From contig OZ244999.1 in NCBI GenBank assembly GCA_965223265.1, forward strand, positions 320,001 through 384,000: DNA of 64,000 nucleotides, given 5' to 3'. The notes beneath the pieces were generated by a model. The model saw only the letters and a list, made by a program, of their open reading frames with translations, was not told the DNA's origin and ran no database searches. The position numbers and the translations under genes are program-made. This document shows positions 1 through 64,000 of the stretch, one piece after another. This DNA is from Planctomycetota bacterium. Its GTDB lineage: Bacteria; Planctomycetota; UBA8108; SXIK01. Every line of letters begins with the position of its first letter. The stretch's first letter is position 1.

Positions 1-5
1 CATCA

Positions 6-389
6 TTACAACTCGCTACGTTGGAAGCGTAAGGTCCGTGAATCCTCTGTCCCCGCGACGCGATAGCGGATGATGACTGTCAGCATGGAATCGTCAGATT
101 CCACCTGTAGCTCTTCGACGATTACGCGGTGGCCGAGCCAGTTGCCGAGTGCTCGAGTCACGGTCGCCTTGGTCATCCCCTTTGTTGAAGCATCGATGTT
201 CTCGAACACGAGTCGACGGATGTTCGTTCCGATGTCAGGCTGGAACAAACGCTCACCAAGGTTCGTAAGTATGAGCTGCTTGAGCTCTTGGCTGACGTGT
301 TCCCGCAGGTCTTGGATACGAGCTGTGCGACCATCCTCACCGATGCGGAACGGAAACGTGAGGTAGTGTGGGTATGCTGGCTGTGTCAT
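6..389 (-). CDS. GPW/gp25-family baseplate wedge protein (eCIS Afp9-like)
   Basis: Motif FPFRIG..G...HV.Q.L.QLILTNLGERLFQPDIGT.IRRLVF; 127 aa; last complete gene of a tightly coupled operon. Confidence 0.92.
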   Translation of the reverse strand: MTQPAYPHYLTFPFRIGEDGRTARIQDLREHVSQELKQLILTNLGERLFQPDIGTNIRRLVFENIDASTKGMTKATVTRALGNWLGHRVIVEELQVESDDSMLTVIIRYRVAGTEDSRTLRFQRSEL

Positions 390-721
390 ATCGCAGTAAC
401 TTTCTGCTGCGTTCCTGAAATCAGCGCGACACCTTGCGGGGCGTTTTCAGCGTTGATACATTTGCCGATGCTCGACGCCAGGAGGACCTTCACACCTGCA
501 ATCGACACGCTCGAAGCGCCGCCAGTCCATTCGATGCGAAGGCACGGGGACGGTTTCGGACCGATAGTGAACGCGCAACCTGCAACCACGTGAACATCGC
601 TTTCGAGGAGTACTTTTCGAGATGCCTGGACCGAAACGAACTGGTTGGAGGTCATGAGCGTGGCGATGCCTCCGTGGGGGCACTGAATTTGATCTGCTGT
701 CGTCAAGCACGCAGGCATCAC
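386..721 (-). CDS. PAAR-like spike tip protein
   Basis: CPHGG...VAGCAF...PSPCLRIEW Cys/His pattern; lies between spike and gp25 with 4-bp overlaps. Confidence 0.8.
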   Translation of the reverse strand: MMPACLTTADQIQCPHGGIATLMTSNQFVSVQASRKVLLESDVHVVAGCAFTIGPKPSPCLRIEWTGGASSVSIAGVKVLLASSIGKCINAENAPQGVALISGTQQKVTAI

Positions 722-1242
722 GTAATTTCCAAGTTGCTGCCGTTGATGCTCACCGAGGAGTCACTGATTTCGATCTTCTTCGCACCAACCGATAGCGTGA
801 TGCCGTTTCCCGTCAGAGTGATGGAGGGTCCGTCCGCGTGCTCAATCTTGATCTCGCTTCCCTCGTCATCGAGGACGAACTTATGTCCTTCTGTTGTCGC
901 CAACAGCCGCGTCTTCGGCCCACTCGGTGTAGGGATCTCCCCCTGTGCCCACCAAAAGCCGGTCCAAATCGGCTTCGAGAGATTTCCGCCCTCAAACTCA
1001 ATCCAGACACCATCATCCTCTTCAGGGATGGTGACCCAGCCGTGCTGGTTGCCGGCAAAAGGAACTGAAGGTGTCGCCCAGGGTGAGAGCTCGCTGCCGA
1101 AAATTTCAGGCACCTCCGCGCGCACGAAACCCAGGTCGTCTCCGTCGCCAACTTCTCGCACGATACCGCGATACTTGCCGAAGACGTGGGAATCGAGAAA
1201 TTCTGCGACTCGAACGAAGAGCGCTTCGGTTTCGTCGGGCAC
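718..1242 (-). CDS. Baseplate assembly protein V / gp5 OB-fold spike (C-terminal half of a split VgrG)
   Basis: FGKYRGIV..V.D...LG.VRA.VP...WA.P..PFAG..HG...IP...D.VWIEFEGG..SKPIW.G followed by beta-helix-like repeats. Confidence 0.92.
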   Translation of the reverse strand: MPDETEALFVRVAEFLDSHVFGKYRGIVREVGDGDDLGFVRAEVPEIFGSELSPWATPSVPFAGNQHGWVTIPEEDDGVWIEFEGGNLSKPIWTGFWWAQGEIPTPSGPKTRLLATTEGHKFVLDDEGSEIKIEHADGPSITLTGNGITLSVGAKKIEISDSSVSINGSNLEIT

Positions 1243-2354
1243 TAGGAAATTCCTCCTGGAAGACTTGAGCTCGAAGAACTCGAGCGTGCGTTACGCACGA
1301 GGGCGAATTCTTGGCGGTGTTCCGATCGCGTCAAGGTGTGAACGACACTTGATATGACATAGTCACCGCTCTCTTGTGGTGTGACCCCTCGAACCGTGAC
1401 CATCCTGTAGGGTTCAAGGATGTCCGCGTAGCACCCCCGCCGCACAACCCCCCGCGCCACGATCGAAAAACTGTTCCGTCGGACTTCGGCTTCGATGCGG
1501 CTCTGAATGTCCGCATCCTGACGCTCTCCTGGTCGCAACCGGCACGTCGCGACGGCATTGGTGTCGGTCACCGAGGCTTGAGTACCAAGGAGCTCGACGT
1601 CGCGATACTCAGCCCGTCGGGTCGTCACAACTTTGTCCGTTATGCTGAGTGTCGCGACTTCGACGTTGCAGGGGCTCTCCTCGTCGTGACGCAGATCGAA
1701 CGTCTCGATGTTTCTATCCGAACCGGTCAACACAAGGGGCGTCAACCCGTCGGGTTCAGTTGGATATGATTCGAAGACGCCCACTGAGGCACCTGCCTGA
1801 GCGCCTGGGAGAACGTATGCATGCATATTGTTCCGTCGAGCCAAAGTCCTGAGGAGACGCATGTGCGTGCCTCGTAGAACTTCCTCGCTGCGCTGCTCGG
1901 CGGGCGGCTGCGTCGAGTCGATCCGAGTCGATGAAATCTGCTCTAAGCCTGCGTAGATCTGCTGAGCAATTTCGGAGTCACTTTTGTTTCCGAAGTTCTC
2001 CACGCCCTCCTCGCGATTGAGGTAGACGCTATCGTCGTGGACGAGAATCGTCACAGAACTCTGGCCTGGCTGTGAACTCACGTTGGTGTCGCGACCAACG
2101 ATTGGGCCGTCGATTAAGGCACGGAAGCCACCGTCGCCGACGCGCACTTCGATCCGTATTCGCCCGAGGCCACGTAAGTGATCGCCATCGTGGCCAGCCC
2201 AGTTGCCGTCGTCGTCAGCACAGATCGGAATCTCCAGACGCGCTTCAGCTGCCATGTCGGTTTCGAGCTCGACGATGACGCTCTCGAGCATGTCAAGCTC
2301 GCTACGACTGGCGTTCCGTCCGTCAAAGAAAACTCGATATTCGGTCTCGAACAT
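1242..2354 (-). CDS. Late control D / gp27-like baseplate hub (N-terminal half of a split VgrG)
   Basis: LIDGPI, SDSEIA..I, LLR.LARRN, V.VRGV....SGDY.I.SV.H.L motifs; directly upstream of gpV. Confidence 0.85.
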   Translation of the reverse strand: MFETEYRVFFDGRNASRSELDMLESVIVELETDMAAEARLEIPICADDDGNWAGHDGDHLRGLGRIRIEVRVGDGGFRALIDGPIVGRDTNVSSQPGQSSVTILVHDDSVYLNREEGVENFGNKSDSEIAQQIYAGLEQISSTRIDSTQPPAEQRSEEVLRGTHMRLLRTLARRNNMHAYVLPGAQAGASVGVFESYPTEPDGLTPLVLTGSDRNIETFDLRHDEESPCNVEVATLSITDKVVTTRRAEYRDVELLGTQASVTDTNAVATCRLRPGERQDADIQSRIEAEVRRNSFSIVARGVVRRGCYADILEPYRMVTVRGVTPQESGDYVISSVVHTLTRSEHRQEFALVRNARSSSSSSSLPGGIS

Positions 2355-2629
2355 TATTCTTTTGGAACCCTTATTGTTCCTCCGGACACGTCGATCAGAC
2401 GTCGTGCCTCGAGTTCCGTGTTGGCGTCAGCGAGATGCCAGAACTTTGCACCTTCGCGGAAGTACTTGTGCGCAACCAAGTCATGTCTGTCCTGATCGTT
2501 CACCGCCGTGGCCTCGCCTGTCGTCTCCGGGAGCCGTCGAAGCTTGACGACGCGAGCCTTTTTCCCCGATGCCAGAGTCACTTCGATCGTCTCCTGGTCG
2601 ACGTAGCGGGAACCGTTCAAGAACGCCAT
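2354..2629 (-). CDS. Small LysM/tail-X-like baseplate protein
   Basis: F..GSRY N-terminus and DR.DLVA.KY......FW.LADAN; operon position. Confidence 0.8.
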   Translation of the reverse strand: MAFLNGSRYVDQETIEVTLASGKKARVVKLRRLPETTGEATAVNDQDRHDLVAHKYFREGAKFWHLADANTELEARRLIDVSGGTIRVPKE

Positions 2630-2641
2630 GTAAGAGAACTC

Positions 2642-3319
2642 CTAGAAGATCACATCCTCGATCAACGTCTCAATTTCGCCGACTGTATTGGCAAGATTGG
2701 TGGCCGCGAGTGACTCCCTCACGACTTTGGAATACTCAAGGGCACCTTTCGCAATCTCATCACCGCCGCACAGGTCAGGTGTAAATACTGTGAGCCCAAT
2801 TCTCACGTCCGCCTCAATCGGGCTTAGTTTGTAGTCATATCGAGTCTCGGTAATCGACATCTGGTGAATGAAAACCGGTAGGACACGGGTCAGGCCCCAA
2901 ATGAAGAGAAGTCTTGGAAAATTCTCTCGAGGAACCGGTTGGGTGGCATTGTCATCCGCACCACCGATCGCATCGGCGATCTTGTCGACGACGGCTCCAA
3001 TCAGACCTGCAAGTGTTCCACTGGGGTGCACCATTTGCTCAAGCGCGGCCAGCTGCGGCTGGATTCCGGACGCTCGCGCGAGGACGTTGTCTTGATCGAG
3101 CATATCGGCAGCGCTGAAACGCGCTGTGAGATCGAGCTTCTCGAGCGGAATGTCTCCTGCCTGATTCGACTCGCGACTGGAAGATCCTGTCGGGCGTGAC
3201 GGGATTTCTAGCGTTCGCACCATTTGGTCTGGATTGAATTGAAACAGGAGGACGTTCGGTAGCGGGCCAAGAACGTCGCTTCCATACTCGACCAGTGCGC
3301 CTTTGAGCAAATAGCCCAT
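2642..3319 (-). CDS. CIS tube-initiator protein (Afp7-like)
   Basis: LLKGALV, FQFNPD...RTL, LFIWG..RVLPV.I..MSITE...D..L.PI.A.V motifs. Confidence 0.85.
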   Translation of the reverse strand: MGYLLKGALVEYGSDVLGPLPNVLLFQFNPDQMVRTLEIPSRPTGSSSRESNQAGDIPLEKLDLTARFSAADMLDQDNVLARASGIQPQLAALEQMVHPSGTLAGLIGAVVDKIADAIGGADDNATQPVPRENFPRLLFIWGLTRVLPVFIHQMSITETRYDYKLSPIEADVRIGLTVFTPDLCGGDEIAKGALEYSKVVRESLAATNLANTVGEIETLIEDVIF

Positions 3320-3328
3320 GAGTCTAAG

Positions 3329-3610
3329 TCAGCTCCTTGTAGCTCCTTCGATCGGGATTTCTCCTCGTACTTCGCGCAGTACTGCAGAAGCGACGCGACG
3401 GGAAACTGCCGAAGCGTCGTCTCCGGCTCCCATCGCCACGTTCGGTACGTCGACTCGCTCGACACTCATCGACTGGGAAAGACCTTGTCGAAAGTCGTTC
3501 TCGAGCCGTGCAAGCTCAGGTCCTAGCGCCTGAGCCACTGCGCGCGCATACTCGACGTCCCGCCCACGCACGGTGACGAAGAGCCTCTCGAAGCGGATGT
3601 GCGGCATCAA
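3329..3610 (-). CDS. Small hypothetical eCIS protein
   Basis: 93 aa, 4-bp overlap with the ATPase stop; IRFERLFVTVRG beta-strand start like other small eCIS ORFs. Confidence 0.6.
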   Translation of the reverse strand: MMPHIRFERLFVTVRGRDVEYARAVAQALGPELARLENDFRQGLSQSMSVERVDVPNVAMGAGDDASAVSRRVASAVLREVRGEIPIEGATRS

Positions 3611-5781
3611 TCCCTCCCTTCATCGCTGAGGATGTTTTCAACGATTGGCCTGTAGCGACCGAGCTGAGCAGGGCTCATCGAATGATTTAGCTTCTCGAGC
3701 TCACGCCAGGCACTGATCACCATGTCCCGCATCGAGAGCCTCTGCCTCTCGGCTTCCCCGACGCCCCGCGCGTGCGCGCTTTCGAGACAGGCGTTGAAAA
3801 TCGCCGATCGGATGTGGCCACCAGAGAAAGGAAACTTCTTCGCCAGAAACTCGAGGTCGACGTCAGAGGCGTCAACCGTTTCGGGAATTGATTTTTCCCA
3901 GATGGATCTGCGCTCAGAAAGCCCTGGCTTTGGAAAGTCGACGATGTACCGAAGTCTTCTGACAAAGGCTCGATCTAGATCCTCTCTACGATTCGTGGCG
4001 AGAATCGTGAGTCCTTTCGCGGATTCCATGCGTGTGAGAAGGTAGCTCACCTCAGTATTCGCGAAGCGATCGTGCGCGTCTTTGACTTCGGTACGAGAAG
4101 AAAAAACGGCTTCCGCTTCGTCAAAAAAGAGAATCAAATCGCACAGATCCGCTGCGTCGAAGATTCTCTTGAGGTTCTTCGGTGTCTCACCGACGTACTT
4201 GTTGACTACTTGCGACAGGTCAATGCGGTAGAGTGGCAATCCCAATTCAGCGGCAAGAACTTCCGCCGCCATCGTTTTTCCTGTCCCCGGAGAACCGGCG
4301 AAAAGGACTGAGATTCCAGCTTCGTTCCAGGGGCGCGCCGTTCCCCATCGGTAGTGCACGTCCGTGAGAGCCGTCATTGCGTTGCGAACGGCGTCCAGCT
4401 GGGTTCGCTGCTTGGGAGGCAGAACGAGTTCATCTTCGGTGAAGCGAGGGTGAACGCGCTGGGCGAGTTCTCCCATCTCGACGTTGATCTCCGCGCGACA
4501 CGTCGAGCGGAGGTCCCCGGGACTGATCTTACTTCGCACTTGTAGCGAACGGCATGCTGACAGAATCGTCAGTTTTTCGAGCCGATAGCGACGGGAACAT
4601 TCAGAGATCGCTTCGCCTATGTCTTGGGCCGCGGTACCGAGTCCGTCATGCCAAAGAGCTTCACGCTCGGCATGAGAAAGGCCGCGCACGGTGAGAGAGG
4701 CACCGCGGATCCCTTGTGGAATCCAGCGTAGTTCCTTTTCCGACTCGCAGACGACAAATAGATTGATCGGTACCGACGTCGGCAGTCCCAGGCAATCGCG
4801 TCGCTCGCTTGTGGACGCTGGCGGCGCCTCTAAGGGAAGAAGCAAGTCGACGCCGCGTAGCCAGCAACAGGTTGCTGCGATGTCCAAACTGCCAGCGCCG
4901 AAATCGGGCGGCGATCGTGGCGTGACGAGTGAACGTCCAGCCGCGTGAGTTATTTGTGCAACGGCGCTCGCTGCATCGGCTCCACGCGGGCAACTTACCG
5001 GAAAGAGACGTATCTTGTCCGGTTCGCCTGAGCGCAACTGGGAGACGATCACTTTCTCTCTTTCGCCAAGTTCGTTCTCCGCCGGGTCGTCGAGAGTCTC
5101 TATCGTACGCAGCGAGGAGGAAAGCTCGGTTGAAGGAAAGAGAACTGGAAGTGCAATCTGAATCGGGACAGAGAGAGTCTGGTCCCAGTCGATTTCTTCG
5201 CGTCGTCCCTCCGAAGCTCCACCAGGCCGGATCAAACCTAGGCGAAAGAGAGGGTGTGATCTGTCGGCGACTGGCAGGATCTCTGCAGGTCGATCCCAGA
5301 GCCTTTGAGCAAGCGCCAGACTTGGGCGCGTACTCATTGCGTCGTTGAGACATGCAGCAATGACATTTCCTGCGGCCTGATCGCAAGTCACCGAGAGGGC
5401 CAGTGCGAAGACGAAAGCGGCGGCGCTGTCGAGACCAACTTCGGTGGCCACCCAGCCGAAAGATCCGCGCATTGCGCCTGACGGCACCGGCGGAGTGGCG
5501 GCCAGCTGCTCCGAGAGGTGCGCCGCTGTCACGTCCGTCTCGAAGAAGCGTTTCTTCTCTTCGCGGAAGCGACTCATTTCAAGGCTCGACGAGACCTTGT
5601 CTGTGAATGGAGGAAGAATCCCCGAAGATTCGGAACTGAATCCACGCTCGTGCCATAGCCAGCATATCTCTCGGCGTAACCGGACCGTTACCTGCCGCAA
5701 CCAGTACGCAGCGAGGGGATCGTCGGGTTCGATCCCGGGAGAGAAAAGCACGGGCTGACAGCTTGTTGTCGACACGCTCAT
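3607..5781 (-). CDS. eCIS AAA+ ATPase (Afp15-like)
   Basis: Walker A GSPGTGKT, IDLSQVVNKYVGET, Walker B LFFDEAE, DAHDRFAN.EVSYLL.RME, LATN, AFVRRL. Confidence 0.95.
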   Translation of the reverse strand: MSVSTTSCQPVLFSPGIEPDDPLAAYWLRQVTVRLRREICWLWHERGFSSESSGILPPFTDKVSSSLEMSRFREEKKRFFETDVTAAHLSEQLAATPPVPSGAMRGSFGWVATEVGLDSAAAFVFALALSVTCDQAAGNVIAACLNDAMSTRPSLALAQRLWDRPAEILPVADRSHPLFRLGLIRPGGASEGRREEIDWDQTLSVPIQIALPVLFPSTELSSSLRTIETLDDPAENELGEREKVIVSQLRSGEPDKIRLFPVSCPRGADAASAVAQITHAAGRSLVTPRSPPDFGAGSLDIAATCCWLRGVDLLLPLEAPPASTSERRDCLGLPTSVPINLFVVCESEKELRWIPQGIRGASLTVRGLSHAEREALWHDGLGTAAQDIGEAISECSRRYRLEKLTILSACRSLQVRSKISPGDLRSTCRAEINVEMGELAQRVHPRFTEDELVLPPKQRTQLDAVRNAMTALTDVHYRWGTARPWNEAGISVLFAGSPGTGKTMAAEVLAAELGLPLYRIDLSQVVNKYVGETPKNLKRIFDAADLCDLILFFDEAEAVFSSRTEVKDAHDRFANTEVSYLLTRMESAKGLTILATNRREDLDRAFVRRLRYIVDFPKPGLSERRSIWEKSIPETVDASDVDLEFLAKKFPFSGGHIRSAIFNACLESAHARGVGEAERQRLSMRDMVISAWRELEKLNHSMSPAQLGRYRPIVENILSDEGRD

Positions 5782-7001
5782 GGCGCATTCAGAGTCAACT
5801 CCGGACTCTGCCTCGCCTGTTGTCCGTTGACGCTGACAATGACCCGGTAGGTCCCAGCTGGGATCGCAAGAGACTCCGGAACCGAAACGACGCGTTGGGT
5901 CTGCGCGGGCACACCGGGAGGATCCCGAAGGTCATCGAAGACCGCGACGGCACGACTTCCGTTGTGAAGAGCGACAAAAACGTCATCGGTCGCGCTGCCC
6001 AGGAATGTCCCGTCGATGCGAAACTCACCGGCTAAAGGTGAGGTTGAATCCGCTGGATCCGTACGACTGAATGTGAGGGGCGCGACGGACGTGACGGTGG
6101 GGAGCAAATCGAACGCACGGAGGTTACTTGAGCGTTCACGGCCGGCGGGTAGCTTCTTGACGAGGGTCAAAGGATGGCTACCAGCGGAGATTGAGCTACC
6201 GTTGATCGTGGCTGGATCTAGCGTGATGCGCACCGCACCTGGTCGGACCGAGATCACGGGGAGCTCAACCGGCCCGAGTCGAGCCACGACATTGTCGGTC
6301 TCGAGGTTTTCTCCCGAAAGGGTCACGTCGATCCCAGCAGTCCCTAGTGCCGGATCCACTTCGTCGATCCTCATGCCGAGGTTGGCGAAAACCTCGATGC
6401 GAACTCCATCGCGTCCGATCTCGGTCGACGGTTCAGAGCTATAGTCGATCCCCACCAGGAGGCCGTACGAGGATTCTTCACGAGGGGCAATCATTACGGG
6501 GCGTACTTCGAACGCCATGGAGAAGCGATACTTCTCATCGCTTCCTTGCATAAGCGTCGAGAGAAGGCTCGAGGAGGCGTCCGCGAACGTGATCTTCAGA
6601 GGCTCAGGGTTGTTCTCAAGTGCCTGACGTCCTGCGGCGTTGAGTCCGTCGAGGGACACGTAGTTGAGTTCGTGCAAGATGCGCAGGCCGTCACCGAGAT
6701 GGCGATAAGCTGCGATCGAATCGCTTTCGCCTTCTTCGTCGAATGCTGTGATGAGAAAACGTACGGCGAGCCAGAGTGGCGGATTCTGCTGTGGATCCAG
6801 CGGTAGATTCCTGAGAGTTCCCTCATGGGATGCCTCATAGAGAAACAGATTGAAGCGAGGGTTCACGGAGGTGTCTGGATTCGGCGGTTCGGGGCGGCCG
6901 ACGGTTACGTTGAGGCCACTCCGCGCGGTGAGGTGGGTCCGGAGTAGCTCCGCGACCTCTCCGATGGCTCGACTCGAGTCAACCAGCGGCACGGCTACCA
7001 C
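5778..7001 (-). CDS. DUF4255/Pvc16 (Afp16-like cap) protein with C-terminal IPT/TIG-like domains
   Basis: AI..V..LLR..L, NLFLY, LRN, PPL.LAVRFLITAF motifs; C-terminal I..V.P..G.AG..VTL.GENL. Confidence 0.85.
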   Translation of the reverse strand: MVAVPLVDSSRAIGEVAELLRTHLTARSGLNVTVGRPEPPNPDTSVNPRFNLFLYEASHEGTLRNLPLDPQQNPPLWLAVRFLITAFDEEGESDSIAAYRHLGDGLRILHELNYVSLDGLNAAGRQALENNPEPLKITFADASSSLLSTLMQGSDEKYRFSMAFEVRPVMIAPREESSYGLLVGIDYSSEPSTEIGRDGVRIEVFANLGMRIDEVDPALGTAGIDVTLSGENLETDNVVARLGPVELPVISVRPGAVRITLDPATINGSSISAGSHPLTLVKKLPAGRERSSNLRAFDLLPTVTSVAPLTFSRTDPADSTSPLAGEFRIDGTFLGSATDDVFVALHNGSRAVAVFDDLRDPPGVPAQTQRVVSVPESLAIPAGTYRVIVSVNGQQARQSPELTLNAP

Positions 7002-7894
7002 CTCCTCACATAGTGACGCCGAAGCCGAGACTGGGAGGAACTCGTTGTTCGTCGTCTTGAAAACGGCGATGCAGATGGCATCGGAGGAGGTGGGGGTGCG
7101 GGCGGGTTTTCCACTGTGACATGGATTGTCCCAATACTGACATCCACCGACTCAGGTGCACTAGCAGCCGCCACACTCCGCGCCTCAGGTTGGGCGGTCC
7201 CTGGCGGAGGGGCTCCTTCTGCGAGTCTATGGAGTGTGGGGATTTCTTGATTCGATTCGTATGGTTTTTGCCGGTCTGAACTGCTTGCGCCATGCGGTGG
7301 TCCCGAGCCACTCTCGTTATTAGGTGGTGAAGTCAGCCAGTCGCGCACGTTGGTCAGGATCGCCGTGACTCTCTCTCCATGATGTCCAGCACGCTCTGTG
7401 GGTGATCGTCGGTGGGCGTGTGGTTCTCTTTTCACAGACCGACCTTCTTCCTTCGGCTTTGGGATGTCGCGAGAGACGTCCGGTGCATCTAACGGAACCA
7501 AGGAATGCGTCGGGAAAGTGCGAGGGGGAATCGGCTCGTCAGGCGGCTCCGCGTGAGGTGCGCCAGCAGTCTGTCTGACGCGTCCGCCGCTGACGTGCGC
7601 TTCGTCGTCGCCGGGCTCGATCTTACTGCTGGCAAATTCCGCGCTGCTCGCGACGACTTCTTGCGGTGGAACAGCTCGCTCATTCGCCACGGAAGATTGG
7701 AGCGGTACGGTGCCCTGAGGGGACGCTTCCTGGGTTTGGTGGTCAAGTTCAGTCGTCTGCGATGCGGTCGAAGGCAAGACCGGCTGCTCCCCAAACACCG
7801 ACTCCGAGCTCTCGAACGAAGGCGCCGTGGAGACGTCGTTCGTCATCCGACTGGACGGTTCGAGCGACTGTAAGATTCTGTCAAAGTACTTCAT
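6995..7894 (-). CDS. Low-complexity Pro/Ser-rich eCIS-associated hypothetical protein
   Basis: ATG 7894 overlaps the upstream stop (ATGA); C-terminal V.VSIGTI.V.V followed by a Pro-rich tail. Confidence 0.65.
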   Translation of the reverse strand: MKYFDRILQSLEPSSRMTNDVSTAPSFESSESVFGEQPVLPSTASQTTELDHQTQEASPQGTVPLQSSVANERAVPPQEVVASSAEFASSKIEPGDDEAHVSGGRVRQTAGAPHAEPPDEPIPPRTFPTHSLVPLDAPDVSRDIPKPKEEGRSVKREPHAHRRSPTERAGHHGERVTAILTNVRDWLTSPPNNESGSGPPHGASSSDRQKPYESNQEIPTLHRLAEGAPPPGTAQPEARSVAAASAPESVDVSIGTIHVTVENPPAPPPPPMPSASPFSRRRTTSSSQSRLRRHYVRRW

Positions 7895-8718
7895 GGAGTC
7901 GTCGTCGCCGAGACGAGCGCGAGATAAGCGCTCCGGCGCCAAACTGGCAGTTGCATGATGTCTCGTTCCGGCCAGTGATAGGATGCTGCCAGGCGATGGA
8001 CATCCTCGATCACGGTGCGCTGGCGGCGATGAAACGCAGAGAGAATCAGTTCTTCCAAGTCGACCGGGAACTTCGCTTCTTGCCTACAGTCCGGGCATGA
8101 GACGCGTAGGTCGAAATTGACGAGAGGATCTGCTTGAGCGAGAGATTCTTCGATGAGTGCCAGTCGCTTCGTGGTCAGTCTTCGCACGCCTTCAGCCTCT
8201 AACAGTAGATCGCTGACTATGCGCTTGGCGCTAGGTGCCAGGCCGCGACGTTTTTGCTCCGTCCAATCGCGCTGGTCTGCTCCTGTCGGTACCCGTAGTT
8301 GCGCGGACGCGCGTGGAAAGTTGACGCGAACGGATTCTGGTGTCGCTCGGTCACTATGCGATTCAACGACGTGATGGAGAGACAGTTCACACTCCAGGTC
8401 TGCGTTGCATCCATTCACTCGGCACCGAAGTCGCAAGAGCGGAAGCGTTAACTCATCCACGAGCGCAATGCGCAGAAGGCATCCCAGGCGGGTGCCTAGC
8501 GTGAGATTCCAGAGGAATTCCGGATTCACTTTCGCTGCCGGATTGCAGGCACACGCTTCGAGGATGGCCTGTACAACTCGGCAACGATGCGTTGAAGAGA
8601 AATCGAGATCCAAATAGCTCTTTGTTGCCTCGAGTCCCGAGAGTCTTAACCCCTTCGCGCAGAAGCGTTCGGAGAGTGTGTCAGGAATTGGCGGGAACGG
8701 GATGTGATTCGTCAACAT
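7891..8718 (-). CDS. Baseplate hub / tail-assembly protein (T4 gp26-like, Cys-motif type)
   Basis: LTLG.R...LL, C...GC, LR.PTGAD, L..ADPL......CPDC, DVH.LA..YHW.E.DI..LP.WRR..YL; follows the tube gene. Confidence 0.8.
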   Translation of the reverse strand: MLTNHIPFPPIPDTLSERFCAKGLRLSGLEATKSYLDLDFSSTHRCRVVQAILEACACNPAAKVNPEFLWNLTLGTRLGCLLRIALVDELTLPLLRLRCRVNGCNADLECELSLHHVVESHSDRATPESVRVNFPRASAQLRVPTGADQRDWTEQKRRGLAPSAKRIVSDLLLEAEGVRRLTTKRLALIEESLAQADPLVNFDLRVSCPDCRQEAKFPVDLEELILSAFHRRQRTVIEDVHRLAASYHWPERDIMQLPVWRRSAYLALVSATTTP

Positions 8719-8747
8719 GAAACGCGCCCCAAACGATAGCTCATGTG

Positions 8748-9269
8748 TTAGCTCGAGGGAGGAACTGCGGCCTTCTCATCTGGTTCTGTCGTCTGAGGGT
8801 CACGTTCCCACCCTTCGAGCTCGAGCTTCAGCGACTCGATCGCTACGGCATTGGCGTTTGCGTCAAGTTCCGGCATCGCGGTGTATTCGCTGACCCAGCA
8901 ACCGTGCAAAAAGAACCGCAGGGCTACCTGCCCGCGCTCATTCATCACCTCCAGCGATAGCTCTCGCTTGTAGTTCACGAGATCCATCGACGGATCACCA
9001 GCGAAGGAATGAACCGAACTCGCCCATTGCTCAAACTCCGGATCGTGTGTTCTGCCACGCTCGAGAGTGATTCCGTCGTAGGACGTGCGACCAGGAGATT
9101 TGTGGTCGTAGCTGTTCTCCCCGCCGGAGCGATGTGACACGACCTCGGTGGTTCGTTTCAGTGTGCTCACTTTGCTGACCCCTAGGACTGTGCGTCCATC
9201 CGCGACTTTCAATCGAAACTTGAAGTTCTTGTAAGGGTCGTAGCGATGCGCGTTCGCAGTGAATTCCAT
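8748..9269 (-). CDS. Tail tube protein (T4 gp19-like, Afp1/5)
   Basis: RYDPYKNFKFR, VSKVS.LKRTTEVV.HR.GG, KSPGRT.Y..ITLERG.THD.EFE.WA, LDANANAVAIE...LE.EGWERD. Confidence 0.97.
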   Translation of the reverse strand: MEFTANAHRYDPYKNFKFRLKVADGRTVLGVSKVSTLKRTTEVVSHRSGGENSYDHKSPGRTSYDGITLERGRTHDPEFEQWASSVHSFAGDPSMDLVNYKRELSLEVMNERGQVALRFFLHGCWVSEYTAMPELDANANAVAIESLKLELEGWERDPQTTEPDEKAAVPPSS

Positions 9270-9284
9270 CGCAGCACTTCTCCT

Positions 9285-11297
9285 TTAGTCGACGTCCGGG
9301 ATCTGCTGAATCTTGATGACGACGAACTCCGCAGGCTTCAGCGGAGCAAAGCCGACTTCGATATTGACGATGCCGAGATTCCTGTCGATGGCTGTCGTTG
9401 TTGTGCCGTCACACTTCACAAAAAATGCAGTGTTGGGGCTGTCACCCTGGAAGGCTCCTTGCCTAAACAAGTTCATCATGAAGGCACCGACGTTCTGCCG
9501 AATTTGCGCCCAGAGAGGCTCGTCATTGGGTTCAAAGACGACCCACTTAGTGCCGCGGAACAGGCTCTCTTCGATCATGAGTGCCAGCCTTCGAATGGGG
9601 ATGTACTTCCACTCTGAAGCTAGTTCATCGGCTCCCAACAGTGTTCGCGCGCCCCATACCACTCTGCCGAAGATTGGAAAGTCGCGAAGGCAGTTGACCC
9701 CTAGAGGGTTGAGCGTACCGTTCTGAGCGTCAGTCAACTGGGCATCGAGTCCGACAGGAGAGAGACCACGCACGCCGGCCTCGATTCCTGCCGGAGCTTT
9801 CCACACCCCTCGTGTGCTGTCTGTGCGCGCGAAGACGCCAGCGACAGTGCCACTGGCACCCACGGAGCGTGCCCGATACTCGTCGAGCGGATCGGGAATC
9901 GATGGGCGTGGAAAAAAGATTGCTGTGTTGCGGTGACGAAAGTCGGAGTGGTCGTCAATCCAGGCCTCCATTTCCTCGACCGTGTTGACGGCCTGAGGAA
10001 TATCGAGGATGTAGAACGATCGACGCTCCTGACAAAACGCCGTGGCTGCTGCGACGACCGCTCGTACCTCTGGGTCAGAGAGATGAGGAACCGCAGCGCG
10101 CGGAATGCAGAGAATATTGAAAAGATCGACATCTGCTAGGCGATGAATTCCCGTCTTCAGGTCGGGGTCGCCGTTGAGCTCTGTCGCGGTTGGGTCGACT
10201 CCGTCCCCACCCGCGAAGTCCGCTTGCCCGACCTGCGCGGCTGCCGAACTCGCGGCTCCTAGGGAATACTCTTGCACGTTCGCGAATTCTCCTCCCCCGG
10301 TCAGGCCGAGAGAGGCCACCACAGATCCTCCGTCTTCTGAAAACGTGATGATCTCGCTTGGCACGAAGCTCCGGGATCTCCGTCCAGTTGTGACTCGTAG
10401 GCGACTACCTACAAGCTCGACGGTCGCACCTGCGAAAGAGGCGTGCGTGGGATCGGTTCCGCTCGCCGGCCGTGATTCTCGGATGGCTTTGGAGAATGCC
10501 TGACGAACTTCTTGCAGGGAACTGGACGTCGTCAAATCGCTGCCGAACGTTCCTCGATGCTGCGGCGGGGGTTCGTCGGGTCCGGTGACGTCGATCAGGA
10601 AGGTTTGACCGTTGAGTGTCGACGGGTCCGCGAGGTTGGTTGAATCGACGACGGCATCTCCTAAAGTTCCTACGACTGCTGGCAGATCAGCTGCAGAGAT
10701 CGATGTCGAGGGCGTCGCATCATGGGCAACTCGGATCAGTCGAGACTCGTCATTGATGACGGTGGGAAAGTACCGCGCGCTGTCCGGCGCCACCGAAAGG
10801 TTGAGAAAAGGGCCTTCCGCGTCAATCACAGCTCCGCTGCCGTCGTATCGCACCACCGTCAAGCCGAAACTGGGCGTACCATCCTGATCTTGTCCGTGCC
10901 GAACGGTCACCCGGAGGCGATTTCCCCAGCCGCCTTCATTTGCGGCTCTCACGGTCATGATTTGGGTTCCGGCAGTGTTCTGAAGGCCGACGCGGGCTGC
11001 ACGAAAGCGCTCGTTGGGATCGGTAGCTGCGGCGTTGTCGCGCCCGACGCGAACCACCCAGGCTTCCGTTCCACCATTGAGGAAAAACTGAGCGATTCCA
11101 TAACTCGCCGGACTCGATTGATCGAGGCCGCCGAAGATTCGGTTGAAGTCGCCCATTCCCTGCACTCGAGCAGCGGTGTCGGTTGGTCCTTCGCGAAAGC
11201 GGTCGACGAATGCGGCGATCGACGTCGCCACTGCCGTGATCGGACGAACCCCGCTCGGCACTTCTTGGACATAGACGCCCGGATAAGAGACCCGCAT
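9285..11297 (-). CDS. Contractile tail sheath protein (Afp2/3/4-like)
   Basis: SYPGVYVQEVPSGVRPI, ARTD..RGVWKAPAG, LNP.GVNCLR, WGARTL, WKYIP.RR, GFAPLKPAEFV; GGAGG RBS upstream. Confidence 0.97.
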   Translation of the reverse strand: MRVSYPGVYVQEVPSGVRPITAVATSIAAFVDRFREGPTDTAARVQGMGDFNRIFGGLDQSSPASYGIAQFFLNGGTEAWVVRVGRDNAAATDPNERFRAARVGLQNTAGTQIMTVRAANEGGWGNRLRVTVRHGQDQDGTPSFGLTVVRYDGSGAVIDAEGPFLNLSVAPDSARYFPTVINDESRLIRVAHDATPSTSISAADLPAVVGTLGDAVVDSTNLADPSTLNGQTFLIDVTGPDEPPPQHRGTFGSDLTTSSSLQEVRQAFSKAIRESRPASGTDPTHASFAGATVELVGSRLRVTTGRRSRSFVPSEIITFSEDGGSVVASLGLTGGGEFANVQEYSLGAASSAAAQVGQADFAGGDGVDPTATELNGDPDLKTGIHRLADVDLFNILCIPRAAVPHLSDPEVRAVVAAATAFCQERRSFYILDIPQAVNTVEEMEAWIDDHSDFRHRNTAIFFPRPSIPDPLDEYRARSVGASGTVAGVFARTDSTRGVWKAPAGIEAGVRGLSPVGLDAQLTDAQNGTLNPLGVNCLRDFPIFGRVVWGARTLLGADELASEWKYIPIRRLALMIEESLFRGTKWVVFEPNDEPLWAQIRQNVGAFMMNLFRQGAFQGDSPNTAFFVKCDGTTTTAIDRNLGIVNIEVGFAPLKPAEFVVIKIQQIPDVD

Positions 11298-11810
11298 GGT
11301 CTACCTCCGTGGATGCGAATGTTGCTCCGCGACGAGTGACAAACTCTCGTCGAATGACCGCCGGCGTGAACGGATTCTGAAGGCCCCTTCACCCCGGCGC
11401 CGAATCCGTGAACTCAGAAAGGGAGCGCCGAAATCCGCTTCGACTTGTCAGCATTTGGTCACGCGGCGAGACCACCGATGACGCTGACTGATCAGCCAAA
11501 CGGTGCCATGGAAAGTCGAGAGAGATTGCGGCTTTATGTCCTCGAGGTATCGGATAGCGCCGTCTCGCACAAGTCATCGTTTCGATGTACTCACATCGAT
11601 GTACTTAGAAGCGATGACGAACAGGAGCTTGATGACAAGGTAAACGACGCGCCTCGTGCAGTCGCGATCGAGTGAGAATCTTGACGGCGTGAAGACTTTT
11701 TCTACATCGCAGTATTTTGTCCTATCATGAGGCTGTGGAGGTTTTCGTCGAACTGGAGGCGTACGATGCATAATGAGCAAGGACGTGCCCCGGTGTTTTC
11801 ATGTCGCTCG

Positions 11811-12833
11811 ATGACTCGATCCTTAGCTACCAGTTTTGGCGCCATCGTTTTGCTTGCGTCCGGTTGTGTGAGTTCTCCTCCTGTTGTGGACGCAACGCGA
11901 GTTTTCCATCGAGCCTTGGCTTTGCGGTGGGCCCCGATTCACTATCAGGACGTGGAGGAGAGCGGGGCCGATGGTTTGCGGGGCAGAGCAGATCTCCTGA
12001 CTGCTGTTGATTTCGATGGCGACTGGGACACCCAAAACAACTGGGAGAACCTTGAAGATCCCTCGAACAGAGTCATCGGGACTTGCTACTATTCGGTGGT
12101 CACCGCTTGCTCGCACTGGTTCGTTCTCTACGCGTTTTACCATCCGCGTGACTGGGAACAGGCGTCGATCGACACTCGTCACGAGATGCATGAAAACGAC
12201 ATGGAAGGCATCTTGTTGGCGATTCGTAGGCCACTCGAGCCAGGCGACGATGCGAAGTTCGGTACGCTCGAAGCGATGATCACGGTCTATCGCGACGATT
12301 TTTTTGCTTACGTCCCCTCTGGGAGTCCGTTCGAGGACGCAGATCGCATCGACGGTGAGATCGGATTCGAGTCGCTGCGCGGAGAGATGCATCCGGTGAC
12401 GGCTCAGGAGGCTCAAGGGCACGGAGTGAAGGCGAGACCGAAAGTCGACGTCTATGGTCGAGATTGGGTGAGATACCGCCCGACTGGCGGACGCGCCACA
12501 GAGACAGTTTCCACGCGTGAGGGAAGCGCAGACTACGAGCTTGTCGACATCTTTGAGTCCGGTGGACTGTGGGCCCATCGGGACGATACGCAGACGTTCG
12601 AGGCTTTTGGGGTTTTTCGCAGTAACAACGGTGGCGAGAGGCGGGCATTCGCGCCCTGGCGATGGCGTGGTCTCTGCTGCGGAGGCCAATCTCCGGGAGG
12701 TGAGATTGCTGTCGATCCGGTGCGACTTCTGAAGGATCAGTTTCGCACCGACGCATTCACCTCGCGATACGAGGAGAATCCCTACTTGGATGCGCCGCAA
12801 TCGACAGATTCTCGAGCGTCGCGAGACCGTTGA
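11811..12833 (+). CDS. Predicted lipoprotein with YHPRDW/HENDMEG motifs (possibly NPP1/Vps62-like fold)
   Basis: Lipobox LLASG-C after ATG 11811; WAPIHYQD, DFDGDW..NNWEN, YAFYHPRDW, HENDMEG; fold assignment tentative. Confidence 0.6.
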   Translation: MTRSLATSFGAIVLLASGCVSSPPVVDATRVFHRALALRWAPIHYQDVEESGADGLRGRADLLTAVDFDGDWDTQNNWENLEDPSNRVIGTCYYSVVTACSHWFVLYAFYHPRDWEQASIDTRHEMHENDMEGILLAIRRPLEPGDDAKFGTLEAMITVYRDDFFAYVPSGSPFEDADRIDGEIGFESLRGEMHPVTAQEAQGHGVKARPKVDVYGRDWVRYRPTGGRATETVSTREGSADYELVDIFESGGLWAHRDDTQTFEAFGVFRSNNGGERRAFAPWRWRGLCCGGQSPGGEIAVDPVRLLKDQFRTDAFTSRYEENPYLDAPQSTDSRASRDR

Positions 12834-13324
12834 CGTCGACGTCGCAGCTTGACGATCATTGCTTCTCGCAAACTCAAGTTCATGCCTGACGAGAAGTGCG
12901 TTTGAACTTGTCCCCGCTGTCTTGTCCGATAGGCCGTGGTGCTACATATAGGCTTTGTTGATACGAATCCGTCTCGGTCATGCTGTGGATGTTGGCGTCG
13001 TAAACGTTTGTTTGTCATCCACATTCGTAGTCTGGACCGCTTACGCTCTTTCGCATTAGCGTAACGGTGATGAGAACGCAATTGACGGACTCTTGAGGTC
13101 TGTGTTTACTGACTCTGTCAACACGGGCGATTGGGGCACTCGATCGGGCGGTTGACTCAGTTGGTCTTCCCACGGCAGAACCATCGCTGCGATGGTTTAG
13201 CCGCTCAGGGTCGAAGCTTCGCACTGGAAGGGCTAGCGATGAATCTTCGCTCACCTGACTAGGATAGCAATTGGGATGCTTGGTCTGGTTACGCGACGCA
13301 AGCGCAGGTTCAGGAGGATAGAGC

Positions 13325-14146
13325 ATGGGAATCGCAGTGAAAGACGAGAGTCGCCGATGGCCAGGTGGGCGAGTTACGTTCAAAAAGGGCTCACCGCCAC
13401 CGACTCTGTGGACAAAGTTCACATCCGCCATTCGCATCATTCATGACTTAACACCGATTCGCATTAGGGTCGCAGACGAGCCTGACGCAGTGTCGGTGAT
13501 TCGTTCAAACGGGGCCCAGTCGTCGCACGTGGGCCGGGCTCCCGATCCGTCGACCCAGTGGCTGACTTACAGCGACAATGCGGCAGTCGGAACCGTACTC
13601 CACGAGATCATGCATGTTCTTGGAGTTGTCCATGAGCACCAGCGACCGGATCGCGACAATTTCGTCACCATCCATTTCGACCGTCTCATGGACAACAAGG
13701 CGCAGTTCTTTAACAAATCAAGTGGTGTCAACACCGTCACCATCGGGCCGTACGACTACGACAGCGTCATGCACCCAAAGGCTGTTTTCTACAGTAGGGA
13801 CGGACGCGTGACGATCGAAGCGCCGCAGCCGATCGGTCAACGCACAACGCTGAGTGCGGGCGACATTCAGGCGCTGAAGGAGATCTACCCGGATGCCGGC
13901 ACTTGGACGCTCCCCAATCCGGATGATGGTGTCGACACAGTGGAGACCATAGAGCAGCCAACTGCAGAGACGACGACCGCGCCCACCTCAATTGCCCTTG
14001 ATCCAGACGGCGTTCTTGAGGTCGGTGGCTGGACGAAAGCGAGCCAGAGGGTGGTGACGCTGAGCTCGTCGTTCTTTGTGGAGGTGACGAATCTGAAGCC
14101 GGATCCGATCGAGGTGGCGGTGCGTGACGTTTCGGCGGATCCGTGA
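13325..14146 (+). CDS. Astacin-family (M12A) zinc metallopeptidase
   Basis: HEIMHVLGVVHEHQRPDRD zinc motif, YDYDSVMH Met-turn, IGQR..LSAGDI; AGGAGG RBS upstream. Confidence 0.92.
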   Translation: MGIAVKDESRRWPGGRVTFKKGSPPPTLWTKFTSAIRIIHDLTPIRIRVADEPDAVSVIRSNGAQSSHVGRAPDPSTQWLTYSDNAAVGTVLHEIMHVLGVVHEHQRPDRDNFVTIHFDRLMDNKAQFFNKSSGVNTVTIGPYDYDSVMHPKAVFYSRDGRVTIEAPQPIGQRTTLSAGDIQALKEIYPDAGTWTLPNPDDGVDTVETIEQPTAETTTAPTSIALDPDGVLEVGGWTKASQRVVTLSSSFFVEVTNLKPDPIEVAVRDVSADP

Positions 14147-14448
14147 GCTTCGCGGACGGATCCGAGCAGCCTCGAAGAGCAGCGCCGCCCCCGTTCCCTG
14201 ACACGACGGCCCGCATGGTTCGATCGGTCTCGTCAGGCGACGAAAGTGAGCAACGCGGAGGAATTCTGTTCGCGATTTGTCCGATATCTTTACGAATCTG
14301 TTGAGCCATCAATAACATTCATACGGGCGGCGTGAGAATCAGCTCCTGGCTAACCAGAGCATGCCAGTCGACGCCCGACGTTTGGCACGCGGCTGGCCGC
14401 CCGTGGACACTTCCTCTCGAAGGTTCTCTAAGGTTGGAGAGTCCTACC

Positions 14449-15993
14449 GTGACCGCGCACACGAAGGTGTTTCTCTCATACAGTAGCGCAGATGCAGAGC
14501 TCGCCCAGCGACTAGCCAAGGACTTGAAGTCCGCCGCCATCGACGTCTGGATTGATCAATGGGAGCTCGAGGTTGGCGAGAAATTTGCCCATAGAATCGA
14601 GAGCGGCGTAGATGCAGCTAGTTTCGTGATCGTCCTACTGACGAAAGCGAGCGTAACTTCCGAGTGGGTCGCCCGCGAGTGGCGCCGCAAGGCTGACGGC
14701 GAGGCTGGCACCAAGAGAGTTCAGGTCGTCCCGGTGCGTGGCGAGGAGTGCGAGATTCCCGATTTTCTGGCTCAGCGCAGCTATGTGAACCTAGCCGGCG
14801 GAAGTTACCCTCTGGGATTCCGGCAGTTGCTGGAGATCCTGCGTCACCATGCAGAAAGCGACGCCATCGAGGTGCCCCGAAACACGATCTTGAAGCAGGA
14901 AGAGTACGCTGGTCAGTGGCTTCCTGTCGTGACCCCGATCACGTTGGAGGTGAGCAGCGACCTGATCCCGCTCTTCGATCAGGATCGCCGCTTTGTGGAC
15001 GAGCTGGCACCGAGAATGCGAGATGCTTTGCGAGCCGAGCTCGGCTTTCCGCTCCCCGGCATCCGCGTGCGAGGCAACGAGACCGACATGCCACCCAGCC
15101 ATGCGCTGCTCATGATTGAAGAAATACCTGAGATCATGTTCCAGGTGGGCCGGGACGAGATGTCGGTCGATGGGTCGGTTGAGAGCCTCGCGGAGCTCGG
15201 AATTACGGCGGAGCCGCGCCTGATAGCTGAGTTGGGCATCCAAGCGAGCATTGCTCCGGTCGACCGCGTTCGAGCCGAGTCGGCGGGCATGGCCACGTGG
15301 GATGCTGCCGAGTACCTATGCCGTGCGTTACAGTTCGAGCTCCGGCGCTGGGCTAGCCTGTTCCTCGACGTGGACGTCACGCGAAAGCTGGTGGACGTGG
15401 TCGCGCGCTCGGCTCCCGAGCTGGTCGCCGAAGCTATTCCGAAGGCGGTGTCCTGGTTCGAGCTCACAGAAGTTCTGATTCTCCTCGTAGAAGAAGACGT
15501 CTACATCAGAGACATGGCTTCGATCCTCGAGGCGCTCTCGCACTGGGACTCTGACCTGCGCGATCCCGTCCTGATGGCGGAGAGGGCGAGGCAAGCGTTG
15601 AGCGCGCAAATCACCGCTCGGCTCCTCCAAGGTCGAGAGTCATTGCCAGTCCTTTTAGTCGATCGCGAGATCGAAGGACTCATGTGCAGTGCAATCCAAC
15701 CGACTCCCGTAGGGTCGTACCTTTCACTCGAGCCGCAGCTCTTAAACGACATCACGGCTGCTGTGCGTAGGGAAGTGAACTCGCTTGGAGCTGAAGCGGC
15801 CGAGGTGACGATCCTGACGTCGGCCTGCGAGATCAGGCGGCATCTCCGAAAGTGCGTGGAGCTTGAGTTCCCTTCACTCCAGGTGGTGTCGCGTCAGGAT
15901 CTCGAGCCCGAAGCACCGATCAAGCCGATCGCTCAGATCAGCCTGAACGTCGCGCGCACTCGCGTCGAAAACGGTGGAGGAACATCGACATGA
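14449..15993 (+). CDS. TIR domain fused to the SctV/FlhA (FHIPEP) cytoplasmic domain, copy 1
   Basis: KVFLSYS...VWIDQWEL.VG...SEWVAREW (TIR), then VVTPITLEV...MRDAL..ELG.PLPGIRVRG...LVEE.V.IRD...GSYLSLEP...EIRRHLRK.VE.EFP; no TM segment; GTG 14449 start inferred (ORF open from 14332). Confidence 0.9.
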   Translation: MTAHTKVFLSYSSADAELAQRLAKDLKSAAIDVWIDQWELEVGEKFAHRIESGVDAASFVIVLLTKASVTSEWVAREWRRKADGEAGTKRVQVVPVRGEECEIPDFLAQRSYVNLAGGSYPLGFRQLLEILRHHAESDAIEVPRNTILKQEEYAGQWLPVVTPITLEVSSDLIPLFDQDRRFVDELAPRMRDALRAELGFPLPGIRVRGNETDMPPSHALLMIEEIPEIMFQVGRDEMSVDGSVESLAELGITAEPRLIAELGIQASIAPVDRVRAESAGMATWDAAEYLCRALQFELRRWASLFLDVDVTRKLVDVVARSAPELVAEAIPKAVSWFELTEVLILLVEEDVYIRDMASILEALSHWDSDLRDPVLMAERARQALSAQITARLLQGRESLPVLLVDREIEGLMCSAIQPTPVGSYLSLEPQLLNDITAAVRREVNSLGAEAAEVTILTSACEIRRHLRKCVELEFPSLQVVSRQDLEPEAPIKPIAQISLNVARTRVENGGGTST

Positions 15994-17585
15994 CTTCGAA
16001 AGTTTCCACAGACGCGGTCTGTTTGTTGATGTCCTTCAGTAGTGAGTACGTCGACCTCGCCCGGCGGCTCAAGGGTGATCTGAGCACGGCAAACCTCCGC
16101 GTGCAGCTCAACCAGTGGGACGGTGGAGGTCGTATGCCCGCCGTTCAGTCTGGTGAACATTGTGTCGACGACGTGAATTTCGTACTGCCCCTGCTGACGC
16201 CTGCGCCGCTCGTCGTGCCTTCTGAGGAGGCCGTAAGCTGGGTCGGTGACGAGTGGAGGCGAGCGATCTACGATCACGCTGACGCTCGAAGCATCCCAAT
16301 ACTCGCTGTCCGGGGGGAGCGCTGCGCTGTTCCCGACTTCCTGAAAAACCGAAGCTTCGCCGATCTCTGCAGGCGCGGCTACACCCTCGAGCTTCGGCGG
16401 TTGGTCGAGACGATTCGCAATCGATCTCAAGACACGAGAATCGTGCTGCCGGACCGTGAGCCGGAGGTCGACGACTCCCGATCAACGGTGGCATCGACGA
16501 CTCCGATCGTACTCGAGTTGAGCGACGAGCTCATGCCGCTCTTCGCAGGTACCAACGGGAAGAGCCGTTTTGTCGAGGAGACTGTTCCTTGCATGCGCGA
16601 CGGGCTGTTCTACGAGCTTGGAGTTCTGTTCCCAGGGGTGCACCTGCGGGTCGCACCAGACTTGTCCGGCTCGTCCTCACGAATCGTGATCAACGACGTT
16701 TCCGAAAAAAGGCTGGAGCTTCGGCTCGAAGATGTGATGGTCAACGACAACGTCGAAGCATTGGCGAAGCGGGGGTTCGTCGCCGAGCCAGCTGTGAACC
16801 CAGCCAACGGACTTTCGTGCGGCTGGATCTCGACTCGCCACGCTGCAGCGGCTGAAGAATGTGGCCTGGCGACATGGGACGTCCATGCGTACGTGATTCT
16901 TGAGCTAACCGCGGTCCTTCGGCGCATCGCAGCGGACTTCGTCGATGCCGACGTGACGCAGGTTTTGTTGGATAGACTCAAGCTCGCCTTTCCGCTGCTC
17001 GTTGAAGAGACCGTTCCAAAGACTGTCTCTCTCTTCATCCTCACCGACGTTCTCAGGAGATTGGTTGCCGAGCGCCTCCCGATTCGCGATTTGCGCCGAA
17101 TCCTGATGGTCGTCGCAAAATGGGGACGCTGCGAAGAGGATCCACTCATGTTGACCGAGTACGTGCGCAGCGGTCTCAAGCGTCAGATCACCCATCGCGT
17201 GAGCCGTGGACAGAACAACCTCACCGTGTTCCTCCTCGATCCCGAGATGGAGACCGCGATCCAGAACGCGACGCGGCAGGCAGCAACTGGCGACTATGTC
17301 GAGCTCGAACCGGACAGTCTCAGACAGATCGTGGCTGCCATCGAGAAGCCCCTGAGTGCCCTCGCTGACGGAAGCTTTCAGCTCCCGTCAATCCTTACCA
17401 CCGCGGAGGTTCGCCCGATTGTACGCCGACTCGTCGCTCCCTGGATGCCGGCGATTGACGTTATCTCGTATCAAGAGATCAGCCAGACTCGCCAAATCGG
17501 AATTCAACCAGTTGGCCGAATTTCTCTCGATGGCTTCGAGCCGCGGCAGGGAATCTGGCCGTATCCAACGCCGTCTCATCAATGA
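15990..17585 (+). CDS. Divergent TIR domain fused to the SctV/FlhA (FHIPEP) cytoplasmic domain, copy 2
   Basis: LLMSFS...SWVGDEWRR...RGERCAVPDFL, then MRDGLFYELGV.FPG, NPANG..CGWI, LRRLVAE..PIRDLR, LTEYVR..LKR.I, LLDPE.E, SYQEI, IQPVGRISL; ATGA overlap with copy 1. Confidence 0.9.
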   Translation: MTSKVSTDAVCLLMSFSSEYVDLARRLKGDLSTANLRVQLNQWDGGGRMPAVQSGEHCVDDVNFVLPLLTPAPLVVPSEEAVSWVGDEWRRAIYDHADARSIPILAVRGERCAVPDFLKNRSFADLCRRGYTLELRRLVETIRNRSQDTRIVLPDREPEVDDSRSTVASTTPIVLELSDELMPLFAGTNGKSRFVEETVPCMRDGLFYELGVLFPGVHLRVAPDLSGSSSRIVINDVSEKRLELRLEDVMVNDNVEALAKRGFVAEPAVNPANGLSCGWISTRHAAAAEECGLATWDVHAYVILELTAVLRRIAADFVDADVTQVLLDRLKLAFPLLVEETVPKTVSLFILTDVLRRLVAERLPIRDLRRILMVVAKWGRCEEDPLMLTEYVRSGLKRQITHRVSRGQNNLTVFLLDPEMETAIQNATRQAATGDYVELEPDSLRQIVAAIEKPLSALADGSFQLPSILTTAEVRPIVRRLVAPWMPAIDVISYQEISQTRQIGIQPVGRISLDGFEPRQGIWPYPTPSHQ

Positions 17586-17934
17586 TGATGAAGGCTCTGT
17601 GAGGCGTTGAGTTCGATTTTGACCTCCGTCGGCAATTAAGCGGGGATGCCCTGGAGCGAACCCAACGATCATTTTCTGGCAAGATCCAAATCTTCGCGTG
17701 CCCGAAAGATGTTCGTCGTCGGAAGGCTTTTTGATTACAGCGAGCTTCGATAACCCATCGTGCCGCGCTTCCACACGTCTTCGCTGCGCGCAGATTGGTC
17801 GCACTTCTCGCTTGAGCACTTTAAGACGGTTCGGTTATTCTAGCTGATACTTCGCCGGATGCGCAGGTTCACCGCGACGCCGTTGGTCCCAACGGAACGG
17901 CGCTGGACCCGCGGGCTTGTGGATCGAGGCAGTC

Positions 17935-19686
17935 ATGAGCGAGCGACCTCTCCTCCGCGTTTTCGTCTCCTCAACCGCCGAGGATTTGAAGGATCACCGT
18001 GCCAGGGTTTTTGAGGCGCTGCTCTTGTTGGGGGATCTACCAGTCGCCATGGAGGCGTTCGGCGCCGACCCGGGTGATCCCGTCGAGGTGTGCCGCGAGC
18101 GCGTGCGGGAGTGTGACATCCTCATCGTCCTGGTCGGCCGTCGCTACGGATGGGTTCCACGTGCGGATGAAGGCGGCGACGACCGGCGAAGCATCACGTG
18201 GATTGAAGTCGACACCGCGCTGGAAGCCGGGAAGCCCGTGTTCGCCTTTCTCGAAGTCGCGGATCCTTCAGCGGCGGAACCTGCAGAAGACGGCCCCGCG
18301 ATCGGGCGACTGCGGGAATTCCGGGAATTTCTAGAGCGGGACGCTCGCCTGACCCGCGACGTGTTCACGACTCCGGACAATCTCGGCATGAAGGTAGCCA
18401 CGAGCGTTTCCGGAGCGATCCGACCGTCGCGTGGCCGCCTTCGTGTGTGGATCGCCGCGACGGTTGTCTTGCTTGTTGGCCTCGTTTGCGAGTGGCTGCA
18501 GGTCTTCAGCGGCTCGATCGACCCTGCAACGGACGATTTGGTCATGGGCTACGCGGAACGACTCGATCCGACTTCAGTCGACGATCGCATCGCGATCGCA
18601 ATGATTGATCAGCACACCATTGATGCATTCGGCGTCGAGTTCGGACCGAGCTGGCGCGCCTTCCATGCAGAGTTCGTTTCTCGACTCTCACGTGCGAGGG
18701 CACACGTCATCGCCTTTGATATCTTCTTTCCTTCGCCGACGGAACATGACCTCTCGTTCCGCGACGCGATCAAGTCGGCTCGGAGTATAGGTTGCCGCGT
18801 GGTCGTCGGCGTTGCTGAGTGGGGCGAGCAGCAACCGCAACTCTCCGAGATTCTCCGCAGCGAAGTGAGTGGATTCGGATCGCTCTGCACGACGGAGAGG
18901 AAAGGGGCGGAGAGGTTCGTGTCCGGAGCTCTCGAATCCCGCGGTCGATCGATCGTTCCAGCCTTTGCTGTCAGCGTGTTTGCCGCGGCAGGCGAGTACG
19001 ACGACTTCGCTATTATGGAGATCGGTGACCGCCCACCGAGGATGAAGGTCTCTCTCGGCGGAGAGGAGCTTTGGTGGCGTGTTTTCGAGACGATCGAAGT
19101 CACAGAGCGAGATAAGGAATCGCCTACGCGTGGAGGGGTCGAAGCCATTGGCTGCCCGCTCGAGTCGGTTGGCGACAAAGTCGCGCTCCTCGCATTCGAG
19201 CCGACCGCTCGGGAGGCGATCGGCTCACGAATCTTAAAGTACGAGGATCTCATTTCGGCGTCGGAGTCTGATCTCGCCCGCATGATCAGTGGCAAGATTG
19301 TCTTCGTCGGCGTCGACTCCGCTGTGGAGGAAAGGCGCGTTACCTATGCTCTTTCGAAAGAGTCTCGTCTGGGGGTAAGGATTCATGCTGATGCGTTGAA
19401 TACGCTTCTAGCGAAACGCCTCCTCCACCCGGCTGGGCACGATGTGCAGATCGTCCTCCTAGTTGTGAATAGTTTCATCGGCGCGTGGCTCGTCAAGGTG
19501 CGCCTTGCATGGCTGAGGCTGCTTGGGATCTTGGGTATGACCGGTGGCGTCGTCGCCGTCGCGCTCTTTCTTCATGTCGGCTATGCAATCGTGCTTCGAC
19601 CTGTGTATCCGCTCTTTGCCCTTTACGCGGCGGCCACTGCCACTTGGTTTTCCCGGCCGCGCTGGAGGGGCATTGGAAACCGGTAG
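17935..19686 (+). CDS. DUF4062 (TIR/DRHyd-like) - TM - CHASE2 - 3TM membrane receptor
   Basis: RVFVSST..DL...R, MEAFGA, DI.I.LVG.RYG, SIT.IE...A...GKP; one TM; IAIAMIDQ.TI, VIAFDIFF, GKIVFVG, GV.IHA.ALNTLL (CHASE2); three C-terminal TMs. Confidence 0.88.
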   Translation: MSERPLLRVFVSSTAEDLKDHRARVFEALLLLGDLPVAMEAFGADPGDPVEVCRERVRECDILIVLVGRRYGWVPRADEGGDDRRSITWIEVDTALEAGKPVFAFLEVADPSAAEPAEDGPAIGRLREFREFLERDARLTRDVFTTPDNLGMKVATSVSGAIRPSRGRLRVWIAATVVLLVGLVCEWLQVFSGSIDPATDDLVMGYAERLDPTSVDDRIAIAMIDQHTIDAFGVEFGPSWRAFHAEFVSRLSRARAHVIAFDIFFPSPTEHDLSFRDAIKSARSIGCRVVVGVAEWGEQQPQLSEILRSEVSGFGSLCTTERKGAERFVSGALESRGRSIVPAFAVSVFAAAGEYDDFAIMEIGDRPPRMKVSLGGEELWWRVFETIEVTERDKESPTRGGVEAIGCPLESVGDKVALLAFEPTAREAIGSRILKYEDLISASESDLARMISGKIVFVGVDSAVEERRVTYALSKESRLGVRIHADALNTLLAKRLLHPAGHDVQIVLLVVNSFIGAWLVKVRLAWLRLLGILGMTGGVVAVALFLHVGYAIVLRPVYPLFALYAAATATWFSRPRWRGIGNR

Positions 19687-19696
19687 AGGAAACTCC

Positions 19697-21346
19697 ATGC
19701 AATTCGCACGGCAAGCCATCTTTGGACTCCTGTTGTTCACGGGCGCATGCGCCCCGAGAGTCGACTCGATTGTGGTCCGCGGTAAGCTGGCCGAGGCAGG
19801 TGAGTCAGTGGATGTCCAAGTCGTTCGCGACAAGGAGCTTGTCGACGTAGAGCCCGGGATGAAGCTCAAAGAGGCCGATGTGCTGACAACAGGCTCTGAC
19901 CACACGGTGAAAGTCACAACGCGGGAAGCGGATTTTACTGTGTACCCGAGATCTACCATGACGCTCGGCGACAAGGAGGTGATCACTGACATCGCCACGA
20001 TTGCGATCAGTGCTCGCAAGGCGGTACGCGCACGGAGCTCGTCCACGGTATCTGGGACTCGCGGCACCGAATATTTTTTCGAGGAACTCGTGCTCGGCGA
20101 TCAGAGAACGGTCAAGGTCACCGTCATTTCCGGCGTTGTCTCCGTCAGCTCTCCGACGAACGCCTTTTCGGAGTTGACGCTGAGGCCTCGCGAGCAGGTC
20201 GTCGTCGCCGCGAAGCCGGAGCCAGTGCGGACGCTCGGCGCGAAAGAGTTCAATGACTACGTCAACAAGCAAAATGATGTTCAAAGGGTGATCGGGAAAG
20301 GCGCGAAGTTTCTCATGCCCGGCGTGGTTGGTCAGCCCGAGCCCGACGCGAACGGCCTTCTCTCTCAATGGGGGTTCGCAATCAATCGTGTCCCGACGAT
20401 CGAGGGTAATGAGGATCAGATGGGGAAGGTTGTTCGTCAGGACCCCGACGCTGGCACGAGGGTCAACCCAACCGGCGTCACCGTTCGGTTGCACGTCCGT
20501 GTGCGTGCTGTTGACGTGCCGAGCGTAATCGGGCTGAGCTTGTCCGAGGCTCGTAGAGTACTGCACGAGGCCGAACTGGTAGGCGAGCGCGCCGGGGAGT
20601 CGATCTCTGGCCAGTTCGCGGCGGGTGAGGTAAATAGCCAAGAGCCATCCGCATCGGCTCAGGTCCCCGAAAGTACCACCGTGCGGTTGATCGTTGAAGC
20701 CGAGTCAGTCGTCGTGCCTGATGTTCGCGGCATCGATCTCGACAGTGCCAGGCGAACGGTAGCTGAAGCAAGGCTCGAATTGAACGTCGGCGGGGAGAGC
20801 TTCCGCGCGGGCATCGAGCGTCCCGAGGTCGAGCGTCAGAAGCCAGCCGCCGGAGCGCGTGTGAGTCCTGGCACCGTGGTGTCTGTCGACGTCCTCAACC
20901 CCGGGTTCGCCGTTCCTCGACTGATCGATCTGAGCCGCCAAGCCGCCGAGCGTGCCTTAGCGGAAAACGGACTCCGGCTGGGACGTGTCACTGAAGAGCA
21001 CAGCACGCGTTACAAGGCGGGACGTGTCCTACACCAGGCGTACGGCGCGGATACTCTCTTGGGAAGCGGCGCGTCCGTCGACATCGTCGTCTCGAAGGGA
21101 CCGGAGCAGTGCAGCGTGCCTCAGCTCGCCCCATATCGGCGCAGCGATGGCCGCTGGCAGTATACCTACCTCCCTGAAGCTCGACAGAAGCTCGCTAGTG
21201 CCGGACTGCAGCTTGTGATTCGTGGTTCGGCTCCCCCTCGCGACAGAGAGGGCAAGTATTACGTCCAGGAGCAGGACATATCGCCGAATAGTCGAGTCGA
21301 CTGCGGCAGTCCTGTTGGTGTGCGCCTTCTGAGAGTCGTGGAGTGA
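19697..21346 (+). CDS. Lipoprotein with FecR domain and five PASTA repeats
   Basis: Lipobox LLFTGA-C; GM.L...D.L.TG, GTRGTEY, V.VISG.VSV (FecR); five VP.V.G.....A...L...GL...Q.P..G..V repeats; GAGG RBS. Confidence 0.88.
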   Translation: MQFARQAIFGLLLFTGACAPRVDSIVVRGKLAEAGESVDVQVVRDKELVDVEPGMKLKEADVLTTGSDHTVKVTTREADFTVYPRSTMTLGDKEVITDIATIAISARKAVRARSSSTVSGTRGTEYFFEELVLGDQRTVKVTVISGVVSVSSPTNAFSELTLRPREQVVVAAKPEPVRTLGAKEFNDYVNKQNDVQRVIGKGAKFLMPGVVGQPEPDANGLLSQWGFAINRVPTIEGNEDQMGKVVRQDPDAGTRVNPTGVTVRLHVRVRAVDVPSVIGLSLSEARRVLHEAELVGERAGESISGQFAAGEVNSQEPSASAQVPESTTVRLIVEAESVVVPDVRGIDLDSARRTVAEARLELNVGGESFRAGIERPEVERQKPAAGARVSPGTVVSVDVLNPGFAVPRLIDLSRQAAERALAENGLRLGRVTEEHSTRYKAGRVLHQAYGADTLLGSGASVDIVVSKGPEQCSVPQLAPYRRSDGRWQYTYLPEARQKLASAGLQLVIRGSAPPRDREGKYYVQEQDISPNSRVDCGSPVGVRLLRVVE

Positions 21347-21945
21347 ATTTCTGCGGCGGTCACGACCGTCGCTCCGCGGTACACTCGCGCGGCACTTGGT
21401 CGGCACACTGGTCTGGGGCCGCGAGCCGGCAGTGAATCTACGTACGTTGATCTCTGCCACGTCGCCTTCGGGAGCCACGAAGGCGCGCCCCTCAATCGAT
21501 GTCGGCTTCCGGCGTGGTCTCGTCTTAGCCGGCGATCGTCTATCTTGACGACGAACAAGAGCAGAAATAGCCAAACTAGACGATAGGCTAGACCTCAATC
21601 TACGAACTCTTTTTGATGACACGCCGCTGTTTTTTTTTCGATTCCGAGGGTCATTCGCGCTGTCTCCTGTCAGTCTGACCGTATTTCCTGGCCTGTTGGG
21701 AAAAGACTTGCGCCGAGCGCGCCTCTTCGCGACACTGCGAACGTGGACTACGGTCCATCGGCACGAGTGTTGGGGCGCGATCAGGAGGTTGTTGCAGGAC
21801 GCGGGCTCTTGGGATTTGGCGCAGTCATGGTGTCGTCTCGACCATCGGGCAGCCGATCGCCTTGTTCCTTCGCCTCGACGACCGTCTCAGTGTGGTCCGG
21901 CTAGTCGATGGCCGAGCATAACGAGAGTCTAGGGGAGGTGAACCA

Positions 21946-23076
21946 ATGAGTTGGATCGAATCGCTCGAACCAAACGCTCAGCAGCAGCGAAAGTTGCTTG
22001 CACTCGACGGCGGAGGCATCCGAGGAATCATGACGATCGAGATCCTTGCTGGACTCGAGCGCATGCTGCGCGACGAAACCGGCGGTGGAGAGGACTTTGT
22101 CCTCGCCGATTACTTCGACGCCATCGCCGGCACCAGCACAGGCGCGATCATCGCTGCATGTTTATCGCGTGGTATGTCAGTTGAGAGCGTGCGCCGCTTC
22201 TATATCGATAGCGGGCCTGACATGTTTCAAAAGGCCAATCTTTTTCGGCGTTTCCGTTACAAATACGAGGACGACAAGCTTGCCGCGAAGATACGAGACG
22301 TTGTCGGTGCCGACGCGACGCTCGGAGACCCGTCGCTGCGCACCATCCTCATGATGGTCCTGCGGAACGCCACGACGGATTCACCGTGGCCGTTGTCGAA
22401 CAATCCCAAGGCGAAATACAACGACCCTGGTCGCGGCGACTGCAACTTGCAGCTTCCACTTTGGCAGTTGATTCGCGCCAGTACCGCGGCGCCGACGTAT
22501 TTCCCACCTGAAGTGATCGAATTCGACAACGGAAGATATGAGTTCGTCTTCGTCGATGGCGGAATTACACCCTACAACAATCCCGCCTTTCAGCTCTTCC
22601 TCATGTGCACCATTCAGCCGTACCGGCTTCAGTGGCCGACCGGAGAAGACAAAATGCTTTTGGTCTCCGTCGGTACCGGGACGAATCCAGAGGCGAACGC
22701 TGACTTGGCGCCCGGCGATATGAATTTGTTCTACAACGCCGGTTCGATTCCCTCGGCTCTCATGTTCGCAGCGCTCAACGAGCAGGATCTGCTCTGCCGG
22801 GTCTTCGGCAACTGTCTTTCCGGCGAGTCCATCGATCGTGAGGTGGGCGACTTGAGAAATATTCCAGCGCTGGGCGATGAAAAGCTGTTCACCTACATGC
22901 GTTACAACGCGGAGTTGTCTGAGGACGGACTGAAGCGCCTGGATTTGCCCGACGTCAAACCGGACGACGTCGCAAAACTCGATTCCATTCGGCATATCGA
23001 GGACTTGCAGCGGATCGGTACGCGCGTCGCCGAACGCGATCTCGACAAAGCGCACTACGCCGCATTCTTGAGTTGA
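21946..23076 (+). CDS. Patatin-like phospholipase
   Basis: LALDGGGIRG, GTSTG nucleophile elbow, RASTAAPTYFPP, FVDGG; GGAGG RBS. Confidence 0.95.
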   Translation: MSWIESLEPNAQQQRKLLALDGGGIRGIMTIEILAGLERMLRDETGGGEDFVLADYFDAIAGTSTGAIIAACLSRGMSVESVRRFYIDSGPDMFQKANLFRRFRYKYEDDKLAAKIRDVVGADATLGDPSLRTILMMVLRNATTDSPWPLSNNPKAKYNDPGRGDCNLQLPLWQLIRASTAAPTYFPPEVIEFDNGRYEFVFVDGGITPYNNPAFQLFLMCTIQPYRLQWPTGEDKMLLVSVGTGTNPEANADLAPGDMNLFYNAGSIPSALMFAALNEQDLLCRVFGNCLSGESIDREVGDLRNIPALGDEKLFTYMRYNAELSEDGLKRLDLPDVKPDDVAKLDSIRHIEDLQRIGTRVAERDLDKAHYAAFLS

Positions 23077-23157
23077 CGCTGCTTTGTCTCTAAACGGGGC
23101 GTGCAACGAGCTCGTGGGAAACCGCCCCGCTCTCTTACTGATCGAAACGGAGGCGTG

Positions 23158-24468
23158 ATGAACGAACAGGTCAGAGCGATACGCGATCAGCAGCAAGTAG
23201 AGCTTCAGCAGCGCTGGCTCAAGTTTGCCCCGGTGCCGCCGGAGCGTGGAACGAACTCTTATGACGTCTTCATCAGCTACCGGTCTTCGGATCGCGAATG
23301 GGCCATGGCGCTTTACGACGCACTCGAGATGGCGGGCTGGAAGGCGTTTCTGGATCAGTACGAGCTCGTTCCCGGGAGCGACCTGGAAACAGCGCTCACG
23401 GAAGCGCTCGAAGCGAGCTCGTCCGGCGTGATCCTCTGGTCGAGTCGGACGGAGGACTCGGAGTGGTGCAAGCGCGAGCGCAGGGCCATGCGATCGCTGA
23501 AGGACCAGTCGGCGTCGTTTCACTACCTTTTTGCAAAACTCGACACTAAGCCGCTGCCGCGGTTTGCTCAAGCCGATCTCTACACCGACTTCGAGGATAG
23601 CCCGGAGGGACCGCGTGGCGTTCACCTGCTGCAGCTCATGTGTGGGATGCGTGGCGTCAAATTGGCGCCAGAAGCGGTGGCGATGGCGCAGCAGGTCGAT
23701 CAGAACGCAAAGGAGATGTTGGTGGCCATACGAGGTGCGTTCCAAGGGGACAATGCGGACCGCCTCCTTGAGCTCGGCACGTCGGGAGAACCTGGCGTGC
23801 TCGCGTCACCGACACCCATGCTGGAGGCGGCCCAGGGCTTGATCAGCATGGGACGAGTTGATGCCGCACTCGAGGTGCTACAGCACGCGCACGCGTACTT
23901 TCCCAAGTCGATTCGGGTGCGGCAGCTCGAGGGGCTCGCGCTGCGCCGAGCGGAGAAGTATCAGGAAGCCATCGATGTCCTCTCCGAGCTGAAAGCCGCG
24001 GGGCACCAGGATCCTGAGACCATGGGGATCCTGGCGGCGGCTTGGGATGGCCGCTACCGCGAGTCCGGCAAGTTGCTACACCTCCGCAAGTCGCGCGAGC
24101 TGTACCGTACGGCCTTTCAGGCCGACCCGACGGACTATTACACAGGGATCAACGCCGCGTCGAAGTCGCTCTTTCTCAGCGAGGCGGACGAAGCGTCGCG
24201 GCTCGCCGCCGAGGTTCTTCCTTTGGTCGAAACGGCCGTCGACGGCGAAGATTTTTACGCCGGCTGCACGTTGGGTGAGGTCCACCTCTTGCAGAAGAAT
24301 GTGGGATCTGCGGCGGCGCTGTATCAGAAGGTCGTCGACAAGCACTTCGAGCGAGCTGGCGACCTTCGCGGAACGCGACAACAGGCAGCAAGAATCTGCG
24401 CAGCGCACGAGCTAAGTGTGGAGGAGACTGAGAAGGTGTTGACGCCGTTCGCGTTGATCGAAGAGTGA
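23158..24468 (+). CDS. TIR domain + TPR (MAP3K TRAFs-binding / TPR-S-like) protein
   Basis: YDVFISYR...FLDQ.EL.PG...SEWCKRE; C-terminal QL.GLAL.R, DPET.GIL, Y..AF..DP.DYYTGINAA, TLGE..LL. Confidence 0.88.
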   Translation: MNEQVRAIRDQQQVELQQRWLKFAPVPPERGTNSYDVFISYRSSDREWAMALYDALEMAGWKAFLDQYELVPGSDLETALTEALEASSSGVILWSSRTEDSEWCKRERRAMRSLKDQSASFHYLFAKLDTKPLPRFAQADLYTDFEDSPEGPRGVHLLQLMCGMRGVKLAPEAVAMAQQVDQNAKEMLVAIRGAFQGDNADRLLELGTSGEPGVLASPTPMLEAAQGLISMGRVDAALEVLQHAHAYFPKSIRVRQLEGLALRRAEKYQEAIDVLSELKAAGHQDPETMGILAAAWDGRYRESGKLLHLRKSRELYRTAFQADPTDYYTGINAASKSLFLSEADEASRLAAEVLPLVETAVDGEDFYAGCTLGEVHLLQKNVGSAAALYQKVVDKHFERAGDLRGTRQQAARICAAHELSVEETEKVLTPFALIEE

Positions 24469-24622
24469 CGTATGTCGTCGAGCTGTGAGATGGCCAACTC
24501 GTTTGATCCGTCTGTTGTGAGAGAGTCTGCGGCCGAAGTTTCGTGTCGGCGGACGACGACCACCATGCTTCAATCGCTTCAGCCGTGCTTTCAGTGTGCT
24601 GGGTGTCTTCGCGAGTCGTGAT

Positions 24623-26164
24623 ATGAGACAGCGCTATCGGCCTCAGTTCGACCTTGACACGTGGCGCCGGATGCTCGACGCGAGCGACCAAGCCTGGTCA
24701 GCCGTCGTGACGTCTGTGCGCAGGGACTCGGCTTACGCCTTCATTGCAGCTTTTACGGTGTGGCCGGCGATCGACGCGATCCGATCAGGTGACAAAGCCG
24801 CTCTCGCCCTGCTGCGTCGCTTGTTGCCGTCAACCGGTGAACAGCTTGCGTCGCTGCTGGCGGACTGCTCGGACGAGCTCGAGGCCGCTAAACGGCTCGA
24901 TGAGGTTTTGCGCTCACAGCGGTGGCTCTACGACGTGCTGGACCTCTTGATCGAAGAGCTCGGCTCGATGGAGCTCGTCTTGAGGCAGGCGGCAGGCGGC
25001 GAGCGACGTCACGAGTTTTTCATACTCGCGAGCGAGCTGCGCGCACGCCGACGAGGACGAACACCTGCGGACCCGGGTCGTCGCTCGGCGCGAAGAGGGC
25101 GTGCTCGCACTTTCGACGAAGAAGCTCCTTCGGCCGCTCGCGAGGCGCCTCCGGTCTTTCGCGAGGCGTTCACCGACGGCGCGGCAGAAGAGTCTCCAGC
25201 ATCTGAATCGGGAGAGGAGATCGCGGAAACAGAAGCCGCGGTAAGCGAAGCGGGAGCCGGTGAAGCCGCAGCCTCCGAGGGTGCCGATACTGGTGTGATT
25301 CCACCCGCACCACCCGACCCGGTTCTCCTCGGCGCCTCCGCTCCCAGCGCCGTTCAGCCCGGCGATGAGTTCACCGCGCGCTGCGTCGCCTACGTCGAGG
25401 CGCACGAGCCTAAGATCCGCGAGATTCTCACCAGCCTTAGTCCGCGCTCCCCTCAGCACCTCGGTCTGAAGAAGTGTCGCTGGCAGCGTGGGACCCCCGT
25501 TACCGTCATCTGCGAAGGAAGGCACCTGAACGTCGACGAACCCGCGCGTGAGTTCGTTTGGGACGGCGAGTTTGCCTTGGTCGAATTCGACGTCACGGTC
25601 GCGGAGTCTGCGCCTGATGGAACAACGGTCCTCAAGTTCAATGTCGCCGTCGATGGCGTTCGGCTTGCACGACTGCGCGTCGACTTGCAAGTCTCGTCTG
25701 CGAAGCAGTCGAGCGATCCTCAATTTATCGAGGCGCGCCCAGCTGAAACCGCGTTCGCTTCCTACGCCTCCGAAGATCGCCCGCGCGTTCTCGATCGAGT
25801 CTCAGCGGTCAAGATCAGCGCCGGACTCGACGTCTTTCTGGATTGTGTCTCGCTGCGTGTCGGCGAGGAGTGGAAGCCAGCTCTGCTACGTGAGATCGAT
25901 GGCCGCGATCTTTTTCTTCTCTTCTGGAGTAAGAACGCACGTACTTCAGACTGGGTCGAATGGGAGTGGCGAACCGCTCTGGAGAGCAAGGGGCGCGAGG
26001 CGTTCCAGTTCCATCCACTGGACACCCCGGACGACGCGCCGCCGCCCCAGGAGCTGAAGGGACTCCACTTCGGCGACCCGCTTGTGGTGCTGCGGCGTGA
26101 TGCGCAGGAGCGGCGCAAGAAGGCAGGCGGTGATGCGGATTCGAAGGGCTCTGGAGATCGGTGA
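24623..26164 (+). CDS. Multidomain protein with C-terminal TIR domain
   Basis: Helical N-terminus, acidic Ala/Glu linker, beta-rich domain, then AFASYASEDR...DVFLD..SLR.GE.W...LFLLFWS..A..S.WVEWEW..AL; start uncertain (24596 or 24623). Confidence 0.85.
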   Translation: MRQRYRPQFDLDTWRRMLDASDQAWSAVVTSVRRDSAYAFIAAFTVWPAIDAIRSGDKAALALLRRLLPSTGEQLASLLADCSDELEAAKRLDEVLRSQRWLYDVLDLLIEELGSMELVLRQAAGGERRHEFFILASELRARRRGRTPADPGRRSARRGRARTFDEEAPSAAREAPPVFREAFTDGAAEESPASESGEEIAETEAAVSEAGAGEAAASEGADTGVIPPAPPDPVLLGASAPSAVQPGDEFTARCVAYVEAHEPKIREILTSLSPRSPQHLGLKKCRWQRGTPVTVICEGRHLNVDEPAREFVWDGEFALVEFDVTVAESAPDGTTVLKFNVAVDGVRLARLRVDLQVSSAKQSSDPQFIEARPAETAFASYASEDRPRVLDRVSAVKISAGLDVFLDCVSLRVGEEWKPALLREIDGRDLFLLFWSKNARTSDWVEWEWRTALESKGREAFQFHPLDTPDDAPPPQELKGLHFGDPLVVLRRDAQERRKKAGGDADSKGSGDR

Positions 26165-26385
26165 GGTGCCGACACGTACCCTTGGGCGTTGGCAATTTCG
26201 GTAGTGAAGGTCACACGTTCGATCAGGAGCGTGGAGCGACGCACACCACCTCCTCAAGTCGGGGAAGAAAGCGCCTCCGCCGACCAACGCTCATCGATTC
26301 CGTGTACACCGATCGCACTACGCATCGGTTCGGCAGAAGCGGAATTCGATTGAAGTCGAAGTCAACTGGGGAAATACTGCGAATG

Positions 26386-26536
26386 TTAACGAGCCTATTG
26401 AAAAGTGCGTCGAGCTGAAACTGGTCGCTTTGCGTCCAGATCGGCAGCCGCGAACGTGGGTAATCTCCGAGATTTTCAGGGCGCACCGCGACCGGACTGG
26501 TTTCTCAGCCGAATGACTTTTCAACGGGCTGGTTAA
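26386..26536. mobile_element. MITE-like element (151 bp) with terminal inverted repeats
   Basis: Left TTAACGAGCCTATTGAAAAGT versus reverse complement of right end TTAACCAGCCCGTTGAAAAGT (18/21 identical); TTAA at both outer ends; no transposase. Confidence 0.65.
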
Positions 26537-26553
26537 ACGCCAGAGGAACGCGC

Positions 26554-27069
26554 ATGGCATTTCAACTCGCGCGCAGTGGCAAGGCTAGGCTGGTCGACAG
26601 CTCGCCACCTGTGGGGAAGTCGAGCAGATCGATTCCGGGAGTGTCCGTCCTTCAGCTCCGACGCGGGACGCGGGGACATGTCATTTCACCTGTGCTCGAT
26701 GTTCGGAGGATCCAGAGAAAATGTTCCTGCGAGGGGAATTGCCCTCGTTGTGCGCACACCAACGTGCAGGTGAGCCAGCCGGGCGATCGGTACGAGCTCG
26801 AAGCTGATCGCGTTGCCGAAGAAGTGATCTGGAGGTCCGAGCCGGTAGAGAAGGCGGGTCATGGATTCGTGCAGCGCTTCACGGGGAGGGGCGTTCAACG
26901 GAAGTACAAAAGCCACGAGTCGCAGCCGCAATTCGTCGAAAACCGGAGAGAAGAACTGCGAGGATCGCGGGCTGAAGTAGCGGAACCCGTACGTGACGTG
27001 TTGCGCTCATCGGGTCGTCCGCTGTCTGACCCTTGTCACAACCGCTGGAGATCTACCGGAGGCGCGTAA
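26554..27069 (+). pseudogene. Truncated eCIS-core (DUF4157) protein, N-terminal part only
   Basis: IQRKCSC.G.CPRC, VSQPGD.YE.EADRVAE.V, VQR repeats, V.DVLRSSGRPL; similarity stops where the DUF4157 domain would begin. Confidence 0.75.
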
Positions 27070-27413
27070 GTCACTGAGCACGGCGTGCACCGTCGAACTC
27101 GCAACGAGCTCGATGCTCCACGCAAGGCTGAACGTAGATTCGCTGCGGTGATGCCCCCCATTGGAAGGCCAAACCCAAGGTTGATGGAAGCGGTGTCTTC
27201 CGGCGTGTCCCAGCCTCGACTCGAGCTCGGCAAAAGCTCAGCGAATTGAGACCTCAACTGAAGCGCATTGAGTGAGAACCCGCAGAACCTCCCGATATAG
27301 GCATAGAATATGTTCCCTGGCAAATCGTGCTCGAAACACGTTCCGATGGACACTGTTGGGTCGCCAGAGCACTGCGGGGGACAGTGGGCACTCGAAAGAT
27401 TCGACCGGTTCAA
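27036..27413 (-). pseudogene. Orphan polymorphic toxin C-terminus, Ntox44 (toxin 44)-like
   Basis: D.PGNIFYAYIG..CGFS...LQ....AE......WDTPEDTASINLG matches the Ntox44 GNxxYxYxG...DxxxD pattern; no credible start or N-terminal carrier. Confidence 0.65.
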
Positions 27414-27422
27414 GACAGAACT

Positions 27423-27626
27423 CTAACGTAACGACTTGGCGGGGCGGCACCGACTCTGAGGATGCGGTCCGACGCGGGGAACCTGCCCGGCACGCCGAGC
27501 GAAAGCCCGGGCACCGTAGTTCCAGTTACCGCCGCGAAGGACCCGGTCCCTCGAGCCCGACCGACGAACAGGAATTCTCCCCCCGCTTCGGGTGCCATAG
27601 AAGTCTGCATCCCAGGGGCGCCTCAA
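27423..27626 (-). pseudogene. Degenerate FGE-sulfatase (SUMF1/CLec) C-terminal fragment, paralogous to 31178-31385
   Basis: WDADFY...RVLRGGNWNY...RPAKSLR-stop; shares nucleotide blocks ctgggatgcagactt, accgggtccttcgcggcgg and cgccccgcca.gtcgttacg with the intact gene; several small deletions. Confidence 0.85.
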
Positions 27627-27641
27627 GATCCCAATCGATCA

Positions 27642-27893
27642 TCAGCACGCGTCTTGGGGCGTTGCCGTCGAGCTTCGCAGGAGGCAGGCGACGTTCGCCG
27701 GCGCCATGGTGCGACCCGCTAACTCTTCGTTGTAGCGGTAGCCGGGAACGAGGCGGTCGTCGACGTAGACGCGCTCGTCGAGGTAGGGCTCGATACTGCT
27801 ATTGAGGGCTTCGCGGAGCTCGTCGATGAAGCGACGCATCAGCGTGTGCTGGCCGTGGCAGTAGCTGATGAAGCAGGAGTTTTCGATCGCCAT
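27642..27893 (-). pseudogene. Truncated TIR-domain gene
   Basis: SCFISYCH...FI.EL..AL...VYVD.RL.PGY.YNEELA, then similarity is lost before the catalytic helix. Confidence 0.7.
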
Positions 27894-28088
27894 CGGTGAG
27901 AGCCCCTTGATCGTCGCGCCCGTGAAGAGTCAAAATATGCCAAAGCGCGGCGGCGTGCAAGGCAGCGTGAGGCGGTTCGACCGGGGCGGTTCGGCGCCGG
28001 CGGTGCCGCTTGGCGCGTTGCGCGACTGCGAGGGCGCCCGGCGTTCGGTCGCGGTCGACGCAGCTACGCAGTTCGGACTATGTGCACC

Positions 28089-31000
28089 ATGGCAGGTCGA
28101 CGCTATCACACGTTCCTCTCCCACAACGGCGACGACAAGCCAGCGGTCGAAGAGTTGGCGCACCGGTTGCGCGGCGAAGGCATCGAGCCGTGGCTCGACA
28201 CGTGGAACTTGATTCCTGGCGATCCGTGGCAGGAGGCGATCGAAGAGGCGATCGCGGAGTGCGACACGTGCGCGGTGTTCGTCGGCCCCGGTGGGATCGG
28301 TCCCTGGCAGCACGAGGAGATGCGGGACGCCATCGATCGCTGCGTCGCCGACGCCGGTCGTCGCTTTCGCGTCATCCCGGTGCTGCTGCCGGGCGCCGAG
28401 CGGGGCGATCGAAGCTTGCTACCGCGGTTCCTCGTGCGCGCGACGTGGGTGGAGTTCCGGCGCAGCCTTGACGACGAAGATGCGTTGCATCGACTCAAGT
28501 GCGGCATCCGCGGCATCGCGCCGGGGCCGGGTCGCAACGGAGCGATTGACGTTGGTGTGTGCCCGTATCAAGGCCTCAAGGCGTTCGATCGCGATCAAGC
28601 TCGGTTTTTCTTCGGTCGCGAGGGGCTGACGGGCTGGCTCGTCGACGCCTTGCGGCAGCGGCCGGGAGCTGTCGAGCAGAGTCGCTTTCTCGCCATTCTC
28701 GGGCCCTCGGGAAGCGGCAAATCCTCACTCGCGCGCGCGGGTCTCCTGCCTGCAATTGAGCGCGGCGACATCGACTCTAGTAGTGAGTGGCCGATCGTCG
28801 TGCTGAGGCCAGGCCCGCGTCCTGTCGAAAGCCTCGCGGTCGCGCTGGCGGCAAACCCGGCGTTTCGCGACCACCTGCCGGCGGTGGACGAAGTGGAAGC
28901 GAAGCTCGATGGTGACGAGCGTGCGCTCCACCTCAGCCTCCGCGTCGCGCTTCACGAGGAACCCGAAGACCGGCGTGTGGTCCTTCTCGTCGATCAGTTT
29001 GAAGAGGTGTTCACGCTGTGCGAGAAGGAGGAGCTCCGCCGCGCGTTCATCGCGAACTTGCTCTACGCCTCGAGCGTCACTGGCGGCCGGACGATCGTCG
29101 TCCTCACCATGCGGACGGACTTTTACAGCCGCTGCGCCGCGTACACCGACCTCGCCGCGGCATTGTCGGCTCACCAAGAGCTCGTCGGTCCGATGAATGA
29201 CGAGGAGCTGCGCAATGCGATCGAGCAGCCAGCGTTCTTGACCGGCTGCGAGCTCGAGCCGGGGCTCACCGATGCGCTCGTAAACGATGTGGAAGGTCAA
29301 GCTGGTGCGCTCCCGCTTCTTGAGCACACACTCCTCGAGCTCTGGGAGGGGCGCGTGGGGCGCAAGATGTCGTTCGATCGTTACCGCGAGATCGGCGGTA
29401 TCAAAGGCGCGCTCGAACGCAAAGCCGAGGAGATCTTTGCGACCTTCGATCCCGAGGAACAGGACGCTTGTCGGCGCCTTTTCCTGCGTCTGACGCAGCC
29501 GGGCGAAGGTACAGAGGACACGAAGCGCAAGGTGCCGCGCCGAGAACTCTTGCCCGCCCGGGGTGACCCCGCACGGCTCGACAGCTTGCTCCTTCGACTC
29601 GCCGCTGCGGACTCGCGCCTCATCACGACGGAAGGCGAAGCCGAGGCGGGATATGTGGAGGTCGCACACGAAGCGCTGATTCGCGAGTGGTCGCGACTGC
29701 GGCAGTGGATCGAGGCGGAGCGCGGGGACTTGAAGATCCACCGCCAGCTCACCGCCGCGGCTGACGAGTGGCGAAAGAACGGTCGTGACCGCAGCGACCT
29801 CTATCGTGGCCGGCGCCTCGAGGAACTTGAAGACTGGGCGCAGGGCCATGCGAAGGATGAAAGCGAACTGGAGCGAGAGTTTCGTCAAGCGAGCGTGCGC
29901 AAGCGAGCCGGTGTGACCTGGGCGAAGAGAAGCACCGTGATCTTACTCGCCGCGGCGCTCGTCGGCGTGACGCTTTGGGCGGTCTCGTCGTATCGAGCGC
30001 GCGCGGAAGAAAAGAGACGGGGCGCCGACCTAGGCCTCTTGGTGCATCTTGAAAACGAGGTGCGCGATCTGCGGCGCTGGCCGCCGCCGTCTGTATTGCG
30101 GGCTGTGGCGCATCGCGCCGGCGGCCGAGTCGCGGAGGTGCTCGATGATCCGTTCTTTGCTGCCAAGCAGTGGCGTCGTTCGGCGGCGCTCCTCGTCGAT
30201 CAGGCTGCAGAATACACGCGCGCGTTCGACGACTTGGTGAAGCGTAAGCAGTTTCAAGTGGAGCGAAACGGCGTGAAGACGCACCAGTTTGAGTCGGCCG
30301 AAGACCAGGCCGAGTACGAACGACTGCGCGAGCTCGTTCTCGGCATCGCGGCGCTGCAGATCGATCCGCCGGGTCGCTTCACTCTCGGCAAGGTCCCGCC
30401 GCGCTTCGAGCGCCTGCGCTGGGCCGCGGTAGTGCTCAAGGAGTTCGTCGCCAGCGAAAGGCTTTGGAGGAATGCCATCGAGGTGATCCGAACGAGTCCT
30501 AAGTACAGAGGGCTCGAGATACCGCCTCAGGTAGGGATGATTCCGATGCGCTCTCCGAATGCAGAGAGCGGTCTGTACGAGTTTCGTCAGTTGCTCCCAC
30601 CGCACAGTTTCTCGAGGAGCGATAAGACGCAAGTGGACGAGGCCGTCGAAGTTCCACCGCCACTGCCAGTTTCTGGCACAGGGAACGACGACCTGACAGG
30701 CGCCCAACAGCAGATACGAAACGACGAAATCGTCTTGGTGTTGTTGCCGGGGGGCGAGTTCTCCATGGGGAGCCCGGAGAGCGAAGACGACCGAGAGACT
30801 AACGAGAAGCGTCACGAGGTTACCCTGAGCCCGTTCTTCATCGCGAAGCATGAGGTGACGCAGGAGCAGTGGTTTCGCGTGCACGGGACCGAGTCTTCGT
30901 TCCACAAAGGCCCACACCTCCCGGTCGATACCGTCTCGTGGGATGATTGCCAGGAGTTCTGTGCGCGAGCGGTTCTTCAACTCCCATCAGAGGCGCAGTG

Positions 31001-31385
31001 GGAATATGCCTGTCGTGCCGGTACTCTCACACGTTACTCGTCGGGAGAGAGTGAAGCCCGCTTAGCCAAAGTCGCTCGATACAAGGAAAACTCGGGCGGT
31101 GAACCGCACGGGGTCGGCGGCAAGCTAGCGAACCGGTTCGGCCTTCACGACATGCATGGAAATGTCTGGGAGTGGTGCGAGGACGGCTGGGATGCAGACT
31201 TTTACTCGAAGCCAGAGGCATCGGAGAAAGATCCTTTGTGCCGCCCGGGCTCCGTGTACCGGGTCCTTCGCGGCGGCGGCTGGTTCAGCGACGCCAGGCG
31301 CTGCCGCTCGTCGTTCCGCAGCGCCTTGCGCGCGTTGGTTCGCAACAACACCGTCGGTTTTCGCCCCGCCAGGTCGTTACGCTAA
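28089..31385 (+). CDS. TIR - nSTAND1 NTPase - TM - FGE-sulfatase (SUMF1/CLec) receptor-like protein
   Basis: FLSHN..DK..VE...WLD.W.L.PG...GPWQHEE; CPYQGL.AF...FFGRE, Walker A GPSGSGKSS, Walker B LLVDQFEE, ALPLL...L.ELW, EVAHEAL.R.W.RL; one TM; F.MGS, LPSEAQWEYACRAG, N.FGLHDMHGNVWEW, RVLRGG.W, GFR. Confidence 0.93.
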   Translation: MAGRRYHTFLSHNGDDKPAVEELAHRLRGEGIEPWLDTWNLIPGDPWQEAIEEAIAECDTCAVFVGPGGIGPWQHEEMRDAIDRCVADAGRRFRVIPVLLPGAERGDRSLLPRFLVRATWVEFRRSLDDEDALHRLKCGIRGIAPGPGRNGAIDVGVCPYQGLKAFDRDQARFFFGREGLTGWLVDALRQRPGAVEQSRFLAILGPSGSGKSSLARAGLLPAIERGDIDSSSEWPIVVLRPGPRPVESLAVALAANPAFRDHLPAVDEVEAKLDGDERALHLSLRVALHEEPEDRRVVLLVDQFEEVFTLCEKEELRRAFIANLLYASSVTGGRTIVVLTMRTDFYSRCAAYTDLAAALSAHQELVGPMNDEELRNAIEQPAFLTGCELEPGLTDALVNDVEGQAGALPLLEHTLLELWEGRVGRKMSFDRYREIGGIKGALERKAEEIFATFDPEEQDACRRLFLRLTQPGEGTEDTKRKVPRRELLPARGDPARLDSLLLRLAAADSRLITTEGEAEAGYVEVAHEALIREWSRLRQWIEAERGDLKIHRQLTAAADEWRKNGRDRSDLYRGRRLEELEDWAQGHAKDESELEREFRQASVRKRAGVTWAKRSTVILLAAALVGVTLWAVSSYRARAEEKRRGADLGLLVHLENEVRDLRRWPPPSVLRAVAHRAGGRVAEVLDDPFFAAKQWRRSAALLVDQAAEYTRAFDDLVKRKQFQVERNGVKTHQFESAEDQAEYERLRELVLGIAALQIDPPGRFTLGKVPPRFERLRWAAVVLKEFVASERLWRNAIEVIRTSPKYRGLEIPPQVGMIPMRSPNAESGLYEFRQLLPPHSFSRSDKTQVDEAVEVPPPLPVSGTGNDDLTGAQQQIRNDEIVLVLLPGGEFSMGSPESEDDRETNEKRHEVTLSPFFIAKHEVTQEQWFRVHGTESSFHKGPHLPVDTVSWDDCQEFCARAVLQLPSEAQWEYACRAGTLTRYSSGESEARLAKVARYKENSGGEPHGVGGKLANRFGLHDMHGNVWEWCEDGWDADFYSKPEASEKDPLCRPGSVYRVLRGGGWFSDARRCRSSFRSALRALVRNNTVGFRPARSLR

Positions 31386-31741
31386 CTCGCTCTCACGATC
31401 TCACACGCTTCTTCTTCGTCTTCCTCTCCCGCCACCCGGCCGTGCGTAGTCACCGCGGTGGCACACGGGATGTAACGGTTACCGACCGTAAGCCACCAGC
31501 TCAGCTCTAGGTGCGGGCGATGCTCGCGCCGCCAGAGGTCGAGGAGAGCCATGGCGAGGGTGTCGCCGCCGCTGATCGGCAGACAAAAAGACCGCGTCTT
31601 CCTTCGTTCCCTTTGCTACCTTCTGTTCATTCCTTCTGTTCCTTTTGTCGATTCCGAATTCTTTGCCGGCTGATTTTCTGCGAAAACGTTGCCAAAAGGA
31701 ACTCCCTGCCTTCACGTCTGCGTTGAAAAGGAGACTTTCGC

Positions 31742-33436
31742 ATGAAACCCCGCGCCTGCAAGCAGTCTCATCTTCTGTTCGTTTGTAGCACGTTCATCGT
31801 TATGACGTTCATCACCCGGCCAATCGCCGCCGATCCCATCGGCTGGCGTGCCGCCGGCAAAGGCGGCGCCGTGGCCGCCGGTCGTCCCGAAGCCGTCGCC
31901 GCCGGCATCGGCATTTTGAAGCGCGGCGGCAACGCAGCCGACGCCGCCGCTGCCACTCTGCTAGCGCTTTCCATCACCGACTATGGCCGCTTCGCGATCG
32001 GTGGCGAAGTGCCGTTCATGATCTACGACGCCAAGAAACAGGAAGTGAAGGTGCTGAGCGGGCTCGGGCGTGCGCCCCTGAGTCAACGCGCGATCGATTG
32101 GTACTACGCACACGGCATTCCGGCGCGCGGTAGCATGAAGGCGGCACCCGTGCCCGGCGCGATCGACCTGTGCGTCACCGCGCTCAAAGTTTACGGCACC
32201 ATGTCGTTCGCAGACGCCGTCGCGCCGACGCTCGCGCTGCTCGACGCCGGCGGGGAAGATTGGTACGCGGACCTCGCCAAGACGCTGCGTCGCATGGTCG
32301 AGGCGGAGCAAAAGGCGAGTGGATCAAGGCAGGAGAAGCTCACCGCGGCGCGCGATCGCTTCTACCGCGGCGACATCGCCGACGAGCTCGAGGCGTGGTA
32401 CATCGAGGTCGGCGCCTTCCTTCGCAAGAGCGATCTCGCAGCGCACGAAACCTTGATCGAGGACCCGGTGGCGATCGACTATCGCGGCTACCGCGTCTAC
32501 AAGTGCGGACCGTGGACGCAAGGGCCGACACTGTGCCAATCGCTTCGGCTCCTCGAAGGATTTGACCTCAAAGCGATGGGACATCTGCGGCCCGACTACG
32601 TGCACGTCGTCGTGGAGTCGCTCAAACTCGCTTTCGCCGATCGCGACGCGTACTACGGCGACCCGCGTCTCGTCTCGGTGCCGCTCACGGCGCTCTTCTC
32701 CGATCCGTACACCGAGACGCGGCGTTCGCTGATTGACCTGCGCCGTGCATCGCTCGAGCAGCGACCCGGCGATCCGTACCGCACGACTGCGCTTCGCGGC
32801 GCGCGCGGCGCCAACGGTCCGGGCGCGAAGCTCCCCGTGCAGGACACGACGACGTGTGTGGTCGCCGACCGGTGGGGCAACGTCGTCGCGGCGACGCCGA
32901 GCTGTAACCTCGCCGGGAACACGCCCGGCCCGAACGGCGTGACACAGGGCAACCGCGTTCGCAGCTTGAACACGACCCCGGGCCATCCCAACCGCGTGCA
33001 GCCAGGCAAGCGCCCGCGCATCACGCTCACACCGACGCTGGTGACACGCGACGGTAAGCCGGTGATCGCGATCAGCGTTGCCGGCGGCGACCTGCAGGAC
33101 CAGACCACGCTCAACGTCCTCCTCAACCACGTTGAGTTCGGCATGTCGCCGGCGCAGGCGGTCACCGCTCCACGCTTCAGCACCTCGCACCGAGAGAACT
33201 CGTTCGACCCCAATCCCGACCGCCGCGCCGCCTTTGGCACACCTGGCAGCTTGCAGGTGAACATGGCGGTCCCGGCGGCGACCAAGGCGGAACTCGTCCG
33301 CCGCGGCCATGTCCTGCGGGAGGCGGATGGGAGCATCGCTGACCCTGTGATGCTGACGATCGATCACGCCAGCGGTATGATCTACGCCGCCGGCGACCCG
33401 GAGGCCGGGCGGCATGCTGCTGCGCTCGAGAAGTAG
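31742..33436 (+). CDS. ggt: Gamma-glutamyltransferase family protein (secreted)
   Basis: GGNAADAA, FYRGDIA, KLAFADRD.YYGDP, nucleophile DTTT.VVAD.WGN, PGKRPR.TLTP; signal peptide. Confidence 0.9.
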   Translation: MKPRACKQSHLLFVCSTFIVMTFITRPIAADPIGWRAAGKGGAVAAGRPEAVAAGIGILKRGGNAADAAAATLLALSITDYGRFAIGGEVPFMIYDAKKQEVKVLSGLGRAPLSQRAIDWYYAHGIPARGSMKAAPVPGAIDLCVTALKVYGTMSFADAVAPTLALLDAGGEDWYADLAKTLRRMVEAEQKASGSRQEKLTAARDRFYRGDIADELEAWYIEVGAFLRKSDLAAHETLIEDPVAIDYRGYRVYKCGPWTQGPTLCQSLRLLEGFDLKAMGHLRPDYVHVVVESLKLAFADRDAYYGDPRLVSVPLTALFSDPYTETRRSLIDLRRASLEQRPGDPYRTTALRGARGANGPGAKLPVQDTTTCVVADRWGNVVAATPSCNLAGNTPGPNGVTQGNRVRSLNTTPGHPNRVQPGKRPRITLTPTLVTRDGKPVIAISVAGGDLQDQTTLNVLLNHVEFGMSPAQAVTAPRFSTSHRENSFDPNPDRRAAFGTPGSLQVNMAVPAATKAELVRRGHVLREADGSIADPVMLTIDHASGMIYAAGDPEAGRHAAALEK

Positions 33437-33527
33437 CCACCAGATGAGTGATGGGTCGGTTCGGCCTGTTGTCCTGGCTTCAGCGGTGCGCTACGTTCGC
33501 GGCGTTTTGTTTGAGTCGCCGGAGGTG

Positions 33528-33576
33528 CGGCACGCGGAGTGTGCCTACCACCATGTCGGAGATACGGCACACGGAG
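33528..33576. repeat. GTAG-type REP element(s)
   Basis: cggcacgcggagtgtgcctaccac plus partial acggcacacggag; same family as 36002-36116 and 53130-53192. Confidence 0.7.
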
Positions 33577-33594
33577 ATTGTGAGTTTTATAAAA

Positions 33595-33672
33595 TGTGCC
33601 GTCCGGACGGGCACTATGACCGTGACCGTGACCGTGAGTTGCGCCGGAGCGTTTTAAAAAGTTCACAGCCTC
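33595..33672. repeat. Left arm of a ~70-bp inverted repeat flanking the beta-galactosidase gene
   Basis: Reverse complement matches 35945-36010 (gaggct.tgaa...aaaacgc.ccg.cg.aactcacggtc...cgtccggacggcaca); contains (GACCGT)x3. Confidence 0.8.
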
Positions 33673-33702
33673 GAAGTTCACTACCATTCTGAGCCTGCAT
33701 CT

Positions 33703-35889
33703 ATGAATTCATTGAAGTACCGTGGCGGCCGCTACTGGCGCGATGGCGAGCCGTTCTTTGTTGTTGCCGCCGACTATCAGTATTACCGCGACCGCGAGGC
33801 ACACTGGAGTGATCGGCTCGAGAAGCTGAAGGCCAGTGGGGTCAACACGATCACGTTCTATATTCCGTGGCGCCACCACCTACGCGTCAACGGCGACGAG
33901 CGCGTGTACGACTTCACTGGCACCACCAAAGACAGCCGCGATGTCGTCGGCTTCATGCGCCGCATCGCCGCACTCGGTCTTTGGATGATCGCCAAGCCGG
34001 GACCGTTCGTGCATTCCGAGCTCAACGTCGGTGGACTCCCGGATATCGTTTCACCGTCGTTCAACGGCGGCATACCGGCCGCGCGTCGTCACCATGGCCG
34101 TCCGGCGTACTGGACCTACGACGCATCGCAGCTGCCCGCACCGCTCGATGAGCACTTCGACGCCCTCGCGCGCGAGTGGCTTGAGTCGGTTCGTGAGGTG
34201 CTGCAACCGTTTGCTGGCGACGACGGCGCACTCATCGGCATCCAGCTCAACGACGAGACCATCTTTTGCACGTCCAACGACCCACCGTGGCATTTTGGCT
34301 ATGATCCATCTGGAATCGCGTTCTATCGCCAGCTCCTGCGTGATCGCTATGGGGACATCGAAAACTACAACCGGCTGCATGCGACCAGCCACACGAGCTT
34401 CGAGTTGGTCAACGGGCCGGCTCTGGTCGACGACAGCGACGCGGCGGATCGAGAGACCCCGGCGCGCCCGGAGGAGATTCTCCACTATATCGACTGGGCG
34501 GAGTATCAGTGGCGACTGCGGCGCGATCTCTACATCCGCTACAAGGAGTACCTTGGCGTTTCGCTGCCGCATCTGACGAACTACGCTGGCATCACGCCGC
34601 CGATCGAGGAGAACGTCCCGGATTTGCAGGACGTTGCGCACGAGAGCCTGCCCCCCGACTACACCCAGCTCTATCCGGAGTGGTGGTTCGCGATGAACCG
34701 CATCGATCGCGACGCGGACGCCTACGAGTACGGCATGATCAGTTGGCTCGGCGTGGCGTCGTATGATCGCGACGTCTTCGACCGCTATATCAACACGGCG
34801 CGCCGCGCCCGCGGCATCAACATGGAGGAGAACTGGGGCTTCGGCATGCTCTACGATGCGAAGTCGCGCTATCCACTCGTGCCGTTTTACCAGACGCTCG
34901 TGTCGGTCGCTGGTGGGGCCACGGGATACGTTATCTTTTGCGGCGTCAGCACCGACTACTGGGAGGATGAGCTCGATCGCATCACCAAGAAGCAGTGTCC
35001 GACGTTCCCGTCGCACGCGCCGATCGACGAGCACGGCAACTGCCGGCCGATGTACGACGCGGCGATGCTTCTGAACCGCTGGTTTCTGGCGAATGGCGAA
35101 GCTTTGCTGCGCTGCGAACCCGAGACCGACGTTTGCTATCTTCTCTATCCACCCTACGCGGCGGTGTCGTCATGGATCCCGGACGAGCGCTACTGGCAGC
35201 TCGACGGGCGCACGATCCCGCGCTGCGGCCATGAAGGCTTCGAAGAGTTCTCGCGCGCTCTCCAAGGGGCCGGCTACTCCTTCGGCATGTTCGAGCTCGA
35301 CGCGGTCACATCCGAACGGCTTGATGCCTCGCGCGTGGTCACGCTGCGGAGCGCATTCTTCATGGACGCAGCGTCGCAGGAGAAACTAGCTCAGTACGTC
35401 AGCCGCGGCGGCAAGCTCATTCTGTGCGGCGACCTTCCCGAGGTCGATCTCGAGTTGCGACCGTGCAGTGTGCTGCGGCAGGCGATCGATGCGGCACGCG
35501 CCGGCGGCGCATCGGCCGTCGTCTACCAGCCAGAAGATCTCTTCATCGATGGTGGTATCTGTTCGGTGCTGGAAGCACAGGGACTGAAGCCGACGGTGAC
35601 TTACGCCGACAACATGCGCGCCTATGTGCATCGCGGCGCCGGGGGCTCGTTCGTCTTCTTCTTTGACTTCGAGCTCGAGCCGGGAAGTAGAAAATGGATC
35701 GAGTTCGACGGCCTCCGCATCGACTTCGAGCTTGGCTCAAAGACTTGCGGCGCGCTGCGCGTTCGCGACGGCAGAATCATCTCGCACCTGGTCAAAGGCA
35801 CGAACGAAGTCGAAGACGTCCGCTCGACGATCCGCATCCGCTGCGGCGATCAAGTGATCGAAGGGGTGGGGGATTTCGCGTCGCCGTGA
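33703..35889 (+). CDS. Beta-galactosidase-like glycoside hydrolase (GH35/GH42-like)
   Basis: YYR.....W.DRL.KLKA.G.NTI.FYIPW..H, KPGPFVHSE...GGLP, IG.QL.DE, L.DRYG.IE.YN, trimerisation-like L..YV..GG.L. Confidence 0.85.
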   Translation: MNSLKYRGGRYWRDGEPFFVVAADYQYYRDREAHWSDRLEKLKASGVNTITFYIPWRHHLRVNGDERVYDFTGTTKDSRDVVGFMRRIAALGLWMIAKPGPFVHSELNVGGLPDIVSPSFNGGIPAARRHHGRPAYWTYDASQLPAPLDEHFDALAREWLESVREVLQPFAGDDGALIGIQLNDETIFCTSNDPPWHFGYDPSGIAFYRQLLRDRYGDIENYNRLHATSHTSFELVNGPALVDDSDAADRETPARPEEILHYIDWAEYQWRLRRDLYIRYKEYLGVSLPHLTNYAGITPPIEENVPDLQDVAHESLPPDYTQLYPEWWFAMNRIDRDADAYEYGMISWLGVASYDRDVFDRYINTARRARGINMEENWGFGMLYDAKSRYPLVPFYQTLVSVAGGATGYVIFCGVSTDYWEDELDRITKKQCPTFPSHAPIDEHGNCRPMYDAAMLLNRWFLANGEALLRCEPETDVCYLLYPPYAAVSSWIPDERYWQLDGRTIPRCGHEGFEEFSRALQGAGYSFGMFELDAVTSERLDASRVVTLRSAFFMDAASQEKLAQYVSRGGKLILCGDLPEVDLELRPCSVLRQAIDAARAGGASAVVYQPEDLFIDGGICSVLEAQGLKPTVTYADNMRAYVHRGAGGSFVFFFDFELEPGSRKWIEFDGLRIDFELGSKTCGALRVRDGRIISHLVKGTNEVEDVRSTIRIRCGDQVIEGVGDFASP

Positions 35890-35944
35890 CGCGGCCTTTC
35901 CGCAGTGCACGAGGTTTCAAAGAAGAACCGGGCGGCACCTGCGA

Positions 35945-36010
35945 GAGGCTATGAATTCTCGAAAACGCGCCGCCGTAACTCACGGTCGACGGTCACGTCC
36001 GGACGGCACA
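35945..36010. repeat. Right arm of the inverted repeat flanking the beta-galactosidase gene
   Basis: Inverted copy of 33595-33672 with an internal deletion. Confidence 0.8.
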
Positions 36011-36116
36011 CAGGAGTGTGCCTGCAACGTTGAAGATCCAGTTGGCGCTATAGTAGAGGCACGCTCCGCGTGCCGTCGCCTGAAAACACCGGACGACATG
36101 GGAGTGCGCCTGCCAC
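36002..36116. repeat. Cluster of three GTAG-type REP elements
   Basis: gacggcacacaggagtgtgcctgcaac; inverted gtagaggcacgctccgcgtgccgtc; degenerate gacgacatgggagtgcgcctgccac. Confidence 0.75.
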
Positions 36117-36185
36117 TTTGGGAGAGCGCACCGCCCGCCAAAGAAAACTCCGCTCACAAGCAGGCCCCTCGACACGCGAGCGGCA

Positions 36186-39100
36186 TCACGGGCACGCGGC
36201 ATGCTCGCGACACTCGAGATCGTCTGTCGTGAGATCTACGCCGCAGCTGGCGGCGGGCGCGGGTAGCGGTGGCGCACCGGCAAAGAGACGCAGCAGAATG
36301 CGCACGCCGTCCGAGACGTTGAGGCGACCGTCGTCATTGGCATCGCCGGACTTGAGGCACATTGGCGGCTCAGCACCGCGGAAGAGATAGAGAAGCAGGC
36401 TCATCGCGTCGTCGAGACCGAGCGCTGTATCGGCGTTGACGTCGCCGCGGCGGAACGGCGTCGGCAAGGCGGTGATTTCTTCCTTGGCGAACGTCGTCAC
36501 CTCGACGCTGCTGAGAATGTTGAACTGCTCGTCGAGGTAAAACGCCTCAGCTTGAAGGTTTTCATGCTCGACAGGTGCGTGGAGCTCGAGAGCTCGCACT
36601 GGGGAGGCTTGCCCTTCAACCGTGGCGGCCGGCTCGAACACGACCCAGTAGCTCACATGCTCGTTGTGGCGCGTTGATGAGTAGACCAGCTCCCAATAGT
36701 CCGTAACGCGGCGCTGTGCCCCGTCGATACCGACGACCGCGTCCACCAAGCTTGCCGCTCCGAAGTCTCTAAAGAGTTCCGGACGGAATCGCTCGGTGAG
36801 CTGCGCCGAGTTGCCGTCGGCGAGATCGAAACGGACATCCCATGCGGGCAGTGTGGGGTGACCGCACGCCGAATAAACTACGTCGACGAAACTTTCGCCG
36901 CGCCGAACGTTCGCGCGCAAAAAGACACTATCGGTGAGGGCCTCGGCATCCAAGGTGCGGCTGACGGTGCCGGGCTGAAAGTCTAGCTGCGACAACTCTA
37001 CGCGCAGCTCTTCACCACTCGGTAGCAGGAAGTCTTGGGCATACTCGAAGCGAAAGAAGGATTCGCAGTCGCCCGCGGCGACCCGGCGCACGTTCAGCTC
37101 GCCTGGCCCTTGCGGTGTCGCGAGGGCGCGATCGGGGCCGAAGCGAAGTTCGCCGATGAGCTCGAGAGGCTCGAGCTCAGCATCGGCCGGGAGCCGGAAG
37201 GTGCCCGGCTGCAGCTCGAGCGTGCTCTTGCGCTCGTACTCCTCGCGCACTTCGCGGCCGATGTCGAACATGCCGCACGCCATGGTGCCCGGAGGAATGA
37301 CGAGCTCGAAGGCGGGCGTAGGTGGTTCCGGTGTCGACAACAGGAACGGCCGCACCTGTTTCACCGCCAGCGGGCCGTCGGCTTCAATCTTAAACTCGAG
37401 ATCCAAAACGACGTCGTCGCGCGCGTGTTCGCCTGTGTCGATCGGATAGCTCTGGTCGATGTGCCACAGCAGCGCGCCGAGCTCCTCGAGCTCAGCGTCT
37501 GAAAGCACATGGACACCACGCGGAACGAGCGAAGAGGAGACTGCACGGCGGATACTGACGACGACGCCATCCTGCACGTCGAGAAGATTCTTCTCCGGCA
37601 GCACACCCGGCTCGGGACTGACGACGCTCTCTTCGCCGAGCTGCGCGGTGATGACGTAGCGGCGGTCGAGCGGGTTCGTCGGATTGCCCGTGAAGGCGAC
37701 GCCGTTGACTCGCTCGTCGACGAAAGCGCGATTGACGAGGATGCCCATGGCCGCGATCTCTTGGTCTATGCCGAAGAAGCTCCGTTCTTCATAGGCTCTG
37801 AAGTTCCATAGACTCGACCATACGCGCCGCAGGCCGCGAGCCACGCCGCGCTCGTTCTCACGCGTTGGATCGCAGTGCGACGGTCCCGTCGCATCAGCGT
37901 CGAGGTCATCCTCGGCGCACACCGACGTCGAGTCGTAGAGCCCCGCACCGTTGAACTCGATGGAGTCCTCAAGATTCGACGACGAGCGAAAGCGCACGCG
38001 CGACGTGGTCGTTCCGAAGACCTCGGAGATGCGGCCAGCCAGCTGCTGCACGAGCGCCGGTTCGATAACGCTCTCGGATCGCATATGGTCTCGCAGCCGC
38101 TCGAGCGCGTCGAAGCGAAAGCGAGAGTTGGTCTGAAACTCACCGCTCCCGAGGAGCTCTTCAACGTACTGCTGATAGGTCACGTCGCGAGCCGGGTCAA
38201 GGGCCGACGGCAGCGAGTTGGTCCGCATAAATTCGAGGTAGTAGTGTACCGGGATGGCGAATCCCTGCTCCTGGTACTGCGCGTTCGGTCCGTCCAGCAC
38301 TGTCTGCAGCCGAGCCAGACCGGAGGCTTTACCGCCGAATCGAGACTCTACGGGTGGCGCGCCCGGATCACTGTCCATGACGGCGATTTCCGCCAGAGTG
38401 GGAATCGCGCTGAAGTCGGGATCGAGACTGGGCGAAACGCTCAGCGTCGGACGACTGGACGCCCAAAAAGCCTCGGCGTCTTCCGGCGTCGCAGCGCTGG
38501 CCGCGAGCCCGGCACAGGACACGTCCAGACGGACGAGATGATCGGCCAGTGGCACGAACGTCTCCAGAGCCGTGGCGGAAAACGCGTTCGGCGTGCCGCG
38601 CCGGTTGGTTCGCACCGAGACGTGGCTGAGCTCGCCTTGCGGCTCCGCGGTGACGACGCCGCCGACGACGCCTTCGATGTCGCGCGGCGCATGGTCGAGA
38701 ACGACGATGTCCTGGAAGCTGAGCCCACCGGTTTCGTTGATTTGATCGAAGGCGTCGCGGTCCAGCAGCCGCACGCGCCCGAAGGAGACGCCGAGTGTAT
38801 AAGGTTCGTAGTCGGTCGACGGCGTCGAGGTGACGTCAGTCTGAACGGGAAAACCCGGATCGACCCACTCGCTGGCGACCTCGAGCGCGGCGCGGGAGTT
38901 CGGAAAGTACGCGAAAGGCTCAAGGAGAAAAGCCTCCTTGAGCTTGTTGTAAAGATCTCTGACTTCATTCACCGAGAGTGCCTCAGCGGGATCGTTCCAG
39001 CGTGCGAAGACGCTAAAGCCGAAGACGCGCCCTTCGGCCTTCTGGATCAGCGAGATCGTGCCGACGAAATAGCGTCTAGTGGCTCGGGTCCCGACGAGGT

Positions 39101-41606
39101 CGGTGTAGAGTTTCGGCGTCAAATCAGGAAACTCGTCGGCGAACACGGTCGAGAGAAAGTCCTCGTGAAGTTCGAATCGCCTGGTGTTCTGAAACGTCAC
39201 CCCGGGGAGTGCCGAAGATTCCATCGGGACGGTGAACTTGACGAAACGTCGTACTTCGCCGGTTGCACCCGCGGCTGCTGAGAGTTCGTGAAAGTCGAGT
39301 CCCGTGCAGAGGCGATCGACATAGTCGACCTCAAGCGGGCGCGGGGTCGTGTTGGTGAGCATCGTGAGCGAGCCGCCACCGCGGTCGACGGTCACGACGT
39401 CGACGTCGCCGTCCCCGTCCATGTCGGCGGGCATTGCGAAACGAAGACCGACACCGGCATTGAAGACGATCGGATGGAGGAATAATCCCTGGCCGTTTCC
39501 CAGCAAGACGGATACTGTCGCTCGACCCTCGTTAGCGGTGACCAGATCGAGAAAACCATCGCTGTCGACGTCGGCGACTTCGATCGAATAACCGCCATGC
39601 TCGGTGGTGTAGTCCAGAGGCGGATCGAACGTACCGTTGCCGCGGTTGAGGAAGACCGAGGCAAGAACTCGCGCCTGGTTCGAGGTGACGAGATCGACAT
39701 CTCCGTCGCCATCGACGTCGCCGCTCGCGATGTGGCCCGCGGGAGCCGTCGCCTCGTACTCGCGAACATCTTCGAACGTGCCGTCGCCACGGTTGATGAG
39801 CACCGAGATATGTGTCGCCGCTTCGTTAGCGGTCGCGATGTCGGGCCAGTCGTCGCCATCGAGGTCGACAGCAACGGCAGCTTTGGGACGCGAGCCGACG
39901 CGATATTGGACGTGCGACCCGAGGGATCCCGAGCCGTCGCCGAAGAGAACCGACACGACCGACTGACCTTGGTTTGAAGTGACCGTGTCGAGGTTGCCGT
40001 CACGGTCGAAGTCGGCGAGCTTGATGTTGATCGGTGCGCCGCCGACGAGTATTCGCTCTGGTGGCAAGTAACCGTTGTTGTCGTCGGCGATGTGCACCCA
40101 AACGTGATGGTCCAGATTGTCGCAGGTGACCGCGTCGGGACGACCGTCGTGGTTGAGGTCGCCGACAGCGACCGATTGCGGGTGCTCACCTCCGAAGTTG
40201 TACCCGCGCTCCATCTCGAAGACGCCGTCGTTGTTACGAAGGGTGGAGAAGGTCCCAGTGTGCGTACTGCAGCCAACTGCATCAAGATCGCCGTCCGCGT
40301 CGACATCGGCGACGATCCCAGAGTGCGGCCGGCCGGTCGCCGGGAACGTTTTCGAATCGAAGCTCAAAAAAGTCCTGTCGCCGCTCCAGAGGAAATGAAC
40401 TGCGCGCGGGATTGAGGTTGTGAGCGCGAGGTCGGTGACGCCGTCATCGTTGAAATCTTCGCCGGCAAGCGACGTCGGCACAGTGGGGAATAGGCCGGGG
40501 CGAACTCCGACTGAGAAGCCGCCAACGCCGTCGTTGAGTAGCACCAGGATCGTGCTCGGATCGGGAACGGTGCTGATCACGATGTCGGGACTGCCATCTC
40601 CGTTGAAGTCGTCAATCTCCAAGGATCGTGGCACTCGTGCAGCGTAGGGGACAGGAGTCAGAAACTCACCGTCGCCACGATTGAGGAGGACATAGACCGC
40701 TCTCGAGGTCGTCACAACGAGGTCCGGCGCAGAGTCGTGGTTGAGGTCCACCGCTCGTCCGAAAGAGGGAAACGACCCATCCAAGGGATAGCTGACTGGA
40801 TCGTCGAGCCGGTTGCCACGGTTGAGGACTACCGAAACGTCCCGCGAGTTGCGATTGATCGTGTAGACGTCAACCGTGCCGTCGCCGTCGAAATCTGCTG
40901 TGCCAGCGTCCCGGGGATTTTCGCCGACGGGATACTCGGTGGACGCCCCGAACGTGCCGTCGCCTAGGTTCGGCAGAACGGAGACGGTGTTTTCGCTGCG
41001 ATTGGCCGCGACGATGTCCGGCAGGCCGTCACCAGTGATGTCGCCAACGGTTGCGTAGCGAGCATCGAAGGCACTCGGGTAGTGAACGGCGGCTTCAAAC
41101 GCGCCGCCACCGGCGCCTTTGAGCACGATCGTGTCAAGAAACGCGCCGACGACGAGATCCGGGAGCGCGTCGGAATCGAGGTGAGCAGCGGTGAGAGTGT
41201 AGGCGGGAGCTGCGACTTCGATCACATCGAGAGCGATGAACTCGCGGTCTCCGGCGTTCAGAAAGACCGCCACACTGGCCATATCGTTTTCGCGCGTGAG
41301 CGCGACCAAGTCGGCTCGGGTATCAGCGTTGAGATCGATCGCCACCGTCACACGAGGAGGCTGTTCGAGCTCAAGAACTTGAGTGCCACGGCCGAGTTGG
41401 ATGGGAATGTCTTCGCACTCATCGGGGACTGAGTTGGCATTACAGTCGTCGCTCGTCGCTTGGAGGACGTCATCGACATCCTCGATGCCGTTTTGGTTAC
41501 AGTCGTCTGCGGCAATGCGGGAGCCGCTCGCCGCGCAGCAGATTACGAACAAGAACCAAATCGCCGAGCGGACCGCGGTCGTCTTCAGCGGCGTGCCGTC
41601 CATCAT
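36186..41606 (-). CDS. Large secreted protein: FG-GAP/VCBS repeats + PEP-utiliser His-swivel and ATP-grasp (PPDK_N) domains + dockerin-like tail
   Basis: Signal peptide, DCNxNxxxD repeats, more than ten D.DGDG..D.(V/L) repeats; GVVT....ELSHV.VR...RGTP; FGGKA..L, GFAIP, RSSSN.ED...FNGAGLY.S, VW.SLW..RA; FRRGDVNAD...D..D.N.DGRLN.SD. Confidence 0.88.
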   Translation of the reverse strand: MMDGTPLKTTAVRSAIWFLFVICCAASGSRIAADDCNQNGIEDVDDVLQATSDDCNANSVPDECEDIPIQLGRGTQVLELEQPPRVTVAIDLNADTRADLVALTRENDMASVAVFLNAGDREFIALDVIEVAAPAYTLTAAHLDSDALPDLVVGAFLDTIVLKGAGGGAFEAAVHYPSAFDARYATVGDITGDGLPDIVAANRSENTVSVLPNLGDGTFGASTEYPVGENPRDAGTADFDGDGTVDVYTINRNSRDVSVVLNRGNRLDDPVSYPLDGSFPSFGRAVDLNHDSAPDLVVTTSRAVYVLLNRGDGEFLTPVPYAARVPRSLEIDDFNGDGSPDIVISTVPDPSTILVLLNDGVGGFSVGVRPGLFPTVPTSLAGEDFNDDGVTDLALTTSIPRAVHFLWSGDRTFLSFDSKTFPATGRPHSGIVADVDADGDLDAVGCSTHTGTFSTLRNNDGVFEMERGYNFGGEHPQSVAVGDLNHDGRPDAVTCDNLDHHVWVHIADDNNGYLPPERILVGGAPINIKLADFDRDGNLDTVTSNQGQSVVSVLFGDGSGSLGSHVQYRVGSRPKAAVAVDLDGDDWPDIATANEAATHISVLINRGDGTFEDVREYEATAPAGHIASGDVDGDGDVDLVTSNQARVLASVFLNRGNGTFDPPLDYTTEHGGYSIEVADVDSDGFLDLVTANEGRATVSVLLGNGQGLFLHPIVFNAGVGLRFAMPADMDGDGDVDVVTVDRGGGSLTMLTNTTPRPLEVDYVDRLCTGLDFHELSAAAGATGEVRRFVKFTVPMESSALPGVTFQNTRRFELHEDFLSTVFADEFPDLTPKLYTDLVGTRATRRYFVGTISLIQKAEGRVFGFSVFARWNDPAEALSVNEVRDLYNKLKEAFLLEPFAYFPNSRAALEVASEWVDPGFPVQTDVTSTPSTDYEPYTLGVSFGRVRLLDRDAFDQINETGGLSFQDIVVLDHAPRDIEGVVGGVVTAEPQGELSHVSVRTNRRGTPNAFSATALETFVPLADHLVRLDVSCAGLAASAATPEDAEAFWASSRPTLSVSPSLDPDFSAIPTLAEIAVMDSDPGAPPVESRFGGKASGLARLQTVLDGPNAQYQEQGFAIPVHYYLEFMRTNSLPSALDPARDVTYQQYVEELLGSGEFQTNSRFRFDALERLRDHMRSESVIEPALVQQLAGRISEVFGTTTSRVRFRSSSNLEDSIEFNGAGLYDSTSVCAEDDLDADATGPSHCDPTRENERGVARGLRRVWSSLWNFRAYEERSFFGIDQEIAAMGILVNRAFVDERVNGVAFTGNPTNPLDRRYVITAQLGEESVVSPEPGVLPEKNLLDVQDGVVVSIRRAVSSSLVPRGVHVLSDAELEELGALLWHIDQSYPIDTGEHARDDVVLDLEFKIEADGPLAVKQVRPFLLSTPEPPTPAFELVIPPGTMACGMFDIGREVREEYERKSTLELQPGTFRLPADAELEPLELIGELRFGPDRALATPQGPGELNVRRVAAGDCESFFRFEYAQDFLLPSGEELRVELSQLDFQPGTVSRTLDAEALTDSVFLRANVRRGESFVDVVYSACGHPTLPAWDVRFDLADGNSAQLTERFRPELFRDFGAASLVDAVVGIDGAQRRVTDYWELVYSSTRHNEHVSYWVVFEPAATVEGQASPVRALELHAPVEHENLQAEAFYLDEQFNILSSVEVTTFAKEEITALPTPFRRGDVNADTALGLDDAMSLLLYLFRGAEPPMCLKSGDANDDGRLNVSDGVRILLRLFAGAPPLPAPAASCGVDLTTDDLECREHAACP

Positions 41607-41699
41607 TGCGAGCCTCTCTGTCTCGGGGTCGAACGTCAACTCTCTCCACGCTCCAGGATGAGGCGAATCGTCGACAGAGTACAGAAAGAACTTGTCGGC

Positions 41700-42929
41700 T
41701 CAGCGCGTGGTCAGATAGGGAACGAGCCGCACGCGACGAAGATCCATCACCGCCCCCTTCGCCTTGCGGATCGGACGTACCGAAAGACGGTAGTCTCCTG
41801 CGCGCGTGATTTCGATCGACCCGATGATGCGGGGTACGAAGTTTTGGAAGTGTCCGGTTTCTTCGACGACGAATCGCAGCGACTGTTCGCCGATCGTCAG
41901 GGTGACTTCACTCCCGCCGGCGCGCGCACCGCACCCCTGAAGGATTTCGACACCAAACGTTCGCGGCTGGTGCACGCGGAAGTCCCAAGAGGCCCAATCG
42001 GTTGGGTTGACCCAGTATCCGAGCGTGTCCTTGTGTCGTTTCGGCTCATACTGGAGTTTCGTGCCGTGGACCGTTGCGTCACGGGCGTGGCAGGTGATCG
42101 AGTCGTCTTCCGCTTGCGTGACCGCTCTCCCCTCGCTCGTGGGGCGCAGGGTAATCGCCTTGAGATTCATTACCGCGACGCCAACTTTTTTCGTGCAGCG
42201 CACCGCGACGTCGTACTCCCCGCGCGGCTTATCGAGGTAGAGCCGGCCCAAGTCGATCGTCGTGTACTTGTACCAGCTCCCGGTCGCTGGCAGCTCGCCG
42301 TGCAGCGTCCGCTCTCCAAACTCCAGATCGAACTGTGTGCCGTCTTCGCCGGCGGCGGAGTAGGTCAGTTCGACGCGGTACATGCCGGGCCGGCTCGCCA
42401 TGTACGTCCAGTGGACCGTGTCAGCACTGTTCGTCCAAAACCCGATTCGGTGGTTGCCGGGGTGAGTTTCAAGCTTCGCCCGTGTGCCCTCGACGCGGGC
42501 GTCAAGCGCCGAGAGCACGATGCGGCCGTCGCCAAACTGCCGAGTCTTCTCGACAGTTTCGAAGCGCAAGCGTCGATCGTTGCCGCCGGCAGGTGACTCG
42601 GGACGATGCAGTGAAATGCTCGTCGCGTCCGCGCTGAACTCGAGCATGAGCTGCCCGCGCTCTGGGTCGTCAGTACAATACGCTCTCGAGAGATTGGGAA
42701 AGGGGGTCGGAAGCACGATGCGGCCGTCGCGTGGCCAAGCATCGATCTCGACGTCGTAAATCTCGAGCTCGGAGTCGTGGGTCAGGCGGCCCCAATCCGT
42801 AGTCATGACCGTTTGTGCTCCGGCGGCTATCCCTTCAGCCTCTAAGAAGGAGGTCGCGCTGCTGACCCCGACAGCGACAACGATGGCGGTGGCGAATGCG
42901 ACAAAGGAAGCGAGAATCCCCGTGTGCAT
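41700..42929 (-). CDS. Secreted protein with two carbohydrate-binding-like (CBM6/DUF5077-like) beta-sandwich domains
   Basis: Signal peptide; tandem I.L.A.DA.V.G....E......(I/L)G(F/Y)W.N..D...W......PG...VE repeats. Confidence 0.7.
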   Translation of the reverse strand: MHTGILASFVAFATAIVVAVGVSSATSFLEAEGIAAGAQTVMTTDWGRLTHDSELEIYDVEIDAWPRDGRIVLPTPFPNLSRAYCTDDPERGQLMLEFSADATSISLHRPESPAGGNDRRLRFETVEKTRQFGDGRIVLSALDARVEGTRAKLETHPGNHRIGFWTNSADTVHWTYMASRPGMYRVELTYSAAGEDGTQFDLEFGERTLHGELPATGSWYKYTTIDLGRLYLDKPRGEYDVAVRCTKKVGVAVMNLKAITLRPTSEGRAVTQAEDDSITCHARDATVHGTKLQYEPKRHKDTLGYWVNPTDWASWDFRVHQPRTFGVEILQGCGARAGGSEVTLTIGEQSLRFVVEETGHFQNFVPRIIGSIEITRAGDYRLSVRPIRKAKGAVMDLRRVRLVPYLTTR

Positions 42930-43208
42930 GTGTCCCAGTCTCTTGGTTGCGTGTGAGCGGTCAGGTGCCGGCTGCGAAGACTTGTGTCGGCAGGCTTCTC
43001 CGCAGCACCGCACCGTCGACCCGCGGTGCGTCTCCCCAGTCGACCACGACTTGCGGCGTCACACAAGTTGGAACGCCGTCATGGGAGAGTTGTCGCCACG
43101 AGTTGATACCGGATTGGAGGCGATCGAGTGCACGTGGTGAAGACCACCACGATCTGCTACGATTCCATACCTCGGGCGATTCGCACACGGGTGCTCGGAA
43201 GGAGAATC

Positions 43209-44033
43209 ATGATGAAGCGTAACGTATTCTCGATCGGCATGTTCTTGTTCAGCGTCGTGATCGCCGCTGCTTCGGTGCTGCCGCTTCGCGGCGATGAAGT
43301 GCCGGCGCTGAAGGGGTTGATTGTTTCCGGTGGCTGCTGCCACGACTATCCGAACCAGGACCAAATCGTCTCCAAGCGGCTGAGCGAACGCGTCCGGATC
43401 GAGTTCGATATCGTCCGCGCCAGCGGCACGAGTCGAAAAACGCGTCTGCAGTTTTACGAGAAGGAAAACTGGGCCGAGGGCTATGACGTCGTCATCCACA
43501 ACGAGTGTTTTGGTGGCATCACCGACGTCAAGTACGTCGAACGTATCGCCAAGGCTCACTTCGACGGCGTGCCAGGCATCATGATCCACTGTTCGGCGCA
43601 CAGCTACCGGCACGCAGCAACTGACGAGTGGCGCAAGTGCATGGGCGTATCATCCTTTAGTCACGAGAAGCACCGACCGGTGACCGTGAACGTGCTTGAG
43701 TCGAAGCACCCGATCATGAAAGGGTTCCCGTCGGCGTGGAAAACACCGAACGGCGAGCTCTACAAGATAGAGAAGCTGTGGCCGCAGGCGGTGCCACTCG
43801 CCAAGGCGTATGGTGAGGACACAAAGAAGGACCATGTGGTGATCTGGACCAACACGTACGGCTCCGGCCGGATCTTCGCCACGACGTTGGGCCATCATAA
43901 CGAGACGATCGAGCACGAGGTGTACATGAATATGATGGCACGCGGTGTCTTGTGGGCGTGCGACAAGCTCGACAAGAACGGCGATCCACTCGCCGCGTAC
44001 GTCGTCGAGCCGAAGAAGGAGAGGAAGAAGTAG
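43209..44033 (+). CDS. ThuA-like (class I GATase-like) domain protein, secreted
   Basis: GGCCHDY, YDVV.HNEC, IHC.AHSYR, HPIMKG....W.TP.GELY, WTN.YG.GRIF.TTLGH. Confidence 0.88.
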   Translation: MMKRNVFSIGMFLFSVVIAAASVLPLRGDEVPALKGLIVSGGCCHDYPNQDQIVSKRLSERVRIEFDIVRASGTSRKTRLQFYEKENWAEGYDVVIHNECFGGITDVKYVERIAKAHFDGVPGIMIHCSAHSYRHAATDEWRKCMGVSSFSHEKHRPVTVNVLESKHPIMKGFPSAWKTPNGELYKIEKLWPQAVPLAKAYGEDTKKDHVVIWTNTYGSGRIFATTLGHHNETIEHEVYMNMMARGVLWACDKLDKNGDPLAAYVVEPKKERKK

Positions 44034-44070
44034 TCGGGCTCGAGGCGTGTAAGAGTGCAGGAGGTCGGAC

Positions 44071-45396
44071 GTGAGAATCCTTCGTTACCCGAAAGTCCGT
44101 CTCGTGGCTGTCTGGATTGTCCTCGGAGGGCTGGCTGCCGCATTCTCCGCTACGGCGATCGCGGCCGAAGAAGAGAAGCCAAACATTGTTTTCATCCTCG
44201 CTGATGACGTCGGTCAGGAGGTTCTGGGTTCCTATGGCGGTACGTCATACGCGACCCCACGGTTGGATCGCTTGGCGGCTCAAGGCATCCGTTTCCAGCA
44301 CTGCTACAGCATGCCGGTTTGTCATCCGTCGCGGATTTGCCTGCTGACCGGTCGCTATCCGTTTCGAATCAACGATCCTCGTTGGGGGAGCTTTCCGTCG
44401 CATGAGGAGCAGAATTCTCTCGCGTCGGTCCTCAAGCGAGCTGGCTACGCGACGGCCGTTGCCGGCAAATGGCAGCTGGCGCTTCTCAAGAACGACTTGG
44501 AGCAGCCTCATCGTCTGGGTTTCGACGACTACTGCCTGTTCGGTTGGCACGAGGGGCCGCGTTACTATCAGCCACACATCTGGCAGAACGGGGAGCTGCG
44601 CAAGGACGTTCGCTCTCGCTACGGACCCGATGTCTACACCGATTTCTTGATCGATTTTATCGAGCGGCACAAAGAGAAGCCTTTCTTCGCCTTCTACTCC
44701 ATGGCGCTTTGTCACGATGTGACGGACGACCTGAAAGAGCCGGTGCCCCTAGGTCCAAAAGGACGTTACGACTCTTACAAAGAGATGGCTGAGGCGATGG
44801 ACGAGCGAGTCGGTCGTCTTGTCGACGCGCTGGAGCGACTCGAGCTGACCGAGAAGACCATCGTCGTCTTTACGACCGACAACGGCACCCCGGTACGGTA
44901 CATCTACACAGCTGAAGGCGATCAGCTCTTGAGGCAGCCGGTGATCTCGAAGCGTTTCGACGCGGATGTCCATGGCGGCAAGGGCTCGCTCCGCGACGCC
45001 GGCACACGAGTTCCACTCATCGTCTTTCGACCGGGGACGATACCGTTCGGTCGCGTCGTCGACGATCTCGTCGATTTCAGCGATTTCTTGCCGACGTTCG
45101 TTGAGGTCGCTTCAGCGTCTTTGCCACGTGGGGTGCGATTGGATGGCGTCAGTTTCGCGTCACGCTTGACCGGAGGCGGAGCCGGCGGCCGCACGTGGGC
45201 TTTCGCGCAGTCGAGGCGCGGCCAGTTCTTTGTCCGCACGCAGCGCTGGAAGCTCTACAACGATGGGCGATTTTTCGACGCCGCGGTCGACCCCCTCGAG
45301 AGGCAAGCCGTCGATGCCAGGGCGCTCACTCCGGAAGCGAGCACCGTGCGTACGCAGCTTCTCGCGGCGCTCGATGAGCTCAAGAAGGAAGAGTAG
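44071..45396 (+). CDS. Arylsulfatase-like sulfatase
   Basis: KPNIVFILADD, CHPSR..LLTGRY (CxPxR), GKWQL, F.TDNG, G.RVPLI, DFSDFLPT. Confidence 0.93.
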   Translation: MRILRYPKVRLVAVWIVLGGLAAAFSATAIAAEEEKPNIVFILADDVGQEVLGSYGGTSYATPRLDRLAAQGIRFQHCYSMPVCHPSRICLLTGRYPFRINDPRWGSFPSHEEQNSLASVLKRAGYATAVAGKWQLALLKNDLEQPHRLGFDDYCLFGWHEGPRYYQPHIWQNGELRKDVRSRYGPDVYTDFLIDFIERHKEKPFFAFYSMALCHDVTDDLKEPVPLGPKGRYDSYKEMAEAMDERVGRLVDALERLELTEKTIVVFTTDNGTPVRYIYTAEGDQLLRQPVISKRFDADVHGGKGSLRDAGTRVPLIVFRPGTIPFGRVVDDLVDFSDFLPTFVEVASASLPRGVRLDGVSFASRLTGGGAGGRTWAFAQSRRGQFFVRTQRWKLYNDGRFFDAAVDPLERQAVDARALTPEASTVRTQLLAALDELKKEE

Positions 45397-45535
45397 AGAG
45401 GCGAGCCGATGACGCGTGGGACCCTTCGTTTGCGCACGCGCGCGTCGTCGCGCGCTCACGTCGGATGGAAACAGCGCATGGGGCGAAATCGACTCGTCTT
45501 CTTATGCAATCCAACTCGCTGGCTGCCGTACTTGA

Positions 45536-45988
45536 TCAACTCGTGCGTTTCTTCTTCTTGTGTGCCTTGTGACAGGCGCCGCACGCAGCAGTCATAGCCT
45601 TGAAGCTCTTTTTGGCGGCTTCCAGATCCTTCGCCTCGGCCGCCTTGACGACGTTGGCGCTCTCGGACCTCAGCACTCCCTTGGCGGCGTTTGCCCAGGT
45701 ACCGTCTGGGCAGCGCCCGTCTTCCATCAGCACGAAGCTCGCTTCGTTGAGCAGCGACGCCTGTTCGGCAACAAGGTCCCACGCCTTCTTGTCGCTCGGT
45801 CCGGCGTCCAGGCTCTTTTTGAGCGCGCCGCACTGCGCGCCGACAAGGCCGCGCATGAGATGGCGTGTCTGCAGTACGCGTGTCTTTCCCTTCGTTACCT
45901 GTGCGCTCATGATACCGGCAAAGATGACCGCGACGATCACCACAGACCCCGTCAGAAGGCGAGCAGAACATTTCCGTCTCTCGAGCAT
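45536..45988 (-). CDS. Class II (c'-like) cytochrome c
   Basis: Signal peptide, helical body, C-terminal CGACHKAH heme motif; start moved to ATG 45988. Confidence 0.8.
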   Translation of the reverse strand: MLERRKCSARLLTGSVVIVAVIFAGIMSAQVTKGKTRVLQTRHLMRGLVGAQCGALKKSLDAGPSDKKAWDLVAEQASLLNEASFVLMEDGRCPDGTWANAAKGVLRSESANVVKAAEAKDLEAAKKSFKAMTAACGACHKAHKKKKRTS

Positions 45989-46341
45989 GCGACCTCTCCC
46001 GAACGTGTGACCCAGTACGACGAAACGCGCTCGACGGGAAAAATCTCCCGCCGCCGCGAGTATTTTCGCGTACGAAACTCCCTCGTCCCCCGAGAAGACG
46101 GCGAGTCCTCCCGGGGAAACCAATGAACGCGTGAATGATCTCTGGGGAAGCGCTGAGCTGCAACAATGAGACCACTGCGCAAGATTTCTTGCGCTCTGCC
46201 GCCGGTCGCGCGAACGTTTCGGTTCGCCAGAAAGGCTGGGGTTGGGCTCGGCCGTCACCGACGGTGGCAGACAAACGCCTTGCGCGCCCCCAGTTTTTCT
46301 GTCACGTTTGGAACTTTCCTGACTTTCAACGAGTGCAAACA

Positions 46342-46896
46342 ATGGACGAACAGATCCGCCACTTGACTGATTTTTTTCGTCGCCAGGGGGCCGACTCTAT
46401 TCCCCACGCTGGCGAGAAGCCCTACCTGGCTCACGCCATCGGCGTCTACAGCGATCTCAAGTCTTGGGGCTGCGATCGGGATTTGTGTCTTGCGGGACTA
46501 TTCCACTCGGTCTATGGCACCCAGTCGTTTCAAAAGTTCGCGTTTCCGCTCGAGCGGCGCAGCGAGATCGAGGATCTCATTGGGCGGCGTGCCGAACAGC
46601 TCGTCTACTGGAACTGCGTCATGGATCGAGCTGCGTTTGATGAAAGCATTCAGCAGACCAGCGGGCCTTACGTCGTTGTGAACCGGATCACGGGTGAGCG
46701 CATCGACCTCGAAGATTCCGAGTTCGACCGTCTCGTCACACTACACCTGTGCGATTGGCTCGAACAAGTGGCACGTTCGGCTGAGTGGGATTACCGTCGC
46801 GCGGCCTATCGCCAGATGGCAGAGCGCCTCGGGGGAGTTGCCTTGGAAGCGCAGAGGCGCGTTTACAGTGGTCACGAAGCCGCGAAGTCGAGCTAA
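46342..46896 (+). CDS. DUF6817 / HD-like protein
   Basis: GA..IPH.....LAH..GV...L..WG....C.AGLFHSVYGT..F, LIG..AE.LVY..C. Confidence 0.8.
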   Translation: MDEQIRHLTDFFRRQGADSIPHAGEKPYLAHAIGVYSDLKSWGCDRDLCLAGLFHSVYGTQSFQKFAFPLERRSEIEDLIGRRAEQLVYWNCVMDRAAFDESIQQTSGPYVVVNRITGERIDLEDSEFDRLVTLHLCDWLEQVARSAEWDYRRAAYRQMAERLGGVALEAQRRVYSGHEAAKSS

Positions 46897-46942
46897 CAGC
46901 CGCGCCAGTTTTTGCGGACGATGATCCAGAGGTCCAGTTCCC

Positions 46943-48040
46943 ATGCAGTCGGCACCTCGCTTCTCCCGCGTCGTCGGCGATCTACCCAGCGTCGTCCCCT
47001 TCGTGGGACCGGAAGCGATCGAGCGCCGTACGCGGCAGCCATTCGAGCTGCGTTTGGGCGCGAACGAAAGTGACTTTGGTGTGTCGCCGGCGGCGCGCAA
47101 GGCCCTCGAGTCGGCTGCTGCACTGACGCCGCATTACTGCGACCCCGAGAACTTCGAGTTGCGCCAGGAGCTAGCAGCAATCCACGGCGTTGCCATCGAG
47201 AACGTGCTCGTGGCCAGCGGTATCGATGACTTGCTTGGCCTTGCTGTACGTGTTTTCGGCGATCCGGACGCGAGCATGGTGACGACGGCGGGCACCTACC
47301 CGACGTTCGACTACCACGTCAGCGGGTTCGGCTGCCGTCTCGTGCAGGTGCCCTATGACGGATTCCAGCCTGATCTCGCGGCGCTCATTCGCGCTGCGAT
47401 CGATTGCGACGCCCGCATCCTCTATCTTGCGAACCCTGACAATCCGACCGGGTATTTCCACGGCCTCGGCTCGGTCAGCTCGTTTCTCGATTCTTTGCCG
47501 GGGCGCACCGCGCTCATTTACGATGAGGCGTATCTCGACTTCGTACCGCCGGCGGAGGCGATGCCGCTCGCAGTGGACGACTGGCGAATTGTCCGGCTGC
47601 GGACCTTCTCCAAGGCCCACGGAATGGCAGGGCTCAGAATCGGCTACGCCATCGCGCACCAAGACGTCATTGGCGCCTTCGAACGCGTGCGGCTCCACTT
47701 TGGAGTGAATTTGCTGGCGCAGCAGGCTGCACTCGCATCGCTGCGCGATCCGCAGTTCGTTCGTGGCGTCGTCTCGGCAGTGGCCGCGGGACGCGATGAC
47801 TATTCAGCGCTCGGGAGCGAGCTCGGCGTCACTGCGCTTCCTTCGTCGAGCAACTTCGTTTCGTTCGACATGGAAACTGCCTCACGGGCGCGGCAGACAC
47901 TTGAAGCGCTTCAGTCCCGCGGCGTCTTTGTGCGCAGCGGCCGCCTGTCACCCGTCGATCGTCTGGTCCGTGTCACCGTCGCCCAGCCATCGGGGCGCGA
48001 TCGTTTCGCACGCACCTTTCGCGAGGTTGTCTCCTTGTAG
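46943..48040 (+). CDS. PLP-dependent class I/II aminotransferase (HisC-like)
   Basis: LGANES, YLANPDNPTG, DEAY.DF, RTFSKAHGMAGLRIGY, SSNFV. Confidence 0.9.
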   Translation: MQSAPRFSRVVGDLPSVVPFVGPEAIERRTRQPFELRLGANESDFGVSPAARKALESAAALTPHYCDPENFELRQELAAIHGVAIENVLVASGIDDLLGLAVRVFGDPDASMVTTAGTYPTFDYHVSGFGCRLVQVPYDGFQPDLAALIRAAIDCDARILYLANPDNPTGYFHGLGSVSSFLDSLPGRTALIYDEAYLDFVPPAEAMPLAVDDWRIVRLRTFSKAHGMAGLRIGYAIAHQDVIGAFERVRLHFGVNLLAQQAALASLRDPQFVRGVVSAVAAGRDDYSALGSELGVTALPSSSNFVSFDMETASRARQTLEALQSRGVFVRSGRLSPVDRLVRVTVAQPSGRDRFARTFREVVSL

Positions 48041-48278
48041 ATTGTGGGAGGAGATCGCGTCAGCATGCGCGTCGCTGCGGCCCCGTGCCTGTCGACGTGC
48101 ATTCACGGCGCCTTTGCGATACCATTTCATACAGCTTGATACAGCCACCACAGGTTCGTTGGCTGGTTGGTCTCAAGGGCATTGCTGCGCAGCAAGGAAG
48201 GCCACGTCCTGACTCCGCCGCGCCGCGTCGCGCCCGTTGATTGCACTCCCATCGTTTTTCGCTTGGATCCATCACACT

Positions 48279-51200
48279 ATGAGACAGAGATCTACGCTGA
48301 ACATCGTTTCACTAACGATCGTGTCGTTTCTCGTTTTCCAGTCCGCAGGCGTTGCTGCGGACTGGCCGATGTGGCGCTATGACGCCGGCCGTCGCGGTGC
48401 TTCGCCCGAAGAGCTTCCGAAGACGCTACACCTTCACTGGGTTCTAGAGCTCCCGCCGCCCGACCCTGCATGGCCAACCAACCAAGAGAAGCTGCAGTTC
48501 GATCGTCTCTACGAGCCCGTTCTCATGGGGGGGACGCTGTTCGTACCTTCGATGATCTCCGACAAGCTCACCGCGTACGACAGCGACACTGGAGCGGAGA
48601 GATGGAAATTCTTCGCCGAGGGGCCGATCCGATTTGCCGCGGTCGCTTCGCAAGGGAGAGTGTACTTCGCTTCGGACGACGGGCACCTCTACTGCTTGAA
48701 TGCGGTCGACGGATCGCTGCAGTGGAAGTTTCGCGGCGGACCACGGGACCGCAAGCTCTTGGGGAACGATCGATTGATCAGTGCGTGGCCGGCGCGTGGT
48801 GGGCCCGTCCTACTTGACGACTCGATCTACTTCGGTGCGAGCATATGGCCGTTCATGGGCGTCTTCCTCCACTCACTGGACGCCGCGTCCGGCCAGGTGC
48901 TTTGGACGAACAGCGGCACAGGTTCAACGTACTTGGTCCAGCAGCACAACAGTCCGGCTTTCGCTGGCGTCGCACCGCAAGGCTACCTCGCCGCGGCTGG
49001 CGATAAGTTGGTCGTGGCCGGCGGCCGGACGATTCCGGCAACCTTTGATCGCAAGAGCGGCGAGCTACTCCACTTCAACGTCTCGAGCCGTGTCATGGGG
49101 AGTAAGGGCGGCGGCGGCTACGAAGCGATCGTTGGCGACGATTTCTACCTCAATCGCGGCTGTATGTATCGTCTCGACAACGGCGCTTTCGTCGGCAACG
49201 TTGACGCCATGATCGTCAGTCCGTTTTCCATCATCGGCAAGGACGCGGACGGCATCAAAGGGTTCAAGACTGGCTGGGAGACCCTTGAAACGAAGGATGC
49301 TCGTGGCAATCCGGTCAAGAAAACGGTCGTGCCGGCATCCTGGACGACACCTCTCGACGCAGAGATCAAGCAGGTCTTCGTCAAGAGCGGCAGCCGCCTC
49401 TACTGCACTGCAGCCGACAGTGCCGTGATCGCCGTCGACTTGCCGCAGCTCGACCGTGGTGCCGGCGTCGGGTGGCGGATGCAGCTGCCCGATGAACCTC
49501 TGAACATGATCACGGGCGACGGGAAGCTCTTCGTGTCGACGGCGCAGGGCAGGATTTACTGCTTTGGCGGCGAAGATCGCGGCGTTCCTTTGCCGGCGAG
49601 CCGCGAAGTGGCAGCCGAGAAGAGTCGCGTCGATCTGGATTTCGGTGTTGTCGACGAGTGGACGCAACTCGCTGGTCAAATTCTGCGGCGAACCTCCACA
49701 GGCGCTGGCTACTGCGTCGCGCTCGGTGTCGGCAGCGGTCGACTTGTCGAAGAGCTACTGCGACAGTCGGAGCTGCACGTCATCGTGGTCGAGCCGGATG
49801 CCGCGCGTGTTGACGCGTTTCGCCGAAGCATGGATCAACGGCGCGCCTATGGGCGCCGTGTCGCCGCAGTCATTGGCGAGCCGCTGGGTGCCGAGTTGCC
49901 CCGGTACATGGCGGAACTCGTCGTCAGTGAAGACAAGGACGCGGCTGGGTTCGCAGATGACCCTAAGTTCATCGAGCGAGTTTTCGATGTTCTACGCCCG
50001 TTCTCAGGGTCTGCAGCTTTTGTCTGCTCGCAGGCCGAATACGACGACCTGCGGCAACGTGTCGCGGGCGCCAAGCTCGACCAAGGACGCGTGACTCGGT
50101 CTGGTCGGCTCGCCGTGATCGAAAGATTCGACGCGCCGTCCGGCTCCGGTGATTGGACGCACCAGTACGGCAACGCAGCCAACACCGTGACGTCGATTGA
50201 CGCGCGCGTGCGGACGCCCCTGGGGCTCCTCTGGTTCGGCGGACCGTCGAACGCCGCCGTGCTGCCGCGGCACGGGCACGGGCCAACGCCGCAGGTCTCT
50301 GGTGGGCGCCTATACATCGAAGGGCGTGACATGATCCGCGCCATGGACATCTACACTGGCCGCGTCGCCTGGGAGCGCGAGCTCCAGGGCGTCGGCAAGC
50401 ACTACGACTACACGAGTCATGAACCGGGCGCGAACTTGATCGGCAGCAACTACGTTTCGATGTCCGACGGTGTGTACGTCGTCCACGACGACCGATGCCT
50501 TCGTCTCGATCCCGTCACCGGCGAAACCATCGCCACCTTCGAGCTTCCTGCGAGCGGTTCAGCCAGCAGCGTTTCTGGCGATTCCTCTGCGGAGGCGCCG
50601 AAGCCGGCAAGGCCGGCTTGGGGTTACATCGGAATCGACGGCGACGTGCTCATCGGCGGAGCGCAGCCGACGAGCGACCAGACTCCAGAATACCACGATC
50701 GCGAGCTCCGGCGCATGCGAGGTGGCGTCGCCGAGACGCTGAAGATTTTCAAGTCACTCCGGGGCTTTCGATTCTTGGCGCCGATCAAGGACGACGCTCC
50801 ACACGAGCAGGCGTCTAGGTTCATCGGCGACCACGTCAATCTCTTGCTACTTGACGATGACATGGTCGCAAGGATTCCCCTCAAAGCACGATTTCGCGCC
50901 GAAGGTGCAGAAGAGGTGGAGAAGAAGCTCAAGGAGTATCTCGAGGCGGTTCCTGGGCGCACGGCGACAGATCACGAGGCGCTCGTACTGAAGCGGGAGT
51001 TGCTACACCTCTATTTCGGTTGGCCTAAGTACGTGCCGGCTACGGCCGGAAAATTCGGCAGCACGCTACGAGCGCAAAGCAAAAAACTCGTGGCGATGAA
51101 TCGGTACAGTGGGCGAATCCTGTGGGAGCATGAGGCGAAGCACCAGATTCGTCACAACTCGATCACTGTCGGCGGCGGCACGGTGTTCTACATCGACCGA

Positions 51201-53111
51201 TTGTCGAAGTCTCGTGAGAGTCACTTCCGCCGTCGTGGCTTGCCAATCCCATCGAATCCTAGTGTCACGGCTCTCGCGCTGGCAACCGGAGACGTTGTGT
51301 GGCGGGCCGACGAACGCGTCTTTGGAACGTGGCTTGGCTATTCCGAGGAGCACGACGTGCTTCTTCAGGCCGGCAGCCGTGCTTCAGATCGCGCCACGGA
51401 TGAAATCGGCAAAGGGATGGTCGTCTACCGCGGCTCAACCGGAGATGTCCTGTGGCAGAACGAGCTCGACTACAGCGGACCGTGTCTGCTGCTCGGCGAT
51501 CGGGTGATCACACAAGGCTACAGGCAGCCTGGCTTTTCGCTGAGCATCCTTACCGGCGAGATGGAAAAGCGAAGCCATCCGCTTTCCGGTGTCGACACGA
51601 CGTGGATGTATACGCGCAACTACGGCTGCAATACCGCCATCGGTGCTCCGAATCTGCTGACTTTTCGATCCGCCGCCGCCGGTTACTATGATCTTGCCGG
51701 CGACAGCGGCACCGGGAATTTCGGCGGTTTTCGTGCTGGCTGCACGTCCAACCTGATTCCGGCCGGAGGCATCCTCAACGCGCCCGACTATACGCGTACG
51801 TGCACGTGCTCGTACCAAAACCAAGCGTCGCTTGCGCTTGTTCATATGCCTGAGGTCGAGACGTGGACGTTCAGCCCCTACCTGGATGATGGCGAAGCTG
51901 TGCGTCGTGTCGGGCTCAATTTTGGGGCACCGGGCGATCGACTCAGTGAGGGCGGCACCCGTTGGCTCGACTTTCCCAGTGTCGGCGGCAACTCGCCGGA
52001 TCTCGACGCTGCTGTGATCAGCGGCGAGGCAACGAAGTACGTTCGCCATCACCCCACATACATAACAGGTGGCGACTTGCCATGGGTCGCCGCTTCTGCG
52101 TGGCGCGGCGAAGGTCAGCTCCTCGTCCGTCTTGCACCGCTGCGAGTTCAATCGATCCCGAACGAAATCACCGGTGGTGCGCCCTTGGCGGTCAGCGATG
52201 CTTTGGTTTCCGTCCAGGTGCCTCCCGTTGCGGCGGCGAGCTCACGGCCCCAAGAACGCTCACTTCAAGCCAAAGCGAAGGCGAAGACGATGGCTGTGAT
52301 CGCACCGGATTCGAGTTTGGCCACGAGCAGCATCACGGTCGAACTATGGGTTCGAGTTGACGGTGACGTGACGTTTGTCGACGCGAGCGGCGAAGCCGAC
52401 GGAATCGCGCAGGGTTTCATCTTGGATCAACGCAAACTGCGTGCTCGCTATGTCGTAGCCAATGAGGCTGGCGATCAGTCTGAAGAAGACGTTGTCATCG
52501 TTGAAAGTGGCGACACGATCGCCCGAGCGACGTGGGCGCATGTGGCGTTCAGCTATGACTCGAAAACCGGCGTTGGCACCCTGTTGATCGACGGTAAGGT
52601 CGTTGGAACTCACGATGGACCTGACAATCGTTCCCTCTGGTGGGGAAGCGAGCCACCAGCGTTCAAGATCGGTCATGGGGGTGCCTCGACAGGGACCCAC
52701 CTCGACGAGCTGCGGATCTGTCGCGCTGCACTCGGCGCCGAGGAGCTTCGCGTGCGCACTGAAGCTGAGATCGACGCGGCGAAAGTGATCGGGGAGTGGC
52801 GTATGAGGCCGGAGACGACTGACACGCCAGCGCGGCGTTACACGGCGCGGCTTGTGTTCGCGGAACTCGAGGATCGTCAGCCAGGCGAGCGCCGATTTGA
52901 CGTGCTTCTTCAGGGCTCGAAGCGCCTTGATGGCTTTGATATCGCGCGCGAGGCGGGCGCTGTGCGCCAAAGTGTCGTGAAGGAATTCCGCGGCATCGAA
53001 GTGACAGACAGTCTCTCCGTCATCTTGCGTGCGGCCGACGGCAGCAACGCGCAGCCGCTTCTCTGCGGCCTCGAGCTGGTCGAAGAAGAGGTGACGGCGT
53101 CAGGGGATTGA
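48279..53111 (+). CDS. Large secreted PQQ-like beta-propeller protein with methyltransferase-like, LamG and malectin domains
   Basis: DWPMWRYD, G...W.F repeats, GYCV.LG.GSG.L, WTHQYG, R.YGCN, APDY.RTC.CSY, ITVELWV...W.HVAFSYD...LDELRI, Y..RL.FAE....GERRFDV..QG. Confidence 0.88.
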   Translation: MRQRSTLNIVSLTIVSFLVFQSAGVAADWPMWRYDAGRRGASPEELPKTLHLHWVLELPPPDPAWPTNQEKLQFDRLYEPVLMGGTLFVPSMISDKLTAYDSDTGAERWKFFAEGPIRFAAVASQGRVYFASDDGHLYCLNAVDGSLQWKFRGGPRDRKLLGNDRLISAWPARGGPVLLDDSIYFGASIWPFMGVFLHSLDAASGQVLWTNSGTGSTYLVQQHNSPAFAGVAPQGYLAAAGDKLVVAGGRTIPATFDRKSGELLHFNVSSRVMGSKGGGGYEAIVGDDFYLNRGCMYRLDNGAFVGNVDAMIVSPFSIIGKDADGIKGFKTGWETLETKDARGNPVKKTVVPASWTTPLDAEIKQVFVKSGSRLYCTAADSAVIAVDLPQLDRGAGVGWRMQLPDEPLNMITGDGKLFVSTAQGRIYCFGGEDRGVPLPASREVAAEKSRVDLDFGVVDEWTQLAGQILRRTSTGAGYCVALGVGSGRLVEELLRQSELHVIVVEPDAARVDAFRRSMDQRRAYGRRVAAVIGEPLGAELPRYMAELVVSEDKDAAGFADDPKFIERVFDVLRPFSGSAAFVCSQAEYDDLRQRVAGAKLDQGRVTRSGRLAVIERFDAPSGSGDWTHQYGNAANTVTSIDARVRTPLGLLWFGGPSNAAVLPRHGHGPTPQVSGGRLYIEGRDMIRAMDIYTGRVAWERELQGVGKHYDYTSHEPGANLIGSNYVSMSDGVYVVHDDRCLRLDPVTGETIATFELPASGSASSVSGDSSAEAPKPARPAWGYIGIDGDVLIGGAQPTSDQTPEYHDRELRRMRGGVAETLKIFKSLRGFRFLAPIKDDAPHEQASRFIGDHVNLLLLDDDMVARIPLKARFRAEGAEEVEKKLKEYLEAVPGRTATDHEALVLKRELLHLYFGWPKYVPATAGKFGSTLRAQSKKLVAMNRYSGRILWEHEAKHQIRHNSITVGGGTVFYIDRLSKSRESHFRRRGLPIPSNPSVTALALATGDVVWRADERVFGTWLGYSEEHDVLLQAGSRASDRATDEIGKGMVVYRGSTGDVLWQNELDYSGPCLLLGDRVITQGYRQPGFSLSILTGEMEKRSHPLSGVDTTWMYTRNYGCNTAIGAPNLLTFRSAAAGYYDLAGDSGTGNFGGFRAGCTSNLIPAGGILNAPDYTRTCTCSYQNQASLALVHMPEVETWTFSPYLDDGEAVRRVGLNFGAPGDRLSEGGTRWLDFPSVGGNSPDLDAAVISGEATKYVRHHPTYITGGDLPWVAASAWRGEGQLLVRLAPLRVQSIPNEITGGAPLAVSDALVSVQVPPVAAASSRPQERSLQAKAKAKTMAVIAPDSSLATSSITVELWVRVDGDVTFVDASGEADGIAQGFILDQRKLRARYVVANEAGDQSEEDVVIVESGDTIARATWAHVAFSYDSKTGVGTLLIDGKVVGTHDGPDNRSLWWGSEPPAFKIGHGGASTGTHLDELRICRAALGAEELRVRTEAEIDAAKVIGEWRMRPETTDTPARRYTARLVFAELEDRQPGERRFDVLLQGSKRLDGFDIAREAGAVRQSVVKEFRGIEVTDSLSVILRAADGSNAQPLLCGLELVEEEVTASGD

Positions 53112-53129
53112 GGTGAGCACGCGAGACGC

Positions 53130-53192
53130 GTAGCAGGCACCCGCGTGATGCCTTCCGCACTGCGGAGTTGCGCGCGGAACGTGCCTGCCATC
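53130..53192. repeat. Degenerate inverted REP pair between convergent genes
   Basis: gtagcaggcac ... gtgcctgccat arms. Confidence 0.6.
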
Positions 53193-53201
53193 GCTCGCGC
53201 T

Positions 53202-54284
53202 TTACTTCTTCGGCGCTGGTAAGTGATACCCTTCGTTGTTCAACTGGATGCGGTATAGACTCTTGCCGGCAGTAATGTAGAGCGTCTTCGCGTCGCGGCC
53301 GCGCCCGAACCCGACGTTCGTCGGGATCTCGGTCGGAATGTATGCCAGCTCTTTTCCTTTCGGCGAGTAGACCACGATGCCGGGACGAGTTTCGTCGCGA
53401 ACGGCGACGTACAGATTGCCTTCAGTGTCGACGACAAGGCCGTCGGGACCGTCCTCAGGGTAGTAGTCGACGAGCGTCTCGCGGAACTTGGCGCTGCCGT
53501 CAGGCATCAAGTCATAAGCCATGAGCGCCATCCGCCCCTTGTGCGGTGGGGCGTCGTCCGGCGTTAGCCGATCGAATCCCGTGGCGCCGTTGTCGTTGCT
53601 CACGACGTAGAGGGTTTTTTGGTCCGGCGAGATGGCAACGCCGTTCGGCTTGCCGGCGTCGGTGATGATGCGATGGATCGATAGGTCTCGGTCGATACGG
53701 TAGACCGCCATCACTGGTTGATCGACTGGTTCGTGCCCAAGGTAGCGGGGATCGCTGAAGTAGATCCGGCCGCGTTCGTCGATCGTGATGTCGTTCGGCG
53801 CGTTGAAGGGCCGCCCTTCGTAGAGCCCCGCGATCACGTACGTCTTGCCGGTCGTCATATCAGTGCGCGTGACGCGCCGTCCACCGTAGTCGGCACCCTC
53901 GGCGACGATCATGTTGCCCGCGGCGTCGAACTTGATGCCGTTCGACATGCCGCTCGGTGATCGATAGACGGTCGCCGTGCCTCTGCGTGGGTCATACTTC
54001 CAGATGTTGCCGGCCTGAACCGCGCCGTCCGAGTCGGCGCATTGAAACGTAAATGTGATGTCGCTGAAGTAGACCATTCCATCTGGCGCCACGGCGACGC
54101 CTTCAGTGAGGATGCACGCTCCATCGAAAAGCTTTTCCAGCTTCGCGCCTGCCGGCACGATCTTGTCGTCTGCTGCGTCGAGCGCGGCGCCCGACGCAAT
54201 GACGTAAAAAACCGCCAAGCAGGCGTGAGACGCGATAGCGGAGAACTTAGTCGACACTGGCAGCTTCAAAGCCTCACAGTTCAT
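53202..54284 (-). CDS. SMP-30/gluconolactonase family protein
   Basis: TEG, YFSDI, SNG, FNAPND...D..GRIYFSDP, PNG.A.SPD..TLYV, GPDG...D.EGNLY, PTN..FG. Confidence 0.93.
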   Translation of the reverse strand: MNCEALKLPVSTKFSAIASHACLAVFYVIASGAALDAADDKIVPAGAKLEKLFDGACILTEGVAVAPDGMVYFSDITFTFQCADSDGAVQAGNIWKYDPRRGTATVYRSPSGMSNGIKFDAAGNMIVAEGADYGGRRVTRTDMTTGKTYVIAGLYEGRPFNAPNDITIDERGRIYFSDPRYLGHEPVDQPVMAVYRIDRDLSIHRIITDAGKPNGVAISPDQKTLYVVSNDNGATGFDRLTPDDAPPHKGRMALMAYDLMPDGSAKFRETLVDYYPEDGPDGLVVDTEGNLYVAVRDETRPGIVVYSPKGKELAYIPTEIPTNVGFGRGRDAKTLYITAGKSLYRIQLNNEGYHLPAPKK

Positions 54285-54572
54285 GATGCTCCTTTCGAAA
54301 CGAGGCGCGGCGGTTTCCGTCTCAGCGCTGAGTCCATTCGCACCGACAGAACCGCTGCAAAAAGCGTAGAACTAGGAATACGACCCGCACATATCTTAGC
54401 TCGGTCGATTCGTGAGATTCTATAGCGAGGCCATGGTGCGAAGCTGAAACTCAACAGCGCGTGTTCGCCTCAGTGTCGGAGACGATCCTTCCGTCGCGTC
54501 GAGGTGGATTCTCAACGCAGCCGCCGGTTAGACTGTTGCGCGGCGATTTTTACCCCAACTGGAGGTCACAAC

Positions 54573-55691
54573 GTGGGTCTCTTCGACAAGCTTCGCGGTG
54601 AGTTCATCGACATCATCGAATGGATCGATGACTCTCGGCACACCCTCGTCTGGCGCTTCCCGCGCTACCACAATCAGATTAAAAATGGCGCCCAGCTGAT
54701 CGTCCGTCCGGGTCAGGTTGCGGTCTTCGTCCACGAAGGGCGCCTCGCGGACGTCTTCGAGCCTGGGCGATACGAACTGACCACAAACAACCTGCCGATT
54801 CTCAGCACTCTACTTGGGTGGAAATACGGCTTCGACAGTCCATTCAAGTGCGAAGTCTACTTCGTGAGCACGCGCCAGGTAACCGACCTCAAGTGGGGCA
54901 CGCCGAACCCAGTCATCTTGCGTGACGCGGATTTCGGCCCGGTGCGCGTGCGTGCATTCGGGACGTACGTGCTCAAAGCGACCGACCCGAAAGCTCTGCT
55001 GAAGGAACTCGTTGGTGCCGACAGTGCTGTCGACGCCGAGGAGATCGGTGAGCTGATGCGCTCCACGATTGTAACCGCCTTCGCAGACATGATCGGCGAG
55101 TCTAAGATCGCCGTGCTCGACTTGGCCGCGAACTATCGTGAGCTCTCAGAGAAACTGCGGCAGCTCGTCGTGCAGCGCATCGACGACGAGTACGGGCTCG
55201 ACGTACCGCAATTCTTTATCGTCAACGTCTCGCTTCCGGAGGAAGTCGAGAAGTCGCTCGACACTCGTACGAGCATGGAAGTTGTCGGAGACATGGGGCG
55301 CTTCCAGCAGTACCAGCTTGGAAACGCGATGGTGCAAGCTGCCCAGAATCCGGCTGGCGGCGGCGCAGCCGAGGGCATGGGGCTTGGGATGGGCTTCGCG
55401 ATGGCGCAGCGCATGGCGGAGGGTATGGGAAGCGGGTCATTGATGCCGCCGCCAGCGCCCATGGCACCCCAGTGGCATATCGCCGTGAACGGTCAGACGC
55501 AGGGCCCGTTCGCCATCGCGCAGATCGCCTCCGGCATCGCTTCCGGGCAGATCGAGCGAAATACGTTTGTCTGGACCGCCGGCATGTCGGGCTGGGTCGC
55601 AGCCGGTGACGTACCGCAGCTTGCGGGATATTTTGCCGTGCCGCCCCCGCCACCTCCGCCGCCTCCGCCACCAAAAGCAGCGGAAAAGTAG
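54573..55691 (+). CDS. SPFH-domain protein (YdjI-like) with C-terminal GYF_2 domain
   Basis: GEFIDIIEW, LIVR.GQ.AVF..EG, W..GF.SPFK.EVYF, KWGT.NP, VR.RAFG; W....NG...GPF...VW..GM..W; GGAGG RBS + GTG. Confidence 0.92.
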   Translation: MGLFDKLRGEFIDIIEWIDDSRHTLVWRFPRYHNQIKNGAQLIVRPGQVAVFVHEGRLADVFEPGRYELTTNNLPILSTLLGWKYGFDSPFKCEVYFVSTRQVTDLKWGTPNPVILRDADFGPVRVRAFGTYVLKATDPKALLKELVGADSAVDAEEIGELMRSTIVTAFADMIGESKIAVLDLAANYRELSEKLRQLVVQRIDDEYGLDVPQFFIVNVSLPEEVEKSLDTRTSMEVVGDMGRFQQYQLGNAMVQAAQNPAGGGAAEGMGLGMGFAMAQRMAEGMGSGSLMPPPAPMAPQWHIAVNGQTQGPFAIAQIASGIASGQIERNTFVWTAGMSGWVAAGDVPQLAGYFAVPPPPPPPPPPPKAAEK

Positions 55692-55773
55692 TGCTCCCAG
55701 GCGGTCTGCTGAGATGTCGTCGCGACCCCTGCATCGCGACCTCGCGGCGAAGTTCTTCTTTCAATCGGCTGTG

Positions 55774-56949
55774 ATGACTGATCTTCCCGAGACACCTCCT
55801 CCTGTGCCGCCGGATTTTCCGGTCGACAGCACGACCCAGCGTGCAGGTCAGCGAATCGACGAAGGCAAGGGCCGCATCTTTCCATGTGAGAAATGCGGCG
55901 CCGACTTGGCGTTTCATGTCGGTGAGCAGCAGCTCAAGTGTCCTTACTGCGCGTTCGTTAAAGAGCTCGATATCGGCGCCGACGAGCGCGTTGAGGAGCA
56001 GGACTTCCACGCCATGCTCGAGCGGCTCGCCGAGCTGCGCAGCGCTGGGCACGCGGGCGAGATGGACGGCGAAGAGGTTCGCTGCGAGGCGTGTGGCGCC
56101 AACGTTGTTTTTGCGGGGACTCTCACGAGCTCCGAGTGCGCGTACTGTGGCTCACCGGTTCAGCGCGAGAAGGGCCATCGCGCGGCGCATCGCGTGCCTG
56201 TCGACGGAGTGTTGCCGTTCAAGATCGAGCGGGCGAACGCGCAGGAGCGTTTCGGCGCTTGGGTGTCGTCGCGATGGTTTGCACCGTCTGCATTCCATCA
56301 GCGTAGTGTCGACGGCAAGTTTTCTGGGATCTATGTGCCCTACTGGACGTTCGACGCGATGACCGCAAATCGTTACTCGGGCGAGCGCGGTGAGCACTAT
56401 TGGGTGAGCACTGGGACGGGCAAAAATCGCACGCGGGTGCGGCGCACTCGTTGGTACTCCGCGAGTGGTTTCTTTCAGCGATTCTTCGACGACGTTCTTG
56501 TCTGCGCCTCCCGCGGTCTACCGCCGAAGCTCGTGCGGCGGCTCGATCCTTGGCCCCTGCAGTTTTGCATCCCGTTCACGCAGCAAGCGCTGGCGGGCTT
56601 TCTCGCCGAAACTTACCACGTTTCCCTGGAGGACGGTTTCGTGGAGGCGAAGGCGAACATCGATACCGCCATTCGCAGCGAAGTGAAGCACCGCATCGGC
56701 GGGGACGAGCAGAGAGTCGACTGGATCCGATCGCGATACGATGCGATCACCTACAAGCATCTGCTCCTACCGATCTGGCTGCTGGTGTATCGCTACCGAG
56801 AAAAGTCCTATCGTGTCCTGATCAACGCGTCGTCCGGCGAGGTCCAGGGCGAACGCCCATACAGCTGGGTGAAGATTCTTCTCGCAGCTCTCGTCCTCTT
56901 CGCTGTTGCTGGGGTGGTCGCCTATCTCGCGACGCGCTCGCACCGCTGA
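55774..56949 (+). CDS. Zinc-ribbon membrane protein (YdjG-like), partner of the SPFH protein
   Basis: Four CxxC motifs (CEKC, CPYC, CEAC, CAYC), G.Y.PYWTFD, FDD.LV.A, K..LLP.W, GE.QGERP.S..KI, C-terminal TM. Confidence 0.85.
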   Translation: MTDLPETPPPVPPDFPVDSTTQRAGQRIDEGKGRIFPCEKCGADLAFHVGEQQLKCPYCAFVKELDIGADERVEEQDFHAMLERLAELRSAGHAGEMDGEEVRCEACGANVVFAGTLTSSECAYCGSPVQREKGHRAAHRVPVDGVLPFKIERANAQERFGAWVSSRWFAPSAFHQRSVDGKFSGIYVPYWTFDAMTANRYSGERGEHYWVSTGTGKNRTRVRRTRWYSASGFFQRFFDDVLVCASRGLPPKLVRRLDPWPLQFCIPFTQQALAGFLAETYHVSLEDGFVEAKANIDTAIRSEVKHRIGGDEQRVDWIRSRYDAITYKHLLLPIWLLVYRYREKSYRVLINASSGEVQGERPYSWVKILLAALVLFAVAGVVAYLATRSHR

Positions 56950-57063
56950 GTCATCGCCCAACGCCGAGTCTGTGCATCACTTCCGTCGATCCAAAGGGCG
57001 CGTTTCTGTGGTGGACGCTCTTCCAGGAACGTTCTTGCCGCGGTTCTCTTATTCTCTGCGCAC

Positions 57064-57126
57064 CTCCGTGTCCTCCGTGGTGAAGAATTCTTCACTCTCG
57101 GAATTCTCACAACAGAGGACGCAGAG
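57064..57126. repeat. Palindromic intergenic element between convergent genes
   Basis: Arms ctccgtgtcctccgtggtga / tcacaacagaggacgcagag (16/20 complementary), overlapping a perfect 16-bp palindrome gtgaagaattcttcac (57080-57095). Confidence 0.65.
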
Positions 57127-57405
57127 TTTCTGATCAAGAACCATCGAGGTCTTTGCTTCGCGCCTTCCCTACGTACGCCCGCGTCGTCGTTGGTAAGACG
57201 CTCGTTGTTCCCGAAGTTCTCAGGCAGTGTCAAAAGTGACGCAGCGCGAGCTTTGTCCGCAGGCCAACCGTGGCAATTGCGGACCGGCGCTGGAAGGCGA
57301 TGTCCCTGATCTAGCCTAGCAGCTGTTGGAGGTTTACCGTGGAGCGTAGGGAAGCAAGCGAAGTAGCGATCCTCCCGCCTCTCCGCGCTACGGCGCGCGC
57401 CGGCG

Positions 57406-59634
57406 TTACTTTCCCTGCGGCGGCGGCAGCGCCGAACGTAGCACGAGCGGTTCGTCGGCCGGAGTCATGGATCGGAAGGCAAAGCCCCAGTTGCCACCCA
57501 GGTTGTGCACTTTGAGCAAGAGCGTGTTCTTGCCGGCTTTGAGCCGCGCCTTGACCGTGTCTTGATCGACCATGAGGCCGCGCGGTAGCAGGTGCGCGTG
57601 AATCTTTTCGTCATTGAGCCAGAGGACGCAACCGTCGTTAGTGCCCAACTTGAACACCACGTCCTGATCGCTGTCGCTGACGATTTCAGTGTACGCGTAC
57701 GCGAGTCGCTGGCGGCTGCGGCGGAAGCGGGGCAAGAGATCGATCTCGCCGTTGGTCGACAGGATCCGTGGCCGCTGCCAACGGAATCGTCGTGGGCCGA
57801 TGTTGTGGATCTTGTCAAACTCCCGGGACTCTTCTGGAAAAAACTTCGTCGTCAGCGCCGTGTCGTCGTCTGCCGGGATCGGTCCGATGAGCCACCAGTC
57901 GAATAGGAAACCATCAGCGATCGCTTGGCGCTGCGGATTGCGGCCTGCACTCGTCAGCTTGTCTACGGCTTTCTCTTTGAGCTCTTGCGGGAACTGGCCG
58001 CTGAGAATGTTGAGTAGGAGCTGCTCGGCGCGATCGACCTCCCCAGCATCGACGAGGCGCACGGTCAAATCGACGAACACCCGCGCCGCATCGCCGCCGA
58101 CGACGGCGTGGCGGAGAAACGGCACGAGCTGCTCGACGGCGCTGGTATCGCCGACATCTTGTAGCCCCGCGATCGCCGCAGCCAACTGCTCGTCGGTGCT
58201 AGCGAACTCGAGCGAGTTTGCATACATGGCGCTCACTTCCGCGCGCGGCGGGGTTGGCAGCTGGAGCTTGTGGGCGGCGAGGGCGAGGTACGCGCTCACG
58301 GCTGTGGGGCGTACAGAACCGGAGCCAGAGCGCGCCAACTCGAGAAACGTGGACTCCAGAGTTGGATCGAGCAGCTTGCCGGTGAGGTCGAGTGCCGTGA
58401 CTCTAACCTCCGGGTCACGACTCAACACGGCGCGCTCGATGAGTGCGCGTGAGCCTTCGGGGTCACGCTCGGCGAGCGCTCGAAGTAGAAAGACACGTTT
58501 TTCGCCCTGGGAACCCTCATACTCGCGCCGTAGTCGCGAGGTGACGTCGGAACCGCTGCGGGCTGAGAGTCGTGCAATCGCCAGACGTCGGACGCGATCA
58601 GCCGGATCGGCGAGGCCGACAAGAAGCGATTCCAGTGACGCCGCGTTTTCGATTCGGGTCAGGTGCTCGAGGGCGCGCTCGCGCTGGTAGTCGAGCGGTG
58701 CGGAGGTCAGCGCGCGCTCGTAAACTCGCTTGGCCGCAGCGGCGTCACCCTTGGCGCTGATCTCGTCGGCGAGCCGCAGATACTCGCGAAACACCTCGGC
58801 CTGTACCGCTCCGTCGGTGCGCGTGATTTCAGCCTCGAAAGCTTCAATCGATGACGTGGCGGCCAGCATTGCTAACCCCTTCAAGGCCGACAAGCGCACC
58901 TCCTGCGCGTCGGCTTGTGACTGCGACAGCAGAAAGGGAATTGCCTCAGGGTTTCGATGCTTGGCGATGCTGAAAAGATAGTCGCTTGCCGTCTTTGGAT
59001 CGGCGCTTTTTGCGGCCCTGATCAACGCTTCTGTCGCGCGCGCCACAGGGATGCGTTCGAGTGCGAGCCGCGCACTCTCTCGGACGTGCTTGTCGTCGTC
59101 CCGCAGCACTCCGGCGACATGCGGCACAGCTTCGGCTCCCCCGACGTACGATAAAAGGTTGAGTGCGATCAGTTTGACTTTTCGAGGCGCTGCGTCGTGC
59201 AGCAGCCGGCCGAGCTCCACACTGACCGCTCGCGCTTCGTCTGGTGCCTGAGGGCGCGCGGCGTGGTGAGTGAGCGTCTGAAGCGCTCTTTCCGCGGAAA
59301 TGGCCACCTCGCGCCGATCGTCTCGCAGCAGCTTCCCAAGAGGTGCAACCGCCGCCGACCCACAGCGCGCCGCGTCGATAGTTCGGGCTCGATGCCGCAC
59401 TTCTTTGTCGTCTGAGGTGATGTGCTGAATCAAAGTGGCGACATCGTCGGCAGGGAGCGGCTGCAGCCCGAGACAAACGACGAGCGTGACCGCCATCGCG
59501 CCGAGCGCCGCGCTCCACGATTCGCTCTGTCGTGCTTTCTGGAGTCCAGCAACGGCACTCGGTGCGGCCGTTCGCCGATCGCGTCGCGCTGCAGTCGTAT
59601 CGTGATGCAAAGTGGTTGGTGATTCGTAGTTCAT
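57406..59634 (-). CDS. Secreted HEAT-repeat protein with C-terminal PA14-like beta-sandwich
   Basis: Repeated VR..A..AL HEAT motifs; W..IGP, AYAY..I.S, G.NDG...WLN, L..G.N.LL.KV....G.WGF; true start may be downstream. Confidence 0.85.
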   Translation of the reverse strand: MNYESPTTLHHDTTAARRDRRTAAPSAVAGLQKARQSESWSAALGAMAVTLVVCLGLQPLPADDVATLIQHITSDDKEVRHRARTIDAARCGSAAVAPLGKLLRDDRREVAISAERALQTLTHHAARPQAPDEARAVSVELGRLLHDAAPRKVKLIALNLLSYVGGAEAVPHVAGVLRDDDKHVRESARLALERIPVARATEALIRAAKSADPKTASDYLFSIAKHRNPEAIPFLLSQSQADAQEVRLSALKGLAMLAATSSIEAFEAEITRTDGAVQAEVFREYLRLADEISAKGDAAAAKRVYERALTSAPLDYQRERALEHLTRIENAASLESLLVGLADPADRVRRLAIARLSARSGSDVTSRLRREYEGSQGEKRVFLLRALAERDPEGSRALIERAVLSRDPEVRVTALDLTGKLLDPTLESTFLELARSGSGSVRPTAVSAYLALAAHKLQLPTPPRAEVSAMYANSLEFASTDEQLAAAIAGLQDVGDTSAVEQLVPFLRHAVVGGDAARVFVDLTVRLVDAGEVDRAEQLLLNILSGQFPQELKEKAVDKLTSAGRNPQRQAIADGFLFDWWLIGPIPADDDTALTTKFFPEESREFDKIHNIGPRRFRWQRPRILSTNGEIDLLPRFRRSRQRLAYAYTEIVSDSDQDVVFKLGTNDGCVLWLNDEKIHAHLLPRGLMVDQDTVKARLKAGKNTLLLKVHNLGGNWGFAFRSMTPADEPLVLRSALPPPQGK

Positions 59635-59707
59635 CGCAGTGGTCTCGTGACTGGGTCGAGTTCGCGGCGCGCTATGCCGTCGACGTCAAGTTGCGAGCGT
59701 CAGGCGG

Positions 59708-60979
59708 CTAGATCCGCCATGGCGCACGGTTCGGTCGAGCGAGCATGCGACTCGCCTCCGGGTCACCGATGACGTCTTCTTTTTCGGCGTCCCAATAGAG
59801 CTTGCGTCCGAGAATGAAGGAGATGTTGCCGAGGATGCACAGGTTCGCGACGCTATATCCTGCGTCGATCGACATGATCGGATCGCTGCGCGTACGGATG
59901 CAGTCCACCCAATCTTGCTCGTGACCGGGACTCTTGTAGGGGTGATACCCGTCGCTCGGCGGCTCGTAGTTCATCGCTTTCTCTTCGGTGCCGCAGCCGC
60001 CGTCGCCGCCTGTGACGACAAGACGACCTTTCTCACCTTCGTACACGGCACCGAAACCAGCGCCCATTTGCGGCTCACCCGGTTGCCGCCAGTGCATGGT
60101 CCAGTCGGGGTCTTTGAACTCAAACGTCGCGTCCATCTCGACCGGGCAGTCCCAGAGCCCCTCCGACGGTGTCGTCCCTGTGGCGACGATGGAGTGAAGT
60201 GGCTGCGTGTCTGCCCCCATCAGCCAGAGCGCGACTGACATGACGTGCGCACCGCGATCGCGGATCTGACCGCCACCGAATTCGAGGAACCAGCGGAAAT
60301 TGAAATGACAGCGCTCTGAGTTGTACGGCACATAGCGGACAGGGCCGAGCCACATGTCCCAGTCGAGGTTCGCGGGCGGTGGCTCGTCGGGTTTGAAGCC
60401 GCCGACCGGGTTTGGGTAGTGCCAGCACGTGACTTCGTGAACTCGTCCGATCTGTCCGTTACGGATGTAACGACAGGCATGGTAAGCTGCGTTCGTCGAA
60501 CGACCTTGCGAGCCGACCTGAATGACGCGGCTGGTACGGGCCGCGGTTTCCTTCATCTTCTTGCCTTCTTCTACGGTCAGGCTGAGCGGCTTTTGGCAGT
60601 AGACGTCCTTGCCTGCCTCGCAGGCGTAGATCGTCATCACAGCATGCCAGTGGTCCGGCGTCGCAACGATGACTGCGTCGATATCGCGGCGATCGAGGAT
60701 TTCACGGAAATCTTTGTAGAGCGGCACATAACGTCCGATTCTTCGCGCCGCACGGTTGAGGTGGACTTCGTCGACGTCACAGAGAGCGCCGCACATGTCG
60801 CGGAAGAAATTCAAGTGGCCGGAGCCCATTCCACCGAGTCCGATGTGTCCTGTGACGATCCGTTCATTCGGAGACGCAGCACCGAGGAAACCGCGAGGGA
60901 AAATCGCTGGTGCGGAAAGTGCTGCGCCCAGCGACGCGCAGCGCGTTAGAAATCGTCGTCGAGAAACGACCGGACTCAT
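59708..60979 (-). CDS. Tat-exported Gfo/Idh/MocA oxidoreductase
   Basis: SRRRFL Tat motif, IGLGGMG, ATPDHWH, GKDVYCQKP, LDWDMWLGP, D.GAH. Confidence 0.93.
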   Translation of the reverse strand: MSPVVSRRRFLTRCASLGAALSAPAIFPRGFLGAASPNERIVTGHIGLGGMGSGHLNFFRDMCGALCDVDEVHLNRAARRIGRYVPLYKDFREILDRRDIDAVIVATPDHWHAVMTIYACEAGKDVYCQKPLSLTVEEGKKMKETAARTSRVIQVGSQGRSTNAAYHACRYIRNGQIGRVHEVTCWHYPNPVGGFKPDEPPPANLDWDMWLGPVRYVPYNSERCHFNFRWFLEFGGGQIRDRGAHVMSVALWLMGADTQPLHSIVATGTTPSEGLWDCPVEMDATFEFKDPDWTMHWRQPGEPQMGAGFGAVYEGEKGRLVVTGGDGGCGTEEKAMNYEPPSDGYHPYKSPGHEQDWVDCIRTRSDPIMSIDAGYSVANLCILGNISFILGRKLYWDAEKEDVIGDPEASRMLARPNRAPWRI

Positions 60980-61418
60980 GTTTCCTCCTTATCGATAGCA
61001 GCCTGGCGTATTCTAACTGCGAGGCGCGCGACCGGAACAGGCAAAAGATTGAAGTGAGAGGAAGCGGTCGTTCGATCTGGGTCAACAGCGCTGAGCATGG
61101 CGAAAAAGAATTGAATGAACGACAAAGCGGAGAGGTCCAACGAAAGAAGAGCGCGCTCGATGGGATTCGCGTGGTGTTCGGCTCTCGACGCGTTTCCCTA
61201 CTGCGTGTGCGTGCTGAAGAGCGTACGATCTCTCACGTCTGGAGCCACGCATGAAGCGCGCACGTGACGACCGGCGGCACGGGCGAAGACGCTTTGATTT
61301 CCCGGCCACGGCGCTCTATCCTGAAGGCGTTTTGGGGAGCCCGACGGTTCTGCTTTGATTGTCGTCGGGGTCGCAGATCGTGGCTCGATAGCTCATGAAA
61401 ACTCTGGAGATGAGCGCT

Positions 61419-62645
61419 ATGGCTGAACACACTCGTCGACGTTTCTTGCGTGCGCTTGGCGCTGCCGTCGCGGCGCCGATGGTGGTTCGTGCTGGCGCGA
61501 TCGAAACGCGCGTCAGTCCGAGTGCGAACGATCGCATCGGCGTCGGATTCATCGGTGTCGGCGGTATGGGACGCGGGCATCTCCGTCGTTATGTGAACAA
61601 TGCCGGCCATCCCGCTGTTGCTGTGAGTGACGTCGATGCGAAGCACCGAACGCAGGCGGCTGAGAGAGTTGGCAGCTCCTGTGGCGCGCACAACGACTAT
61701 CGGGAACTTCTCGAGCGTAGCGACGTCGACGCGGTCGTCATCGCCGTCCCCGATCATTGGCACGCTCTCATCGCGATGGATGCCTGCGAGGCCGGCAAGG
61801 ATGTCTATTGTGAAAAACCATTGTCGCTGACGATTCGCCAAGCCCGGGCGATGGTGACTGCGGCTCGACGGTACGATCGCGTCTTTCAAACCGGAAGTCA
61901 GCAGCGCTCGAGTCCGGAGTTCCTGAAGGCATGTGAGCTCGTAAGGAACGGGCGTATTGGCAAGGTCGAACGCGTCCTCGTCAACGTATGGGGTACGTCC
62001 GTGCCGTGCCGATTACCCGCCCAACCGGTCCCCAAGGGACTCGATTGGGAGCGATGGATCGGCCCAGCCCGCTGGTGCGCGTACAACAAGAAGCTCCATC
62101 CCTTCACCTGGCGTAGTTTTCGTGAGTTCTCGGGTGGTTCGATGACGGATTGGGGTGCGCACCACCTCGACATCGCACAGTGGGGGCTCGGAATGGACGC
62201 CTCCGGTCCGGTGGAAGTGTTGCCGCCGGCGCAAGGCGAGCATTTCGTTACGTATAAATACGCCAACGGTGTCGAAGTTCGGTGCGGCAGCGTGGGCGTC
62301 AACGGCGTTCAGTTCATCGGTACTGACGGTAAGATCACGGTCAACCGCGGTTACTTTCACGCCGACCCAGAAGAAGCCGCGACGGCTTCGCTTTCGTCGA
62401 CTGCGGTGCGTCTCTACAAGAGCCCTGGGCATCATGAAGATTGGTGGAAGTGCATGCGCTCGCGGCGTCGTCCGATCTGCGACGTCGAGATCGGTGCGCG
62501 CTCGGTGACGGTGTGTCACCTCGGCAATCTCGCCATTTGGCTGGGGCGACCGCTCCGTTGGGATCCAAACAAAGAAGCGATCGTCGGCGACGACGGAGCA
62601 AGCCGTTGGCTTGACCGCCCGCTGCGGGCGCCGTACGCACTTTAA
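61419..62645 (+). CDS. Tat-exported Gfo/Idh/MocA oxidoreductase
   Basis: TRRRFL Tat motif, IGVGGMG, PDHWH, GKDVYCEKP, QTGSQQRS, DWGAHHLD. Confidence 0.93.
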   Translation: MAEHTRRRFLRALGAAVAAPMVVRAGAIETRVSPSANDRIGVGFIGVGGMGRGHLRRYVNNAGHPAVAVSDVDAKHRTQAAERVGSSCGAHNDYRELLERSDVDAVVIAVPDHWHALIAMDACEAGKDVYCEKPLSLTIRQARAMVTAARRYDRVFQTGSQQRSSPEFLKACELVRNGRIGKVERVLVNVWGTSVPCRLPAQPVPKGLDWERWIGPARWCAYNKKLHPFTWRSFREFSGGSMTDWGAHHLDIAQWGLGMDASGPVEVLPPAQGEHFVTYKYANGVEVRCGSVGVNGVQFIGTDGKITVNRGYFHADPEEAATASLSSTAVRLYKSPGHHEDWWKCMRSRRRPICDVEIGARSVTVCHLGNLAIWLGRPLRWDPNKEAIVGDDGASRWLDRPLRAPYAL

Positions 62646-62725
62646 TCTAGCCACCCGCGTCGCGCTCTCGATGCATCGCTCCGTGCGCGTGCCGCCCAGC
62701 GCCTGATCATTCGGCGAGACTTGAA

Positions 62726-64000
62726 ATGAAACAGCCCACGACACGACATCTAAAAGTTCTCACAACTGTCACGTTCCTCGCCACGTTGTTTCTGCCATTG
62801 GAACGGGTGGCCGCGGACGATCTGGCGGCTGCAGTCGCTGAAGTCGTACCTCGACTATCGGCTGAGGAGGTCGAGGTGAGCTCAGCCGCGGAAGCGGAGC
62901 TCGAGACCATTTGCTCGCGAGCCTATCGACCGCAGGCGGAAGCCGAGCGCCGCGAAGTGACCAAAGCTTTGATCACTCACTTGGTACCCGAGCTATCCGA
63001 TGCGGCCCGCCAAGCGATCGTGAAACAGCTAGGATTGATCGGCAAGTTCGAAGTCGTGCGACCGCTGACAAACCTTCTCGCCGAAGACCCCAGCCCCATC
63101 GTCCGCGATGAAGCCCGGCAAGCGCTGGAGAGATTGCCAAGCGCTGCGAAAAACATGGCGAAATCGAAACTGCGCGCCGCGCTGAAGAAAGCAGAAGGAA
63201 CGGAGAAGATGGGGCTCCTTCGCTCCCTGGCAGTCTTGAAGGATTTTCGTGGGCAAGAGAACGTCCTGGCGACGCTCGATGGTGCCTCCCCGGAGGTGCG
63301 TTTGGCCGCGCTCGAAGTCCTCGCCGAGCTCGGAGAGATCTCAGCGGTCTCAGTGCTCGAAGGCGCACTCGCGAACGCGGCGGAGGCAGAGCGTCGACGA
63401 ATGGTGCGAGCCTATCTGCGATTCGCAGATGCACTTGTGGACAATTCCGAGCGAGGTCAGGCTCGACGCATTTACGAACGTGCCATGCTTCTCGGTACGG
63501 CGCCACGGTGCGCGTCGCTGATCGGACTGGCGCGAGCTGGACTGCAGAGTCACGTCGACGTGATTGCGGACGCGACCCTTGAGACGGATCTGGAAGTGCG
63601 CAGCGCCGCGTGCGAGGCCGCTGTGATCATGCCTGGACCACGGATGTCGCGGGCGTTGATCAAGCGTCTGGAGGCAGTGAAAGATGATGATGATGTACGG
63701 TTTCGTTTGATGCGGGTTCTTGCGCGCCGCGGCGACGCGCCGAGCGTGACCAAATTGACGGCGCTGGCGGCCGACGGGGACAGTGAAGGCGTTTCGCTTG
63801 CGCTGCGCCTTTTGGGCGGCGTCGAGCCTGGGGTTTCGCCAACCATCGATGTGGGAGTTCTGTTGCCGCTGTTAGTGGATCCCCTCGTCAAAGCTTCGTC
63901 GGCGGACGTCGTGCGATCGTCTGCCGAGCTTGTTCTCGCGCACTTGCCGGGAGACGCGGTGACGCCGCGGGTTGTGGAGTTGCTTTCAGTTGATGATGCC
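62726..64000 (+). CDS. Secreted HEAT-repeat protein (partial, runs off the window; absent from the ORF track)
   Basis: Hand translation from ATG 62726: MKQPTTRHLKVLTTVTFLATLFLPLERVAADDLAAAVAEVVPRLS...YRPQAEAERREV...VRDEARQALERLP; resembles the N-terminus of 57406-59634. Confidence 0.82.
   Translation, partial: MKQPTTRHLKVLTTVTFLATLFLPLERVAADDLAAAVAEVVPRLSAEEVEVSSAAEAELETICSRAYRPQAEAERREVTKALITHLVPELSDAARQAIVKQLGLIGKFEVVRPLTNLLAEDPSPIVRDEARQALERLPSAAKNMAKSKLRAALKKAEGTEKMGLLRSLAVLKDFRGQENVLATLDGASPEVRLAALEVLAELGEISAVSVLEGALANAAEAERRRMVRAYLRFADALVDNSERGQARRIYERAMLLGTAPRCASLIGLARAGLQSHVDVIADATLETDLEVRSAACEAAVIMPGPRMSRALIKRLEAVKDDDDVRFRLMRVLARRGDAPSVTKLTALAADGDSEGVSLALRLLGGVEPGVSPTIDVGVLLPLLVDPLVKASSADVVRSSAELVLAHLPGDAVTPRVVELLSVDDA

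Follow-up and report, generated by a model that had tools for sequence, protein, structure and literature searches.

Two adjacent genes in a planctomycete genome each join an N-terminal TIR domain to a complete cytoplasmic domain of the SctV/FlhA type III export gate (hereafter FC), and the conservation of this pair in many environmental bacteria points to an immune-type complex, not described before, whose base is a component borrowed from a secretion system. The genes lie in a 64,000-nucleotide stretch of a Planctomycetota bacterium contig (OZ244999.1, positions 320,001 to 384,000), which was analysed as a whole and is referred to here as the window. We consider it modestly probable that their products, A and B, together form a self-contained, soluble, heteromeric TIR effector of the conflict or immunity type, in which the injectisome-type gate domain (SctV-C) would serve as scaffold and/or sensor.

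Features of the locus, in window coordinates:
14449..15993, + strand: gene A, TIR-FC subunit whose TIR is canonical and whose SctV-C is diverged (514 aa; ORF and translation)
14467..14832, + strand: TIR domain of A, aa 7-128, with Glu E77 at 14677-14679 (Pfam TIR_2, 102.5 bits)
14896..15912, + strand: SctV/FlhA cytoplasmic domain of A, aa 150-488, SD1-SD4 (FHIPEP, 177 bits, profile positions 320-655 of 657)
14914..14931, + strand: linker segment LPVVTP of A, aa 156-161, predicted to dock on B SD1/SD3 (the lowest-error contacts involve residue 159)
15976..15993, + strand: ribosome-binding site GGAGGA (15976-15981) inside the end of gene A, and ATGA stop/start overlap (15990-15993) (sequence)
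15990..17585, + strand: gene B, TIR-FC subunit whose TIR is divergent and whose SctV-C is near-canonical (531 aa; ORF and translation)
16029..16403, + strand: TIR domain of B, aa 14-138, carrying Glu E88 (16251-16253) and a BB-loop region rich in Gly (Pfam TIR_2, 31.5 bits)
16470..17489, + strand: SctV/FlhA cytoplasmic domain of B, aa 161-500, SD1-SD4 (FHIPEP, 213.9 bits, profile positions 321-655)

Architecture of the A-B gene pair

The open reading frame of gene A begins at 14332 and ends at 15993 on the plus strand; its start was placed at a GTG at 14449, which is preceded by GGAG 9 nt upstream and agrees with the N-termini of orthologues. At the junction, the combination of ATGA overlap and GGAGGA is, as read from the sequence, one of translational coupling. 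A scan for promoters and terminators across 13900-18100 returned one promoter-like and two terminator-like sites, no more than expected from shuffled sequence. Four sequencing runs, all from a single study and perhaps derived from the sample of origin, contain this stretch, and no RNA run is listed among those containing it.

Both FC domains are complete, comprising SD1-SD4 and the preceding linker. AlphaFold2 models (pLDDT 77.9 for A; pLDDT 88.6 and pTM 0.81 for B) matched the solved C-domain of the gate protein CdsV (6wa6) in Foldseek with target-normalised TM-scores of about 0.90 for B and 0.85-0.89 for A over ~350 columns. In a phmmer search, residues 158-513 of B aligned to chain residues 34-386 of the same structure with an E-value of 4.2e-60, and sequence identity to CdsV-C reached 34% for B and 29% for A. 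NCBIfam models favoured the injectisome family over the flagellar one for both proteins, with TIGR01399 (hrcV) scoring 177.8 bits against 134.6 bits for TIGR01398 (FlhA) in A, and 216.6 against 174.3 bits in B, although these hrcV scores are far below that model's cut-off of 692 bits. The membrane domain, corresponding to FHIPEP profile positions 1-320, was absent from both proteins by Pfam coverage and by hydropathy scan, the highest 19-residue hydropathy means being 1.49 and 1.44 compared to 3.34 in the genome's own FlhA.

The TIR domains of A and B both exceed the curated TIR_2 cut-off (PF13676, 28 bits). Residue E77 of A, in the motif WVAREW, aligned onto the Glu of the WTNYE motif in the solved NADase AbTIR (8g83), which we take to be, like its SARM1 counterpart, the catalytic residue; E88 of B, in WVGDEW, occupies the same column of the family alignment. 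These results bear out the outline of the original prediction, which had described two genes coupled through the ATGA overlap, an N-terminal TIR bearing a catalytic-position Glu and a complete SctV/FlhA C-domain in each product, and no membrane domain in either. Its further proposal of reciprocal divergence also held, both in the Pfam scores and in the motifs, which are eroded in A (MAERAR and SRQDL) and retained in B (LTEYVR and SYQEI). The motif RGE.C..PDFL..RS, considered private to these two TIRs, fared less evenly: across all 89 aligned fusions P115 is invariant and L118 nearly so, while RGE.C is limited to the A clade and this particular copy of B, and is absent from the B-clade consensus.

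Family alignments further revealed an asymmetry between the subunits that had not been anticipated and that is functional-looking, as judged from sequence conservation. The Glu and the W-x3-E-W motif around it were retained in 23 of 23 A-clade TIRs, a pattern expected of an active site. Among 54 B-clade sequences the Glu was retained in 47 and lost in 7, with W84 almost invariant and W89 invariant; at three metagenomic loci (L027, L029, and L030) the B position is occupied by T or A while the Glu of the adjacent A is retained. Conservation within B was highest in SD3 (0.84), where the motifs characteristic of this subdomain are kept.

The loss of this residue in 7 of the 54 B TIRs is one of the observations that would fit a non-enzymatic role, in which the TIRs of A and B recruit the island's further TIR proteins (TIR-STAND, TIR-TPR-S) and a SctV-C ring acts as the hub. 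The dense TIR context of the locus also fits, with five TIR genes in a 17-kb span of the window and 8 of the genome's 10 TIR_2 matches confined to a 58-kb stretch (C1:290092-348496). Such an adaptor is nevertheless hard to reconcile with the strict retention of the Glu and its surrounding motif in A, and the island's remaining TIR genes do not accompany the pair at other loci; we consider this reading distinctly unlikely.

Origin, distribution, and genomic context

Phylogenetic analysis placed both FC clades on the injectisome (SctV) side of a split (support 100) from FlhA, with the host's own FlhA on the flagellar side. The A and B clades were each monophyletic (support 96 and 99, respectively), and a tree uniting them in a single joint clade had the higher likelihood and was not rejected (p-AU 0.846). 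Together with the constant A-then-B order described below, this topology agrees with the earlier suggestion that fusion preceded duplication. The nearest membrane-bound SctV relatives carry the names Myxococcota, Polyangiales, or Deltaproteobacteria, in line with the expectation of a non-flagellar, myxobacterial-like origin. In two other TIR-FC fusions, P0144 and P0146, the TIR sequences are unrelated and the proteins nest with a membrane SctV (support 100), indicating that the TIR-FC combination arose more than once.

Besides the two FC domains, matches to FHIPEP, YscJ_FliF, T3SS_ATPase_C, and Bac_export_2 in the host genome were found only at 6.58-6.59 Mb, in a flagellar cluster, and a search with these four profiles found no injectisome. 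The window was thus correctly predicted to hold no other type III secretion or flagellar gene, and the question of a secretion system elsewhere in the genome was answered in the negative, apart from that cluster. This context matters for the possibility that the pair regulates the host's flagellar or type III export, with a soluble gate domain titrating chaperone-substrate complexes, the stalk, or the ATPase complex. Such binding would fit solved structures in which SctV-C and FlhA-C hold a chaperone-substrate pair or the stalk protein (6ch2, 6ch3, 7qij, 6wa9), and the host does have a flagellar cluster. However, both FC domains fall on the injectisome side of the tree, the host shows no injectisome, no type III secretion or flagellar core gene was found beside the pair at the loci examined, and the fusion is absent from relatives that do have FlhA and from a wider sample of the phylum (see below). 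A TIR fusion also has no place in such a role, which we consider very unlikely. The injectisome-free host counts as well against the effector reading we prefer, as it would offer no substrates for a SctV-type domain.

The pair itself is recurrent and intact. Proteins with both TIR and FC domains were found in 67 other 90%-identity clusters related to B, one of them under the name Candidatus Accumulibacter, and orthologues of A reached up to 57% identity; a TPR-FC-FC architecture also occurs among the relatives found. When the 54 B-clade sequences were used to search metagenomes, all 12 loci with a full B-type gene carried an A-type gene directly upstream, although two of these (L029 and L030) are near-identical, so that at most 11 are independent. 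The junctions comprise seven ATGA, three GTGA, one TAATG, and one short gap, i.e. a 4-base xTGA overlap at 10 of the 12 loci. Across the same six loci, mean pairwise identity was 64% for the A TIR, 48% for the A FC, 49% for the B TIR, and 51% for the B FC. Recurrence of the two-gene architecture on 12 metagenome contigs rules out the misassembly or one-off fusion that the original prediction had named as a risk, and intact frames with 44-59% identity over many clusters rule out a decayed remnant.

This distribution is patchy. No TIR-FC fusion was detected in 40 relatives or in 400 genomes of the phylum, and a search of genome contigs with one protein yielded a single FC-only locus (L004) at 26% identity. 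Among plasmid and phage records with a match, full-length copies, defined as matches over at least 80% of the query, numbered 0 of 460 and 0 of 3, respectively, all being FC-level matches to ordinary SctV genes. The patchy distribution suggests that the pair may be mobile.

Gene neighbourhoods varied from locus to locus. Across 11 loci and the window, no ORF within 3 kb was common to different loci, the one exception being the closely related L028 and L029; the module is thus self-contained, with variable conflict-gene neighbours, a point absent from the original prediction. In the window these include genes for TIR-TPR-S, a further TIR protein, TIR-nSTAND1-FGE, a patatin, and DUF4062-CHASE2. 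Pfam annotation of 10 neighbouring ORFs from five other loci identified TIR-SLOG, a nucleoside deoxyribosyltransferase-like protein, TIR-WD40, a ThsB-like TIR, a patatin, and IS605 OrfB, alongside ordinary metabolic genes (amidohydrolase, CoA-transferase). Against PADLOC-DB v2.0, B matched no model and A matched only the TIR portions of 21 models, so that a defence label rests on neighbourhood and analogy.

Two readings draw specifically on these neighbours. In the first, the A-B complex would act as a Thoeris-like sensor whose TIR produces a cADPR isomer or similar nucleotide to signal to a separately encoded effector of the island such as the patatin or a SLOG protein. The A TIR has weak matches to ThsB (E-value 7e-10 at best in PADLOC, where B has none) and to ThcB4 of Thoeris III, a patatin gene lies 4.4 kb downstream of the pair in the window, another occurs at L024, and TIR-SLOG at L021. 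Yet within 3 kb of the pair no effector gene, including a ThsA-type one (SIR2/SLOG or Macro), is conserved between loci, and the SLOG and patatin neighbours differ between loci and are often on the opposite strand; we regard such a signal generator as unlikely. In the second, the pair would be cargo or an accessory of the adjacent contractile injection system (sheath, tube, Pvc16-like, and AAA ATPase genes at ~3607-11297, minus strand), whose sheath gene lies 3.2 kb away in divergent orientation with an astacin protease between. Payloads of these systems are usually located after the ATPase gene, whereas the pair lies on the upstream side of the sheath gene, on the opposite strand, and BLAST with the window's copies found no sheath or tube genes at the other loci. 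We therefore rejected this reading as highly improbable.

Predicted complex and proposed mechanism

The original prediction also envisaged a heteromer, and two lines of evidence now favour one, i.e. the conserved translational coupling and a two-chain complex model covering one A-to-B interface. The latter reached an ipSAE of 0.70 in three runs, compared to 0.15 for the best of three controls; in calibration, 58 of 80 solved complexes attained this mark, as did 2 of 110 mismatched pairs. The runs shared at least 82% of contacts, with partner pLDDT of at least 75, and all confident contacts were of the neighbour type between FC domains, using the A linker and SD1/SD3 surfaces. Within this linker, P159 and V161 are nearly invariant and P163 is invariant across the A clade. 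The model supports predicted binding of A to B through FC-FC contacts, although its score may reflect likeness to, or model memory of, solved SctV-C rings. The geometry of the heteromer is a prediction of this model; a ring in which A and B alternate strictly would be incompatible with the canonical nonamer.

Under the effector reading, the FC halves, which are complete injectisome-type export-gate ring domains that have lost their membrane domain, would join the subunits by neighbour contacts like those of the SctV ring, including docking of the A linker on SD1/SD3 of B. These contacts would place the N-terminal TIRs side by side on one face. A would be the bearer of the conserved catalytic TIR, and B the conserved scaffold and ligand-binding SctV-C, whose own TIR can dispense with the catalytic Glu and would pair with the TIR of A in a non-catalytic capacity. 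Binding of a protein to the SctV-C part, or a shift between its open and closed states, would be the most likely trigger; the TIRs would then adopt an ordered, active arrangement and cleave NAD+. The cell would stop growing or die, or a nucleotide signal might be produced instead.

A more specific and considerably less probable reading, that of an integrated decoy by analogy with plant paired TIR-NLRs, treats A and B as a sensor-executor immune couple. Here, B would keep a near-native export-gate docking domain as bait for invader proteins whose normal activity is to target or use the type III or flagellar gate, the prey being phage or competitor factors and chaperone-substrate-like or stalk-like coiled coils. 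Binding would shift the open/closed state of a mixed SctV-C assembly, releasing or aligning the intact TIRs of A and leading to NAD+ destruction. If so, soluble FC modules, whether TIR-fused or TPR-linked, would represent a new and widespread class of prokaryotic immune sensor derived from a secretion machine.

Comparison with known systems

No description of a TIR fused to a SctV/FlhA C-domain was found in the literature, and no PADLOC model covers the FC part, consistent with the earlier remark that no described system of this architecture was known to its author. The main texts of two surveys in eLife (PMC8195603, PMC7159879) contain neither FlhA, FHIPEP, T3SS, nor "type III secretion", while their supplementary domain tables could list the fusion.

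As far as is known, work on the type III export gate's cytoplasmic ring has been confined to secretion machines; here the domain appears free-standing, TIR-fused, conserved yet diversifying, and always as a heterotypic pair. For the secretion field, the pair would show which SctV-C surfaces are kept without secretion, namely SD3 and the linker contact, with LTEYVR-type motifs surviving in just one of the two subunits. If the effector reading is true, TIR-based immunity would gain a new class of scaffold and sensor, and ring-scaffolded SARM1 and the paired TIR receptors of plants would have a bacterial counterpart. The two genes would also be a tractable system for studying how an ordered TIR assembly gets switched on.

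Compared to gate proteins (CdsV, YscV, InvA, MxiA, EscV, SsaV, and FlhA-C), A and B share the complete SD1-SD4 fold and linker but have a TIR in place of the membrane domain, form a heterotypic gene pair, and lack secretion-system neighbours in a host without an injectisome. With bacterial TIR NADases and effectors (AbTIR, TcpB/BtpA, PdTIR, ThsB, TIR-SAVED, TIR-STING, TIR-NLR) they share a TIR_2 domain with W-x3-E, its fusion to a domain able to oligomerise or sense, and a setting in conflict-gene islands. They differ in a partner domain not found reported with TIR in the searchable literature, in being two paralogous subunits with the Glu obligatory in one, and in having no nucleotide sensor or NTPase.

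Two further comparisons are offered as background. SARM1 (ARM-SAM-TIR) is a homo-oligomer with a SAM octamer scaffold and a metabolite-binding ARM sensor. The A-B complex would follow the same logic, a constitutive ring holding many TIRs that become active once packed together, although the SctV-C scaffold is unrelated to the SAM octamer. Plant paired TIR-NLRs such as RPS4/RRS1 are adjacent paralogous TIR proteins comprising an executor and a sensor. As in the proposed roles of A and B, an executor with an intact TIR is matched with a sensor bearing the better-preserved target-like domain; in contrast to the plant pairs, A and B have neither NB-ARC nor LRR, and their target-like domain is present in both subunits and would also provide assembly.

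Domain architecture of the gene pair

The two TIR proteins considered here, A (514 aa) and B (531 aa), are encoded by overlapping genes (ORF/translation):

14449-15993, + strand: gene A (ORF from 14332, more likely starting at GTG 14449)
15990-17585, + strand: gene B

We preferred GTG 14449 as the start of gene A because a GGAG lies nine bases upstream and the resulting N-terminus resembles those of orthologues. The two genes overlap in an ATGA (15990-15993), with GGAGGA 9-14 bases before it. Both proteins matched the Pfam families TIR_2 (A, 102.5 bits; B, 31.5 bits) and FHIPEP (A, 177 bits, positions 320-655 of the 657 in the profile; B, 213.9 bits, positions 321-655), with only the C-terminal half of FHIPEP covered in each. 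In NCBIfam, the SctV model hrcV scored higher than FlhA for both A (177.8 vs. 134.6 bits) and B (216.6 vs. 174.3 bits), yet with their membrane half missing, both proteins fall far under the equivalog cut-offs, and no hydrophobic segment was found in either.

AlphaFold2 models (pLDDT 77.9 for A, 88.6 for B) superpose on Chlamydia CdsV-C, Yersinia YscV-C, InvA-C, and FlhA-C over ~350 columns with target-normalised TM-scores of 0.85-0.91, so that both proteins contain all four subdomains of the SctV/FlhA cytoplasmic domain (FC) and the preceding linker. Similarly, phmmer aligned B residues 158-513 with residues 34-386 of the CdsV chain. At the other end of the proteins, E77 of A falls on the Glu of the W-x3-E motif in the solved NADase AbTIR, and E88 of B occupies the same alignment column, so that both the profile and the Glu position place the two domains in TIR_2. 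The original prediction of a TIR-SctV-C fusion in two overlapping genes is thus confirmed in all essentials by reading frames, Pfam, NCBIfam, structural models, and the AbTIR alignment. Between A and B, the TIR shows 37% identity and the FC 35%.

Recurrence and genomic surroundings of the pair

A word-indexed search with B returned 117 proteins, and 67 clusters besides the window's own have both Pfam domains, a length of ~525 aa, and 43-59% identity, while an exhaustive profile-free search with A recovered A-type orthologues at up to 57% identity. Local domain mapping identified a TIR followed by an FC without membrane part in 107 of the 262 proteins from both searches, the window's two included. 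Scanning metagenomes with the B-clade alignment yielded 376 confirmed stretches, and among the best 80 of these, 12 carried a full-length B-type gene (loci L019-L030; L029 is almost identical to L030, which leaves at most 11 independent loci). All 12 loci have, immediately upstream and in the same orientation, an A-type gene or, where the contig breaks off, the C-terminal end of one, with junctions consisting of ATGA (7), GTGA (3), TAATG (1), or a 9-base gap (1). The unit is thus a conserved pair of genes, A before B, coupled in translation, and with the same architecture in 12 metagenome loci, the concern that the fusion was a one-off can be set aside: the TIR-FC pair is real and conserved. 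It is also self-contained, since no ORF of at least 40 aa within 3 kb on either side was common to the loci, the one exception being an ORF that L028 shares with its close relative L029.

Upstream of the pair in the window, an astacin protease is followed by a divergent contractile-injection-system cluster. Downstream lie, in order, genes for a DUF4062-CHASE2 protein, a five-PASTA protein, a patatin-like lipase, a TIR-TPR-S protein, a protein of 522 aa whose TIR lies at the C-terminus, and a TIR-nSTAND1-FGE-sulfatase protein. The features are as follows:

434-11297, - strand: contractile-injection-system-like cluster (Pfam)
3607-5781, - strand: AAA ATPase (Pfam)
5778-7001, - strand: Pvc16_N protein with a TIG domain (Pfam)
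8748-9269, - strand: T4 gp19-like tube (Pfam)
9285-11297, - strand: tail sheath (Pfam)
13325-14146: astacin (M12A) metalloprotease gene, separating the TIR-FC pair from the injection-system cluster
17917-31385: TIR-rich conflict island, part of a wider island at C1:290092-348496 (Pfam)
23101-24468: TIR-TPR-S (Pfam)
24596-26164: 522-aa protein, TIR at the C-terminus (Pfam)
28080-31385: TIR-nSTAND1-FGE-sulfatase (Pfam)

The wider island (58 kb) holds eight of the ten TIR_2 matches in the genome. The Pfam scan gave no match for several ORFs interspersed in the injection-system cluster or for a 368-aa ORF at 11727-12833. Further along the window, a 1817-aa protein (36186-41639, - strand) combines FG-GAP repeats with PPDK_N (pyruvate phosphate dikinase ATP-binding), an unusual combination.

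Across ten ORFs surveyed with Pfam in five other A/B loci, conflict-type neighbours included TIR-SLOG, nucleoside 2-deoxyribosyltransferase-like, ThsB-like TIR, and patatin-like proteins, a WD40 protein of 1391 aa that matches TIR at its N-terminus, and an IS605 OrfB. Ordinary genes were present too (amidohydrolase, CoA-transferase, PEP-CTERM protein). One of these loci, L021, has two such genes in tandem beside its pair and the IS605 OrfB at the contig start:

L021 6852-10246, - strand: TIR-SLOG (LD_cluster2) and nucleoside 2-deoxyribosyltransferase-like protein

These neighbours are typical of conflict or defence islands, though they differ from locus to locus, and none of the window's neighbour genes recurs in the other loci beyond generic TIR-to-TIR similarity. 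A and B might be cargo of the injection system encoded next to them in the window, a reading to which we give very little credence. Another alternative is a Thoeris-like maker of a signal, which we regard as unlikely; the pair is not Thoeris itself, since no ThsA-type neighbour is conserved.

The window spans C1:320001-384000 of its genome (9.18 Mb, single contig, 91.65% complete by markers), which has its sole full-length FHIPEP gene at 6.58 Mb, in the company of FlhB, FliP, FliO, FliI, FliH, FliG, FlhF, a MinD/FlhG-like ATPase, and a sigma factor, which identifies a flagellar cluster. YscJ_FliF, T3SS_ATPase_C, and Bac_export_2 each have one match in the genome, inside this same cluster. With these three families and FHIPEP, no injectisome was found. 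A and B might act on export as regulators through their FC domains, although we consider this improbable. The fusion was absent from 40 relatives (FC-only matches in 37, in frames of at least 584 aa) and from 400 further genomes of the same phylum (FC-only matches in 5, in frames of 698-833 aa). The A/B pair is therefore patchily distributed, as expected of horizontally moving accessory genes.

Origin and divergence of the two subunits

Phylogenies of the FC domain (FastTree, 198 domains; IQ-TREE quick run under LG+C20, 63 domains) separated flagellar FlhA, including the host's own, from all other FC with a starred support of 100. Clades A (11 rows, starred support of 96) and B (17 rows, starred support of 99) were each monophyletic, and both fell on the SctV side, where the membrane-bound proteins closest to them carry the name SctV and come from MAGs of Myxococcota or Deltaproteobacteria. 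This is the non-flagellar, myxobacterial-like origin that had been anticipated. The free search left the sisterhood of A and B undecided, but the tree in which they were held as sisters scored 26 log-likelihood units above it and was not rejected (p-AU 0.846). Together with the conserved pairing, this test fits a single fusion followed by an old duplication into A and B, in agreement with the predicted order of events. Elsewhere in the tree, the TIR-FC combination seems to have arisen more than once: the TIRs of two other such proteins, P0144 and P0146, are unlike those of A and B and unlike one another, and their FC nests with the membrane SctV P0153 (starred support of 100). Judged from sequence, these look like independent fusions of a TIR to SctV-C.

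Other soluble FC architectures were also observed. P0152, P0162, P0172, and ~20 others (~1400-2100 aa) carry two SctV-C matches, one full and one split, behind long TPR arrays, and group in a starred clade of their own within the SctV part of the tree. In P0192 (1297 aa), the FC precedes a winged helix and a ClpB-like AAA+ domain; P0222 combines an FC with CarboxypepD_reg, and P0209 is a HEAT-repeat protein with FlhA-clade FHIPEP matches.

Within the pair, the two subunits have diverged reciprocally, as first proposed. SctV hallmark motifs are kept in B (LTEYVR, SYQEI) and lost in A (MAERAR, SRQDL). Conversely, the Glu of the W-x3-E-W motif is kept in all 23 A-clade sequences and in 47 of 54 from the B clade; in three loci (L027, L029, L030), this residue is T or A in B, whereas the partner A retains the Glu. 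Mean pairwise identity across six loci is 64% for the TIR and 48% for the FC of A, against 49% and 51% for B. With approximate subdomain borders drawn from the models, the most conserved part of A is the TIR (mean top-residue frequency 0.72) and that of B is SD3 (0.84). From these sequence patterns, A looks like a catalytic specialist and B like a scaffold or docking specialist. Loss of the Glu in some B proteins would suit a non-enzymatic TIR hub, yet we find this doubtful as an account of the pair, in which A keeps it.

Predicted assembly and relation to known systems

A two-chain model of A residues 6-500 and B residues 12-514, with a separate alignment for each, gave an ipSAE of 0.70 in three runs (best of three controls, 0.15), a mark that 58 of 80 solved complexes attained, as did 2 of 110 mismatched pairs. 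At least 82% of contacts were common to the runs, with partner pLDDT of at least 75, and all confident contacts were FC-FC. In A they map to the linker (156-161) and to 223-228, 307-312, and 335-341, and in B to 204-211, 326-345, 365-381, and 398-407. The model supports, but does not show, binding of A to B. Nonameric SctV-C rings have been solved, and the model's pass may reflect likeness to them; moreover, a mixed ring would require two interfaces, of which the model covers one. A strictly alternating A-B ring of nine subunits is impossible, and the assembly could instead be a heterodimer, a stack of rings, or a ring with an even number of subunits.

On balance, we lean slightly towards reading A/B as a TIR assembly gated by its SctV-C scaffold, which would deplete NAD+ when triggered. 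The FC halves would join A and B through SctV-type lateral contacts and, with each TIR immediately N-terminal to a linker resting on the adjacent subunit, assembly would gather neighbouring TIRs on one face. For active sites to form, TIR NADases require ordered TIR-TIR packing, which is controlled by the SAM ring as scaffold in SARM1 and by ligand-induced filament formation in TIR-SAVED and TIR-STING; a scaffold governing TIR packing would thus gate activity. A candidate trigger is a protein that docks on the SctV-C part, related domains having chaperone-substrate complexes and the stalk protein as ligands (structure entries among the fold matches); another is a change in SctV-C open/closed state. 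Once triggered, the complex would deplete NAD+ or, with lower probability, make a signalling nucleotide.

PADLOC v2.0 models gave no match to A or B except generic TIR ones for A. Full-text literature searches, judged by titles and abstracts, returned no published description of the TIR-FC architecture, and the main texts of two large conflict-system surveys (PMC8195603, PMC7159879) contain no mention of FlhA, FHIPEP, T3SS, or "type III secretion". JGI records hold automatic annotations such as "FHIPEP family/TIR domain", so that the architecture is visible in databases, yet undiscussed in the literature searched, within which the pair is undescribed. With the SctV/FlhA export gate, A and B have only the cytoplasmic fold in common; lacking both the membrane domain and a T3SS gene context, they are not export gates. 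They resemble TIR immune effectors in their fused oligomerising or sensing module, and may well work alike. The TIR is here fused to both FC subunits of a pair. Against TIR-based conflict systems in the literature searched, what is new is a scaffold taken over from the export gate of the injectisome, together with an obligate-looking heterotypic pair.
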